From Macrostomum lignano (Eukaryota), in assembly GCA_002269645.1 (NCBI GenBank), contig NIVC01000175.1, forward strand, positions 310,001-374,000: DNA of 64,000 nt. Direction: 5' to 3'. Below, in pieces: positions 1 to 64,000 of the stretch. Position 1 is the first letter of the stretch, and each line of letters opens with the position of its first letter. Both the position numbers and the translations under genes were made by a program. The notes beneath the pieces were generated by a model. The model ran no database searches. It was not told the origin of the DNA and saw only the letters and a list, made by a program, of their open reading frames with translations.

Positions 1-2
1 GG

Positions 3-1448
3 GTAATTGGGGCCGCCGAGAGCCTGGCGGAGTTCCGTGGCCATGCCCGCCCAGTCGGTAGTCTCGAGAGGCGCGTCCGCCTGACAGGCGGCTTCCGCTG
101 TTGTAGGCGCCTCCGGTGGGCTGGACTCCGGGGTGGTCGGGAGTCTTGGGCTGTCATCGGTGGGCGGCGAGGCTGGTTCCACGCGAAGCTCCGGCCCGGC
201 GATCCTAAAATCAAAGAAGTTATTGGCAACTGCCGCTTCCGCTTTAGGCTTCTTGTCGTCGGTGAGTGCCTCCGGTCGTAGCGCTGGCTGTACAGCCGCC
301 TGCGCCGTTGCAGGCGCCGCGGGGGCCGGGGCCTCAGGTCGGGGCGGTTGTAGTTGTTGTCGCACCGCAGCAGTTCCTCGCAACACGGCCTCCTGGATGT
401 CGGCGTTGCGTTCCACCTTCTCGCTCTTTAAGCGGCGCACAGGGGTCTCCGGCTGAGTGAGATCGATGAATATCGGCGGGGCAGCCGCCGTGGCTCCGGT
501 CGAGTCTTGCTCACGGAATGGCCGGGCGGCGTCGCGAGCTTGCTCGGCCTCAACTTGCCGGCGGATTTCGGCCAGACCGCGACTGACTCCGTCCTCGGGG
601 TTCGCCTGGCGGCATCGAGCCCTGCGCCTTCGGCGCGATCGTCTGAACGGGCGCCGCTCAGGGGGCGGCGAACGGGTCCTAGATGGTGGCGACGTGGGCC
701 GGCTGATGGGCCGGGATCCAATTCGATGCTGGAGGGCGCTGCGAGGTGCATCCTGCGAGCCGCCAAATGGCTCGTACTGGCCAGCGGCCGCGCCAATTGG
801 TTGCCCTGGGAAACTTGGGGCTGAGGCGTCTCGGCGGCGAATCTGCCTTTGGCTTTGCTCGGAAGAAGAGCGCTCAGTGCGCTTCGTGGAGCGTTGCGAG
901 TGCATTTCTGCGCTGAAATGCGTTTCGATTTGTGCGCGGATGCGGGCGGTGCGGGTAACATAAGTCTTAGCCCCAGGATTAATAATCAGCCTCACCGGCT
1001 GCCTACGGTTCCTAGCCGGCCTAGCGGCATCTCTAATTCCTACAGGCGCTTCCATCGGAGTGGTGCATAGCGACGGCCCAGGGGTCTGGACCACAGAAAA
1101 AGCAGCACTGGGGGCGGGAGCAGAAACGGGAGGAAAAGAAACAGCAGGCATAGACGCATTAGGAACAGGCTCATGCAAATGGCATTTACCATACGGCACT
1201 GGCTCACGCCGAAGTGCACTTGCCTGGTTCGCTGGTTTCGTGACCGGTCCACCTCCTGGCTGCACCTCCGGGATCGCCGAAGGCCGGAAGTGCCATCGGA
1301 AGGCCGGCCTTGCGTCGTAGCCTTCCTCATCGTCATCGTCGGGGTCGTCCTGGTCGTCTTCGGGGATCGGCGTCAGGGTCGCGGGTCCTGCACCGTCGGG
1401 AACGTCAGGCGGTCGCCGACGCGTCTTTGGCTTGTCGACTTCAGGATC
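3..1448 (-). CDS. Open frame continuing in the integrase frame after a single TGA; 482 codons, runs off the window edge; Pro/Ala/Arg/acidic-rich, function unknown
   Basis: Hand translation of every codon from 1448 to 3 found no stop. In-frame ATGs at 1151, 1055 and 905. Absent from the ORF track because it has no stop inside the window. Confidence 0.6.
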
Positions 1449-3245
1449 TCAAGTCCTCGTGTAGTCAGCGTCAGGCACGAGCAGAAGGTTCCGGCGATGG
1501 ACGACTAGTTCGGCTCGTCTAGCTCTCGGGTTAGGCAGTCTCCGTCGAATCTTGTAGACGACCTCGCCCTTGGGCTCGACGACTTCGTACAGTGCTTTGC
1601 GAGGTCGATGAAATTTTGCCGCTTCGTCCGGCTCGAGTACCGGGTGCTTGAGGAAGACCAGTTCACCGGGTTGAAGCTTCTTAGCGGCGGGCAGGTTCGA
1701 GTAGTGCTCGTCTGGCAGTTGCTGATGCAGATGCAGGCGCTCCTTGGCCAGCTCAGTCGCCTCGTTCAGGCGACGTTGGAAGTCCTTGACGTAGTCGGGC
1801 AGGTCGGCATACTCGGGCAGCTTCTTCAGCGCGTTGTCGATTGGAATTCGGAAATCACGGCCGAACACCAGGTAGTGAGGCGTGAAACCGGTCACCGGGT
1901 GCACGCTGGAGCGGAGAGCCATCAGACAAGCTGGAAGGAAGGTGTCCCAGTCGTTGTGGTTGCGCTCGATGAGGCTCGATGAGGAGGTGAGGACACTCTT
2001 TAGTTGTTTGTTGAGGTTCTCGACTTGTCCGTTGGAAGCTGGATTGTACGGTGTTTTTGTCGTATGCCGAATGCCAAACAGGTCGCAGAACTTCTTGAAG
2101 GCGGAACCGGTGAAGTCGGTGCCTTGGTCGGTGTGGATCCAGCATGGTACACCGAACTCAGGGATGAAGCGCTCTTGCAGAAGCTTGATGACTGTCTTGG
2201 CCTTCTGGTTTCTCATCGGGTAGGCGAATGGATACTTCGAAGTCGCATCGCACAAGGTCAGGATGTAGCGGTTGCCGCTCTTGCTCTTCTGCGCGATTGG
2301 TCCTACTACATCACAGTGGATTCTACCCAGAACTTCGCAGACTGGGAAGCTCTGGACCGGAACTCTCTCTCGCCGTCGCGATTTACTTTCAAGGCATGTG
2401 CGGCACTTACTGGTGAAGGTCTTGGTAGCACGGGCTAATCCGGGTCTCCAGAACCGTTCTCGTAGCCGCAGTAACGTCTTCGTCTCGCCGAGGTGTCCAC
2501 ACAGTGGCGAACTGTGGAGCTCCTGGAGCACTGGGGCGTCAAGGGCCTCAGGCAGAACAACCTTTGGCGGCTGCTGGCCATCGGACAGGTCAATCAGCAG
2601 CAGGCCGTTGTCCTCCTGCAGGTTCTCGTAGTATCCGACCAGATTCCGCTGCTCCTTCGTCAGTCGCAACCGGGCGTCGAACTCAGGCTTCGGGGCTTCG
2701 TTCTCGACCAGGTTGAGCACGTAGCTGATGGCTCTGTCAGCGCGTTGGGCGTCAACGAACTGTTGGTGAGTCATCGGCAGCTTCAGAAAATCAGTGAGCA
2801 CAGCGCGGCATGGCTGAGGGGTCCGGATTCCCGCAGTCTCCGCTTTAATGGTTCCAGGTCGATCACACGGCACTGTCTTGTCGGCGTCAGGATTAGGTCG
2901 CTCCGAGGGACTTTGTCTCACAACGTCGGCGTTCGTCCATTGATCACGTTTCGAAGTTCTCATCGTCGCTCTCTTGACAGAAAATTCCGCAGATGGAGCA
3001 GCGCGCATGCCTCCACTGCCTAGCCCAGGCGACTCTTGGCTGTAGGACGGGACGCAACACGTGAAGCACGCCTCGTCGCAGGCAGCCGTAGCCGTCGGCT
3101 CAGTCGTCGTCAAAATTGGGTGAGTCTTCTGCACTGGGCGGTGTCGCAAAGGGGGACTCGACTTTCCGCACAGGCAATGAGCAGCTGTCTGTTGGCCCGG
3201 GGGACAGAGCTTCGACCTTGCAGCGATTCTGGCCTCTGTCAACAC
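1449..3245 (-). CDS. Ty3/Gypsy-type (retroviral-like) integrase ORF
   Basis: HHCC zinc finger (HSSPLCGH...CRTC), DDE core (HCDVVGP, TDQG, GQVENLN), C-terminal GPY/F-like region (QPGELVFLK...KFHRPRKALYEV). First in-frame ATG at 3008. No RT or RNase H motifs upstream in this ORF. Confidence 0.93.
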   Translation of the reverse strand: MLTEARIAARSKLCPPGQQTAAHCLCGKSSPPLRHRPVQKTHPILTTTEPTATAACDEACFTCCVPSYSQESPGLGSGGMRAAPSAEFSVKRATMRTSKRDQWTNADVVRQSPSERPNPDADKTVPCDRPGTIKAETAGIRTPQPCRAVLTDFLKLPMTHQQFVDAQRADRAISYVLNLVENEAPKPEFDARLRLTKEQRNLVGYYENLQEDNGLLLIDLSDGQQPPKVVLPEALDAPVLQELHSSPLCGHLGETKTLLRLRERFWRPGLARATKTFTSKCRTCLESKSRRRERVPVQSFPVCEVLGRIHCDVVGPIAQKSKSGNRYILTLCDATSKYPFAYPMRNQKAKTVIKLLQERFIPEFGVPCWIHTDQGTDFTGSAFKKFCDLFGIRHTTKTPYNPASNGQVENLNKQLKSVLTSSSSLIERNHNDWDTFLPACLMALRSSVHPVTGFTPHYLVFGRDFRIPIDNALKKLPEYADLPDYVKDFQRRLNEATELAKERLHLHQQLPDEHYSNLPAAKKLQPGELVFLKHPVLEPDEAAKFHRPRKALYEVVEPKGEVVYKIRRRLPNPRARRAELVVHRRNLLLVPDADYTRT

Positions 3246-3283
3246 GGCGAGAAATCTCAGCGAAAGGCTCGGAGGGGTGGTAG

Positions 3284-4086
3284 TTAAATTGCGGTGACGC
3301 CAGCTGCTCCGGGCCGTGCGGTGCGGCCCTGACCCGCCGCGGCGTGAAAGCCGGGGTGGTTCTGCGGCAGACGGAGGGCTTTTTCGTAGGCGATGAGACA
3401 GAGTTGGTCACGCAGCGTCGCAACGGTGCACACACCGGCCTCGAGGTGCAGGGCCTCCGTAGGAGTGGTGCGCAGTTGACCTGATTCCTAAAATGACCAC
3501 GATTCAAAGCGCCTGGTTCTGTGCTCTTTAGAGGCGGGCGATCGCGGAGTCCGAGAGCCAGGGCATCCAAGCCAGAGCGGCATATGAGAGGATGCTGAGG
3601 AGAGAGCCTTGAAAGTGCGAAGGAGACTGTCTTTGGGCCACCCCCAGGACCTGGCAGCCAGGCAGGCCAGGAGGCGGCATCGGCTGTGGAGCGCACTGCA
3701 GACCTCGGCGACCTGTTTGCGGAAAGCCAGCGAGCGATCCAGATGGACGCCGAGGAAGCGTGGGCTATCATTAGCTGGGATCATGGTCTCGTTCAGCAGA
3801 ATGCGCGGGCGAGCCGAGGCCTCGTTGGTGTTGGAGGTGAACAGGGCGCATTCGCTCTTTTTGGCGTTGAGAACCGTCTTGTTGGCCGAGCTCCAGGTCG
3901 CGACCTGGGAGACCGCGGTTTGAAGGCGTTCGTTGGCCGTCGCGAGATTATTGTAGCGCGTGTGCAGGGCAATGTCGTCAGCGTACATCAAGATGGAGAT
4001 GTACGGTTGGACCGACGTCACCACCGGATCGATTTTGGAAAATGCCAAAAAGCAGCGGGCGATGACTGAGCCCTGGGGAGTCCTTG
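3284..4086 (-). mobile_element. Degenerate non-LTR retrotransposon (LINE) RT C-terminal fragment, I/Jockey-group-like
   Basis: LPQGSVI (frameshifted), MYADDIAL, LNAKKSE, PRFLGVHLDRSLAF, SWG, SILSYA..W, GQLRTTPTEALHLEAG; several frameshifts and stops. Confidence 0.88.
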
Positions 4087-4099
4087 ACGCATGCAGTCA

Positions 4100-4214
4100 G
4101 CACCGTCAGGTGGGAGGCCGGCACCGTCAGGTGGGAGGCCGGAACCGTCAGGTGGGAGGCCGGCACCGTCAGGTGGGAGGCCGGCGCCGTCAGGTGGGAG
4201 GCCGGCACCATCAG
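4100..4214. repeat. 21-bp minisatellite, about 5.5 copies
   Basis: Unit GCACCGTCAGGTGGGAGGCCG, near perfect. Confidence 0.95.
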
Positions 4215-4244
4215 CTGGCGCACCGGTAGAAACAAAAAATCAGA

Positions 4245-4660
4245 TTACTGCTCCAGAGTGCCAAGTGCAGCGGCAAGCAGATCGAAGTTTGCGTCTGTAG
4301 CGTGCTGAAAATCTGCATCAGATTGCTGACACACGCCCTGAATTGTTTGGCTGAGTGCGCTGACGGGTGCTCGACTGCGCTCGACAATGTTGAGCTGCTC
4401 TTGACGCTGGACAGTCTCCAAGGCATCACGGCTTGTTTTAAATCTCCAGGTGAGCTCCAATTAATAATCATGTGGTTTTTGTAAGCTCGAACTTGCTGGC
4501 GCTCATTAAAGAGCTCACGCGTCTGACACTCGTGACAAAGCAGCCAGTGACTGACGCTGCAGCTGCTTTTCGTTTTGTGACGCTTTAAGCCACCCAGCTC
4601 ACATGAGTTGCAGGAAATGCACACCTTGAACGCATGTGAAGGGCAGCGGAATTTATTCAT
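4245..4660 (-). pseudogene. Possible B-box plus coiled-coil (TRIM-like) gene remnant
   Basis: CPSH-x4-C-x2-C-x2-C...LLCHEC...KNH resembles a B-box; a frameshift near 4465 leads into a helical-looking segment (ELTWRFKTSRDALETVQRQEQ...). Confidence 0.3.
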
Positions 4661-7276
4661 TCGTATTCTTTAATCTTCAAATTAAAAATCTAAATAAAAT
4701 TTAAAATAAAATTAAAAGTAGAAACTTATGTCCCCTATTCAAGTATACGGTGTCATATATTCGAGTACATCGCTCATTCAGATCTGTGTTAATAAAAATA
4801 TAGCCGCTATGTTTATAGCTTAGCTATGTTTACAGTCAGTAACCCAGCCATCTCAGGAACCGAGTATTTTTAATAATTTTACTAAAAAGGTAATGAGCCT
4901 CTATTTAGAGCATACAATTACAAAAGTTCCTTTGCACTTGAACTCTCGACTAGACTGGGGAGCAATAAAACTGATAACTATTGAGCGTCCAGTTTTATTT
5001 AGCAACGCAGCCACCACCCCATGAAGGGGAGAGAGATGCGTGGCTATTATGTTATTATTTAAAACATATTTTTATTGAGATTTTGCCTAATTATTAGCTT
5101 GTATACAATTACCAAAATACCCTTTTAAACAAAAGACATTTACATAGGCTCTTATGTTCACTCACTAGGCCTGTGGTTTTCCCACGGAAATTCCTGAAAT
5201 CATAGAGTCTTTATTTCTCCTACTACTTTCGTTGCATGCTCAATGGATGCACAAGTGTTATAGTGATGCGTTTTATTCCATAGACGACAAGCCGTCTGAC
5301 CGCAGATTTTTATAAAGCAGTGTCTATATAAAAACAGTAAAAATAGGGGTGTTGTACCAAAAGACTTCAGTGAAAATTAAGTCAGCTAGAAATATTGTCG
5401 TCTCTTTGATAAATAGCAAAACCCAGGTCGACACCCCATAGTAATCTTAGTAATTTTCTTAGTAAGAGTAGCGTAAGAAGGGCTAATCTTACTAGGATCC
5501 TTACTAAGATTCTTAGTAGGCTAAGGCTATTTTAGTACGACTTATTAAAATTTCTTTAGTAATCTCGGTAATCTTATTATATAGTAATAAGACTACAAAT
5601 ATTATCATGGATTTTCCAGCAATTATTTTATCATTTTCGTTCTGTTCAGTCAGCAATATATGCATGTTTGAGTAAGGTATATGCTAATCAGATGCATATG
5701 GCCAGCTGACAGCTCACTGTGCTCTGTTTAATGTATGCCTCGCAGCTCCATCCATGCATGGCCAGCCATTAATTTTTATATGGTGCATGGCCACGGTCAC
5801 CTCCAATATAATATACATAATAAGTGTGAACAAAAATAGAATCTACAGTCAAGCTACTACATCTAACTGTCAATGTATCACAACCACAATTACTTGTATC
5901 TATAAATACATCATATGAGTCAAAAATGACACAAAATGGAGCAGTCAATCGGCAATTTTCTATAACTGTTTAAGTTAAATGCAAAAACGCAGTTTAAATA
6001 TTTTAACGCTTCAAAGAGAAATTTTAAGTGTTTGTAGAATACAACAAACAAACAAACCATTTTTAGTATATGGATTTATTAGCTATTTACATTTACAATT
6101 TTACAACATTTACAATATCATACAGAATAAAATAAGAAAAGTGCTTTTAATAAAATAAGTATTTTTTTATATGTACTTGATTAATTAAAAGATCAATAAT
6201 TTAGTAAGCACTGCTGCCTGAAACACACGTGGCACGACAGTCAGCGGCTGAATCAGCTCTCCAAGCGCAGTCAAATAAAAAAGTTTAAGAAAATTAACAT
6301 TTTCGAAGACATTTTAGCAATCAGATTGGTTACTTTAGAAAACGTTTAGAAGTTACGAAAAACGACGTAATCATAGCAGACCATTGTGTAGTTTAAATAA
6401 CAGCAACAAGAAAATGCAACGATTTCTTTTCGCTCTCGTTTAGCGCACTAAATAGGTAAGAAAATTAGGAGGGAGCCCGAAAGGTTGGCCAGAGAAGGGA
6501 AAGTCTGATAGGTTAGTTTGCACTAACTCTAGTCTAGGTTCAACGTCCAGTTTTCGGCTCGGTGAATCACGTTTCTTTAACGCACGGAATAACATATTCG
6601 AGTCTAAATTTATCCAAGGGAAAAAACAAAAACAACGTTTGTTTTTGAGTAGAAAAACTAAGCTATAAAATACAACCAATATAAAGCAAAAACCAGATAG
6701 AAATGATTTACAAAAGTTGCTTACTTAGAGTATTGACAACTAGCTATTGCCATAGCCATACTATATGAATCTTCATTTTGGCTTTTGTAAAAGCATTTAC
6801 AACTTTTAAACAGATAACCAAAAAGTAAAAAAAAATCCGCTGACTTTAGACTAGTGAAATAAGCCTTAAGGAGACTCAAAGTAAATAGTTTGCTTATTTA
6901 ATTTTTTGGCTTACATAGCTATAGCCATAGGCTTATAATATAAAAATAATCAGCAATCATTATTTGTTTAAAGTATCTTTTTTTATTAGTCAGGCTTCTA
7001 GCCTATCCTGGCCCCTGGCCAATCCTGGCCAACTGTCTGGCCGATTGCAATGTCGTCGATCCCTTTAAGCAAGTGTTTGTGGGACTGTCCCAAAATAGAA
7101 TAAGTCCTATCCGATTTTTTAAAAATAGATACGCTTCACACTCAGGCACTTGTCGAAAGACACAGCGCCGTTGATTTAATTGCTTATCCATTGTATTGGT
7201 TTACAAGAGCGAATACAAGAGATGAAGTTACACGTACGTTTCTGCATGCCGCCACTCTTTTGCTGTGCGTTGGTGG

Positions 7277-7434
7277 TGTTGTGGGTTGATGGCTTTGCCA
7301 TAGACATTTTTGTTACGCGACTGCGTTGATGAATTGAACCATGCTATTGAGTTATGAAATAAAGGATAGACGCGTCAGAGGTCAACAGACCGCTAGACTG
7401 ACAATTGCTAAAGGCTAAAGCCAAAAGCACAACA
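7277..7434 (+). mobile_element. 5' LTR (158 bp) of a Ty3/Gypsy element
   Basis: Inverted termini TGTTGTG...CACAACA, AATAAA at 7358-7363, followed by a TGG-starting PBS and gag. Confidence 0.8.
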
Positions 7435-7435
7435 G

Positions 7436-7448
7436 TGGCGTCGGCAAG
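7436..7448 (+). other. Primer-binding site (TGGCGTCGGCAAG)
   Basis: Starts with TGG one base after the LTR-terminal CA. Cognate tRNA not assigned. Confidence 0.7.
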
Positions 7449-7462
7449 TATAGGCTACGAAA

Positions 7463-9216
7463 ATGCCTGGAAGTACGCCAGCATCGCCAACTAAAGGAGT
7501 TGGTAAAACGGTTTCGAGCGACAAAGCACCACCGCTTGCGATCTCGTCGAAATCAGTCCAAGCGACAAAGTCGGCAACAGCGACAGCGCAGAACCCAAGC
7601 GCACAAGTATCGAGAGGACAGCAAGTTGACATCGAAAAACTCGATGAAAGTTCGAACTTCCAGAGGTAATTGGACCGATTCACACTGTGCAGCGAACTCA
7701 ACGGCTGGCAGGACGACACGAAAAACAAGCTGCTGCTGATGAAGCTCAGCACCAAGCTGTAGGACGCATTGGCAGATCGAGCCGCTCCCAAGAAGCCGGG
7801 AGAAAAGAGCTTCAATGAACTGACCAAACTACTGGCCAGCATCCTGGAACCAAAGACGTTCGTCATGGCTGAGAGATTCAATTTCCAGCATATCACTCGC
7901 ACGGCATCTATGAGCATTCGTGAGTATGCACAGCAACTCTGCATGCAGGCAGACAAGTGTCAGTTTGGCCTATCCAGAGATGAGAGACTGAGAGATCAGC
8001 TCGTATTCGGTTTGAATGACAAGGTGGCCATCAGCAAGTTATTGGAACAGGACTTCAGCACTCTCACGTTTGAGACAGCTATCAACATCGCTGAGGCGCA
8101 CCAGAACCTATCACAAACGCAAATACTAAAGGGTTGCACCAGTCAGCCGCAGTCTTCTGAAGTAATGAAAATTTCCGCATCGGTGGCCAGAGGCTCCCAC
8201 TCTACAAGCTCCAAGTGTGGCAGATGTGGCACAATGCATGGCTCCAGTGGAGGGTGTCCTGCGAAAGGAAAACGTGCAACAAATGTGGCATGCAAAACCA
8301 CTTCGCAACAGTTTGCAAAACGAAATCAACTGGTTTTGGCAAAGGCCGAAAATCGTTCAAAAGCCCGTCAGCATCTGGTCAATTTAGGCGAGCTGCAGTG
8401 TGGCCAAGGACCACAAGCTTTGTAGATGCAAGCGAAGCTGAACAGGAGGATTGTTTTCACATTCGACATCCCGTTGATAGCTACACCGTGCCTGTTAGGC
8501 TCAGACACACGAGCGGGTCGATGCTTAGCGTGAACGCACAAATCGATACTGGGGCAGGAGTTTCGGTAATGTCAAAAACGATCTGGAAACGATTGGGTTG
8601 TCCAAAGCTGACACCTACAGACACTGTTCTGACAACATACGCTGATACGCAGATGAAGGTCTTTGGAACACACGACACTGAGTTGGAGTACAATGACGAG
8701 TTCATTCCAATCACATTCTTCATTGTGGAATCGCAGAGGAACTTTGTTCTGGTTGGCCGAGACAAGCTCAATTTCACGCTAAACGCTGTAGACAACAGCT
8801 GCACATCGGCAACCCAGTCATGCGAATTTCCACCAGTAACTCTTAAGATCAAGGAAGGAACCACTCCAATTCATTGCAAACCCAGGCCGCTACCCTTCGC
8901 ACTCAGACAGGGAGTCAAGGATGAAATCGATCGGTTGCTTGAAGAAGACACCATCAAGCCCGTCAAGTTCAGTGAATAGGCCTCACCAATTGTCGTGGTC
9001 AAGAAACCTTCTGGAAAGCTCAGACTTTGCGTCGACTACAAGGTGACAATCAATTCTCATCTTATCAACGATTCATATCCGATGCCTGCACCTGACGAAG
9101 TGATTGCAACTGCTGCTGGCAGCCGGATATACACTCGTCTGGACCTAGAGAAAGCTTATCACCAGATCCCACTAAATGAAGCTTCCAAAGAGCTGACAGT
9201 AATGTCAACACCATTC
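7463..9216 (+). mobile_element. Degenerate, 3'-truncated Mag-type Ty3/Gypsy gag-pol (gag, two zinc knuckles, protease, start of RT)
   Basis: AERFNF, LRDQLVFGL, CGRCGTMH...C, CNKCGMQNHFATVC, protease IDTGAGVSV, RT PIVVVKKPSGKLRLCVDYK, LDLEKAYHQIPL, ends at STPF before YxDD. Stops at 7667, 7760 and 8977; frameshift near 8270. Confidence 0.93.
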
Positions 9217-9625
9217 TACGTTGGTGTAGTCCCACTACCCGTTTTTATCAGGCAAAGCTTGCTGCTTGCTGGCCAGAGAAATTAATCATTCCTTTTTTAC
9301 TTTGGCGTCGCATTAAACTATTTGCACACAACTATGTGCTCTGCCAACAAACCTGATGAAGCTTCAGGCTTACCGAGTGATGCTCTGTAGTGGTCAGTAG
9401 ATAAGGGAAAATCAAACATTTCCTAAAATCCATTCCTAAATAAAATCCATTATTGCTAGCCTAATTTGGACACAGTCACCGTCTTTTTTATGTAGCTAGA
9501 GTAAACACCGATTTTCTCTTATTAATATTGACTTGCTGTAAGCTTCGTGCCGATCACCTATTTTACGAGAAACGAATCTGCATTAGCCTAATTCAGTCTG
9601 AACCCTATACACGTCGGTACCCGCA

Positions 9626-11247
9626 ATGCAGCTGATAAAAAATGCATTGAGTGGCACATCAGCGCACGGTCTGTCAAGAGTTACGTCCAACAAGCCAATC
9701 TACGTTCGATTAACTTGGTTCGATTCCTAATTATGTTTGGCCTGTTTCTCAAAGGACTCGTTGAGTTCGTGGAGAAGTTGCGGGTGAAGAAAGTAACCAG
9801 CTCGATAGAATCTGACGGTGTTAAGTTTCGATTTCCGGACATATTTGCCTGCTTTGAGAATCCCATCTCTAGCAGCTATTCGGCCACATTGGACTACGCC
9901 ACAGCTTCTGCTATTAATACCAGCTTCAGTATGGTTGATAAAGAGCTCCAGTTTCATGCCATTAAAGAAAACCTATCTCAAGAGAATACTGCAAAGCTGA
10001 TGATTGAAAATAGCTTTGTCTATGTGTTTGGGTTGTCTTATAAACTTTTGTTTGACTCGTTGGCTCATCGAGTTGAGCAGTCGTTGATCTCTAGCACCAT
10101 TGTCTACATGAGCGAAATCGGTGACGCTAAATTAGCAGAGATCGAAGCTTATCCGTTTAACCATTCGCAGTACCTTCGCTGCCTACGTTGGACCATCAAC
10201 AGAACTTGGCAGGATAAAATGACTACAGTCGAAGCGTGGGCCGGACTCACTATCACCTTGCTGTTGGACACTAGCGGCTCCTTGCTGGAGCTCAAAGGTG
10301 GTTATAAAATACCGCGTAGAACTTTCATTCCGGACGGCTCGGAGATCCCGATATCTGATTGGACTCTAGCAATCAAGGACTACAAACAGGCTGACAGGCC
10401 GATTGGACTGAAGGTGTTTTTGAGTCCACCTGGCGAATATCCTTCGGACTTTGTGAGTTCATTCTCTCTTGGCCCGGGTAGATATCACACTGTGGAAATC
10501 AAAATGTCAGCTTACTCCTTCAAGGAGGATCAATTTAAGTGCATTGGCGACGACCATCCCGCTATTCAGTTCACTAATCCGTACGATCTGTCTGCCTACA
10601 GCCATGTGTATAGCTACTCCTACTGCTACTACTATGAATACCACCGTTTGAACCAGCTGCTGTTAAACCTATCTGGTAACATCAGTCCTTTACCATGGCC
10701 CCTGAGAGATTTCAAGTACATGTTTAACATATCTTCAAGGCCGCACTACGGTAGCATGGATTACGAACAATCGGTGTGGGACCAGCAAGGAGAGCTGGCC
10801 GAGCAAATTCGAGAAACCTGCAAGCAGAAGCGACCCTGCAGCACGCTGGACTACAGTGCCAGCATATCCAGCGCTGACTAGCCCACGCACAGCTCTCTGG
10901 CTCCTTTTATCAACAGCTCAGTAAGGCAGGCTTGAATGCGAGCCAAATACAGGAACCTCAGCGTACCAGCTCTTGACTTTTTGCTAACTAGCAACTCTTC
11001 CCGTGTTGCCTCGTACGTCCGCGACAATCTGTTAAAAGTGCACTTCAAGCCTAGCAGCGTCAGTAGCGACAAAGTCACATTCTCTATCGACTACGGATTT
11101 TCAAATTTCGTCTCGGAAGTTGGCGGCATCATGGGCATCTACTTAGGCATGTCGTTGCTGACCCTATGCGAGCTGCTGGAACTGCTGTACGACATTTTTG
11201 CACGATATTGTTTGAAGAACGACAATGAATTGCCTGCTGAAAAGTGA
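9626..11247 (+). pseudogene. Intronless DEG/ENaC (amiloride-sensitive channel family) gene, disabled
   Basis: ATG at 9626, TSAHG motif and RLTWF, frameshift near 9722 into TM1, FPDIFAC, then TAG at 10879 (at the expected W of WP) and TGA at 10933, TM2 FVSEVGGIMGIYLGMSLLTLCELLE. Confidence 0.88.
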
Positions 11248-11711
11248 CCCTCTTAAATATGAATAAAAACTCTGTCAGTACCGTTGAATTCCCTGTAAAC
11301 AAATTGTGAGCAGTTTATCGAGATTTTAACTAAGCTAGAATAAAGTTCATAACGCCTCTATGGTGTGGAGATTGGAAATTCAATTTTTAAAATCTGTTTT
11401 AATCTGAAAAAAGTGACGAACGACTTTTGCTAACTATTTGTCAAGTGAAAACGCTGTCTGTAAAAATCTTTCTGAAAAGTTATCTTATCTACTATTCGGT
11501 ACAAGTGCAAACTTTGCCCAGTCAGTCACTAAACTTTTCCAGTCAACTGTCATCCAGGTTAAACAATAGTGTTGAGCAAAATATAAAATGAATTTTTCTG
11601 CAAAATATTATTGCTCTCGCTCTATTTTGCCGAGCTTAACGATAAATTTAGCTTGACTGTTGAGCGTATCGTGCTTTTTTAACAGCAAGTATTCTGTAAA
11701 GCTTTGAAGTG

Positions 11712-14700
11712 ATGAATATTAGTAAGCTTCCTATTAAAGAGCTTTCAATTCAAATAGATTCAAGTCTGTTGGAACCCAATTGCATTGGAATTGACTTTGG
11801 TAAGTCAGCAAAATTTGGGCGCCAGTTTGAGTGGTTCAATGCCATTTATGCTGTTGGGTGCCACTTACACTATCTACGTGTCATTCTTACTTGTTGAGTC
11901 GATTCACACTGCCATCAAATGAGCCAAAAAATTACATGACCAATGTACGAGCTACACAGGGATAAATTTTGGTGTACAAGTCGTGTGATCACACGAAATC
12001 TGGCCATATTTCATGGCTGTGTGAGCCAGCAAATTGGATGTCATGTTAGTTTATAAATGGTACTCATCTAGAGACAAAAACTGAGTGCTTCGTGTATTTT
12101 GTCGTAGACAGTAATAATGAAATATCAAACAGCGCTGATTTTTAGTTTGAGTCTTGAGATCAGCATACAACAAATGGGATGTCATTTATAGTTCTCGTAG
12201 TTTCATGTACGCTACCGTTGCTTTAATATCTCTTCGCAACCTATATTACATTTTCAATCGACTGCAAGGCACTGAACGCACAAAGCTTGCGTACCCTTCG
12301 GCCTGCATCGATTCCGAATCTACTAAAAAGTACACCGCGAACTTTGCAACTTTCGAGACCTACGAAAAGACCGGCGCTGAAGTTTTAATTAAATACTTAA
12401 CTGATAAACTACCTGATTTAAAGTCTGACTCCAGCAGCGGCCGCAAAAACTGGAAGGTGCGAGTAACGGGAGCCAGGGCTACCCAAGCTGCCGCGGACTC
12501 GATAAAACAACAATTGGGACTCGAGTGAGGACTTTGGGACTTTGTGTACTAGCTAGCTAGCAAGTAGAATCGTATCATGACTTGTTTCCCCGGCTGGCAG
12601 AAAGAAAATCGAGCCCGTTAATGGCCATAGACATGTTATAACCCACCTAAAGCATTAGCAACTACCAAAAACTCAGCCAGCTACCATAGACAACTTGCAA
12701 ATAACCTTTTCGGGACACTTGATTAAATTTGCGCTTAAGAACGATTTGTTTGTTGTAATCACAGAGTTGCAAATCAAAATTCTGAGTAGCCTACTCTTCT
12801 GGTGAAACAAGTTAGTAGAAATATCAGCAAATGGATGTAGATAAAGGCTTAAGTAATTTTGTAGATTAAATTGCAATGGAAATGGGTATTTGAAATGCCT
12901 GTTTGTGGTCAGACATAGCATTCAGTCGTCATTTTCCTGTGTGGGCCTTGTTATCTAATAGTTAGCAAAGTTACAATTTGTCTATTCCTAGCAGTAGCTG
13001 AAGCGCATATGTTTTTTCTCCCTAAAACATATTCAAAGTACAAAGTCAGAAAAAAACTCAAACAAAGCATCCAGTGAGAATCGTTTCAATTTTATTTATA
13101 GGATCAGCTTTGTCGATGAGGCATCGAGCCAGTGTCGTGGCGCCAGCTTTCTGATGACTCGCTGCGATTCCGCCGACACCGCCTACCCGGCGCCGTTCAT
13201 TGACCCCGCCGAGTTCGCCGGTCTGGAGCACGGCGAGACATTTAAGAAGTTTAACGAAGCTCAAGTCGACCTCATGTCCGGCGACTCAAAATTTCCCTGC
13301 CTGTTGGGCGTGTTTGGCTCAATTTGTCGGGTGTTCTTAGTGAGTGCTTGAGCTCGTGCAGTTTCGTCTATTTATATTTCAGTTTTATTTACGCCTGTGA
13401 AGATTTCTCTCCATCTCACTCCCCTATTCCAATCTCCATCTCACTCCCCTATCCCAATCTCCATCTCACTCCCCAATCCCAATCTCCATCTCACTCCCCT
13501 ATCTTAATCTCCATCTCACTCCCCAATCCCAATCTCCATCTCACTCCCCTATCCAAATCCCATCTCACTCCCCTATCCCAATCATCTCACTCCCCAATCC
13601 CAATCTCCATCTCACTCCCCTATCCCAATCTCCATCTCACTCCCCTATCCCAATGTCCATCTCACTCCCCAATCCCAATCTCCATCTCACTCCCCTATCC
13701 CAATCCCTATCTCACTCCCCTATCCAATCTCCATCTCATTCCCCTATCCTATCCTAATCTCCATCTCATTCCCCTATCCTATCCCAATCTCCATCTCACT
13801 CTCCTATCCAACTCCAATCTCATCTCAGTCCCTATCCTAATCTTCATCTCACTCTCTGCCTTACTGTCGATCTCTATTGGAAAATATGTCTAGAGACAAC
13901 TCAAAGTAAATATTTTTAAATGTTTGCATTTCTACTTACAGCAGTAGCGTAGTAAGTAGTTAGAAGAAAAATATTTTCTCTATAATTAACTCTCAGTTGC
14001 AGGAAGATGGTCGGGGCGAAGAGGTGCACACGCAAAATCTGTCTGGCAAGAGCTTCTTAGGCATCTGCCAGTTGTTCACCGGGGTCAGCGACTACTCAGC
14101 GCTGATGTCCATGGCGGCTGCTGGCAAGCGGGGCAACATCGACTCGCAGATCCGCGATCTGCTGGCTGACATGAAGAACTCTCCGTACGGACGTCTGCCC
14201 CCATCTCTTGCCGTGTTTCCGTTTGGCAAGGCAGTTGACAACGACAAATCTTGTGAGCGGGTTGACAGCCACGCTGTCAGTTATACTGTCACACTGTCAT
14301 CTATACTGTCATGCTGTCACCTATACTGTCATGCTGTCATCTATACTGTCATACTGTCATCTATACTGTCATGCCGTCATCTATACTATCATGCTGTCAT
14401 CTATACTGTCATACTGTCATCAATACTGTCATACTGTCATCTATGCTGTCATATTGTCATCTATACTGTCACTGTCATCTATACTGTCATGCTGTTATCC
14501 ATACCGTCACGCTGTCATCTAAACTGTCATACTGTCACATATCCTATCATACTGTCATCTATACTGTCATGCTGTCATCTATACTGTCATACTGTCACCT
14601 ATACTGTCATACTGTTATCTATACTCTCACACTGTCATCCATACTGTCATTCTGTCATCTATACTGTCACACTGTCATCTATAAAACTGTCATGCTGTCA

Positions 14701-16928
14701 TCTATACTGTCATGCTGTCATCTATACTGTCACACTGCCATCTATACTGTCACTGTCATCTATACTGTCATGCTGTCATCTATACTATCATGCTGTCATC
14801 TATACTGTCATACTGTCATCTAAACTGTCATACTGTCATCTATGCTGTCATACTGTCATCTATACTGTCATGCTGTCATCCATACCGTCACGCTGTCATC
14901 TAAACTGTCACTGTCATCTATACTGTCATGCTGTCATCTATACTATCATGCTGTCATCTATACTGTCATACTGTCATCTATACTGTCATACTGTCATCTA
15001 TGCTGTCATACTGTCATCTATACTGTCACTGTCATCTATACTGTCATACTGTCATCTATACTGTCATGCTGTCATCCATACCGTCACGCTGTCATCTAAA
15101 CTGTCATACTGTTATCTATACTGTCATGCCGTCACCTATCCTGTCATACTGTCATCTATACTGTCACTGTCATCTATACTGTCATACTGTCATCTATACT
15201 ATCATGCTGTCATCTATACTGTCATACTGTCACATATCCTATCATACTGTCATCTATTCTGTTATGCTGTCATCTATACTGTCATGCTGTCATCTGTACT
15301 GTCACGCTGTCGTCTATACTTTCATACTGTCATCCATACTGTCATACTGTCATCTATTCTGTTATGCTGTCATATATACTGTCACACTGTCATCTATTCT
15401 GTTATGCTGTCATTCACCCACCCATTTATTCTTTCTGCTAATTGGTATGTCTAGAAAAGCGGAAAACTATAGGCGCACCTCAGCCCTCTTTGAAAGTGAA
15501 TTCCAATGCAACTCGTCAATCGCACTAATTAGCAGTTCTACTAATCCACTTATTGCAAATAATCCAACCTGCTCAAAAAAATTAATTTTCCAGTCGAAGA
15601 CACCCGACCGCAAGACCTGGTCCATTCCCTGGTGGCCACTTTTACGTCTAATCTCATCTACACAGTCACCCAGATGGCCCTGTTTTACAGAGCCCGGAGT
15701 ATTCGATTCGCTGGCGGCTTTTTTAACCACGAATGTCCTCGGGCCGAGCTGATCAAGACTGGCAAATTATTCACCGCCATTGTGAGCGACTGGCTTGCTG
15801 TATGGGACACTGGGAGGACACTGGGAGGACACTGGGAGGACACTGGGAGGACACTGGGAGGACACTGGGAGGACACTGGGAGGACACTGGGAGGACACTG
15901 GGAGGACTAGGGGAAGAGATGGGGAGGCAGGAGAGATGGGGAGACAGGTGAGATGGGGAGACAAGTGAGATGGGGAGGCAGGTGAGATGGGGAGACAGGT
16001 GAGATGGGGAGACAGGTGCGATTGGGAGACAGGAGAAATGAGATAGGTGAGAAGAGACAGGTGAGATGGGGAGGCAGGTGAGATGGGGAGGCAGGTGAGA
16101 TGGGGAGGCAGGAGAGATGGGGAGACAGGTGAGATGGGGAGACAGGTGAGATGGGGAGGCAGGAGAGATGGGGAGACAGGTGAGATGGGGAGGCAGGAGA
16201 GATGGGGAGACAGGTGAGATGGGGAGACAGGTGAGATGGGGAGACAGGTGAGATGGGGAGGCAGGAGAGATGGGGAGACAGGTGAGATGGGGAGGCAGGA
16301 GAGATGGGGAGACAGGTGAGATGGGGAGGCAGGTGAGATGGGGAGGCAGGAGAGATGGGGAGACAGGTGAGATGGGGAGACAGGTGAGATGGGGAGGCAG
16401 GAGAGATGGGGAGACAGGTGAGATGGGGAGGCAGGAGAGATGGGGAGGCAGGTGAGATGGGGAGACAGGTGAGATGGGGAGACAGGTGAGATGGGGAGGC
16501 AGGAGAGATGGGAAGACAGGTGCGATTGGGAGACAGGAGAAATGAGATAGGTGAGAAGAGACAGGTGAGATGAGATAGGAGATGGGACAGGTGAGATGAG
16601 ACGGGTGAGATGAGACGGGTGAGATGAGACGGGTGAGATGAGACAGGAGAGATGAAAAAATTCAGATAAGACAGGGAGATGAAATAGGTGAGTAGGGATG
16701 TCTAAGGCAAATAATGCCAGATGATTAAAACTTGATTTAGCTTAACTTTAACCATAGCATTCAATTTATATTAAACAGAAAGCCCTTTCAACTGAATCGA
16801 ATTTGAATTCCAAAATCATTCACCACACATTCAAACTTTGCACCGTTCAGGACTCGATGGACGTGGAATTTTTCAAGATTGACCAAATCGCGGCTCTGGG
16901 GGCGATGCTGCGAGAAATTTCTACATAG
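11712..16928 (+). CDS. Type II pantothenate kinase-fold (Fumble/PanK-like) protein, 367 aa; exons 11712-11799, 12269-12524, 13102-13339, 13997-14252, 15594-15781, 16851-16928
   Basis: All five introns are GT-AG with matching phases (1,2,0,1,0); spliced length 1104 nt with no internal stop. Collinear with PANK3: IGIDFGTERTKLAY, VTGARA, VDE..QCRGASFL, FPCLLGVFGS, SFLGICQLFTG, QDLVHSL, FAGGFF, ALGAML. Confidence 0.85.
13406..13850. repeat. 25-bp minisatellite in PanK-like intron 3
   Basis: Unit TCTCCATCTCACTCCCCTATCCCAA. Confidence 0.92.
14283..15412. repeat. About 20-bp minisatellite in PanK-like intron 4
   Basis: Unit ACTGTCATCTATACTGTCAT with variants. Confidence 0.95.
15804..16660. repeat. 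Adjacent 11-bp and 17-bp minisatellites in PanK-like intron 5
   Basis: GGACACTGGGA to about 15905, then GAGATGGGGAGACAGGT variants. Confidence 0.95.
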
Positions 16929-17059
16929 CAGGCCCCGGCTGTTTTTGATTGACAATTTTATTACCGCGGTTTTAGTAATTAAATTAAAATTACTAGAAAA
17001 AACACTTACTATTATTTAAGAAATTTCTGGATATTTTACAGTCTGTTTACTCCCTCCCC

Positions 17060-18300
17060 AGTTTCTCCGCCCTCTCCCCGTCTTTCCGCCCCTTCCCCGT
17101 CTTTCCGCCCTCTGCCCGTCTTTCCGCCCTCTCCTCGTCTTTCCGCCCTCTCCCCGTCTTTCCGCCCTCCCTCCTTTTCCGCCCTCTCCCCGTCTTTCCG
17201 CCCTCCCTCCTTTTCCGCCCTCTCCCCGTCTTTCCGCCCTCCCCCCGTCTTTTCGCTCTCTCCCCGTCTGTCCGCCCTCTCCCCGTCTGTCCGCCCTCTC
17301 CCCGTCTGTCCGCCCTCTCCCCGTCTGTCCGCCCTCTCCCCGTCTGTCCGCCCTCTCCCCGTCTGTCCGCTCTCTCCCCGTCTCTCCGCCCTCTCCCCGT
17401 CTTTCCGCCCTCTCCCCGTCTGTCCGCCCTCTCCTCGTCTTTCCGCCCTCTCCTCGTCTTTCCGCCCTCTCCCCGTCTTTCCGCCCTCTCCCCGTCTTTC
17501 CGCCCTCTCCGCGTCTGTCCGCCCTCTCCCCGTCTTTCCGCCCTCTCCTCGTCTTTCCGCCCTCTCCCCGTCTTTCCGCCCTCTCCTCGTCTTTCCGCCC
17601 TCTCCCCGTCTTTCCGCTCTCTTCCTGTCTTTCCGCCCTCTACCCGTCTCTCGGCCCTCTACCCATCTCTCCGCCCTCTCCCTCCCCGTCTGTCCGCCCT
17701 CTCCATCTCCGTCTTTCCGCCCTCTCCCCGTCTTTCCGCCCTCTCCCCGTCTTTCCGCCCTCTCCATCCCCGTCTTTCCGCCCTCTCCCCGTCTTTCCGC
17801 CCTCTCCCCGTCTTTCCGCCCTCTCCCCGTCTTTCCGCCCTCTCCGCGTCTGTCCGCCCTCTCCCCGTCTTTCCGCCCTCTCCCCGTCTTTCCGCCCTCT
17901 CCCCGTCTTTCCGCCCTCTCCCCGTCTTTCCGCCCTCTCCCCGTCTTTCCGCTCTCTTCCTGTCTTTCCGCCCTCTACCCGTCTCTCGGCCCTCTACCCA
18001 TCTCTCCGCCCTCTCCCTCCCCGTCTGTCCGCCCTCTCCATCCCCGTCTTTCCGCCCTCTCCCCGTCTTTCCGCCCTCTCCCCGTCTTTCCGCCCTCTCC
18101 TCGTCTTTCCGCCCTCTCCCCGTCTTTCCGCTCTCTTCCTGTCTTTCCGCCCTCTACCCGTCTCTCGGCCCTCTACCCATCTCTCCGCCCTCTCCCTCCC
18201 CGTCTGTCCGCCCTCTCCATCCCCGTCTTTCCGCCCTCTCCCCGTCTTTCCGCCCTCTCCCCGTCTCTCCGCCCTCTCCCTGTCTGTCCGCCCTCTCTCT
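17060..18300. repeat. 19-bp minisatellite
   Basis: Unit TCTTTCCGCCCTCTCCCCG. Confidence 0.95.
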
Positions 18301-19344
18301 TTTCATTTCCCAAAGCTTCATATACTTTCCAAGCCCCTCAACTTGAACCATGATTTTTAATTAGTCTCATTATTTCCTGCAATATCAATAAAAAAATCGA
18401 AATTCTCACTTTGATTTCATTAATAGTAAATACAGTTTCAAAACATGTTTTTCTTATTTTAACATCTAATGACAGCTAGTTCAACTGATGAAGTAGGCAT
18501 TGTTTTCTGAACTCTCTCTTCTTTAGCTAAATACGCACTGCTCTTCTGCAGCTTAAGCCAACCTCAGCCTAAAGGCCGCGGTAATTAATATTGCATAAGG
18601 CGGAGGGCATCGGGCTGGGGTCCGGTGAGTAGACAAAAAAACCCAGTCCGCCGCAAGCTCCCAACTCCCTGGTGAGTTCTCGTCGAGCTCTGAAAAAAGT
18701 CGATGAAAAATAAAAAAGAGAAAAGTAGAAAGTCAACCGCTGGGTCTTGCCGGGGACACCCGGACAGCTGCTGACGGGAGCTCAAGAATGACAGATGGGC
18801 TCCGGCTTACTTGACGAAAGTTGGTCTTTATCTTAGTCGCTCATCTCTACGCTATGGGATCTCATCCATGGGAGAAGAATTAAGATAAATATACACAACC
18901 ATCCGGGGGTGCTGCGGACACGGGGTCTCCTTCCCTTGCCTTCATCAAAAAAGAAACTAGAAAGAGAGAAGCTTATTGATTTTCTAGTTTGCCTCTCTGC
19001 GCTCAAGATGAGGCTTATGGAGTTTGAGAACAACATTTGACTTTATGGCTTACCCGCCAACTACTACTATAATATTTACTTGGAACTTCAGAAGCACCCA
19101 TTGTTAATGATTACGTTAGCTATTAGCTATGTGGGTATGAAAATATCTGATAGAAATTTGATGGCAAACCCCGCTGCATGACCGTGCAGTCCGAGTATGC
19201 AGTGAGTGATTCAATTTTACCGTGAAGATGCCCACAAACTCCCAATGAGTTGGAGTGATTGTGGGAGGAGGGAAAGGGAGGGAGAGAGCTGTTTGGACTT
19301 TTGCTTGGAATTCTGTCTTTTGGCCATCTTCATTCTGCTGGAGT

Positions 19345-19790
19345 ACTATCCAACTGTCTGTCTACCCGACTGTCTGTCTACCCGACTGTCTATCTACCCG
19401 ACTGTCTATCTACCCAACTGTCTATCTACCCGACTGTCTGTCTACCCGACTGTCTATCTACCCGACTGTCTGTCTACCCGACTGTCTATCTACCCAACTA
19501 TCTACACGACTGTCTATCTACCCGACTGTCTATCTACCCAACTGTCTATCTACCCGACTGTCTGTCTACCCGACTGTCTATCTACCCGACTGTCTGTCTA
19601 CCCGACTGTCTATCTACCCAACTATCTACACGACTGTCTATCTACTCGACTATCCATCTACCCGACTATCTATCCCCCGGACGATCTAACCAAATCTACT
19701 ACATATGTATTTTATTATTTAAAGAACCTATCTATCTAACCGTCTATCTGCCTGACTAAATACCCTAGCTACCTCTACCAACCGTCTATC
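19345..19790. repeat. 16-bp minisatellite
   Basis: Unit CTATCTACCCGACTGT. Confidence 0.92.
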
Positions 19791-20250
19791 TACTCATCTA
19801 TCAATCCAGATATTTAGATCCTTTCTATTAACCTAATCTAATCCACTCGCATCACTTGCATCAGCAGTCATAAAAAATAATAAAAAAGACTTAACTGAAC
19901 GCAAAAAGTTTCTTTATTAAACAGATCAAAAACTAAGGTAACTTAAATCGCTGCATGAATCTGTTTTTTAAAGGTAAGCTAAAATATGAAAATTATGACC
20001 ACGCGACATTGTTTTTATTCGTGTTAAATGTATCGAGGCAATCTCATCATTAAAGAGAATCAAATGAGAAGTTGAAGAGAGCCAAGTGGCCCATCGTTCA
20101 GCTGGTATATTTAGCTAGAAATTAGTAGCAAAACATTTTCATGTTCGGAAAAATTGTACATTTTGGTAAATGTAAGTTTCAATGTTCGCATGGTGGACAA
20201 AAACTGGATAGAAGGGTGATAGCCAACAGTGACAGGGTGCCTAAATACAG

Positions 20251-20251
20251 T

Positions 20252-20328
<77 letters not shown>

Positions 20329-20396
20329 CACAGAAAGACAGACAGACAGACAGACACACAGACAGACAGACAGACATACAGACAGACAGACAGTCG

Positions 20397-20452
<56 letters not shown>

Positions 20453-20456
20453 GTCG

Positions 20457-20516
<60 letters not shown>

Positions 20517-20520
20517 GGCA
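20251..20520. repeat. (GACA)n microsatellite
   Basis: Direct reading. Confidence 0.97.
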
Positions 20521-20879
20521 GTCTGAATGAGGCATTTTTAAAACAATGTTGTCATGGATGTTATGAACACATTGAGCGTACAGCATTATTAAAACAACTT
20601 TGTCAGAAGTGAACGTTTGTACGCAATTGCAATCAAAGAATGAAAACACGAGTTATAATAGTGTTTGCATAGCACGGAATTAAATGAAATTTCTAAATGA
20701 ACTAAATAAGTAATAACAGTGCGACATGATCAACCTGACAACCCGAGGTATTGGTTTTTTGTTATAATTTTTGGCGAATGACCTGTTATGGTCAGATTGT
20801 ATCTGTCTCTCTGTGTATCTGACCCATATTTATTCTTACCTTCGTATTTTCTCTGACGCTGACTCGGACTATCTGATTT

Positions 20880-21170
20880 TATCACTATCTGACTCTCACA
20901 CTAGCTGACTGTCACACTAGCTGACTCTCACACTATCTGACTCTCTCACTATCTGACTCTCTCACTATCTGACTCTCTCACTATCTGACTCCTCTCACTA
21001 TCTGACTCTCACAATATCTGACTCTCTCAATATCTGACTCTCACACTATCTGACTCTCAATATCTGACTCTCACACTTTCTGACTCTCAATATCTGACTC
21101 TCTCAATATCTGACTCTCTGACTATCTCACTCTCTGACTCGTTATCTGACTCTTTCAATAAGACTTTCTG
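20880..21170. repeat. 14-16-bp minisatellite downstream of the iGluR stop
   Basis: Unit CTATCTGACTCTCA(CA). Confidence 0.88.
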
Positions 21171-21255
21171 ACTCTCTTCATTTTCCCCAAGTAGCAAGTA
21201 GCGGTTCTGTAAATGTAGAACCGAAACGCATGAAAAAATAGTTTGAAATAAAAGC

Positions 21256-27752
<6,497 letters not shown>

Positions 27753-28519
27753 GACTGCTGCTGTCCCGAAGGCCAAGTCAGAATTTCACTGCTCCATTTG
27801 GCAGGCGCGTCTGCTGCATGCGGCAGGACAAGATGGAAGTCATTAATATTCAGAGCCGGCAACAGGAAGAGATGTCTACTCGGGGATCCGGAGACGAAGA
27901 GGACGCGACCTCTGAGCGGCACGCACAAGCATGCCCAGTTCCTTGCGATCTCCTCGTCTCCGATTCTGTCTTTCTTTCTCTCTGGCTCGATTTGACGCCA
28001 AATTCGATGACCCCAAAAACCGGAGGCCGGAATTAAAATTTTAAATTCCAATATACGGAAACGAATTTGAGCGAGCGAAGCAACACGACGGCTGCGTTGG
28101 CGTCTGAAATATCGGGTTGGTTGATACTCCTCTCGGATGCTCTTCCTGCTGTTTTCCTTGTGCCGGTCTTCTTTCTTGATTATTTTCTGCACCAAAGCCT
28201 GCAGAAGCGATGATGCTGCATCTCTTCTTAGGCTGGGGCCAATCATAGCTCACCTACGAAGTCCGCCCCCCTGTCACAGTGCAGCGCTATGTCCCACAAA
28301 ACTACCCAGCAACACAAACCAAGGCTCCCGCGTACTGCCCGCATTTACACGGGCAATGAAATTTGCAGAGCCTCCTGGCTCACAATAAGATTATGAATCA
28401 TTTTAATCGATGCGCTCATTTTATCCACATTACTGATGTGCATTGTTAATTTTATGCACATTTCTATTAATTTAAATCGTACTTACGCTCGTACAAATCC
28501 AGATTTTATTTGTTCACTC

Positions 28520-28710
28520 TCTTTCATCTCCCCTCTCTGTCCTCTCTCCCCTCTCTTTCCCTCTTTCTAACCCTGTCTCTCCCTCTCTCTCCTTCTCTAT
28601 CCCCTCTCCCCCATCTCTCCTCTCTCTCCCTCTCTCCCCTCTCCCCTCTCTCTCCTCTCTCTCCCTCTCCCCCTCTGTCAGTCTCTCTCCCTCTTTCTCT
28701 CTCTCAATGC
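28520..28710. repeat. CT-rich low-complexity tract
   Basis: Direct reading. Confidence 0.85.
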
Positions 28711-28763
28711 TTATTTTTGTCCAAGTCGTATTGATGAAATTTCAAAAAATTAAACGGTAACGG

Positions 28764-29070
28764 AAATGGCGCCTCCTCAAATGAAATGGCGCCCCCTCAA
28801 CTGAAATGGCGCCCACTTAAATGAAATGGCGCCCTCTCAACTGAAATGGCGCCCACTAAAATGAAATGGCGCCCTCCCAATTGAAATGGCGCCTCCTCAA
28901 ATGAAATGGCGCCCTCCAAACTGAAATGGCGCCCACTTAAATGAAATGGCGCCCTCTCAACAGAAATGGCGCCCACTAAAATGAAATGGCGCCCTCTCAA
29001 CTGAAATGGCGCCTCCTCAAATGAAATAGCGCCCTGTAAACTGAAATGGCGTCCCCTGAAATAAAATGGC
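28764..29070. repeat. 20-bp minisatellite with GGCGCC core
   Basis: Unit AAATGGCGCCYYYYMAAMTG, about 15 copies. Confidence 0.93.
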
Positions 29071-29756
29071 ACCAAGTTTTAAACCAAAACCGCATTGGGT
29101 TCTCATTAAAGAGTTCCCTTATTAAGCATATGCCGTTTGGCGGTCCTTGAACTCTGCGAGATCTCTGGAACACAGCTCGCACCGGCGAGCGCCGTACATA
29201 AGCACGCGCCATAGGAGCTCGAGCCGGTTCTCGCTGTCATCGTAATAAAACAAATTCCCCAGAGTATTTGACCGCGCGACCAAAAACTGCGACTGTCTCA
29301 TCTTTCATCCTCCGCACGCGGCTCGGCAACTCGGACTGTCCGGCCCACCAGAGTTGCCGCCTAATTAGATGCCAAATGTTTTACTTAGCAGATATGCAGT
29401 TATATTATACTAACAGTATTATATAGCGCCTAGCCCGCAGAATTCCAAATTAGGGGGGCAAGTTGTAAGCTGTGTGACTGTTGGCCCTGCGAGTATGACC
29501 GAGGTGCATCTACCATTGCAACGGGGTTAATAAAGTACATCTGTGTGTGTGCGAGGGTTCGGAGGAATTATTTAAAGCTATAGATCGTATAAAATAGGAA
29601 ATTGGGCCAATTAAAACTTTATAAAATCGATATTTTTTTAAGTCAGTTTTGTTTTGTCAAGATTTCTCAAGAAATACATTTAGCAGGTCTGATTGTGATA
29701 AACTTCTGCCCACTAAACATTGCACAACTGGAAGAACTTCGCCAAGTTACCCAAGC

Positions 29757-30175
29757 AACCAAGAGACAGGGGCGCCCACCAAGAGACAGGGGCGCCCACC
29801 CCAAGAGACAGGGGCGCCCACCAAGAGACAGGGGCGCCCAATAAAGAGACACGGGCGCCCACCAAGAGACAGGGGCGCCTACCAAAGAGACAGGGGCGCC
29901 TACCAAAGAGACAGGGGCGCCCACCAAGAGACAGGGGCGCCCACCAAGAGACAGGGGCGCCCACCAAGAGACAGGGGCGCCCACCAAGAGACAGGGGCGC
30001 CCACCAAGAGACAGGGGCGCCCACCAAGAGACAGGGGCGCCCACCAAGAGACAGGGGCGCCCACCAAGAGACAGGGGCGCCCACCAAGAGACAGGGGCGC
30101 CCACCAAGAGACAGGGGCGCCCACCAAGAGACAGGGGCGCCCACCAAGAGACAGGGGCGCTTACCAAGAGACAGA
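29757..30175 (+). repeat. 19-bp minisatellite (same family as 47735-48565, opposite orientation)
   Basis: Unit CACCAAGAGACAGGGGCGC. Confidence 0.95.
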
Positions 30176-30258
30176 GGGCTAAACTAGAGCGGCGCTCTGA
30201 TGTGCCAGCGGCCCAGGCTCGATTCCAACTGCAGTCACCTTATAATTTGGGTCTAAAA

Positions 30259-30475
30259 TGGAATCTCGGCTTGGCTCTGCTCGTGCAATTAACGCCCAAC
30301 TTGATGGCCAACCCCCAAGGCACAGTGAAGTGTACATGCCTAACGATAAATAAAGTTAGGGCTGCTGTACACTCCTGTGTGAGTGTGTGCCTGTGCGTAT
30401 GACTACTCAGGGGAGTCGGCGGAATGGGCAGTAATGCCTCTCGCCGGTTGTGTGTGACAATGTCGCTTGAAGTGC
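30259..30475. mobile_element. Dispersed about 215-bp repeat, copy 1 (SINE/MITE-like)
   Basis: Closely matches 39027-39239 with shared ends TGGAATCTCGGCTTGG...GCTTGAAGTGC. Confidence 0.8.
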
Positions 30476-31700
30476 GACTGCCTCAAATAAAAACCCGAAG
30501 CACACAGTCATGACTGACGCCGTTTCAGAGGCGTGCAAAAAAGGATAATTAGCTCGCTTGATCCCCTATAGTCGTTTTAAGTCTTTTTACCGTTTTATCC
30601 ACTTAATTAGGCGTTGCAATCTCTCTATGCATATCATATCTATGCAAATGGCTAATTAGACTGATTGACTGCTTCTCATTTTCTTTTTTTGCTTTGCCCC
30701 CATGACCTATAATGAATTCTGGAGCTTTGGCGAAGTCTGAACTGAGTAGAGAAGAGATGGATGGACTTGAGCTGAGTAGATGAATGATAAATCGTCAATC
30801 TTTGACAAATGATATGGATCAAATTGAAGAACTTTCATGTACAGACGCAGTCGATGATAAATCGTTGTTCGGGCTGCCGCTGGCTCCTGAGCACACACAA
30901 GCGCGCCAGTACTGTACGCAGGCACGAACTCATACACCAAGGACTACTCAAGTATTCCTTGAGTATCATCTTTTGATATAATATTCCTTTTTATTCCTCT
31001 GAACTTCTAATTGCCAGGCATGGTACACTCGCTCTCTCTGTGCCGTGGAAGAAATCACACGACAGCTTCCTTGGTCAACACTATTCTCCGCTCAAACGGA
31101 ATCGAACCAAGGACCATGGCGCGAGAGTCAGAACAGTTGTCCTGGTAAACTAATGACCCAAAATGCACGCATCCATAAAAACATCGCGAACTCATTTGAC
31201 CTTCACCAAACTTTTCACAGAGCCTTCAAAAACTGCTAATTGATGGAGGTCCCGGGAAAAATCAATGATTTTAAGAAACAATTAGGAAAGAAATTTCCAA
31301 AAAAGACGCGCAAAGTTTTTTCCCTGCAAATTGACAAATGTTCCTGCTAATTTACTATTTCTGTCATTTTGTTTTTCATTCACTACTGCCCATCAGTAGC
31401 ATGATCGTGTTTTTTTGCAATTTCTGCAGATGACTTATTTTCTTGTCAATAAATACAAAAAAAATCAAAATGGACAAGATGCTTTAGTCTGAATGTTTTT
31501 GGAAGCATACAATTTTCCAAGCAAGGCATGCTGTTTAAATCATTATATTATATTTAAACTACGAATAAGTTACACAATTTAGAATCATTACTTATTAAAA
31601 TTACAAGACGCACATACTTTCTACTAATATGCACAATCTACTTTACTAACCAACAATATCGCGAATATCTATCATCCATGCTGACATTAACGAGCGTACT

Positions 31701-32420
31701 TATAAAGATAGTCAGCCAATCAGAGCGATCGGCTACACATCCCCCTGTGAGTCCAAACTCTACCCCCTAAAAATCTTCCAGCCAATCAGCGATCGGCTAC
31801 ACAGCCCCCCCTGAGAATCCAAACTCTACCCCTATAAATCTTCCAGCCAATCAGCGATCGGCTACACAGCCCCCCTGAGAATCCAAACTCTACCCCTATA
31901 AATCTTCCAGCCAATCAGCGATCGGCTACACAGCCCCCCTGAGAATCCAAACTCTACCCCTATAAATCTTCCAGCCAATCAGCGATCGGCTATACAGTCC
32001 CCCTGAGAATCCAAACTCCATCCCTATAAATCTTCCAGCCAATCAGCGATCGGCTACACAGTCCCCCTGTGAGTCCAAACTCTACCCACTAAAATTCTTC
32101 CAGCCAATCAGCGATTGGCTACACAGTCCCGCTGAGAATCCAAACTCTACCCCCTAAAAATCTTCCGGCCAATCAGCGATCGGCTACACAGTCATCCTGA
32201 GAATCCAAACTCTATCCCCTATGAATCTTCAAGCCAATCAGCAATCAGCTACACAGTCCCCCTGAGAATCCAGACTCTACCCCCTAAAAATCTTCCGGCC
32301 AATCAGCGATCGGCTGAGTCGGAGCCAAACAAAACTCTACCCCCCCCCCGGAAAGGTTCCAGCCAATCAGCAAAGAGCTAGGCATTCCCTCTGTTCTTCC
32401 AAAAGCGCCCAGCCAATCAG
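31701..32420 (+). repeat. 64-bp tandem array carrying CCAAT-box and TATA-like motifs
   Basis: Period 64-65 bp; 12 GCCAATCAG motifs; exact TATAAA five times. Confidence 0.92.
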
Positions 32421-32429
32421 CATCGATCA

Positions 32430-35418
32430 CTAGACACTAGGCAGCTTATACCCAGAGTGAATGCAACACACTCCAGGCCAGAGAACTTCATAATTAACAG
32501 CAGAAAATCCAGCCTCTCGCATCATATTAGCAAACAATGTCTGATGAGGGAATCTACGAATACTTTCAACTAGGTATTCGTAGGAGTCCCAGTCTCCGGC
32601 TACTAGCAGGCCCATCGGAGGAATCACTCGGAAGCTGTACTCGTCATACAAGATCGACAATAGAGGATTTTCAACCGAGCAGAACTCCAAGCAGGCAAAC
32701 CGGCCGTAGGGCTTCAAAACTCGATGAGCCTCTCGCAGTACGCCAGGCAGATCTGTGCAGTTCCGCATTCCGAAAGCGATGGTGTACAAATCGCTAGAGG
32801 CCTCGTCCAATGGCAGAGACTCAGCCCGGCCTTCCAGCCATTGGATTGAGCTGGCGAATGTTGAGCCTTTAGCCGAAGCTTTCGCACTGCCAACCTGCAT
32901 CATGGATGGGCTGGGGTCCACCACGCTCACTGTGCAACTGGCCGGCGCTTCCGCTTCGGCAGCGGCTGTTTGACGTTCTGCGGCCTCTCGGAATGAGTCC
33001 ACACTGCGTGTAGACAGGGGGATAGGCTCTGGCTGAGGGAGCGCGATAGCTGATCTCATATGCCCAGCAACTGAGGATCTGGGAGGCTGGTTGCCTGGCA
33101 ACTGAAGATCTGGGAGGCTGATTGCCTGGCAACTGAAGATCTGGGAGGCTGATTGCCTGGCAACTGAGGATCTGGGAGGCTGGGTGCCTATAGCAACAGA
33201 AGATCTGGGAGGCTGGTTGCCTTGCAACTGTACTTCTGGGAGGCTGGTTGCCTTCAGCAACAGAGGATCTGGGTGGCTGCATGGTTGCCTAGCAACTGAG
33301 GATCTGGAGGCTGGTTGCCTAGCAACTGTAATTCTGGGAGGCTGGTTGCCTATAGCAACTGAAGATCTGGGAGGCTGATTGCCTGGCAACTGAGGATCTG
33401 GGAGGCTGGGTGCCTATAGCAACAGAAGATCTGGGAGGCTGGTTGCCTTGAAACTGTACTTCGGGGAGGCTGGTTGCCTTCAGCAACAGAGGATCTGGGT
33501 GGCTGCATGGTTGCCTAGCAACTGAGGATCTGGAGGCTGGTTGCCTAGCAACTGTAATTCTGGGAGGCTGGTTGCCTACAGCAACAGAGGATCTGGGTGG
33601 CTGCATGATTGCCTAGCAACTGAGGATCTGGAGGCTGGTTGCCTAGCAACAGGGGATCTGGGAGGTTGGTTGCCTGGCAACAGGGGATCCGGGAGGCTGG
33701 TTGCCTGGCAACAGGGGATCTGGGAGGCTGGTTGCCTGGCAACAGGGGATCTGGGAGGCTGGTTGCCTATAGTAACAGAAGATCTGGGAGGCTGGTTGCC
33801 TAGCAACTGTACTTCTGGGAGGCTGGTTGCCTATAGCAACTGAAGATCTGGGAGGCTGATTGCCTGGCAACTGAGGATCTGGGAGGCTGGGTGCCTATAG
33901 CAACAGAAGATCTGGGAGGCTGGTTGCCTTGCAACTGTACTTCTGGGAGGCTGGTTGCCTTCAGCAACAGAGGATCTGGGTGGCTGCATGGTTGCCTAGC
34001 AACTGAGGATCTGGAGGCTGGTTGCCTAGCAACAGGGGATCTGGGAGGTTGGTTGCCTGGCAACAGGGGATCCGGGAGGCTGGTTGCCTGGCAACAGGGG
34101 ATCTGGGAGGCTGGTTGCCTGGCAACAGGGGATCTGGGAGGCTGATTGCCTGGCAACTGAGGATCTGGGAGGCTGGGTGCCTATAGCAACAGAAGATCTG
34201 GGAGGCTGGTTGCCTTGCAACTGTACTTCTGGGAGGCTGGTTGCCTTCAGCAACAGAGGATCTGGGTGGCTGCATGGTTGCCTAGCAACTGAGGATCTGG
34301 AGGCTGGTTGCCTAGCAACTGTAATTCTGGGAGGCTGGTTGCCTACAGCAACAGAGGATCTGGGTGGCTGCATGATTGCCTAGCAACTGAGGATCTGGAG
34401 GCTGGTTGCCTAGCAACAGGGGATCTGGGAGGTTGGTTGCCTGGCAACAGGGGATCCGGGAGGCTGGTTGCCTGGCAACAGGGGATCTGGGAGGCTGGTT
34501 GCCTGGCAACAGGGGATCTGGGAGGCTGGTTGCCTATAGTAACAGAAGATCTGGGAGGCTGGTTGCCTATAGCAACAGAAGATCTGGGAGGCTGGTTGCC
34601 TAGCAACTGTACTTCTGGGAGGCTGGTTGCCTAGCAACTGAGGATCTGGGAGGCTGGTTGCCTAGCAACAGAGGATCTGGGAGGCTGGGTGCCTAGCAAC
34701 TGAGGATCTGGGAGGCTGGGTGCCTAGCAACTGAGGATCTGAGAGGCTGGGTGCCTAGCAACTGAGGATCTGGGAGGCTGGGTGCCTAGCAACTGAGGAT
34801 CTGAGAGGCTGGTTGCCTAGCAACTGAGGATCTGGGAGGCTGGTTGCCTAGCAACAGAGGATCTGGGAGGCTGGTTGCCTAGCAACTGAGGATCTGGGAG
34901 GCTGGTTGCCTAGCAACAGAGGATCTGGGAGGCTGGGTGCCTAGCAACTGAGGATCTGGGAGGCTGGGTGCCTAGCAACTGAGGATCTGAGAGGCTGGGT
35001 GCCTAGCAACTGAGGATCTCTCACCTGCCGTCCCCGGGCGCTACCCTGACAGGAGGTGGCGCCCTTCCAGGCAGCTTTCGACTCCACTCCAGCAGTCCCA
35101 GCGCAATGTCACCGGTGCCTCCGGCCACGTCGACAACTCGCCAACCTGGCCGAGGATTCGCCGAAGCAACGAACCGCCTCTTCCAGCACCGGTGCAGGCC
35201 AGCGCTCATCAAGTCGTTCATCACATCGTAACTGTTTGACACCGGTTGAACACCTGGTTGACTCGGTCCTGCTTCTGGCCCGGTTCAACTTCTTCGAAAC
35301 CGAACGAAGTGTCGAAGCCGCCTGGCTGATGGACTTGACGGCGGGCGACACCAAAGCAGCTGCTGCTGCTGGTTGCCGGGCTGCGGCTGATGCAGCGGAG
35401 AAGCTGACGGCATTGCAT
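32430..35418 (-). CDS. COQ5: Ubiquinone biosynthesis C-methyltransferase COQ5 (UbiE family); exons 35418-35025 and 33078-32430; 1-nt frameshift near 35243
   Basis: [91 protein letters not shown]. Spliced length 1043 nt, one short of a full frame. Exon 2 acceptor chosen by phase match. Confidence 0.92.
33061..35020. repeat. About 31-bp minisatellite forming almost the whole COQ5 intron
   Basis: Unit GGAGGCTGGTTGCCTAGCAACTGAGGATCTG with higher-order variant blocks. Confidence 0.96.
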
Positions 35419-35539
35419 TTTAGGGATGAACAGAATTTGAAAGTGAGAAGTTTAATTTTGTCATTTAAATAAAAAACGACTATTCAAAAGATTTAGCTAA
35501 AATCTCTTGTTGATGGTTAAGAAAAAAAACATGCAAGCT

Positions 35540-35594
35540 TTGACAGACCGACAGACAGACAGGCAGGCAGACAGACAGACAGACAGACAGAAAA

Positions 35595-35655
<61 letters not shown>

Positions 35656-35712
35656 AAGACAGACAGGCAGGCAGACAGACAGACAGAAAACAGACAGACA
35701 GACAGACAGAAA

Positions 35713-35785
<73 letters not shown>

Positions 35786-35820
35786 GCAGCAAACACAGAG
35801 AGAGCAGACAGACAGACAGA
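35540..35820. repeat. (GACA)n microsatellite
   Basis: Direct reading. Confidence 0.97.
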
Positions 35821-36184
35821 AACCTCAGTAGATCATAGTTGAAGAACATACGCGTAGCACCAGCTTATTGAGTTAATTTTTTGCTGTCCTGTGCTCAGTC
35901 AATGAGCTACATTTCTACTACTGCGAGTAGACGAATGTGGTTGTTTAGAAGTATTCAGTCGTCTCTCCCAGAGTTTCACGTTAACTGTCCCCTCAGCCAT
36001 GGCTTTCGCATTACTCAGCCAGAAGAGCACAGGACATATAAAAATTCTATTTACAAGCAGACAGAGAAAACTCAATTGCCTTGGGAGAGGTCGGTGGAAT
36101 ACTAGGATAAAACCGTGGAGATCTCGATGCAGATCTGCATGGTTTATCTCTAAACAGTCGTCTTAAAGTCGTCATTTGAAAGCC

Positions 36185-36958
36185 AGACGAGGGAGGAAAG
36201 AAAGGGGAGTACATGAGAGAGAAGAGGAAAGAGAAGATGAGAGAGATGAGAGGAGAGGAGAGAAGAGATGAGAGGAGGGATGAGAGAAAAGACGAGAGAG
36301 AGGATAGAAGAGAGAAGAGAAGAGAGGAGGGAGAAGAGGAGAGATCAGACGAGAGAAGAGAGTGGGGAGAGGAGAGAAGAGAGTGGGGAGAGAGAGAAGA
36401 GAGTGAGGAGAGGAGAGAAGAGAGTGGGGAGAGGAGAGAGGAGAGGAGAGGAGAGAGAGGAGAGGAGAGAAGAGAGTGGGGGAGGAGAGAAGAGAGTGAG
36501 GAGAGGAGAGAAGAGAGTGGGGAGAGGAGAGAGAGGAGAGGAGAGGAGAGAGTGAGGAGAGGAGAGAAGAGAGTGGGGAGAGGAGAGAGAGGAGAGGAGA
36601 GGAGAGAGAGGAGAGGAGAGGAGAGAAGAGAGTGGGGAGAGGAGAGAAGAGAGTGAGGAGAGGAGAGAAGAGAGTGGGGAGAGGAGAGAAGAGAGTGGGG
36701 AGAGGAGAGAAGAGAGTGAGGAGAGGAGAAAAGAGAGTGGGGAGAGGAGAGAGAGGAGAGGAGAGGAGAGAGTGAGGAGAGGAGAGAAGAGAGTGGGGAG
36801 AGGAGAGAGAGGAGAGGAGAGGAGAGAGAGAGGAGAGGAGAGAAGAGAGTGGGGAGAGGAGAGAAGAGAGTGGGAGAGGAGACAAGAGAGTGAGGAGAGA
36901 AGAGAAGAGGAGAGGAGAGGAGAGAGTGAGGAGAGGAGAGAAGAGAGCTGAGAAGAGA
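36185..36958. repeat. GA-rich low-complexity minisatellite
   Basis: GAGAGGAGAGAAGAGAGT(G)n-type units. Confidence 0.93.
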
Positions 36959-37904
36959 CACAAACCAGAGAGGGCCGGTTTGCAATTGTGAAGTTTGAAA
37001 GGACCCGAGAGCCGGAGGTTACCGACCGCATCCCCAAACTTGAAGAATGCGTATCAGTAATCATTTATCATTCGAACTGTACAATGAGACCAAACTTTGA
37101 AAGAAGGAAAAACTGTTTAAGCCAAAAAACAGAAGCTACAGTGATGAACTCTCGGTTGTCTTGAAAATGAGCTTCCTCCAGACTCCATGTTTGAATATGT
37201 CCATGAAACAGACAGAAACAGGGGGAAAAAACCTCTTGGACAGAAATGTTTCCCAAAGGAATTAAGGCTTGAGGAAGAAGGGGACCGGCGTAGTAATCGA
37301 ATCATGATACTCCCTTAGCCCCATCAAATTCGCTTGCCTCCCCCCCCCACCCCCTAGAAGCAGCAAATTTACAAAGCCAGCAAGAGAGAAGAGAGATGGT
37401 GAGGAGAGAAACAAGTCGCAGAGTAATGGGCCGAGCACTTACACTCTTCAATAAGCGAAGTTTCAGCCATGCAGTCCGGGGACAGACTCAGTCATTTCTT
37501 AGACCCATGGGAGGGAGACGAAATAAAAGGGCCAGGCGATTTTACAGGCTCCACTGCAGTTTAGAAGCAGTTAAGGAGATATATATATATATATATATAA
37601 ATATATGCATATGAAGTTTTTAAAGCAGGACGAGATGACCCCCCCGGTTGAAGACAGAACACAACAGACTGAAACAGGTGCATGGGTCGCCAACAGGTGT
37701 GCGGTCAAGATGCGAGGTGAATGTGGTGGGATCTAAAGAGAGAAGAGGAGAGAAGGATTTCGAAAAACACAAGGTAAACAAATTTGGTAAAGACGAAATG
37801 TTTGACAAAATCCAAGTTCCAATAATATCAACCACCGAGCAAAATTAATGTTCAGGGGTACATGCAGAAAATGGTACAGAGTGGTAACTTTGGACACGAG
37901 ACAA

Positions 37905-37934
37905 ATACATAGACAGACAGACAGACAGACAGAA

Positions 37935-37965
<31 letters not shown>

Positions 37966-38086
37966 AAGACAGATAGAAAGACAAACAGACAGACAGACAG
38001 ACACAGACACAGACAGACAGACACAGACGCAGACAGACAGACAGACAGACAGACAGACACAGACACAGACAGACAGACACAGACGC

Positions 38087-38125
<39 letters not shown>

Positions 38126-38160
38126 GACACAGACGCAGACAGACAGACAGACACAGACGC

Positions 38161-38207
<47 letters not shown>

Positions 38208-38236
38208 GAGACAGACAGACAGAGAGACAGCCAGAC

Positions 38237-38285
<49 letters not shown>
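37905..38285. repeat. (GACA)n microsatellite with variants
   Basis: Direct reading. Confidence 0.96.
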
Positions 38286-39026
38286 CTGACAGTCAATAGT
38301 AGCTGTGGCCTCAGCAAATTCACTATGAAACCAGTCTACAAAACATTAAAAAGCAAGCAACACATTCAGCAGGATGCACACACAGCATTCACGCACTCTG
38401 AGTCAGTTGAATTTCGCTATTCAAAAACTGACGCTCAAGCACTCAAAAACTGCAAATGCAATTTCGATTTGATGAGGAAAAGCTATTTAGCATGATAACC
38501 TAATAAAATCTAAATAGGAAAATAGCCTATTTCAAAATACTCTTTTGAGAATTGGAGTTCAAATTAAAATCGAAAAGATGATCCACACAAAATCCAACGA
38601 ATAACCAATGCTTTATTTCACACTTATTATTTTTACATTGGAGTAGTTGAAATTTTAGCATTTTATTAACAGAGAGAGACAGCCTCTGATGAAAATTTTT
38701 ACTATTTTGAGAGTCTGGAATACCACAGAAAAAGCAAGAAAAACATGTTTAGACACAAAAAAATATTAAGCGAACCTTAACCAATGAAATTACTTTAATT
38801 ACTTAGTAGTTTTGCAATTTTTTTTGTCATAATTAATGTCAAAAATATGTCAAAAAATTGGCAATCATTTCGAAGTGAAAAGCCATTAAATATGTTTCTT
38901 AGAAATACGAAGTGTTCATATCTGATTTCGAATATCTCAGCTACTAAACTCAGCTAACGAATTAATGAAATGCTGTTTCTTTTTGTTGAGTGTATTTTTA
39001 TCTCGACCATTAACTACGGGATAAAT

Positions 39027-39239
39027 TGGAATCTCGGCTTGGCTCTGCTCGTGCAATTAACGCCCTTGAGAGCCAACCCCCCAAGGCGCAGTGAAGTGTA
39101 CATGCCTAACGATAAATAAAGTTAGGGCCGCTGTACACTCCTGTGTGAGTGTGTGCCTGCGCGTATGACTGCTTAGGGGAGTCGGCGGAATGGGCAGCAA
39201 TGCCTCTCGCTGGTTGTGCGACAATGTCGCTTGAAGTGC
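39027..39239. mobile_element. Dispersed about 215-bp repeat, copy 2
   Basis: Direct-orientation match to 30259-30475. Confidence 0.8.
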
Positions 39240-39399
39240 TCCAGGATGTACACAGCCCCTGTCTCTAATAAAAAAGAGTTAATTATTAGTCATCATCAAC
39301 ACAAATGACCGGGGCAAACTTCCGTGAAACTTTTCAGTAGCAATCTGAGTCATCCGACCCGCTTAAGGCTTGTGTCTCTTCTCAGCTATCGTTTCTTTC

Positions 39400-40448
39400 T
39401 TCTCCTCTCCCTCCCCTCTTTTCCCTCCTCTCTCCTCTCTCCTCTCTCCTCCCTCCCTCTCCTTCCTCCTCCCTCCCCAGCTCTCCTCCCTCCCCTCTCC
39501 TCCCTCCCCTCTCCTCCCTCCCCTCTCCTCTCTCCTCTCTCCTCCCTCCCTCTCCTCCCTCCTCCCTCCCCTCTCCTCCCTCCCTCTCTCCTCCCTCCCC
39601 TCTCCTCCCTCCTCCCTCCCCAGCTCTCCTCCCTCCCCTCTCCTCCCTCCCCTCTCCTCCCTCCCCTCTCCTCTCTCCTCTCTCCTCCCTCCCCTTTCCT
39701 CCCTCCTCTCGCCTCTCTCCTCTCTCCTCCCTCCCTCTCCTCTCTCCTCTCTCCTGTTTCCTCTCTTCTCTCTCCTCTCTCCTCTCTCATCTCTCATTTC
39801 TCCTCTCTCCTCTCTCCTCTTTCCTCTCTTCTCTCTCCTCTCTCCTCTCTCATCTCTCCTCTCTCCTCTCTCCTCTTTCCTCTCTCCGATCTCCTCCCTC
39901 CCCTCTCCTCTCTCCTCTCTCCTCTTTCCTCTCTTCTCTCTCCTCTCTCCTCTCTCATCTCTCCTCTCTCCTCTCTCCTCTTTCCTCTCTCCGATCTCCT
40001 CCCTCCCCTCTCCTCTCTCCTCTCTCCTGTTTCCTCTCTTCTCTCTCCTCTCTCCTCTCTCCTCTTTCCTCTCTTCTCTCTCCTCTCTCCTCTCTCATCT
40101 CTCCTCTCTCCTCTCTCCTCTTTCCTCTCTCCGATCTCCTCCCTCCCCTCTCCTCTCTCCTCTCTCCTCTTTCCTCTCTCCTCTCTCCTCCCTCCCCTCT
40201 CCTCTCTCCTCTCTCGTGTTTCCTCTCTTCTCTCTCCTCTCTCCTCTCTCATCTCTCATTTCTCCTCTCTCCTCTCTCCTCTTTCCTCTCTTCTCTCTCC
40301 TCTCTCCTCTCTCCTCTCTCTTCTCTCCTCTTTCCTCTCTCCGATCTCCTCTCTCCTCCCTCCCCTCTCCTCCCTCCCCTCTCCTCCCTCCCCTTTCCTC
40401 TCCTCTTTCCCCTCCTCTCCCCTCTCATCTCCTCTCCTCTCTCTCTCT
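39400..40448. repeat. CT-rich low-complexity tract
   Basis: Direct reading. Confidence 0.93.
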
Positions 40449-40646
40449 GGCCCGCAGTCCATGCGCTACTCGTAAATCTGGCCCTTACATTAAAAAAATT
40501 TGCCAACTACTAGACATAAAAATATCAAGCAAATCCGTTCATATTTTTTAACGATTGAATGAACAGCAATTATTTAGAAGATCAGGAGAAAACATCATTA
40601 TCAGCATCACAAGAGTAGTTTTCTCGTGTTTTTCTTTTTCAAATAT

Positions 40647-41418
40647 TTATTTTTCCAATTCATCGCAACCTCTCGTTTGCCAAGCGTGAATGGCCGCCCC
40701 AACCGCCTGTTGCAGAGTCTGCTTCACCAGTTGCTGCTCCTGCTCAGTAGCTGTGGGATTTTTCAATTCAACAGCGAATCCGCTCCACTTCAACGGGTAA
40801 TCATCCGGTGTAGCGGACTTCAGAGCCTCGAGCTGTCGCTGGGAAACTGGCAAAGTAGCCGAGTAGGCGCAAGTTTCCTCATCAGCATCATTAGCAGCAT
40901 CATCACCAGTCTCAGCGACCGCAGTCGGTTCAACAAGACAGACGCAGTAGACCTGACAGAAGTGATCTGGGGTCGGTTCGACCACTCCGCGGCAAATAGA
41001 CACCGACATGGGCAGCTTGCAAGCTGAGGAATCCTCCAACTCAAACTCGCTAGCAGCCGCCGTGGCTCGAACTCGTTCAACCAGAGCTCGCAGACGCTGC
41101 TGACAAGCCAACCTGAGCGAGCTGAACCCTAGCGGAGTTGGCGCCAGACCAGTCGGCGCGTCAGTCACGGCGCCAACAACAGCCCGACCAAAACTGCGCT
41201 GGATTGCTAGCCTAGCGGCCGCTTCGTCTGTTTTATTATCAACAGCCAGAGCGACTCGACAGTCGCCGCCGGTCAGCAGCAGAGCCTGCATTCCCGCCGG
41301 GTCCAAGCTGCCAATCACAGACTCCATGCCGCATCTGGTCTTCTCCATCGCTTTGGAGACGAAAGCGCTGGTTGATGCAGACAGCCAGCTGCCCCAGCCA
41401 CTGCTCTGATGTTGCTGC

Positions 41419-41453
<35 letters not shown>

Positions 41454-41723
41454 AGAACTTGAAGAAGAAGAAGCTACAGAGGCAACAGTCGGAGGAGAAA
41501 CAGACGCTGTTGCTTTCGGAGTCTCTGTTTGCTGTTGCTTCTGTTGTTGCTTTTGCTGTTGCTGTTGCTGCTGCTGCTGCACAAGAGTGACAGTGGGAGG
41601 AGGCGGCAGCTCGGGGCCCAGCAGAGTGGCAAAGCCTGTAGTAGTGGAAGCAGCAGTCTGACCGCTAGCTTGAGCTTCCTCACTGCTTACTATGACCAAA
41701 TCTTCTGGTGTCTCTTCTAGCAT
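40647..41723 (-). CDS. PRRC1: PRRC1-like protein (YjjX/NTPase I-T-like domain), single exon, 358 aa, with polyQ tracts
   Basis: GWGSWL..VSKAMEKTR.GMESVIGSLDP.GM...L.TGGD, FGRAVV, LAPTPLGF, ATPDDYPLKWSG match PRRC1 family blocks. Confidence 0.85.
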
Positions 41724-41879
41724 GCTTCTTGCTTGTGAGGTTCGGTTATGAATACGTGATGGATTTTCGTTTTGTGTTCTGTTGTTTGCTGATGCCTCAT
41801 AAATTATTGGTTGATGTAGGAAGCTGTAGTAAATATAATTCTTGCATTCCTTTACGAAACCTAAAATTCACAAAATCTA

Positions 41880-42790
41880 AATTTCATCACAAGACCTAAA
41901 CTTCATTCACAAGACCTAAACTTCATCATGAGACCTAAACTTCATAACAAAACCTACACTTCATCACAAGACCTACACTTCATTACAAGACCTAAACTTC
42001 ATCACAAGACCTACACTTCATTACAAGACCTAAACTTTATCACAAGACCTAAACTTCATTCACAAGATTTAAAATTCATTCACAAGACCTAAACATTCTC
42101 ACAAGACCTAAACTTCATTCACAAGATCTAAAATTCATTCACAAGACCTAAACTTTATCGCAAGACCTAAATTTCATTCACAAGACCTAAACATTCTCAC
42201 AAGACCTAAACTTCATTCACAAGATCTAAAATTCATTCACAAGACCTAAACTTTATCGCAAGACCTAAATTTCATTCACAAGACCTAAAATTCATTCACA
42301 AGACCTAAACATTCTCGCAAGACCTAAACTTCATTCACAAGACCTAAAATTCATTCACAAGACCTAAACATTCTCGCAAGACCTAAACTTCATTCACAAG
42401 ACCTAAAATTCATTCACAAGACCTAAACTTTATCGCAAGAACTAAATTTCATTCACAAGACCTAAAATTCATTCACAAGACCTAAAATTCATTCACAAGA
42501 CCTAAACATTCTCGCAAGACCTAAACTTCATTCACAAGACCTAAAATTCATTCACAAGACCTAAAATTCATTCACAAGACCTAAACTTTATCGCAAGACC
42601 TAAACTTCATTCACAAGACCTAAAATTCATTCACAAGACCTAAAATTCATTCACAAGACCTAAACATTCTCGCAAGACCTAAACTTCATTCACAAGACCT
42701 AAAATTCATTCACAAGACCTAAACTTCACCAGAGGACGTAAACTTCATCAGAAAGAGCTCAACTTCACTACAAGACCTAAACTTTATCCC
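41880..42790. repeat. 20-bp minisatellite immediately upstream of PRRC1
   Basis: Unit CACAAGACCTAAAATTCATT with variants. Confidence 0.95.
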
Positions 42791-43369
42791 AGGATCCAAT
42801 TTTTTGTGAAATTTAGATCCTGCGATGAAGCTTTGAGGGTGTGAACTTGCGAAGCTGATGCGTGACAAGGGTAAGTTTTAAGAACCGTCACTAAAAAGAT
42901 GTCATTAATTATGGCTTTGACTAACAAACACCAGGTGTTCAGTCCCAATACCCCTATCAACTTCTATCTATCAATATCTCGAGTTGACAAGCTGAAAAAT
43001 TCATGGATTTCAAACAGTAAGAATTGGAGTTTAGAAACTAACACAATTCTCGTTAGCAGAGATCCAGCCAACGGGTCATTAGTCTTAAAAGTGAAACAAG
43101 CCACTTTCTAATGCTCCAAATTTTCAGCTAATTAAAGACTTGGATGGTTAAAAGGAAAGAATTTTTAGCGACAGCTGGTATTGCTGATGGAATGGAATGG
43201 CTGGCAAGGAGGTCTTAAAGCATAGAAATTGGAGTGCGTCAAAAGTTCTTCTCAAAACCTGGTTATCGTGACACCATAGGGAACTGAAAACACTACAAAT
43301 TGACAACTAAAAAGGTGCTGTTTAGAAAGGCTCATGATAGGGGGAGGGGGGTTGCTGAGATGTCAAAAA

Positions 43370-44195
43370 AGCCTCATGGGAGAATTTCTGAGATATCAAG
43401 GCTCATGGGGGAATTGCTGAGATGCCAAGGCTCATGGGGGAATTGCTGAGGTGCCAAGGCTCATGGGGGAATTGCTGGGATGCCAAGGCTCATGGGGGAA
43501 TTGCTGAGGCGTCAAGGCCCATGGGGATATTTCAGAGATGTCAAGGCTCATGGGGGAATTGCTGAGATGTCAGGGCTCATGGGGATATTTCAGAGATGTC
43601 AAGGCTCATGGGGGAATTGCTGAGATGTCAGGGCTCATGGGGATATTTCAGAGATGCCAAGGCTCATGGGGGAATTGCTGAGATGTCAGGGCTCATGGGG
43701 ATATTTCAGAGATGTCAAGGCTCATGGGGGAATTGCTGAGGCGTCAAGGCCCATGGGGATATTTCAGAGATGTCAAGGCTCATGGGGGAATTGCTGAGAT
43801 GTCAGGGCTCATGGGGATATTTCAGAGATGTCAAGGCTCATGGGGGAATTGCTGAGATGTCAGGGCTCATGGGGATATTTCAGAGATGCCAAGGCTCATG
43901 GGGGAATTGCTGAGGTGCCAAGGCTCATGGGGGAATTGCTGAGGCGTCAAGGCCCATGGGGATATTTCAGAGATGTCAAGGCCCATGGGGATATTTCAGA
44001 GATGTCAAGGCTCATGGGGGAATTGCTGAGATGCCAAGGCTCATGGGGGAATTGCTGAGATGTCAAGGCTCATGAGGGAATTGCTGAGATGTCAAGGCTC
44101 ATTGGGATATTTCAGAGATGTCAAGGCTCATGGGGGAATTGCTGAGATGCCAAGGCTCATGGGGGAATTGCTGAGGCGCCAAGGCTCATGGGGAA
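43370..44195. repeat. 29-bp minisatellite with two alternating variants
   Basis: GAGATGTCAAGGCTCATGGGGGAATTGCT and GAGATGTCAAGGCTCATGGGGATATTTCA. Confidence 0.95.
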
Positions 44196-44854
44196 TCCCT
44201 GATATGCTGAAATGCTGTGGCTCATAGGGGTAGCTCAGATGCCAAAGGGTAAACTGAAATTTGTTGGTAGGCCAAGCATCAAATTAGATTGCCAGGTCAG
44301 GGACTAAAGTCAAACAAGGGCTGTTACCGCCAGCTTCGGGTTTCAAGTCTCCATGGCAGCTCGTAAAAAATCGCGACCAGGGGTGACTTCGAACAAGGAA
44401 ATGATAATTGCGCGGCAACAGATACACCCAGCCTCACCACTGGGCCTCCACCAAACCCCTATAGCCGATAAGGAGGTGATGAAGCGAATCCCACACTAGA
44501 ATTGAAAGGTAAAACGAAGCCCTATTCTTAGCTAAGCAATATATAATATTGGCTAACAGAAGCCCTATACGGTGAATAATTGTTAGCAGCTGACAATTTT
44601 ACGGCCGGGCCTGGGGGACAGCTGCAGATGCAGATGAGGTTAGAGGCATTAGTCAGTGCTAACTGCTCCTAGAAACTAAGGAACTACGAACCCTATTTTA
44701 GCTATACGATTATTATATTACTATTGTTACTACGAGCGTATATATACATTAATAAAAAACGAAACGGTTTATTATAGAGATTTTCTAAAACAGGTATATT
44801 GCACTGAGTTTCAAATACTAAAAGTGTTTAGCCTATTCGATTTGATCTTAAACC

Positions 44855-45095
44855 CAGCACCAGGGGCGCCAGCACCAGGGGCGCCAGCACCAGGGGCGCC
44901 AGCACCAGGGGCGCCAGCACCAGGGGCGCCAGCACCAGGGGCGCCAGCACCAGGGGCGCCAGCACCAGGGGCGCCAGCACCAGGGGCGCCAGCACCAGGG
45001 GCGCCAGCACCAGGGGCGCCAGCACCAGGGGCGCCAGCACCAGGGGCGCCAGCACCAGGGGCGCCAGCACCAGGGGCGCCAGCACCAGGGGCGTC
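44855..45095. repeat. Near-perfect 15-bp minisatellite with GGCGCC core
   Basis: Unit CAGCACCAGGGGCGC, about 16 copies. Confidence 0.96.
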
Positions 45096-45274
45096 AGCAA
45101 GCTACTGCAAGGAGGCGTCAAAGTTACTGAAAGGTGGCGCCAAAGCTACTGCAGGGTGGCGCCAAATGGTTTTGCCAGTCAATCGAGGGGCTGGTGTGCG
45201 CGGCCCTCTCCCCCTCCCCGCTGACGGGTCGCCATCACAACTCTGAAAGCACTTCCCATCATAAACCCGAAATA

Positions 45275-45363
45275 TCACAAACCCGAAATATCATAACTCC
45301 GAAAACCAAAATAGTGTTGGGCATTGCTAGAACTTTCGGAGTTATGATATTTCGGGTTTGTGA
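45275..45363. repeat. Perfect 30-bp inverted repeat with 29-bp spacer (MITE-like)
   Basis: TCACAAACCCGAAATATCATAACTCCGAAA at 45275-45304; reverse complement at 45334-45363. Confidence 0.9.
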
Positions 45364-46244
45364 TGCCCCCTCCCCCCGCTGACTACAATCCCTGATGAAC
45401 GGCACCCGAAACGGTGCCAAGATAGCGAACAGAAAGTGGCCCAAAAACACTTCAGTAGGAATTGAAAACCATGGCCTCAGCAACGAAACTTGATAATTAC
45501 CTGGTATTCTCCCGCTCTGACGGCAAGCCCGACACAAAAATAATTTATGACCCAGAGCTAAGGTGAAAGAAAATGTTTAGCTAGCCAATTAGTGGACCCC
45601 ACATATAGGGCCAACCAAGCCCAGGAAGAAACAGAGTAGATAAGCATCAGGAGACTAAAGGCACTACTAAAAAGTTTGCTAACTTTTGGCGGCAAGTTCT
45701 GCGGGTGAAGAAGACGCACTCGGGATTTTTTTAACCGAGGCCCGTAAAGCCTACAGATTCGGGTTAGAGATTAAACACATTTCTTAGAACCTACCAATCA
45801 GCGACGTGGACAAACTAGACACTTGCGTGTCTCGTTTGTAGCAGCAACACAAAAGCAGCATTTCCTGAGAAGCAAAAATGAAATTAAAACACGAATGCCT
45901 TTGGGCAATCCAACTCATTCAATTACGATAATTAGACGGGTGGATGGAGATCAGAGAACAGCAGAGGGGGAGAGGCAGTAGCCTTTGCGTACCAATGATA
46001 ACTTGTCAGTTAAACAGAGAAAATTGTCAAGGATATAAAGATGAGAGAGTCAAGATGAGTGTATAGGAAAAGATACAAACGGGAGAGCCCTTCTAAACAT
46101 GAAACAGTGAAACAGTAACAGACAAACAAACCAAGATACAGATAGGGAGACAGACAGGTGAAACAAAGAAAAATCATTATTCACACGGGGGCCGCGGGGG
46201 GCACCCTTCGGTGCCATCGTCATACAACCAGCGCCGACGGCAAT

Positions 46245-47196
46245 CATAGGCGTAGGAACGGGGGGGCAGTGGGGCCATGCCCCCCCCACTTTTTAAATGC
46301 AAAATGTAGACTTTTTGCTTATTTTTTTACTCTTATTTTTGGTTGTTGCTGCTTTGCGTGAATGCATTTTGCTGCAAAACATAGCGCCAGCAGCGCTAAT
46401 GAGTGGCTGCGACGCCAAAATGTGGCGCCAAAATGAGTGGCTGCGGCGCTAAAATGAGTGCCTGTGGCGCTAAAATGACTGCCTGCAGCGCTAAAATGAG
46501 TGCCTGCGGCGCTAAAATGAGTGCCTGCGGTGCTAAAATGAGTGCCTGTGGCGCTAAAATGAGTGCCTGCGGCGCTAAAATGAGTGCCTGCAGCGCTAAA
46601 ATGAGTGCCTGCAGCGCTAAAATGAGTGCCTGCGGCGCTAAAATGAGTGCCTGCGGCGCTAAAATGAGTGCCTGCGGCGCTAAAATGAGTGCCTGCAGCG
46701 CTAAAATGAGTGCCTGCAGCGCTAAAATGAGTGCCTGCGGCGCTAAAATGAGTGCCTGCGGCGCTAAAATGAGTGCCTGCGGCGCTAAAATGAGTGCCTG
46801 CAGCGCTAAAATGAGTGCCTGCGGCGCTAAAATGAGTGCCTGCGGCGCTAAAATGAGTGCCTGCGGTGCTAAAATGAGTGCCTGCGGCGCTAAAACGAGT
46901 GCATGCGGCGCCAAAATGAGTGCCTGCGGCGCTAAAATGAGTGTCTGCGGCGCTAAAATGAGTGCCTTCGGCGCTAAAATGAGTGTCTGCGGCGCTAAAA
47001 TGAGTGTCTGCGGCGCTAAAATGAGTGCTGACAACATCGATTCTGAAAAGAATTGGTACATCATAATAAGCATTTTCCAAATGGAAAAATAAAAAATCAA
47101 ACTCGACGAGGGGCGTGCGCCCTGTGAATCTAATTTAATCTCTAAATCCACCACGGAACCTCCCCCGCCACTTTTTGAAACGTTCCTACGCCTATG
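46245..47196. mobile_element. Non-autonomous hAT-type DNA transposon (MITE) containing a 21-bp minisatellite
   Basis: Perfect 16-bp TIR CATAGGCGTAGGAACG; 8-bp TSD ACGGCAAT at 46237-46244 and 47197-47204; internal unit GGCGCTAAAATGAGTGCCTGC at about 46420-47030. Confidence 0.93.
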
Positions 47197-47734
47197 ACGG
47201 CAATTCTATTGCCCATTCCGCTCCTGAGCACAAGCGCCGCCAAGACTGTACTCAAACAGGATGTACATCGGTCTCGACTCTTTGAAATCCAACAGAATCC
47301 GGACCAATGCAAAGCATTAATTTACGCATTATAATCAATAGCAGAAATAATGTATGAGAAGCAAGCCATGCAGCAAAACTGGAAGCAAAGCGAAAGCGCT
47401 GGGGCATGCCAATAAAAAACACCCCCCCCCCAGCCGACACATTGCCGCTAAAAACTGACACACGGAAGCAATCGCTCTGCAATGAAAGTGAAACAAAAGC
47501 TTTAGCTAACTGAGAGAAAATATGCAGGCGCCCAAGTGTCTGTTTAATTAGTTGATTTTCAGAGAAAAAACCCATAACCATTTTTCAGTATGATTTTTCA
47601 CATTTTAGGCAAAAGCATCGTCAGCAGGCTCTAAATGGTTTTTATAACCGATCTACTCAGAGTCAAGTATTTACAATCTCAGTATAGAGACATAAATCAT
47701 AGAGCAGGTCAGTAGTGAAACACTAGACTGTCTC

Positions 47735-48565
47735 CTGGTGAGCGCCCCTGTCTCTTGGTGGGCGCCACTGTCTCTTGGTGGGCGCCCCTGTCTCTTGGTG
47801 GGCGCCACTGTCTCTTGGTGGGCGCCCCTGTCTCTTGGTGGGCGCCCCTGTCTCTTGGTGGGCGCCACTGTCTCTTGGTGGGCGCCCCTGTCTCTTGGTG
47901 GGCGCCCCTGCCTCTTGGTGGGCGCCACTGTATCTTGGTGGGCGCCCCTGTCTCTTGGTGGGCGCCACTGTCTCTTCGTGGGCCCCTGTTTCTTAGTTGG
48001 CGCGCCTGTTTCTTAGTTGGCGCCCCTGTCTCTTGGTGGGCGCCACTGTCTCTTCGTGGGCCCCTGTTTCTTAGTTGGCGCGCCTGTTTCTTAGTTGGCG
48101 CCCCTGTCTCTTGGTGGGCGCCACTGTCTCTTCGTGGGCCCCTGTTTCTTAGTTGGCGCGCCTGTTTCTTAGTTGGCGCCCCTGTCTCTTGGTGGGCGCC
48201 ACTGTCTCTTCGTGGGCCCCTGTTTCTTAGTTGGCGCGCCTGTTTCTTAGTTGGCGCCCCTGTCTCTTGGTGGGCGCCACTGTCTCTTCGTGGGCCCCTG
48301 TTTCTTAGTTGGCGCGCCTGTTTCTTAGTTGGCGCCCCTGTCTCTTGGTGGGCGCCACTGTCTATTGACGGGCGCCCCTACCTCTTCGTGGGCGCCCATG
48401 TCTCTTGGTGGGCGCCCCTTTTTCTTGGTGGGCGCCACTGTCTCTTCGTGAGCCCCCGTTTCTTAGTTGGCGCCCTTGTCTCTTGGTGGGCGCCATTGTC
48501 TCTTAATAGGCACCCCTGTCTTTTGGTCTGCGCCCCTTTCTCTTGATGGGCGCTCCTGCCTCTTA
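47735..48565 (-). repeat. 19-bp minisatellite with a higher-order variant block
   Basis: Unit GCGCCCCTGTCTCTTGGTG, the reverse complement of the 29757 array. Confidence 0.95.
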
Positions 48566-49840
48566 GCGCCATTGTGCGTACGTATCCACATACGGTGCGT
48601 GCCCAAGGTTCGTCGCTAACTGCGGATTGACTCCCTGAACTAAACTAAACTTCCATGGATTCCCAAATCCGAAATTTGGAATTCAATTGTTCTATAGTAA
48701 ATGAACATAGAAGTTAAAAGTCACATGATAGACTGCTTGGGCCCTAGAGCCAACAAAAGTTGGGTTAAAAGTCAGTCAGTCAGTCCGTCAAAGCTGGTCT
48801 AGAAAACAGTAGAAAAAAGCTATAATCTTATCAGTTCTAATGCTTCGTATGCAAACTTCCTTTTTACCCGTTAAGAAAATTTGAATGATCGTTTTTACAT
48901 TAACACAGGGTTTAGTAAGCATTTTCTTACGCACGAGTATTATACCAGACGTGCCTAAACATATATCTAATCAATGCTAGGTTTTTAAGCTGTGTACCAA
49001 CCAGTAAGTTGGTGAGTTAGTGAGCTAGTTAGTCAGTCAGTCAGTCAGTCAGCATCCCCTAGTATAGTGGAATAAATGAGCTTAGGTGTTAAAAATTAAC
49101 ATTAGGCAAAGCTCTCAGTCATATTGCCCAGTAATGACTTTTTTTACGCGCCAACGTTCAAGCTTGCGACAGGGCCCTTAGCTGTGGCCTGGGGTTGGGG
49201 GGGTGCATCGGGGCATTATTAATGAGAAAGGAGAAACAAGGCGGCGGAGGAAACGGAAGGGTGGCAGCAGGTTAAGCGGACAGGCAAGTTAAGGTAAGAG
49301 CGGTGAAAACGACTGGAAAGGCCCTTCCGTGTTGGAGGGCGTGTTGTGCAAAATAAGGGGGAAAATATGGCACGCAACAAAAAAGAGGAAAAGAGGAAAA
49401 CAAAGAGAGGCAAGGCGCGCTGATTGTCGAGGGTGAGCTGCAAAAAAGCTTTGGAGTGGCTGGGATTGTAAAAAAATAAAAGGGGAGGCGAGATAGGGAG
49501 GGAGAGAGTGGCGACTAAATGGGTGAGAGAAATGGCCGGCATTGGAAGAAAGACGCGATGATGAAAATCACCAACGGAACCAGAAAGCAAATGGATTTTG
49601 CTGGGACCGTGGAATACATAAGCAAGGGGGCCGGGAGCAGCAGTTGGTCTGCCAAGCCAGCCAATGAGAGGTAGAGAATTAGAAGCCGAGCAATGCGTGT
49701 TTGGGTAGGTGGAGGCCGCCTGATAAAACTGCAGGTCAAGACGACAAACTGTTAGGAACTATTAGATTTTAAAAAATCTAGGAATACCTTTTACCTGCAT
49801 TAATTTTTTAGCAAAAGTTCATGCGTGATTAAGAACAATC

Positions 49841-52800
49841 ATGTTACAAAATTGTATAACTCTGATTTCCACACTATGGCCGATTTTACTAGCAGTTAGC
49901 CAAGACAGTCAACCAACAGTGACTTTCTACACCAAAGAAGAGATTCCTATTGGCAACGAAATTGGCAATTTAAAGACGCGATTCAGCTACCCAGATGGCA
50001 GCCAATTCAACATGCTGTTCCCGGATTCAGAGATCAGACGTCTGTTCCGACTGGACAGTCGCACAGGAGCCTTGAGCACCATCGCTAGGTTAGATCGCGA
50101 AGTGCTTTGCCCGAACAAACCGCTGGAGTGCCTGCGCACATTTAATGTCGAGGTGAAACGAGGTGGCACAGGTCAAGAAGAGGTCATCGTCATTCGCCTC
50201 ATAATTAACGATGTAAACGACCAGCGACCAAAGTTCGAGGCTAAGCATAAAAAGTTTCGCATTAGCATACCGGAATCCGATAATCCGCCTAGCTACTACT
50301 CGCTACCAACTGCAGAAGATGGCGATTCGGATAGATACGACCATGTCAAATACGATTTAAAAATGATTGGCGACGCAGGGATGTACTTCAAATTGTTTTT
50401 AGAAGAGCGCGGTAGCAAGAGAGTGCCAAAACTCGAGCTAACTAAAGCTCTGGATAGAGAAACTAAAGACAATTATGAGCTTCAACTATTAGTTAGCGAC
50501 GAACAGCATCCGGAAGATCAAGATAGCGCCGACATTCAAATAGAAGTTTTAGACGCTAACGATAATAAGCCACAATGGCGTCTAGCAAAGCAGTCGATAA
50601 CAATATCCGAGTGCGACAGATTGCACCGACCTTTGCTAAAACTAAACGCAACAGACGAGGACTTGAACGAAAGAATCACGTACAGCATCGGCAAAGCGGC
50701 TGGGAAAGACGTGGCTAAGTCGTTTTACATTAGCGGAGACAAACTGAAACAGAATCAGTCACTTGACTATGAAAAAATACGCAAAAAGGTGTTATACATA
50801 CCTCTAGTTGCGGAGGATAGAGGCGGCTCGACTGTTGAAACCTACGTTGAATTACGCGTCACCGATTGCAACGATCACTATCCAAACATAACGGTGGAGA
50901 TGATTGAGGACAAAATTTTGGAAAACGACGAAACAGAAAAGGTGCTAGCGCGAATTCTAGTAGTAGACGAAGATGAAGGAAACAACGGCACGGTTGACTG
51001 CGTAATTGGCGTCCCTAACAAGCGGAAATTCCAACTGACTAATAGAATAACAGACGGTCAATACAAAACAATTTACAAGCTAAAGAAATTGGCTCACGTT
51101 TCCTTCGACAGAGAGGCAACATCGGGCGGAGAGGTTAGAGTCGACATAATCTGCACGGACAAGGGCGACAGTCCACGAGTCGGTCGTAAGGAAGTCAAAA
51201 TAATGATACTAGACGAAAACGACAATGCACCGAGAATAGAATCCAAGCTTTACACGTTTCGTATTCATGAGAACAGTCCGCCAAACACGCTAGTTGGCCG
51301 AGTGACGGCCAGAGATGACGATATTGACGAGAATGCGCGGCTAAAGTTTAGCCTACACAGCGACGGATCGAGAAACTTTGTAATCCGCAATCAGGGCAAC
51401 AACATGGCGGAAATCTACTCAGCTGTCAGCTTTGATAGAGAGCAGATCGATCACTACAGATTCACAGTCACTGTAGCGGATAGCGGACTCAAAGAGCAGA
51501 GAACTTCAACAGCTACCGTAGAGGTGACCATTGTCGATGAAGACGATTCAGTGCCGACATTTCAGTTTCGCGAATACATGTTCAGAATAGAAGAAGACTA
51601 CGGAAGAAACCTATCGAAGCGCTACATTGGCGAGGTGAAAGCAACAGACGCCGATATTGGCGCTAATCAAATGATCTGGTATGAAGTAAACCGGCAGTAC
51701 CAAGCCAGCCTAGCAGACGTTGGCATATCTGGTATGTATTTCTACTTTAATGGAAGCCACCTGTACGGCGAGGGCAATTTCGATCGCGAGAAGCAGGAGA
51801 TAATCAACCTGGAGATATTCGCTAGAAATCGCGGCCCAGCAAAGCACAAAGGCTCGGCCAGGGTTACTATTACACTGAACGACGTCAACGACAATGCGCC
51901 GAGTATTCAAGGCCTGCAAAAGGTGTACAATCTATCGGAGAACAGTCCAGCTGGCACGCCTGTCTTGCAAGTGAGCGGCACAGACCTGGACGCTGGAGAG
52001 AACGGCACGCTCACCTACATACTAGACGAAACCGAAGCCAACCGTTTCACAATAGACGGCAAACACGGCATAGTCACTCTGAGCGGTAGTCTAAAAAACA
52101 ACCAACCAGAAGACGGCTTTCAATCGCAGACCTACCGGCTAGGCATTGGCGTTCGCGATAACGGCAATCCACCGCTGCATAGCATCAAGTACACAACATT
52201 TGTACATGTCAGCTCCGGCCAGGCGTCTGAGCACGGTCGCCGGGTCAATCAAGCGACAAAGCCGGGTAATCGAGCCGGCGGTGGCGGAGGACAACGAGGA
52301 GTTGAAATTTTGAAAACGGACCAGAATCTGCTCATTCTACTCTGCTTGGCCGCCGTAGTCTTCATTGTCTTTGTTGCGCTGTTAGTGATTCTACTATACG
52401 TTCACGCCAGAGGTGAGTAAAAAAACACTCAATAATTTGCACAAAAGGAACATAGATACAAAAATTATTCTTCCATTTCATTTTCAATAGGCCGACGTAC
52501 AGCAAGAAATCGGACCCGACATCCAGGAGTTTGGTACGACAAAGCCAACGGCGACACGGTGAGTAGAGTAAGAGTAATCACTGTTTTACACCTTTGCAAG
52601 TAGTTTAGTGGATATCATTTACAAACGAAACAAACATATCGGTCAGTACCAGTACAGTAGGATACCGTGCGCCCACATACATGCGCAACCTTGGGAATCA
52701 CCTGGCCGTTTCTATTGGCAACACATTCATGTAAGTCGCTATTGGCTGAGAGCAGTCACGTGACTACTATTCTGTCCAATAGCGAGTTACATGTGTGCGT

Positions 52801-53740
52801 TGCCAATAGAAACGGCCGGGTGAATCCCTAGGTTGCGCCCAAGCATGTGCGCCCATATCTTAACAGCAATCAGCAGCTATTAAATGTCCTCGTTGGAGTC
52901 AAATATTCAGTAATCAACCATCGGAAGTTCCGACTATTCATAGTAAAGCATGTTAGCAGCCAGACCTGTTTATCGCCTACTTAAGCACCTCGGAGACGAA
53001 GCAAAAGTGAAATAAATATACCATAGACAAAAAATTTTGTTAAAGTTTCCTTCTATGTTTCGTGTATCCCTGCTTTGGTTTACATTTCGTAGCGCATCTT
53101 CATGGAAATCTCTTATTTCATAACAATATAAAAAAATCCGCAGGTTGAAGAACAGCCAAGCGAGGTTGCTACGGAAACCGGCCTAGGATTTTATCGCTTC
53201 GCCGACAACCCAAACAATCCAAACGGCACCGGTGCTTCACCGCTGTCAGCCGCTGGCAACGCTCTCGGTTCAATAGTGCGCAACAAGTATCCCAGTTTTG
53301 GCTATCTGTCTTCCATTGACAAGCAGCGCGGCGGATTAAGCGTAGGCGCTTACAATGGACAACATGGCGCTATGGATCAGCAGCAGCAACAACAAGCCAA
53401 GACCTATTACGAGACCTACGGCAGGGGCTCCGATAGGCTGCCGAGAAAAGCTACAGCGTTTCAACAGACAACCGCCGCAGCTGCCGCTGTAGGCACTTCA
53501 TCAACCTCTCAAACTGGTCGCCAGACAATAGAAAACAAAGAGTACAGCAATTTAATTGGTCGAGTTGAAGAGAATCGCTACGCGGATCATCAGCGCTATC
53601 AGCAGCAGCATCAGCATCCCGGATACGCCATGCTAGCCGAAACGCCAGCGTCATTAGCAGCTGCGGGTACATCGACTGCGGCGAAACCAGCTGACACGGT
53701 GGTATGCCGGACACCCTACATGACTTCCAGTTTTGTTTAA
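49841..53740 (+). CDS. Protocadherin with 7 extracellular cadherin repeats, 1078 aa; exons 49841-52412, 52491-52558, 53144-53740
   Basis: Signal peptide; seven EC repeats with DRE/DYE and DxND(N)xP motifs; EC1 Cys pair (REVLCPNKPLEC); TM LLILLCLAAVVFIVFVALLVILLY; GT-AG introns phase 1 and 0; spliced length 3237 nt; ends TSSFV. Confidence 0.94.
52683..52838. mobile_element. 156-bp imperfect palindrome (foldback MITE-like) in protocadherin intron 2
   Basis: GCGCAACC...GGCCGTTTCTATTGGCAAC...GTCACGTGAC (centre)...GTTGCCAATAGAAACGGCC...GGTTGCGC. Confidence 0.8.
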
Positions 53741-54659
53741 GAGCACAAATTTGACTGCTAGATCATGTTTCGGGGGTAAAAAAGGAATCGGATGTTCTAA
53801 TGAAATTTCTATGACAAAACTTCATTCAACATGGCGCCCATTTTTATTTATATAACGATTCCAATGAGACCGTTCAATTTTCTAATTTATCCATCTAATT
53901 AATAAAGTTTTAGTTCAAAGCTTATTGTTCTTTCATTGGAATTGTTTTCATTAGTATTTTTGATTATACGATTATGCATATTAAACTACAACTAAGCTCT
54001 AGTTAATCGTAGTCGATTGCACACACTATTCATAAATAAGCTACATGCTTGTCGAGTATGATTCTTAACTATTTCAACAAAAATAAATTCTAGCTCGTAT
54101 ATATACAGTGTTTTGCATTAATAAGTATCAAATTTTGTGACTATAAAATGCATGTAGTACTATTTCTGATTCATTTTATAACCTTAGGTTTACGCTTTAT
54201 TTCCTACACAATTGTGCTGGCAGGTCAGCGAAATGGACAAAACTATTTTCTAATTAAGGGCCAATTGACTATATTGGATTCAAGTAAACCATTCTACTCG
54301 TAAGGTGTCAAATTAATAGGTAGCACACAGTCAGACACACACACACAAGGAATAATATTAAAATCAAGATAATAATTACCTTTCACATTCGCGAATTTAT
54401 TCTTGTTGGGCAGTGGGCAGCTTTAATGAAAGAAAAACTGACGAAGGAACATATTCACGGTTCGATTCACGCACAGTGCTCTGGACACGCAATGAGCTAA
54501 ACACGAGTAGACTAGAGACATAGGATTGAAATCACCAGTAGTTACCGCAATAAACCATTTAAGCAGAGACCAGGGAGAGGACAACTTCTATTTAGATTTG
54601 GTCAAGGCCAAGGTTCAAAGTAGATTAACTGAGAATTTTATGCTCTAATACGTATCGAT

Positions 54660-55165
54660 AGGCCATAGTCGCGTCTAAATCCCCCACGAAACCGTGTCTA
54701 AATCCTCCAAAAAATCGTGTCCAAATCCCCCATAAAATCGTTTCTAAATCTTCCATAAAATCGTGTCTAAATCCCCCATAAAAAATGGTTTCTAAACTCT
54801 CTATAAAATCGTGTCTAAATCCTCGCCATAAAATCGCGTCTAAATCCCCATAAATTTGTGTCTAAATCCCCCATAAAGTTGTGTCTAAATCCCCCATAAA
54901 GTTGTGTCTAAATTCCCCCCATAAATTTGTGTCTAAACCCCCCATAAAGTTGTGTCTAAATCCCCCATAAATCCCCCATTTTGTGTCTAAATCCCCCATG
55001 AAAGTTGTGTCTAAACCCCCATACATGTGTCTAATCCCCCATAAGTTGTGTCTAAATCCCCCCATAAAACTGTGTCTAAATCCCCCATAAAGTTGTGTCT
55101 AAATCCCCCCATAAAACTGTGTCTAAATCCCTTCATTCAGTGTGCTTAAACCCCCATACAGTCGT
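54660..55165. repeat. About 23-bp minisatellite
   Basis: Unit AAATCCCCCATAAAGTTGTGTCT. Confidence 0.92.
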
Positions 55166-56754
55166 GTCTAAAGCACGATAGAGCCGTATCTAACTAATTG
55201 GACACTAGAGTCGTGTCTGCAAGACATGAAATTTTTTAACGAAAAGTCTACTCAAAATTTCACGAAGCTGACTTTTTTATAAAAGCATCTGGCAAGTGGC
55301 GGTGGTTTTTTTCTGTGAACCACGCGCGCAAAGTCAGGAAAGTCATCGAGCTCAAGTGGAATTCCCAAGTTAATCTTAGCTAGAAACCTCCGGTTGAGTC
55401 ACACACGAGAGTTCGAGAAGCGGGAGAAGGGTGTGGTGGAGAAGAGGGGGGGGGTACTGTTCAAAGTGGCTCGCTCGGCTCGATAGAGTGACCAGAAAGG
55501 TGCCGAAAAAAAATTCCTTTCTATCAAAAGATTTTCGCTGTATAGAAAAATTTCTACGAGGAATCGAGATCGACTTAAACACCTCCTCCCATTTTAATAT
55601 GATGGATGCAAATAGACCCCCACAACTAAGCTCAAGTCTACTTAAACTTCTCACTTCCCTCCTAGCAATCAGAGTACAGACCGGATGTGACACTCAACAC
55701 TTCATTACTCAGCACTGAAACCCCCGCGGGCCAAGGCCATCTGGCATGCATTATATATGTAGAAATAATATTATAAAAAAATACTTTAATTCCCTTGGCG
55801 GAATCTTTAAAAACCGAGACGAACGGCACAGCTTAGGCAGACGAAGGGGAGAGGAGAGGAGAGAGCCAGTGACGGAGAAATCCAAGGACTGCCATCCATA
55901 ATAAAAAATAAAATACTGAATTGCAGGCAGGGTCAACTACAATATAATACTAATTGTCCGCAATGATCTATCTGAAGAACGAATATATAAAATCTCAAAA
56001 TGATGTATTTCAATTTTTAATAGATGTCATCCGACATATGTCCACAAAAAAATCATATTCTTCAACAACATCACCCACAATGACATCCTCCAGACTTCAC
56101 ACCACACCTCACAACACCCTACTACCTCCAACACCACATTCTCCAAATTTCACATCCCCCAAACGTAACATCTCCCAAACCTCACATCTGCCAAGGTCCA
56201 AACTTCACATTCCCTCACTTATCAAGCCCAATTTTCCCTATCTAAAACCAGGTTTCCAATCCAGAATCTGCCCGATTGCCAGTAGTCCTTGTCTTATTTT
56301 TCATTCTATTTGTCTTTGATTTTTATTTAAAAACCACTCCAAATTCAGTCAATCTGGCACCCAATTTTATTCAAATAATATATCAACGCATATGTGCTGA
56401 GAAGGGTGCTAGCTGAAACTTGAAATCGGCTGAGAGCAGATTATCTGGAAATATTTACGACCCTCTAAAGAGACAGTTCCTACCCCAGGCGATTTTTCTT
56501 TAAGTGTTGCGGAAAAAAACCTCCGAAGAAAAGCGCCAGTCGGTAAGAATCAAACAATGACGGGATTGAGACATCGGGAAGGGGGAAGGCAGGAGTGTCA
56601 GAGGAGGATTACGGGCGCTAGGACGCAAATAAATCCCGGGTGAAGATAAAAAAATCGCGCCGAAAAAGAATCCGAAAAATCAAGGAGACCTAGGCATAAA
56701 CAACTAGAGTAGCAAAAGGCCTACGCTCAAGACTTCCAATTTTAATCCACCAGA

Positions 56755-57075
56755 ATTTGTCTATGGCCGAACCCTATCAAGCGCTGGGGTTTAGAAAGGG
56801 AACTTGTCTTGGAATTTGTCTATGGCCAAATCCAATCCAGTGCATGGGTTTGGATGGGGAACTTGTCTTGGAATTTGTCTATGGCCAAACCCCATCCAGT
56901 GCATGGGTTTGGATTGAAAACTTGTCTTGGAATTTGTCTATGGCCAAATCCCATCCAGAGCTGGAGTTTGGATTGAAAACTTGTCTTGGAATTTGTCTAT
57001 GGCTAAATCCCATCCAGTGCATGGGTTTGGATGGGGAACTTGTCTTGGAATTTGTCTATGGCCAAACCCCATGCA
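56755..57075. repeat. 59-bp minisatellite, about 5.5 copies, with internal hairpin
   Basis: CTATGG recurs at 56761, 56820, 56879; unit contains CCAAACCC...GGGTTTGG. Confidence 0.9.
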
Positions 57076-58329
57076 CCAGTGATACCTTTGTTTCTAAGAA
57101 AATCAACTTTAGCGTCTTTCCTCTTCTGTTTTCCATGAAACCAGAAATAAGAATTTAGTGCAATCCCGATTCAGTCATATCTGCATCATAAAAAACAAAT
57201 ATCTTTTTAAGTTACAGTTTTTTAATTCATTCATTCATACAAGCATAGGAATATTTCATTCCTAATTTTAGATACAGGCACACCAATACTGTACACACAG
57301 GCACAGCACTCATACACACCCTTACACACACACACACGGGCACACGCGCACACAAGCCCCATACGAATGTGTGGCCGCTGTCAATCCAGACTGTACGATT
57401 CTAGATTTGATCTCCTTGGTCACTAAAGCATACCGGTGCTTACTCTGGGCACCTCGAGGGGACAGATTATTTCTACAATTTTTTGGCTTTCTTTCTTTTT
57501 CTTTTTTGGCTTACCTCGTGATTCTGAGGTATAAGCTCAGAATCCCCAGCGAACACACAGCAGCCGCAAAGCCAGACTGGATTAGCAAAACGAAAGAAAA
57601 TCAAGGAATAAAACAACTGCAACATGATGGGATGGGAGGCCAGACACCAAATACAACCGGCCTCATAACTGAGGATTTGCCGCGGGGGGGGTCGTCAGTG
57701 AGCCAAAAACTGGACAAAATTGATTGGGAATTGTTAATCCCGCGAATCTTTGCGCGACATTCTCCTCCCCGCCTTACATCCCACAATGCCCCACTTTTTC
57801 CTATTCATCAGATGGGTGGGAGACGGGCGACAGAGGGAAAAGCCAAGAGACACTGTGTCGCCATCCAGTCTCCCTGTTTTCGTCATCACGAAATGCAGAG
57901 AGCGCCCGCCATCTCCAAGCACGACTGAGCTGTAGAAACTGATGTGGAACAAGCAGAGAGACAGTTAGTTGCTAAGCCGGACTAAGGCAGAGCTCGCGAA
58001 AAAAATCCCCAATCTAATCTTATTAATAAGCTCCCAATACCAATAATCTTGTAGGGACAGAGGCAGAATTTCAATCAATGTAATTCTGTCTTTTTTCTTC
58101 AAGTTAGTTAAATTTTAGCAATTTGAGATGAAATCTCGACGGGTCACAACCGAGACGGCAAAACGGGGACTGAAAAATTACTGACTGGAGAGAATGGCGG
58201 CGAGGGAACAGATAATGAATACAGCTCATAAAATTGTGAGAATCCATAGAGAAAGTAAAAAGGTCGTAGAGAAGCAAAAAGAGGTCATATAAAAAAAGAT
58301 GTCAAAGAGAAAATGGAAATAGATGTCAT

Positions 58330-59420
58330 ACAGACAGGATGAAGGTCATAGAAGTGGTTGAGAGGTCAAAGAGACGGGAGAGAGGTCAAAGAAGTGGTTG
58401 AGAGGTCATAGCGATGGGAGAGAGATCATGGAGACGGGATAAAGGTTGTAGAAGTGGGTGAGAGGCCATAGAGATGAGAGAGAGAGATCATAGAGACGGG
58501 AGAAAGGCCATAGAAGTGGTTGAGATATCATAGAGATGGGAGAGAAATCATAGGGCCGGGAGAAAGGTCATAGAAGTGGTTGAGAGGTCATAGAGATGGG
58601 AGAGAAATCATAGGGACGGGAGAAAGGTCATAGAAGTGGTTGAGAGGTCATAGAGATGAGAGAGAAATCATAGGGCCGGGAGAAAGGTCATAGAAGTGGT
58701 TGAGAGGTCATAGAGATGGGAGAGAAATCATAGGGACGGGAGAAAGGTCATAGAAGTGGTTGAGAGGTCATAGAGATGAGAGAGAAATCATAGGGATGGG
58801 AGAAAGGTCATAGAAGTGGTTGAGAGGTCATAGAGATGGGAGAGAAATCATAGGGACGGGAGAAAGGTCATAGAAGTGGTTGAGAGGTCATAGAGATGAG
58901 AGAGAGAGATCATAGAGACGGGAGAAAGGTCATAGAAGTGGTTGAGAGGTCATACAGATGGAAGAGAGATCATAGAGACGGGAGAAAGGTCAAAGAAGTG
59001 GTTGAGAGGTCATAGAGATGAGAGAGAGAGATCATAGAGACGGGAGAAAGGTCATAGAAGTGGTTGAGAGGTCATAGAGATGAGAGAGAGAGATCATAGA
59101 GACGGGAGAAAGGTCATAGAAGTGGTTGAGAGGTCATACAGATGGAAGAGAAATCATAGGGCCGGGAGAAAGGTCAAAGAAGTGGTTGAGAGGTCATAGA
59201 GATGAGAGAGAGAGATCATAGAGACGGGAGAAAGGTCATAGAAGTGGTTGAGAGGTCATAGAGATGAGAGAGAGAGATCATAGAGACGGGAGAAAGGTCA
59301 TAGAAGTGGTTGAGAGGTCATACAGATGGAAGAGAAATCATAGGGCCGGGAGAAAGGTCATAGAAGTGGTTGAGAGGTCATAGAGATGGGAGAGAAATCA
59401 TAGAGACGGGAATGAGAAGT
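58330..59420. repeat. 60-bp higher-order repeat built from three 20-bp subunits
   Basis: GGTCATAGAAGTGGTTGAGA, GGTCATAGAGATGGGAGAGA, AATCATAGGGACGGGAGAAA. Confidence 0.93.
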
Positions 59421-60444
59421 CATAGAGGAGTTTGCCACAGATCAGATAGAGCACATTAACATCACGAGTACATGAGCTCAAGTAATTCTCTTATTCTTTT
59501 ATATTGCTGCCAAGGGTATCACTGGCTTAAACTATAACGGTTTGGCCACACGCACCATATAGGCACACACACAGGAACACTCAGGTTAAGCAAGCAGTAC
59601 CATATGAGAAAACGACGAAAAAAACCATTTAGGAGGAATATATATTTAATCCCTTCTCATTCTCCATTCCGACTGTGTGTATTTTGGTCGTGGATACCCC
59701 AAGGTAAACAGGCACAGGTTTCTGAGGGTATAACGTATAGGTTACCAACCGAAATTTCCAATTAACGATATATACCTAGGGCAGCGCAAGTCTAAGTAAT
59801 GATCCTTAAGTTCTCAAACTTCTATATGGCTAGTTCAGATCAAATATGGAATGCAGGGGGGGGGGGGGCTGGATAGAGAGGCAATATTAACTAACCCAAG
59901 AGCGCAAACCCCAGTCCCCACACTCAGCCTAAATCAACAAAGCGAATCAATATGAAAAGCCAAATTGAGTACCGCTATATATTCCATTTCAAGAAATTGA
60001 AAGGAAGAGAAGAGGATATAATGGATATTATTGAGAATATCAAAGTAAAAGAAAAATTAGAAGACACTGCAAGAGCCACTTAGTCAGTCACGATTCAGTT
60101 AGCTCAGCTAAGCTAACATATCGACTCTTGAAGAGGCGCCACAATTGCACAGTTCAAGTTGGCGGTTTCAATGGTAGAATTTAGATTAAAGTAATATTAT
60201 TGCCAAGGAGATCTGCGAAGCACAACAGTCTGGAGTTAGGGGGTTCAATTATATAGCAATTGTATAGCAAGATGCTTTGGACATCATTTTCCCAACAACC
60301 GGGGGGGGGCGCAGATTGCTAGTCTCATTTACTATGATAATAGGTCAATAGGTCAGAGATAAACGCATCTGACCCCCCCCTCTCTCTCACGGAATTTCAC
60401 GACCACAAAGCAAAGATCTGAACTTTCATCTCGCCCTTCTTTGG

Positions 60445-63325
60445 CTATTCATTTCAACCTTATTTCGGCCATTTATCTCACCCTTCATTTTATTTATCTC
60501 ACCCTTCACCCTGCCATTCATCTCACCCTTCATTCTATTTATCTACCCTCCACTCTGCCATTCATCTCACCCTTCATTCTATTTATCTACCCTCCACTCT
60601 GCCATTCATCTCACCCTTCATTCTATTTATCTACCCTCCACTCTGCCATTCATCTCACCCTTCATTCTATTTATCTACCCTCCACTCTGCCATTCATCTC
60701 ACCCTTCATTCTATTTATCTACCCTCCACTCTGCCATTCATCTCACCCTTCATTCTATTTATCTACCCTCCACTCTGCCATTCATCTCACCCTTCATTCT
60801 ATTTATCTACCCTCCACTCTGCCATTCATCTCACCCTTCATTCTATTATCTACCCTCCACTCTGCCATTCATCTCACCCTTCATTCTATTTATCTACCCT
60901 CCACTCTGCCATTCATCTCACCCTTCATTCTATCTATCTCACCCTCCACTCTGCCATTCATCTCACCCTTCATTCTATTATCTCACCCTCCACTCTGCCA
61001 TTCATCTCACCCTTCATTCTATTTATCTACCCTCCACTCTGCCATTCATCTCACCCTTCATTCTATTTATCTACCCTCCACTCTGCCATTCATCTCACCC
61101 TTCATTCTATTTATCTACCCTCCACTCTGCCATTCATCTCACCCTTCATTCTATTATCTACCCTCCACTCTGCCATTCATCTCACCCTTCATTCTATCTA
61201 TCTCACCCTCCACTCTGCCATTCATCTCACCCTTCATTCTATCTATCTCACCCTCCACTCTGCCATTCATCTCACCCTTCATTCTATTTATCTACCCTCC
61301 ACTCTGCCATTCATCTCACCCTTCATTCTATTCATCTACCCTCCACTCTGCCATTCATCTCACCCTTCATTCTATTTATCTACCCTCCACTCTGCCATTC
61401 ATCTCACCCTTCATTCTATTTATCTACCCTCCACTCTGCCATTCATCTCACCCTTCATTCTATTTATCTACCCTCCACTCTGCCATTCATCTCACCCTTC
61501 ATTCTATCTATCTCACCCTCCACTCTGCCATTCATCTCACCCTTCATTCTATCTATCTCACCCTCCACTCTGCCATTCATCTCACCCTTCATTCTATCTA
61601 TCTCACCCTCCACTCTGCCATTCATCTCACCCTTCATTCTATCTATCTCACCCTCCACTCTGCCATTCATCTCACCCTTCATTCTATTTATCTACCCTCC
61701 ACTCTGCCATTCATCTCACCCTTCATTCTATTTATCTACCCTCCACTCTGCCATTCATCTCACCCTTCATTCTATCTATCTCACCCTCCACTCTGCCATT
61801 CATCTCACCCTTCATTCAGCCATTAATCTTATCGTTCATTTTATTCATCTCACCCTTTATTCTATTCACCTTATCCTTCATTCTATTAATCTCACCCTTC
61901 ACTCTGCCATTCATCTCACCCTTCACTCTGCCATTAATCTTACCCTTCATTCTATTTATCTCACCCTTTATTCTATTCATCTCACCCTTCATTCTATTCA
62001 TCTCACCCTTTATTCTATTCATCTCACCCTCCACTCTGCCATTCATCTCACCCTCCACTCTGCCGTTCATCTCACCCTTATTCTGCCATTCATCGCACCC
62101 TTCACTTCCCTTCTGTTAATAATATTACATAAGAATTTTGAACAAACAGTTTAATTTTAACTTGTTGATTAGGACAGACTGCTGCATAAGGCCACGCCAT
62201 GTTCTAAGCTTCGTAGATCTCCTTGAGCGACTAATCGCTTTGCCAAAAGAAAATTGAGATTATAAACACAATGAAAACTGAAGCAATAAAGAATAGTATG
62301 GTTTTTTGACACGTTTGACAGGGCAAGGAGGTTCTTTGAGGTTGAATGGCTCAAAGAAGTCAATAGTCATTATCGTTGGGTGGGTGGGCAGTCAAAGCTA
62401 CAATAATTGATTGGGAATTTCTTTTACTAGTAGGGCGGAGAGTTGGCGCCACTAATCTTCGCTTTTTTAACGATAGCCTGAAAATAATTCACAGGAATAA
62501 GCCTTAGACTCCTAATGCTCGTATTCTTGAATTCTAAAAACTATAAAAAATGCTAACAAAAAATAAAAAAGTATACAATTTTATAAAAATAAAAATGTAA
62601 ATTCCAACTACAAAAATATGTATATTTGTATTAAAATAATGAGAAAGTTGATCTGCTCTTGACTAGCTAATGACGATCGTCTGATTGCTCCAATGATTCT
62701 GAAATGAACGAGATGGGTTTAACACCAATTATTGTAATAATTTCGTACCATACTTTTATCCAACTAAATACTCAAATCGCAATAAGCGGTGATAAGAATA
62801 ACTAAATTAAAGGTTGAGATTAATGGCAGAATAAAGGGTGGGATGAATAGAATGAAGGGTGAGATGAATAGAATGAAGGGTGGGATGAATAGAATGAAGG
62901 GTGAGATGAATAAAATAAAGGGTGGGATGGATAGAATGAAGGGTGGGTCGAATAGAATGAAGGGTGGGATGAATAGAATGAAGGGTGAGATGAATAAAAT
63001 AAAGGGTGGGATGAATAGAATGAAGGGTGGGTCGAATAGAATGAAGGGTGGGATGAATAGAATGAAGGGTTGGATGAATAGAATGAAGGGTGAGATGAAT
63101 AGAATGAAGGGTGGGATGAATAGAATGAAGGGTGAGATGAATAGAATGAAGGGTGAGTTGAATAGAATGAAGGGTGAGATGAATAGAATGAAGGGTGAGT
63201 TGAATGGAATAATGGTGAGATGAATGGCATGATAAATGATGAGATAATTAAATAAAACAATGGGATGAATAGAATGAATGGTGAAGGGTGAAATTAATGG
63301 CCAAAATTAAGCGTTTAAATGAATT
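60445..63325. mobile_element. Foldback-like structure: inverted, internally repetitive arms (60445-62105 and 62815-63325) around an AT-rich core
   Basis: Left arm 44-bp unit contains ATCTCACCCTTCATTCTAT; right arm 21-bp unit GAATAGAATGAAGGGTGAGAT is its reverse complement; outer ends also align. Confidence 0.65.
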
Positions 63326-63859
63326 GAGAATACACAGCTGCAGATATATGTCCAATATGTGTAATCTAACACAATACGAAACACAATCAGTTCACAATAA
63401 AATACTACAAAGAAGTGAAATTCAGACACAAAAGCTTTCAAAATGCATTTTAAAATGAAACTAAGGGGTTAGGAGGACGGACAAAGGAAACAAGGACAGC
63501 AAACACACGCATATCATATAGCAAACACAAAATGGAAAAAAGAGAATCAATAATGCCAGGTGAAACACGATACCCCAAAGTGGCTATAGTGCTGGAATGA
63601 GCAAAGATGAGTCAGTTTTGAAATTGACTAGGCCTAGAAGCTCGTGTCTAGTGCTTAAACCTTTCAGAAGCAGGACGTTGATTCGGCCATATCTTTAATA
63701 ATACCATAGCTAAAATCAACATGTTAATCTAATCCTGAAGTAAAATTTTGCTCTCTTACGTAATCATTGCTTTATCCATAATTAATACGAGGATATAGCT
63801 CGAAGCTCAATGAGCACAAGAAAAGTCAAGTGAATAGCTGCTTTGTCGAATTTTGACAC

Positions 63860-64000
63860 ATACACAGACAGAGACAGACACACAGAAAGACTGACTGACA
63901 GACAGACAGACAGACCGACACAGACAGACAGAAAGACAGACAGACAGACAGACAGACAGACAGGCAGGCAGACAGACAGGCAGAAAGACAGACAGACAGA
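63860..64000. repeat. (GACA)n microsatellite running off the window
   Basis: Direct reading. Confidence 0.95.

What the first reader, a model, noticed from the sequence alone, without database searches (positions are those of the whole stretch)
11712..16928. Intact stand-alone PanK-fold gene with remodelled active site: candidate pseudokinase or new ASKHA enzyme
Seen: six exons splice in phase to an uninterrupted 367-aa protein that aligns locally without gaps to type II PanK. The Gly-rich loops are replaced: DIGGTL to DFGTER, TGGGA to TGARA, NIGSGVS to VFGSICR, KRVTGTSLGGGTF to EEVHTQNLSGKSF. Equivalents of PANK3 D17, G19, K24, E138 and S192 are kept, but R207 becomes E and S195 becomes R. 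Known: E138 is the catalytic residue, R207 and S195 line the pantothenate site, and PANK4 is a pseudokinase through loss of E138 and R207 but is fused to a phosphatase domain. Inference: this protein has no phosphatase domain, may still bind nucleotide, and either phosphorylates a different substrate (the S195R/R207E pair looks like a charge swap) or regulates real PanK as a dimer partner or acyl-CoA sensor. The ORF track hides the gene by running exon 4 into an intronic repeat.
Basis: partly seen in the sequence, partly recalled or inferred. Interest (0 to 1): 0.72.

Follow-up and report, generated by a model that had tools for sequence, protein, structure and literature searches.

The report
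Divergent flatworm pantothenate-kinase-like gene
This is an intact gene of the flatworm Macrostomum lignano, kept by selection, for a protein with the pantothenate kinase fold but no usual vitamin-binding arginine; it is one fast-evolving member of a larger uncharacterised family, so it is moderately interesting rather than unique.

Summary
Six GT..AG exons (11712-16928, + strand) splice to a 367-aa protein. It is identical to M. lignano UniRef A0A1I8H4T5 and matches Pfam Fumble over its full length (E 3e-25). The AlphaFold model (pLDDT 88.5) hits yeast Cab1 and human PANK1-3.

It belongs to a clade of stand-alone PanK-like proteins of about 365 aa, with six paralogue groups in M. lignano. Most other members are unnamed environmental or SRA transcripts. 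Sister clades include annelid and nemertean proteins.

Loss of R207, G20, G116 and Y254, and G216K, is shared by the whole clade. Specific to this gene are S/T21E, an Arg inserted in the second Gly loop, G/A193I, S195R, R207E and N322G. The phosphoryl-transfer core (D17, G19, K24, D137, E138, S192) is kept.

A collinear second copy gives dN/dS 0.26 (p = 2e-4 against neutrality). Copies of the sister paralogue give 0.04-0.06.

The protein fails the TIGR00555 equivalog cut-off (78 versus 248 bits). It is most likely not a pantothenate kinase. Whether it is a retargeted kinase or a pseudoenzyme remains open.

The parts
11712..11799 (+). Exon 1: start ATG to the first base of codon G30 (phase 1). 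It encodes the start of the first phosphate loop, D28-F29-G30.
   Evidence: same intron position and phase as paralogue P0002
12269..12524 (+). Exon 2. It carries the rest of the DFGTERTK loop (T31 E32 R33 T34 K35) and the second Gly loop, TGARA, at 12466-12480.
13102..13339 (+). Exon 3. It carries D120-E121 (PANK3 D137/E138) at 13115-13120 and FGSICR (PANK3 IGSGVS) at 13313-13330.
13997..14252 (+). Exon 4 (256 nt; an alternative acceptor lies 6 nt downstream at 14003). It carries E203 (PANK3 R207) at 14021-14023, LSGKSF at 14039-14056, MAAAGKRGNID, SPYG and FPFGK.
15594..15781 (+). Exon 5 (188 nt). It carries AGGFFNH (PANK3 VGNFLRV) at 15710-15730.
16851..16928 (+). Exon 6, ending at stop TAG 16926-16928. 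It carries the C-terminal ALGA motif.
13408..13854 (.). 25-bp minisatellite inside intron 3.
14274..15413 (.). 20-bp minisatellite (57 copies) inside intron 4. It stays open in the exon 4 frame and produces the misleading 485-aa ORF 13997-15454.
15805..16692 (.). 11-bp and 17-bp minisatellites inside intron 5.

Best explanation
The locus is a functional gene of Macrostomum lignano (group Mlig027024) encoding a 367-aa stand-alone protein with the type II pantothenate kinase (Fumble/ASKHA) fold.

It belongs to a lineage-expanded clade of about 365-aa PanK-like proteins. As a group, these have given up the canonical pantothenate carboxylate clamp: R207 is replaced by hydrophobic residues, S195 is variable and Y254 is lost. 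They carry a conserved Lys/Arg in place of the third Gly of the GGGTF loop. They still keep the phosphoryl-transfer core: Asp and Lys of the first phosphate loop, the Asp-Glu catalytic pair, the Gly-Ser of the third loop, and GGN..R.

Within this clade the window gene is a fast-evolving daughter of a duplication that also gave Mlig031449. It further changed the loops around the substrate and phosphate site (S/T21 to Glu, an Arg inserted in TGxGG, G/A193 to Ile, S195 to Arg, R207 to Glu, N322 to Gly). Selection still holds it, in two collinear copies.

My reading is that it is not a pantothenate kinase. Most likely it remains an ATP-dependent small-molecule kinase, or at least a nucleotide-binding enzyme, whose substrate pocket has been retargeted. 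In this reading the Arg191/Glu203 pair occupies the place where pantothenate's carboxylate would sit.

Shown: gene structure, fold, clade membership, residue states and selection. Inferred: retained catalysis, altered substrate and the ion pair.
For: Gene model and identity.

Fold: Pfam Fumble E 3e-25; AF2 pLDDT 88.5 with Foldseek top hits Cab1 and PANK1-3.

Clade: 713 homologues in the exhaustive HMMER search. The best full-length hits are stand-alone proteins of 360-377 aa that score far above canonical PanKs against the P0001+P0002 profile. The NJ tree separates them from canonical PanKs. Six M. lignano groups were found: Mlig027024, 031449, 027093, 022685, 003467 and 007788.

Residue states: D17, G19, K24, T114, G115, D137, E138, G191, S192, G215, Y258 and G321 are kept in the target and in at least 21 of the other 25 clade members (D137 in 14 of 25). 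R207 is absent from all 25 other clade members but present in 30 of 32 canonical sequences.

Retention of the catalytic polar residues over about 57% sequence divergence from the sister argues for continued chemistry.

Selection: 15 nonsynonymous versus 17 synonymous differences between the window copy and L002, dN/dS 0.255, binomial p = 2e-4 against neutrality. All odd motifs are identical in both copies.

Not a canonical PanK: TIGR00555 equivalog score is 77.6 bits against a cut-off of 247.6, while PANK3 scores 378.6. R207 hydrogen-bonds pantothenate, and S195 and R207 line its site.

The GenBank model of the collinear copy comes from an RNA-seq-guided transcriptome annotation.
Against: Three of the four Gly-rich loops are more degenerate than in any close relative. 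The target keeps only 74% of clade-conserved columns, against 89% for its sister.

Its lineage has changed 1.5-3 times faster than the sister lineage. Its dN/dS is about 5 times that of the sister gene's copies, 0.26 versus 0.04-0.06, though this contrast is only borderline (Fisher p 0.05-0.09).

A Glu at the S/T21 position and an Ile at 193 could block nucleotide binding, which would make it a pseudoenzyme.

There are no biochemical data and no direct RNA-seq check of this copy. No substrate can be named. The presence of a canonical PanK in the genome was not verified.
Confidence: 0.45

Rival explanations
1. It is a pseudoenzyme. The protein has lost nucleotide binding or catalysis and is kept for a non-catalytic role, for example as a dimer partner that modulates its better-conserved sister (Mlig031449) or another PanK-fold protein. 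This would resemble the heteromeric PanK1/PanK2 complex of apicomplexans, or the PANK4 kinase-like domain.
For: Target-specific loss of glycines and insertion of charged residues in the phosphate loops (DFGTER, TGARA, GSICR). Accelerated evolution relative to the sister. Relaxed but still purifying selection. PanK-II enzymes are obligate dimers whose active site is built across the interface, and heteromeric PanKs with individually incomplete sites are documented. Many co-existing paralogues could supply partners.
Against: The catalytic Asp-Glu pair, the P-loop Asp and Lys, and the Gly-Ser are all retained. The documented pseudo-PanK, PANK4, lost E138. No complementary pattern of residue loss between the target and its sister was seen. 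No interaction data exist.
Confidence: 0.35
2. It is a true pantothenate kinase with an unusual active site. The clade could be the organism's real PanK, with Lys212 or other basic residues replacing R207.
For: The fold and catalytic core are conserved. The clade has gained a conserved Lys/Arg at the G216 position, close in sequence to R207. I could not show that a canonical PanK exists in M. lignano (searches gave none).
Against: It fails the TIGR00555 equivalog cut-off by 170 bits. R207, S195 and Y254, which bind or frame pantothenate, are all changed. In this gene the R207 position is acidic. Six paralogue groups are hard to explain by one housekeeping step. From general knowledge, animals, including planarians, carry canonical PanK genes; pk1 is used as a planarian marker.
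Confidence: 0.07
3. It is a decaying duplicate with no function, and its reading frame is intact only by chance.
For: It is the fastest-evolving member of its pair. It lies in a repeat-rich region of a recently duplicated genome.
Against: Two collinear copies are both intact over six exons, with all ten splice sites conserved. dN/dS is 0.26, p = 2e-4 against neutrality. Clade-invariant residues are retained. The collinear copy was annotated from transcript evidence.
Confidence: 0.04

Closest known systems
Eukaryotic type II pantothenate kinases (human PANK1-3, yeast Cab1, Drosophila fumble; Pfam PF03630, TIGR00555)
   Same: Same two-domain ASKHA fold and similar size (about 360 aa catalytic core). 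Both are stand-alone. It shares the P-loop Asp/Gly/Lys, the Asp-Glu catalytic pair, the Gly-Ser of NIGSG, G321 and Y258.
   Different: Only 16-19% identity. It scores 78 bits against the 248-bit equivalog cut-off. R207 becomes Glu, S195 becomes Arg, Y254 becomes Leu, and G20, G116, G117, G193 and G214 are lost. Lys sits at G216, the IYGG motif is replaced by a DxxNSPYG loop, and N322 and R325 are lost.
PANK4 kinase-like domain (pseudo-pantothenate kinase of amniotes)
   Same: A PanK-fold protein that lacks the R207 equivalent and is predicted not to phosphorylate pantothenate.
   Different: PANK4 also lost the catalytic Glu (E138V) and is fused to a DUF89/ARMT1 phosphatase that carries its known activity. 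This protein keeps the Glu and has no second domain.
Apicomplexan PanK1/PanK2 heteromeric complex
   Same: Several PanK-fold paralogues occur in one genome. Some have individually incomplete pantothenate-site residues, which suggests function as heterodimers.
   Different: The apicomplexan proteins split the canonical residue set between two partners and together form a pantothenate kinase. Here neither the target nor its sister has R207, and no complementarity is visible. No interaction evidence exists.
Uncharacterised stand-alone PanK-like clade (M. lignano Mlig031449, 027093, 022685, 003467, 007788; unnamed soil-metatranscriptome and SRA transcripts; sister clades with Owenia fusiformis CAH1779408.1 and Tubulanus polymorphus XP_074658065.1 and XP_074660866.1)
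   Same: The target nests inside this clade, sister to Mlig031449 (43% identity). It has identical intron positions and shares the clade signatures GKSFLG, AAxGxRGN(I/V)D, SPYG and FPFGK.
   Different: It is the more derived member of its pair. It lacks the clade's DRGC(S/T)LTK, TGxGG, GS(G/A)xG and GGN..R consensus at E32/R33, R99/A100, I189 and G321/N324.

Membership tests
ASKHA superfamily / Pfam Fumble (PF03630) homologue | Significant full-length match to the Fumble profile, and a two-domain PanK-II fold | tested here: met
   89.4 bits against a 28.5-bit cut-off, profile positions 4-333 of 334. AF2 pLDDT 88.5; Foldseek prob 1.00 to Cab1, PANK1-3 and SaPanK, TM 0.57-0.68.
Type II pantothenate kinase (functional equivalog, TIGR00555) | Score above the curated equivalog cut-off | tested here: not met
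   77.6 bits against a 247.6-bit cut-off. Human PANK3 control scores 378.6. All clade relatives tested score 51-136.
Type II pantothenate kinase (functional equivalog, TIGR00555) | Catalytic Glu (PANK3 E138) with the adjacent Asp, and P-loop Asp17/Gly19/Lys24 | tested here: met
   E121, D120, D28, G30 and K35 are present. E138A is catalytically dead in PANK3.
Type II pantothenate kinase (functional equivalog, TIGR00555) | Pantothenate-binding Arg207 and Ser195 | tested here: not met
   R207 becomes E203 and S195 becomes R191. R is present in 30 of 32 canonical sequences and in 0 of 25 other clade members.
Type II pantothenate kinase (functional equivalog, TIGR00555) | Gly-rich loops DIGG(T/S), TGGGA, NIGSGVS and LGGGTF | tested here: not met
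   The target has DFGTE, TGARA, FGSICR and LSGKSF. One Gly per loop survives.
Type II pantothenate kinase (functional equivalog, TIGR00555) | Pantothenate kinase activity, or complementation of cab1 or coaA | not testable with these tools
   Needs biochemistry or genetics.
PANK4-type pseudo-pantothenate kinase | Loss of the catalytic Glu138 | tested here: not met
   E121 is retained. PANK4 carries E138V.
PANK4-type pseudo-pantothenate kinase | C-terminal DUF89/ARMT1 phosphatase domain | tested here: not met
   The protein ends at residue 367. Pfam finds only Fumble, and the annotated collinear gene is Fumble-only. Fused examples score clearly for PF01937.
Stand-alone PanK-like clade ('class II', defined here) | Groups inside the clade in a tree, sister to Mlig031449, and shares intron positions | tested here: met
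   NJ tree. 43% identity to P0002. Five of five intron positions and phases are identical.
Stand-alone PanK-like clade ('class II', defined here) | Clade consensus motifs: D-R-G-C-S/T-L-T-K, TGxGG, GS(G/A)xG, GGKSF, GxRxNVD, SPYG, FxFGK, GGN..R | tested here: inconclusive
   The target keeps 34 of 46 clade-conserved columns (74%), against 89% for the sister. GKSF, GKRGNID, SPYG and FPFGK are kept. The phosphate-loop motifs are degraded.

The most novel reading that the evidence does not exclude
The stand-alone clade may be a previously unrecognised family of small-molecule kinases derived from PanK. The clade comprises six paralogue groups in M. lignano, many unnamed eukaryotic transcripts, and sister clades in annelids and nemerteans.

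Its members have swapped the pantothenate carboxylate clamp (R207) for a hydrophobic wall plus a new Lys/Arg in the GGG loop. They would therefore phosphorylate a different metabolite, for example a carboxylate-free pantothenate derivative such as pantetheine, or an unrelated alcohol.

The window gene would then be a further-specialised member, either with a third substrate specificity or a regulatory subunit of such a kinase.
Probability: 0.3. Interest if true: 0.7.

Novelty: new variant of a known kind. Interest (0 to 1): 0.45.

Why it matters
PanK is the gatekeeper of coenzyme A synthesis. The open question in that field is why many organisms keep extra, seemingly inactive PanK paralogues.

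This locus shows that at least one animal lineage carries a whole radiation of stand-alone PanK-fold proteins. They keep the catalytic machinery but not the pantothenate clamp, and even the most derived copy is under purifying selection. That makes the family a tractable test case for two alternatives: a new enzyme or a pseudoenzyme.

M. lignano has RNAi and transgenesis. If a new substrate were found, it would add a reaction to pantothenate/CoA-related metabolism, or to ASKHA kinase chemistry. If the proteins are regulators, it would extend the heteromeric-PanK idea beyond Apicomplexa.

As it stands, the gene is already in the databases as a 'hypothetical protein', and nothing here proves a new activity.

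Tried and rejected
1. A 365-aa model using the acceptor at 14003. I rejected it in favour of 13997, because the paralogue and the collinear copy have a 256-nt exon 4 and the clade alignment needs the two extra residues.

2. An exact look-up of P0001 in assemblies found nothing.

3. A word-indexed search with the 22-sequence alignment returned only 3 proteins, an artefact of the candidate cap. The single-sequence search with P0006 added only one more M. lignano paralogue and unnamed transcripts. The taxonomic range of the clade outside Macrostomum therefore stays largely unknown.

4. I looked for a canonical PanK of M. lignano. No tool searches that genome. Three canonical-type cluster representatives turned out to be environmental or SRA contigs, not M. 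lignano. This point is untested.

5. I looked for expression data or any mention of the Mlig gene ids in papers and supplements. Nothing was found. There is only indirect support, from the RNA-seq-based origin of the GenBank annotation.

6. Domain fusions among longer homologues, as functional hints, showed only canonical PanK or PanK-DUF89 architectures.

7. dN/dS against the 43%-identical sister was not attempted, because synonymous sites are saturated. I used the 97%-identical collinear copy instead.

8. The R191-E203 salt bridge could not be measured, because model coordinates are not exposed.

9. Yao et al. 2019 on PANK4 is not in the library. It is cited only through.


Full report
**What is in the sequence**

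The window is Macrostomum lignano DNA. The spliced product of the finding is identical to UniRef A0A1I8H4T5. The region 9.2-24.2 kb is collinear, at 84-96% identity, with contig NIVC01000251.1 of assembly GCA_002269645.1.

The six exons 11712-11799, 12269-12524, 13102-13339, 13997-14252, 15594-15781 and 16851-16928 all have GT..AG borders. They give an open 1104-nt CDS of 367 aa. A tandem acceptor 6 nt downstream (14003) would give 365 aa. I prefer 13997 for three reasons:
- The paralogue Mlig031449 (locus L001) has introns at the same five positions with the same phases (1,2,0,1,0).
- Its exon 4 and exon 5 lengths are the same, 256 and 188 nt.
- The collinear copy L002 has the same structure, with all splice dinucleotides kept.

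Introns 3, 4 and 5 are filled with minisatellites. There is only one copy of the gene in the window.

**Fold and residue mapping**

Pfam Fumble matches end to end (89 bits, E 3.3e-25). PDB sequence searches reach PANK1/PANK3 at E 1e-9, or 3e-14 with a two-sequence profile. An AlphaFold2 model built on a 22-sequence family alignment has pLDDT 88.5 and pTM 0.88. Its best Foldseek matches are yeast Cab1, human PANK1/2/3 and S. aureus type II PanK (E 2e-18 to 4e-13, TM 0.56-0.68, 14-19% identity).

I checked my PANK3 reference sequence and its numbering against PDB 3sms/5kpr and aligned it with 97 homologues.
- Kept: D17/G19/K24 as D28/G30/K35, D137/E138 as D120/E121, and G191/S192 as G187/S188.
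- Changed: S195 to R191, R207 to E203, TGGGA to TGARA (with one inserted residue), and GGGTF to SGKSF.

E138A is catalytically dead and R207 hydrogen-bonds pantothenate. E138, S195, R207 and V268'/A269' contact pantothenate, and Y254'/Y258' brace the site. Amniote PANK4 carries E138V and R207W and is fused to a DUF89 phosphatase.

**It is not a one-off**

An exhaustive HMMER search of 1.84 billion cluster representatives, with a profile of the target and its nearest paralogue, found 713 homologues. The best-scoring ones are full-length matches to stand-alone proteins of 360-377 aa. They score far better than canonical PanKs against this profile.

A neighbour-joining tree on 325 columns places the target as sister to Mlig031449 (P0002, 43% identity). 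Both lie inside a clade of such proteins that is separate from canonical PanKs. I call this clade 'class II'.

Cluster look-ups show six M. lignano paralogue groups in class II: Mlig027024 (the target), 031449, 027093, 022685, 003467 and 007788. Most are present in 2-4 near-identical copies.

Other class II members are unnamed. One example, P0006, occurs as polyadenylated transcripts of 35% GC in several JGI metatranscriptomes and in SRA assemblies. Neighbouring divergent clades include 'uncharacterized' proteins of the annelid Owenia fusiformis and the nemertean Tubulanus polymorphus. I found no paper describing this family.

**What is ancestral and what is specific**

Comparing column states in 25 other class II members, 21 sequences of the neighbouring clades and 32 canonical sequences splits the features three ways.
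- Clade-wide features: G20 to Cys/Ser; G116 to Val/Ala; S195 variable; R207 replaced by Val/Pro/Met/Phe (0 of 25 keep Arg, against 30 of 32 canonical); Y254 to Leu/Phe/Val; G216 to Lys/Arg/Gln; and a DxxNSPYG loop in place of IYGG.
- Conserved across the clade and kept in the target: D17, G19, K24, T114, G115, E138 (21 of 25), G191, S192, G215, Y258 and G321.
- Specific to the target lineage: the S/T21 position is Glu32, followed by Arg33; the second loop is TGARA with an inserted Arg99; G/A193 is Ile189; S195 is Arg191; R207 is Glu203; N322 is Gly321; R325 is Asn324.

The target retains 34 of 46 clade-conserved columns (74%), against 89% for its sister. Relative-rate counts against 11 outgroups show 1.5-3 times more changes on the target lineage. 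Eight of these 11 comparisons have p < 0.05.

**Selection**

The collinear copy L002 (PAA87033.1, Mlig027024g1) differs from the window gene by 17 synonymous and 15 nonsynonymous substitutions. That gives dS 0.070, dN 0.018 and dN/dS 0.255, and the nonsynonymous deficit has p = 2e-4. None of the 15 replacements touches the unusual motifs.

The three copies of the sister gene give dN/dS 0.04-0.06. The contrast with the target is suggestive but only borderline (Fisher p 0.05-0.09).

The GenBank annotation that contains PAA87033.1 was derived from a genome-guided RNA-seq transcriptome. This is indirect evidence that the six-exon mRNA exists. I could not check reads directly.

**Interpretation**

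The protein fails the curated equivalog threshold for type II PanK by a wide margin: 77.6 bits against 247.6, with PANK3 at 378.6. It also lacks the residues that hold pantothenate. I therefore do not file it as a pantothenate kinase.

It differs from PANK4 in keeping the catalytic Glu and in having no phosphatase domain. All the polar phosphoryl-transfer residues have survived about 57% divergence from the sister, and purifying selection is ongoing. This makes me favour a still-active, retargeted kinase (0.45). The pseudoenzyme or dimer-partner reading is close behind (0.35), supported by the degraded glycine loops and the faster rate.

S195 and R207 both touch the pantothenate carboxylate in PANK3. 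In the model, the equivalent residues lie on neighbouring strands of one hairpin (E190-195 and E201-207). An Arg191-Glu203 ion pair filling that site is therefore plausible, but it is an inference. The sister has Gly and Val there, so the 'charge swap' is a late, lineage-specific event.

A true PanK (0.07) and neutral decay (0.04) are unlikely.

**Limits**

I could not search the M. lignano genome for a canonical PanK, see RNA-seq reads, obtain model coordinates, or name the organisms behind most clade members.

**Verdict**

This is a new variant of a known kind: an uncharacterised PanK-derived subfamily, of which this gene is a derived member. Interest is moderate.

Noticed in passing
window 13996-14003: Tandem acceptors 6 nt apart (cag|TTGCAG|GAAG) at the start of exon 4. 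They could give 367-aa and 365-aa isoforms, with or without Leu-Gln. Paralogue comparison favours the upstream site.
   Followed up: partly
window 11676-11686: A polypyrimidine-AG motif (ttttttaacag) lies 26 nt upstream of the start ATG. It could be a spliced-leader trans-splice acceptor; 39% of M. lignano genes are reported to be trans-spliced.
   Followed up: no
window 9715-10881 (+): A 388-aa ORF matches the amiloride-sensitive sodium channel family (Pfam ASC, E 6e-12). It is probably a large exon of a DEG/ENaC channel gene, immediately upstream of the PanK-like gene on the same strand.
   Followed up: partly
window 1449-4048 (-) and 7769-8979 (+): Retroelement remnants. On the minus strand there is an integrase (rve plus Integrase_H2C2) and a reverse-transcriptase fragment. 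On the plus strand there are gag-like and aspartyl-protease ORFs.
   Followed up: partly
window 21256-27776 (-): Exons of an ionotropic glutamate receptor (ANF_receptor and Lig_chan-Glu_bd domains in the 26046-27776 ORF). ORFs that look like channel-domain exons lie at 23512-24189 and 21256-22401, but Pfam found nothing in 21256-22401 and 23512-24189 was not scanned.
   Followed up: partly
window 32430-33389 (-): An exon encoding a COQ5/UbiE methyltransferase (Pfam Ubie_methyltran, E 5e-53). At its upstream end the ORF runs into the 31-bp minisatellite at 33061-35019. This is the same ORF-masking effect as in the PanK-like gene.
   Followed up: partly
window 49841-52420 (+): A single 859-aa ORF with at least five cadherin repeats and a transmembrane segment, that is, a protocadherin-like gene. 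A 154-aa ORF at 53276-53740 may be its cytoplasmic tail.
   Followed up: partly
window 40647-41723 (-): A 358-aa ORF with long poly-Gln runs and no Pfam match. It is conserved-looking outside the repeats. Function unknown.
   Followed up: no
whole window: There is an extreme load of minisatellites: 46 TRF rows (overlapping rows can describe the same array), with periods of 4-177 bp and arrays up to 2 kb. Many keep long ORFs open in several frames, so ORF length is a poor guide to genes here.
   Followed up: partly
L001, L013, L014 (M. lignano Mlig031449 g1-g3) and L002: Homeologous or duplicated copies share exon structure but differ greatly in intron length. The Mlig031449 gene spans 3.5, 6.7 and 14.3 kb, and the target spans 5.2 versus 4.7 kb. 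For the target pair the extra length lies mainly in the intronic repeat arrays; the Mlig031449 introns were not inspected.
   Followed up: partly
P0003, P0004, P0009, P0024, P0161, P0164 (database proteins): Several UniRef entries for these paralogues, from the older ML2 assembly, are frameshifted, truncated or fused gene models. One example is a 900-aa 'protein kinase domain' fusion. Automatic names also vary (Glucokinase, Ppx-GppA, FGGY_N). Database names for this family are unreliable.
   Followed up: partly
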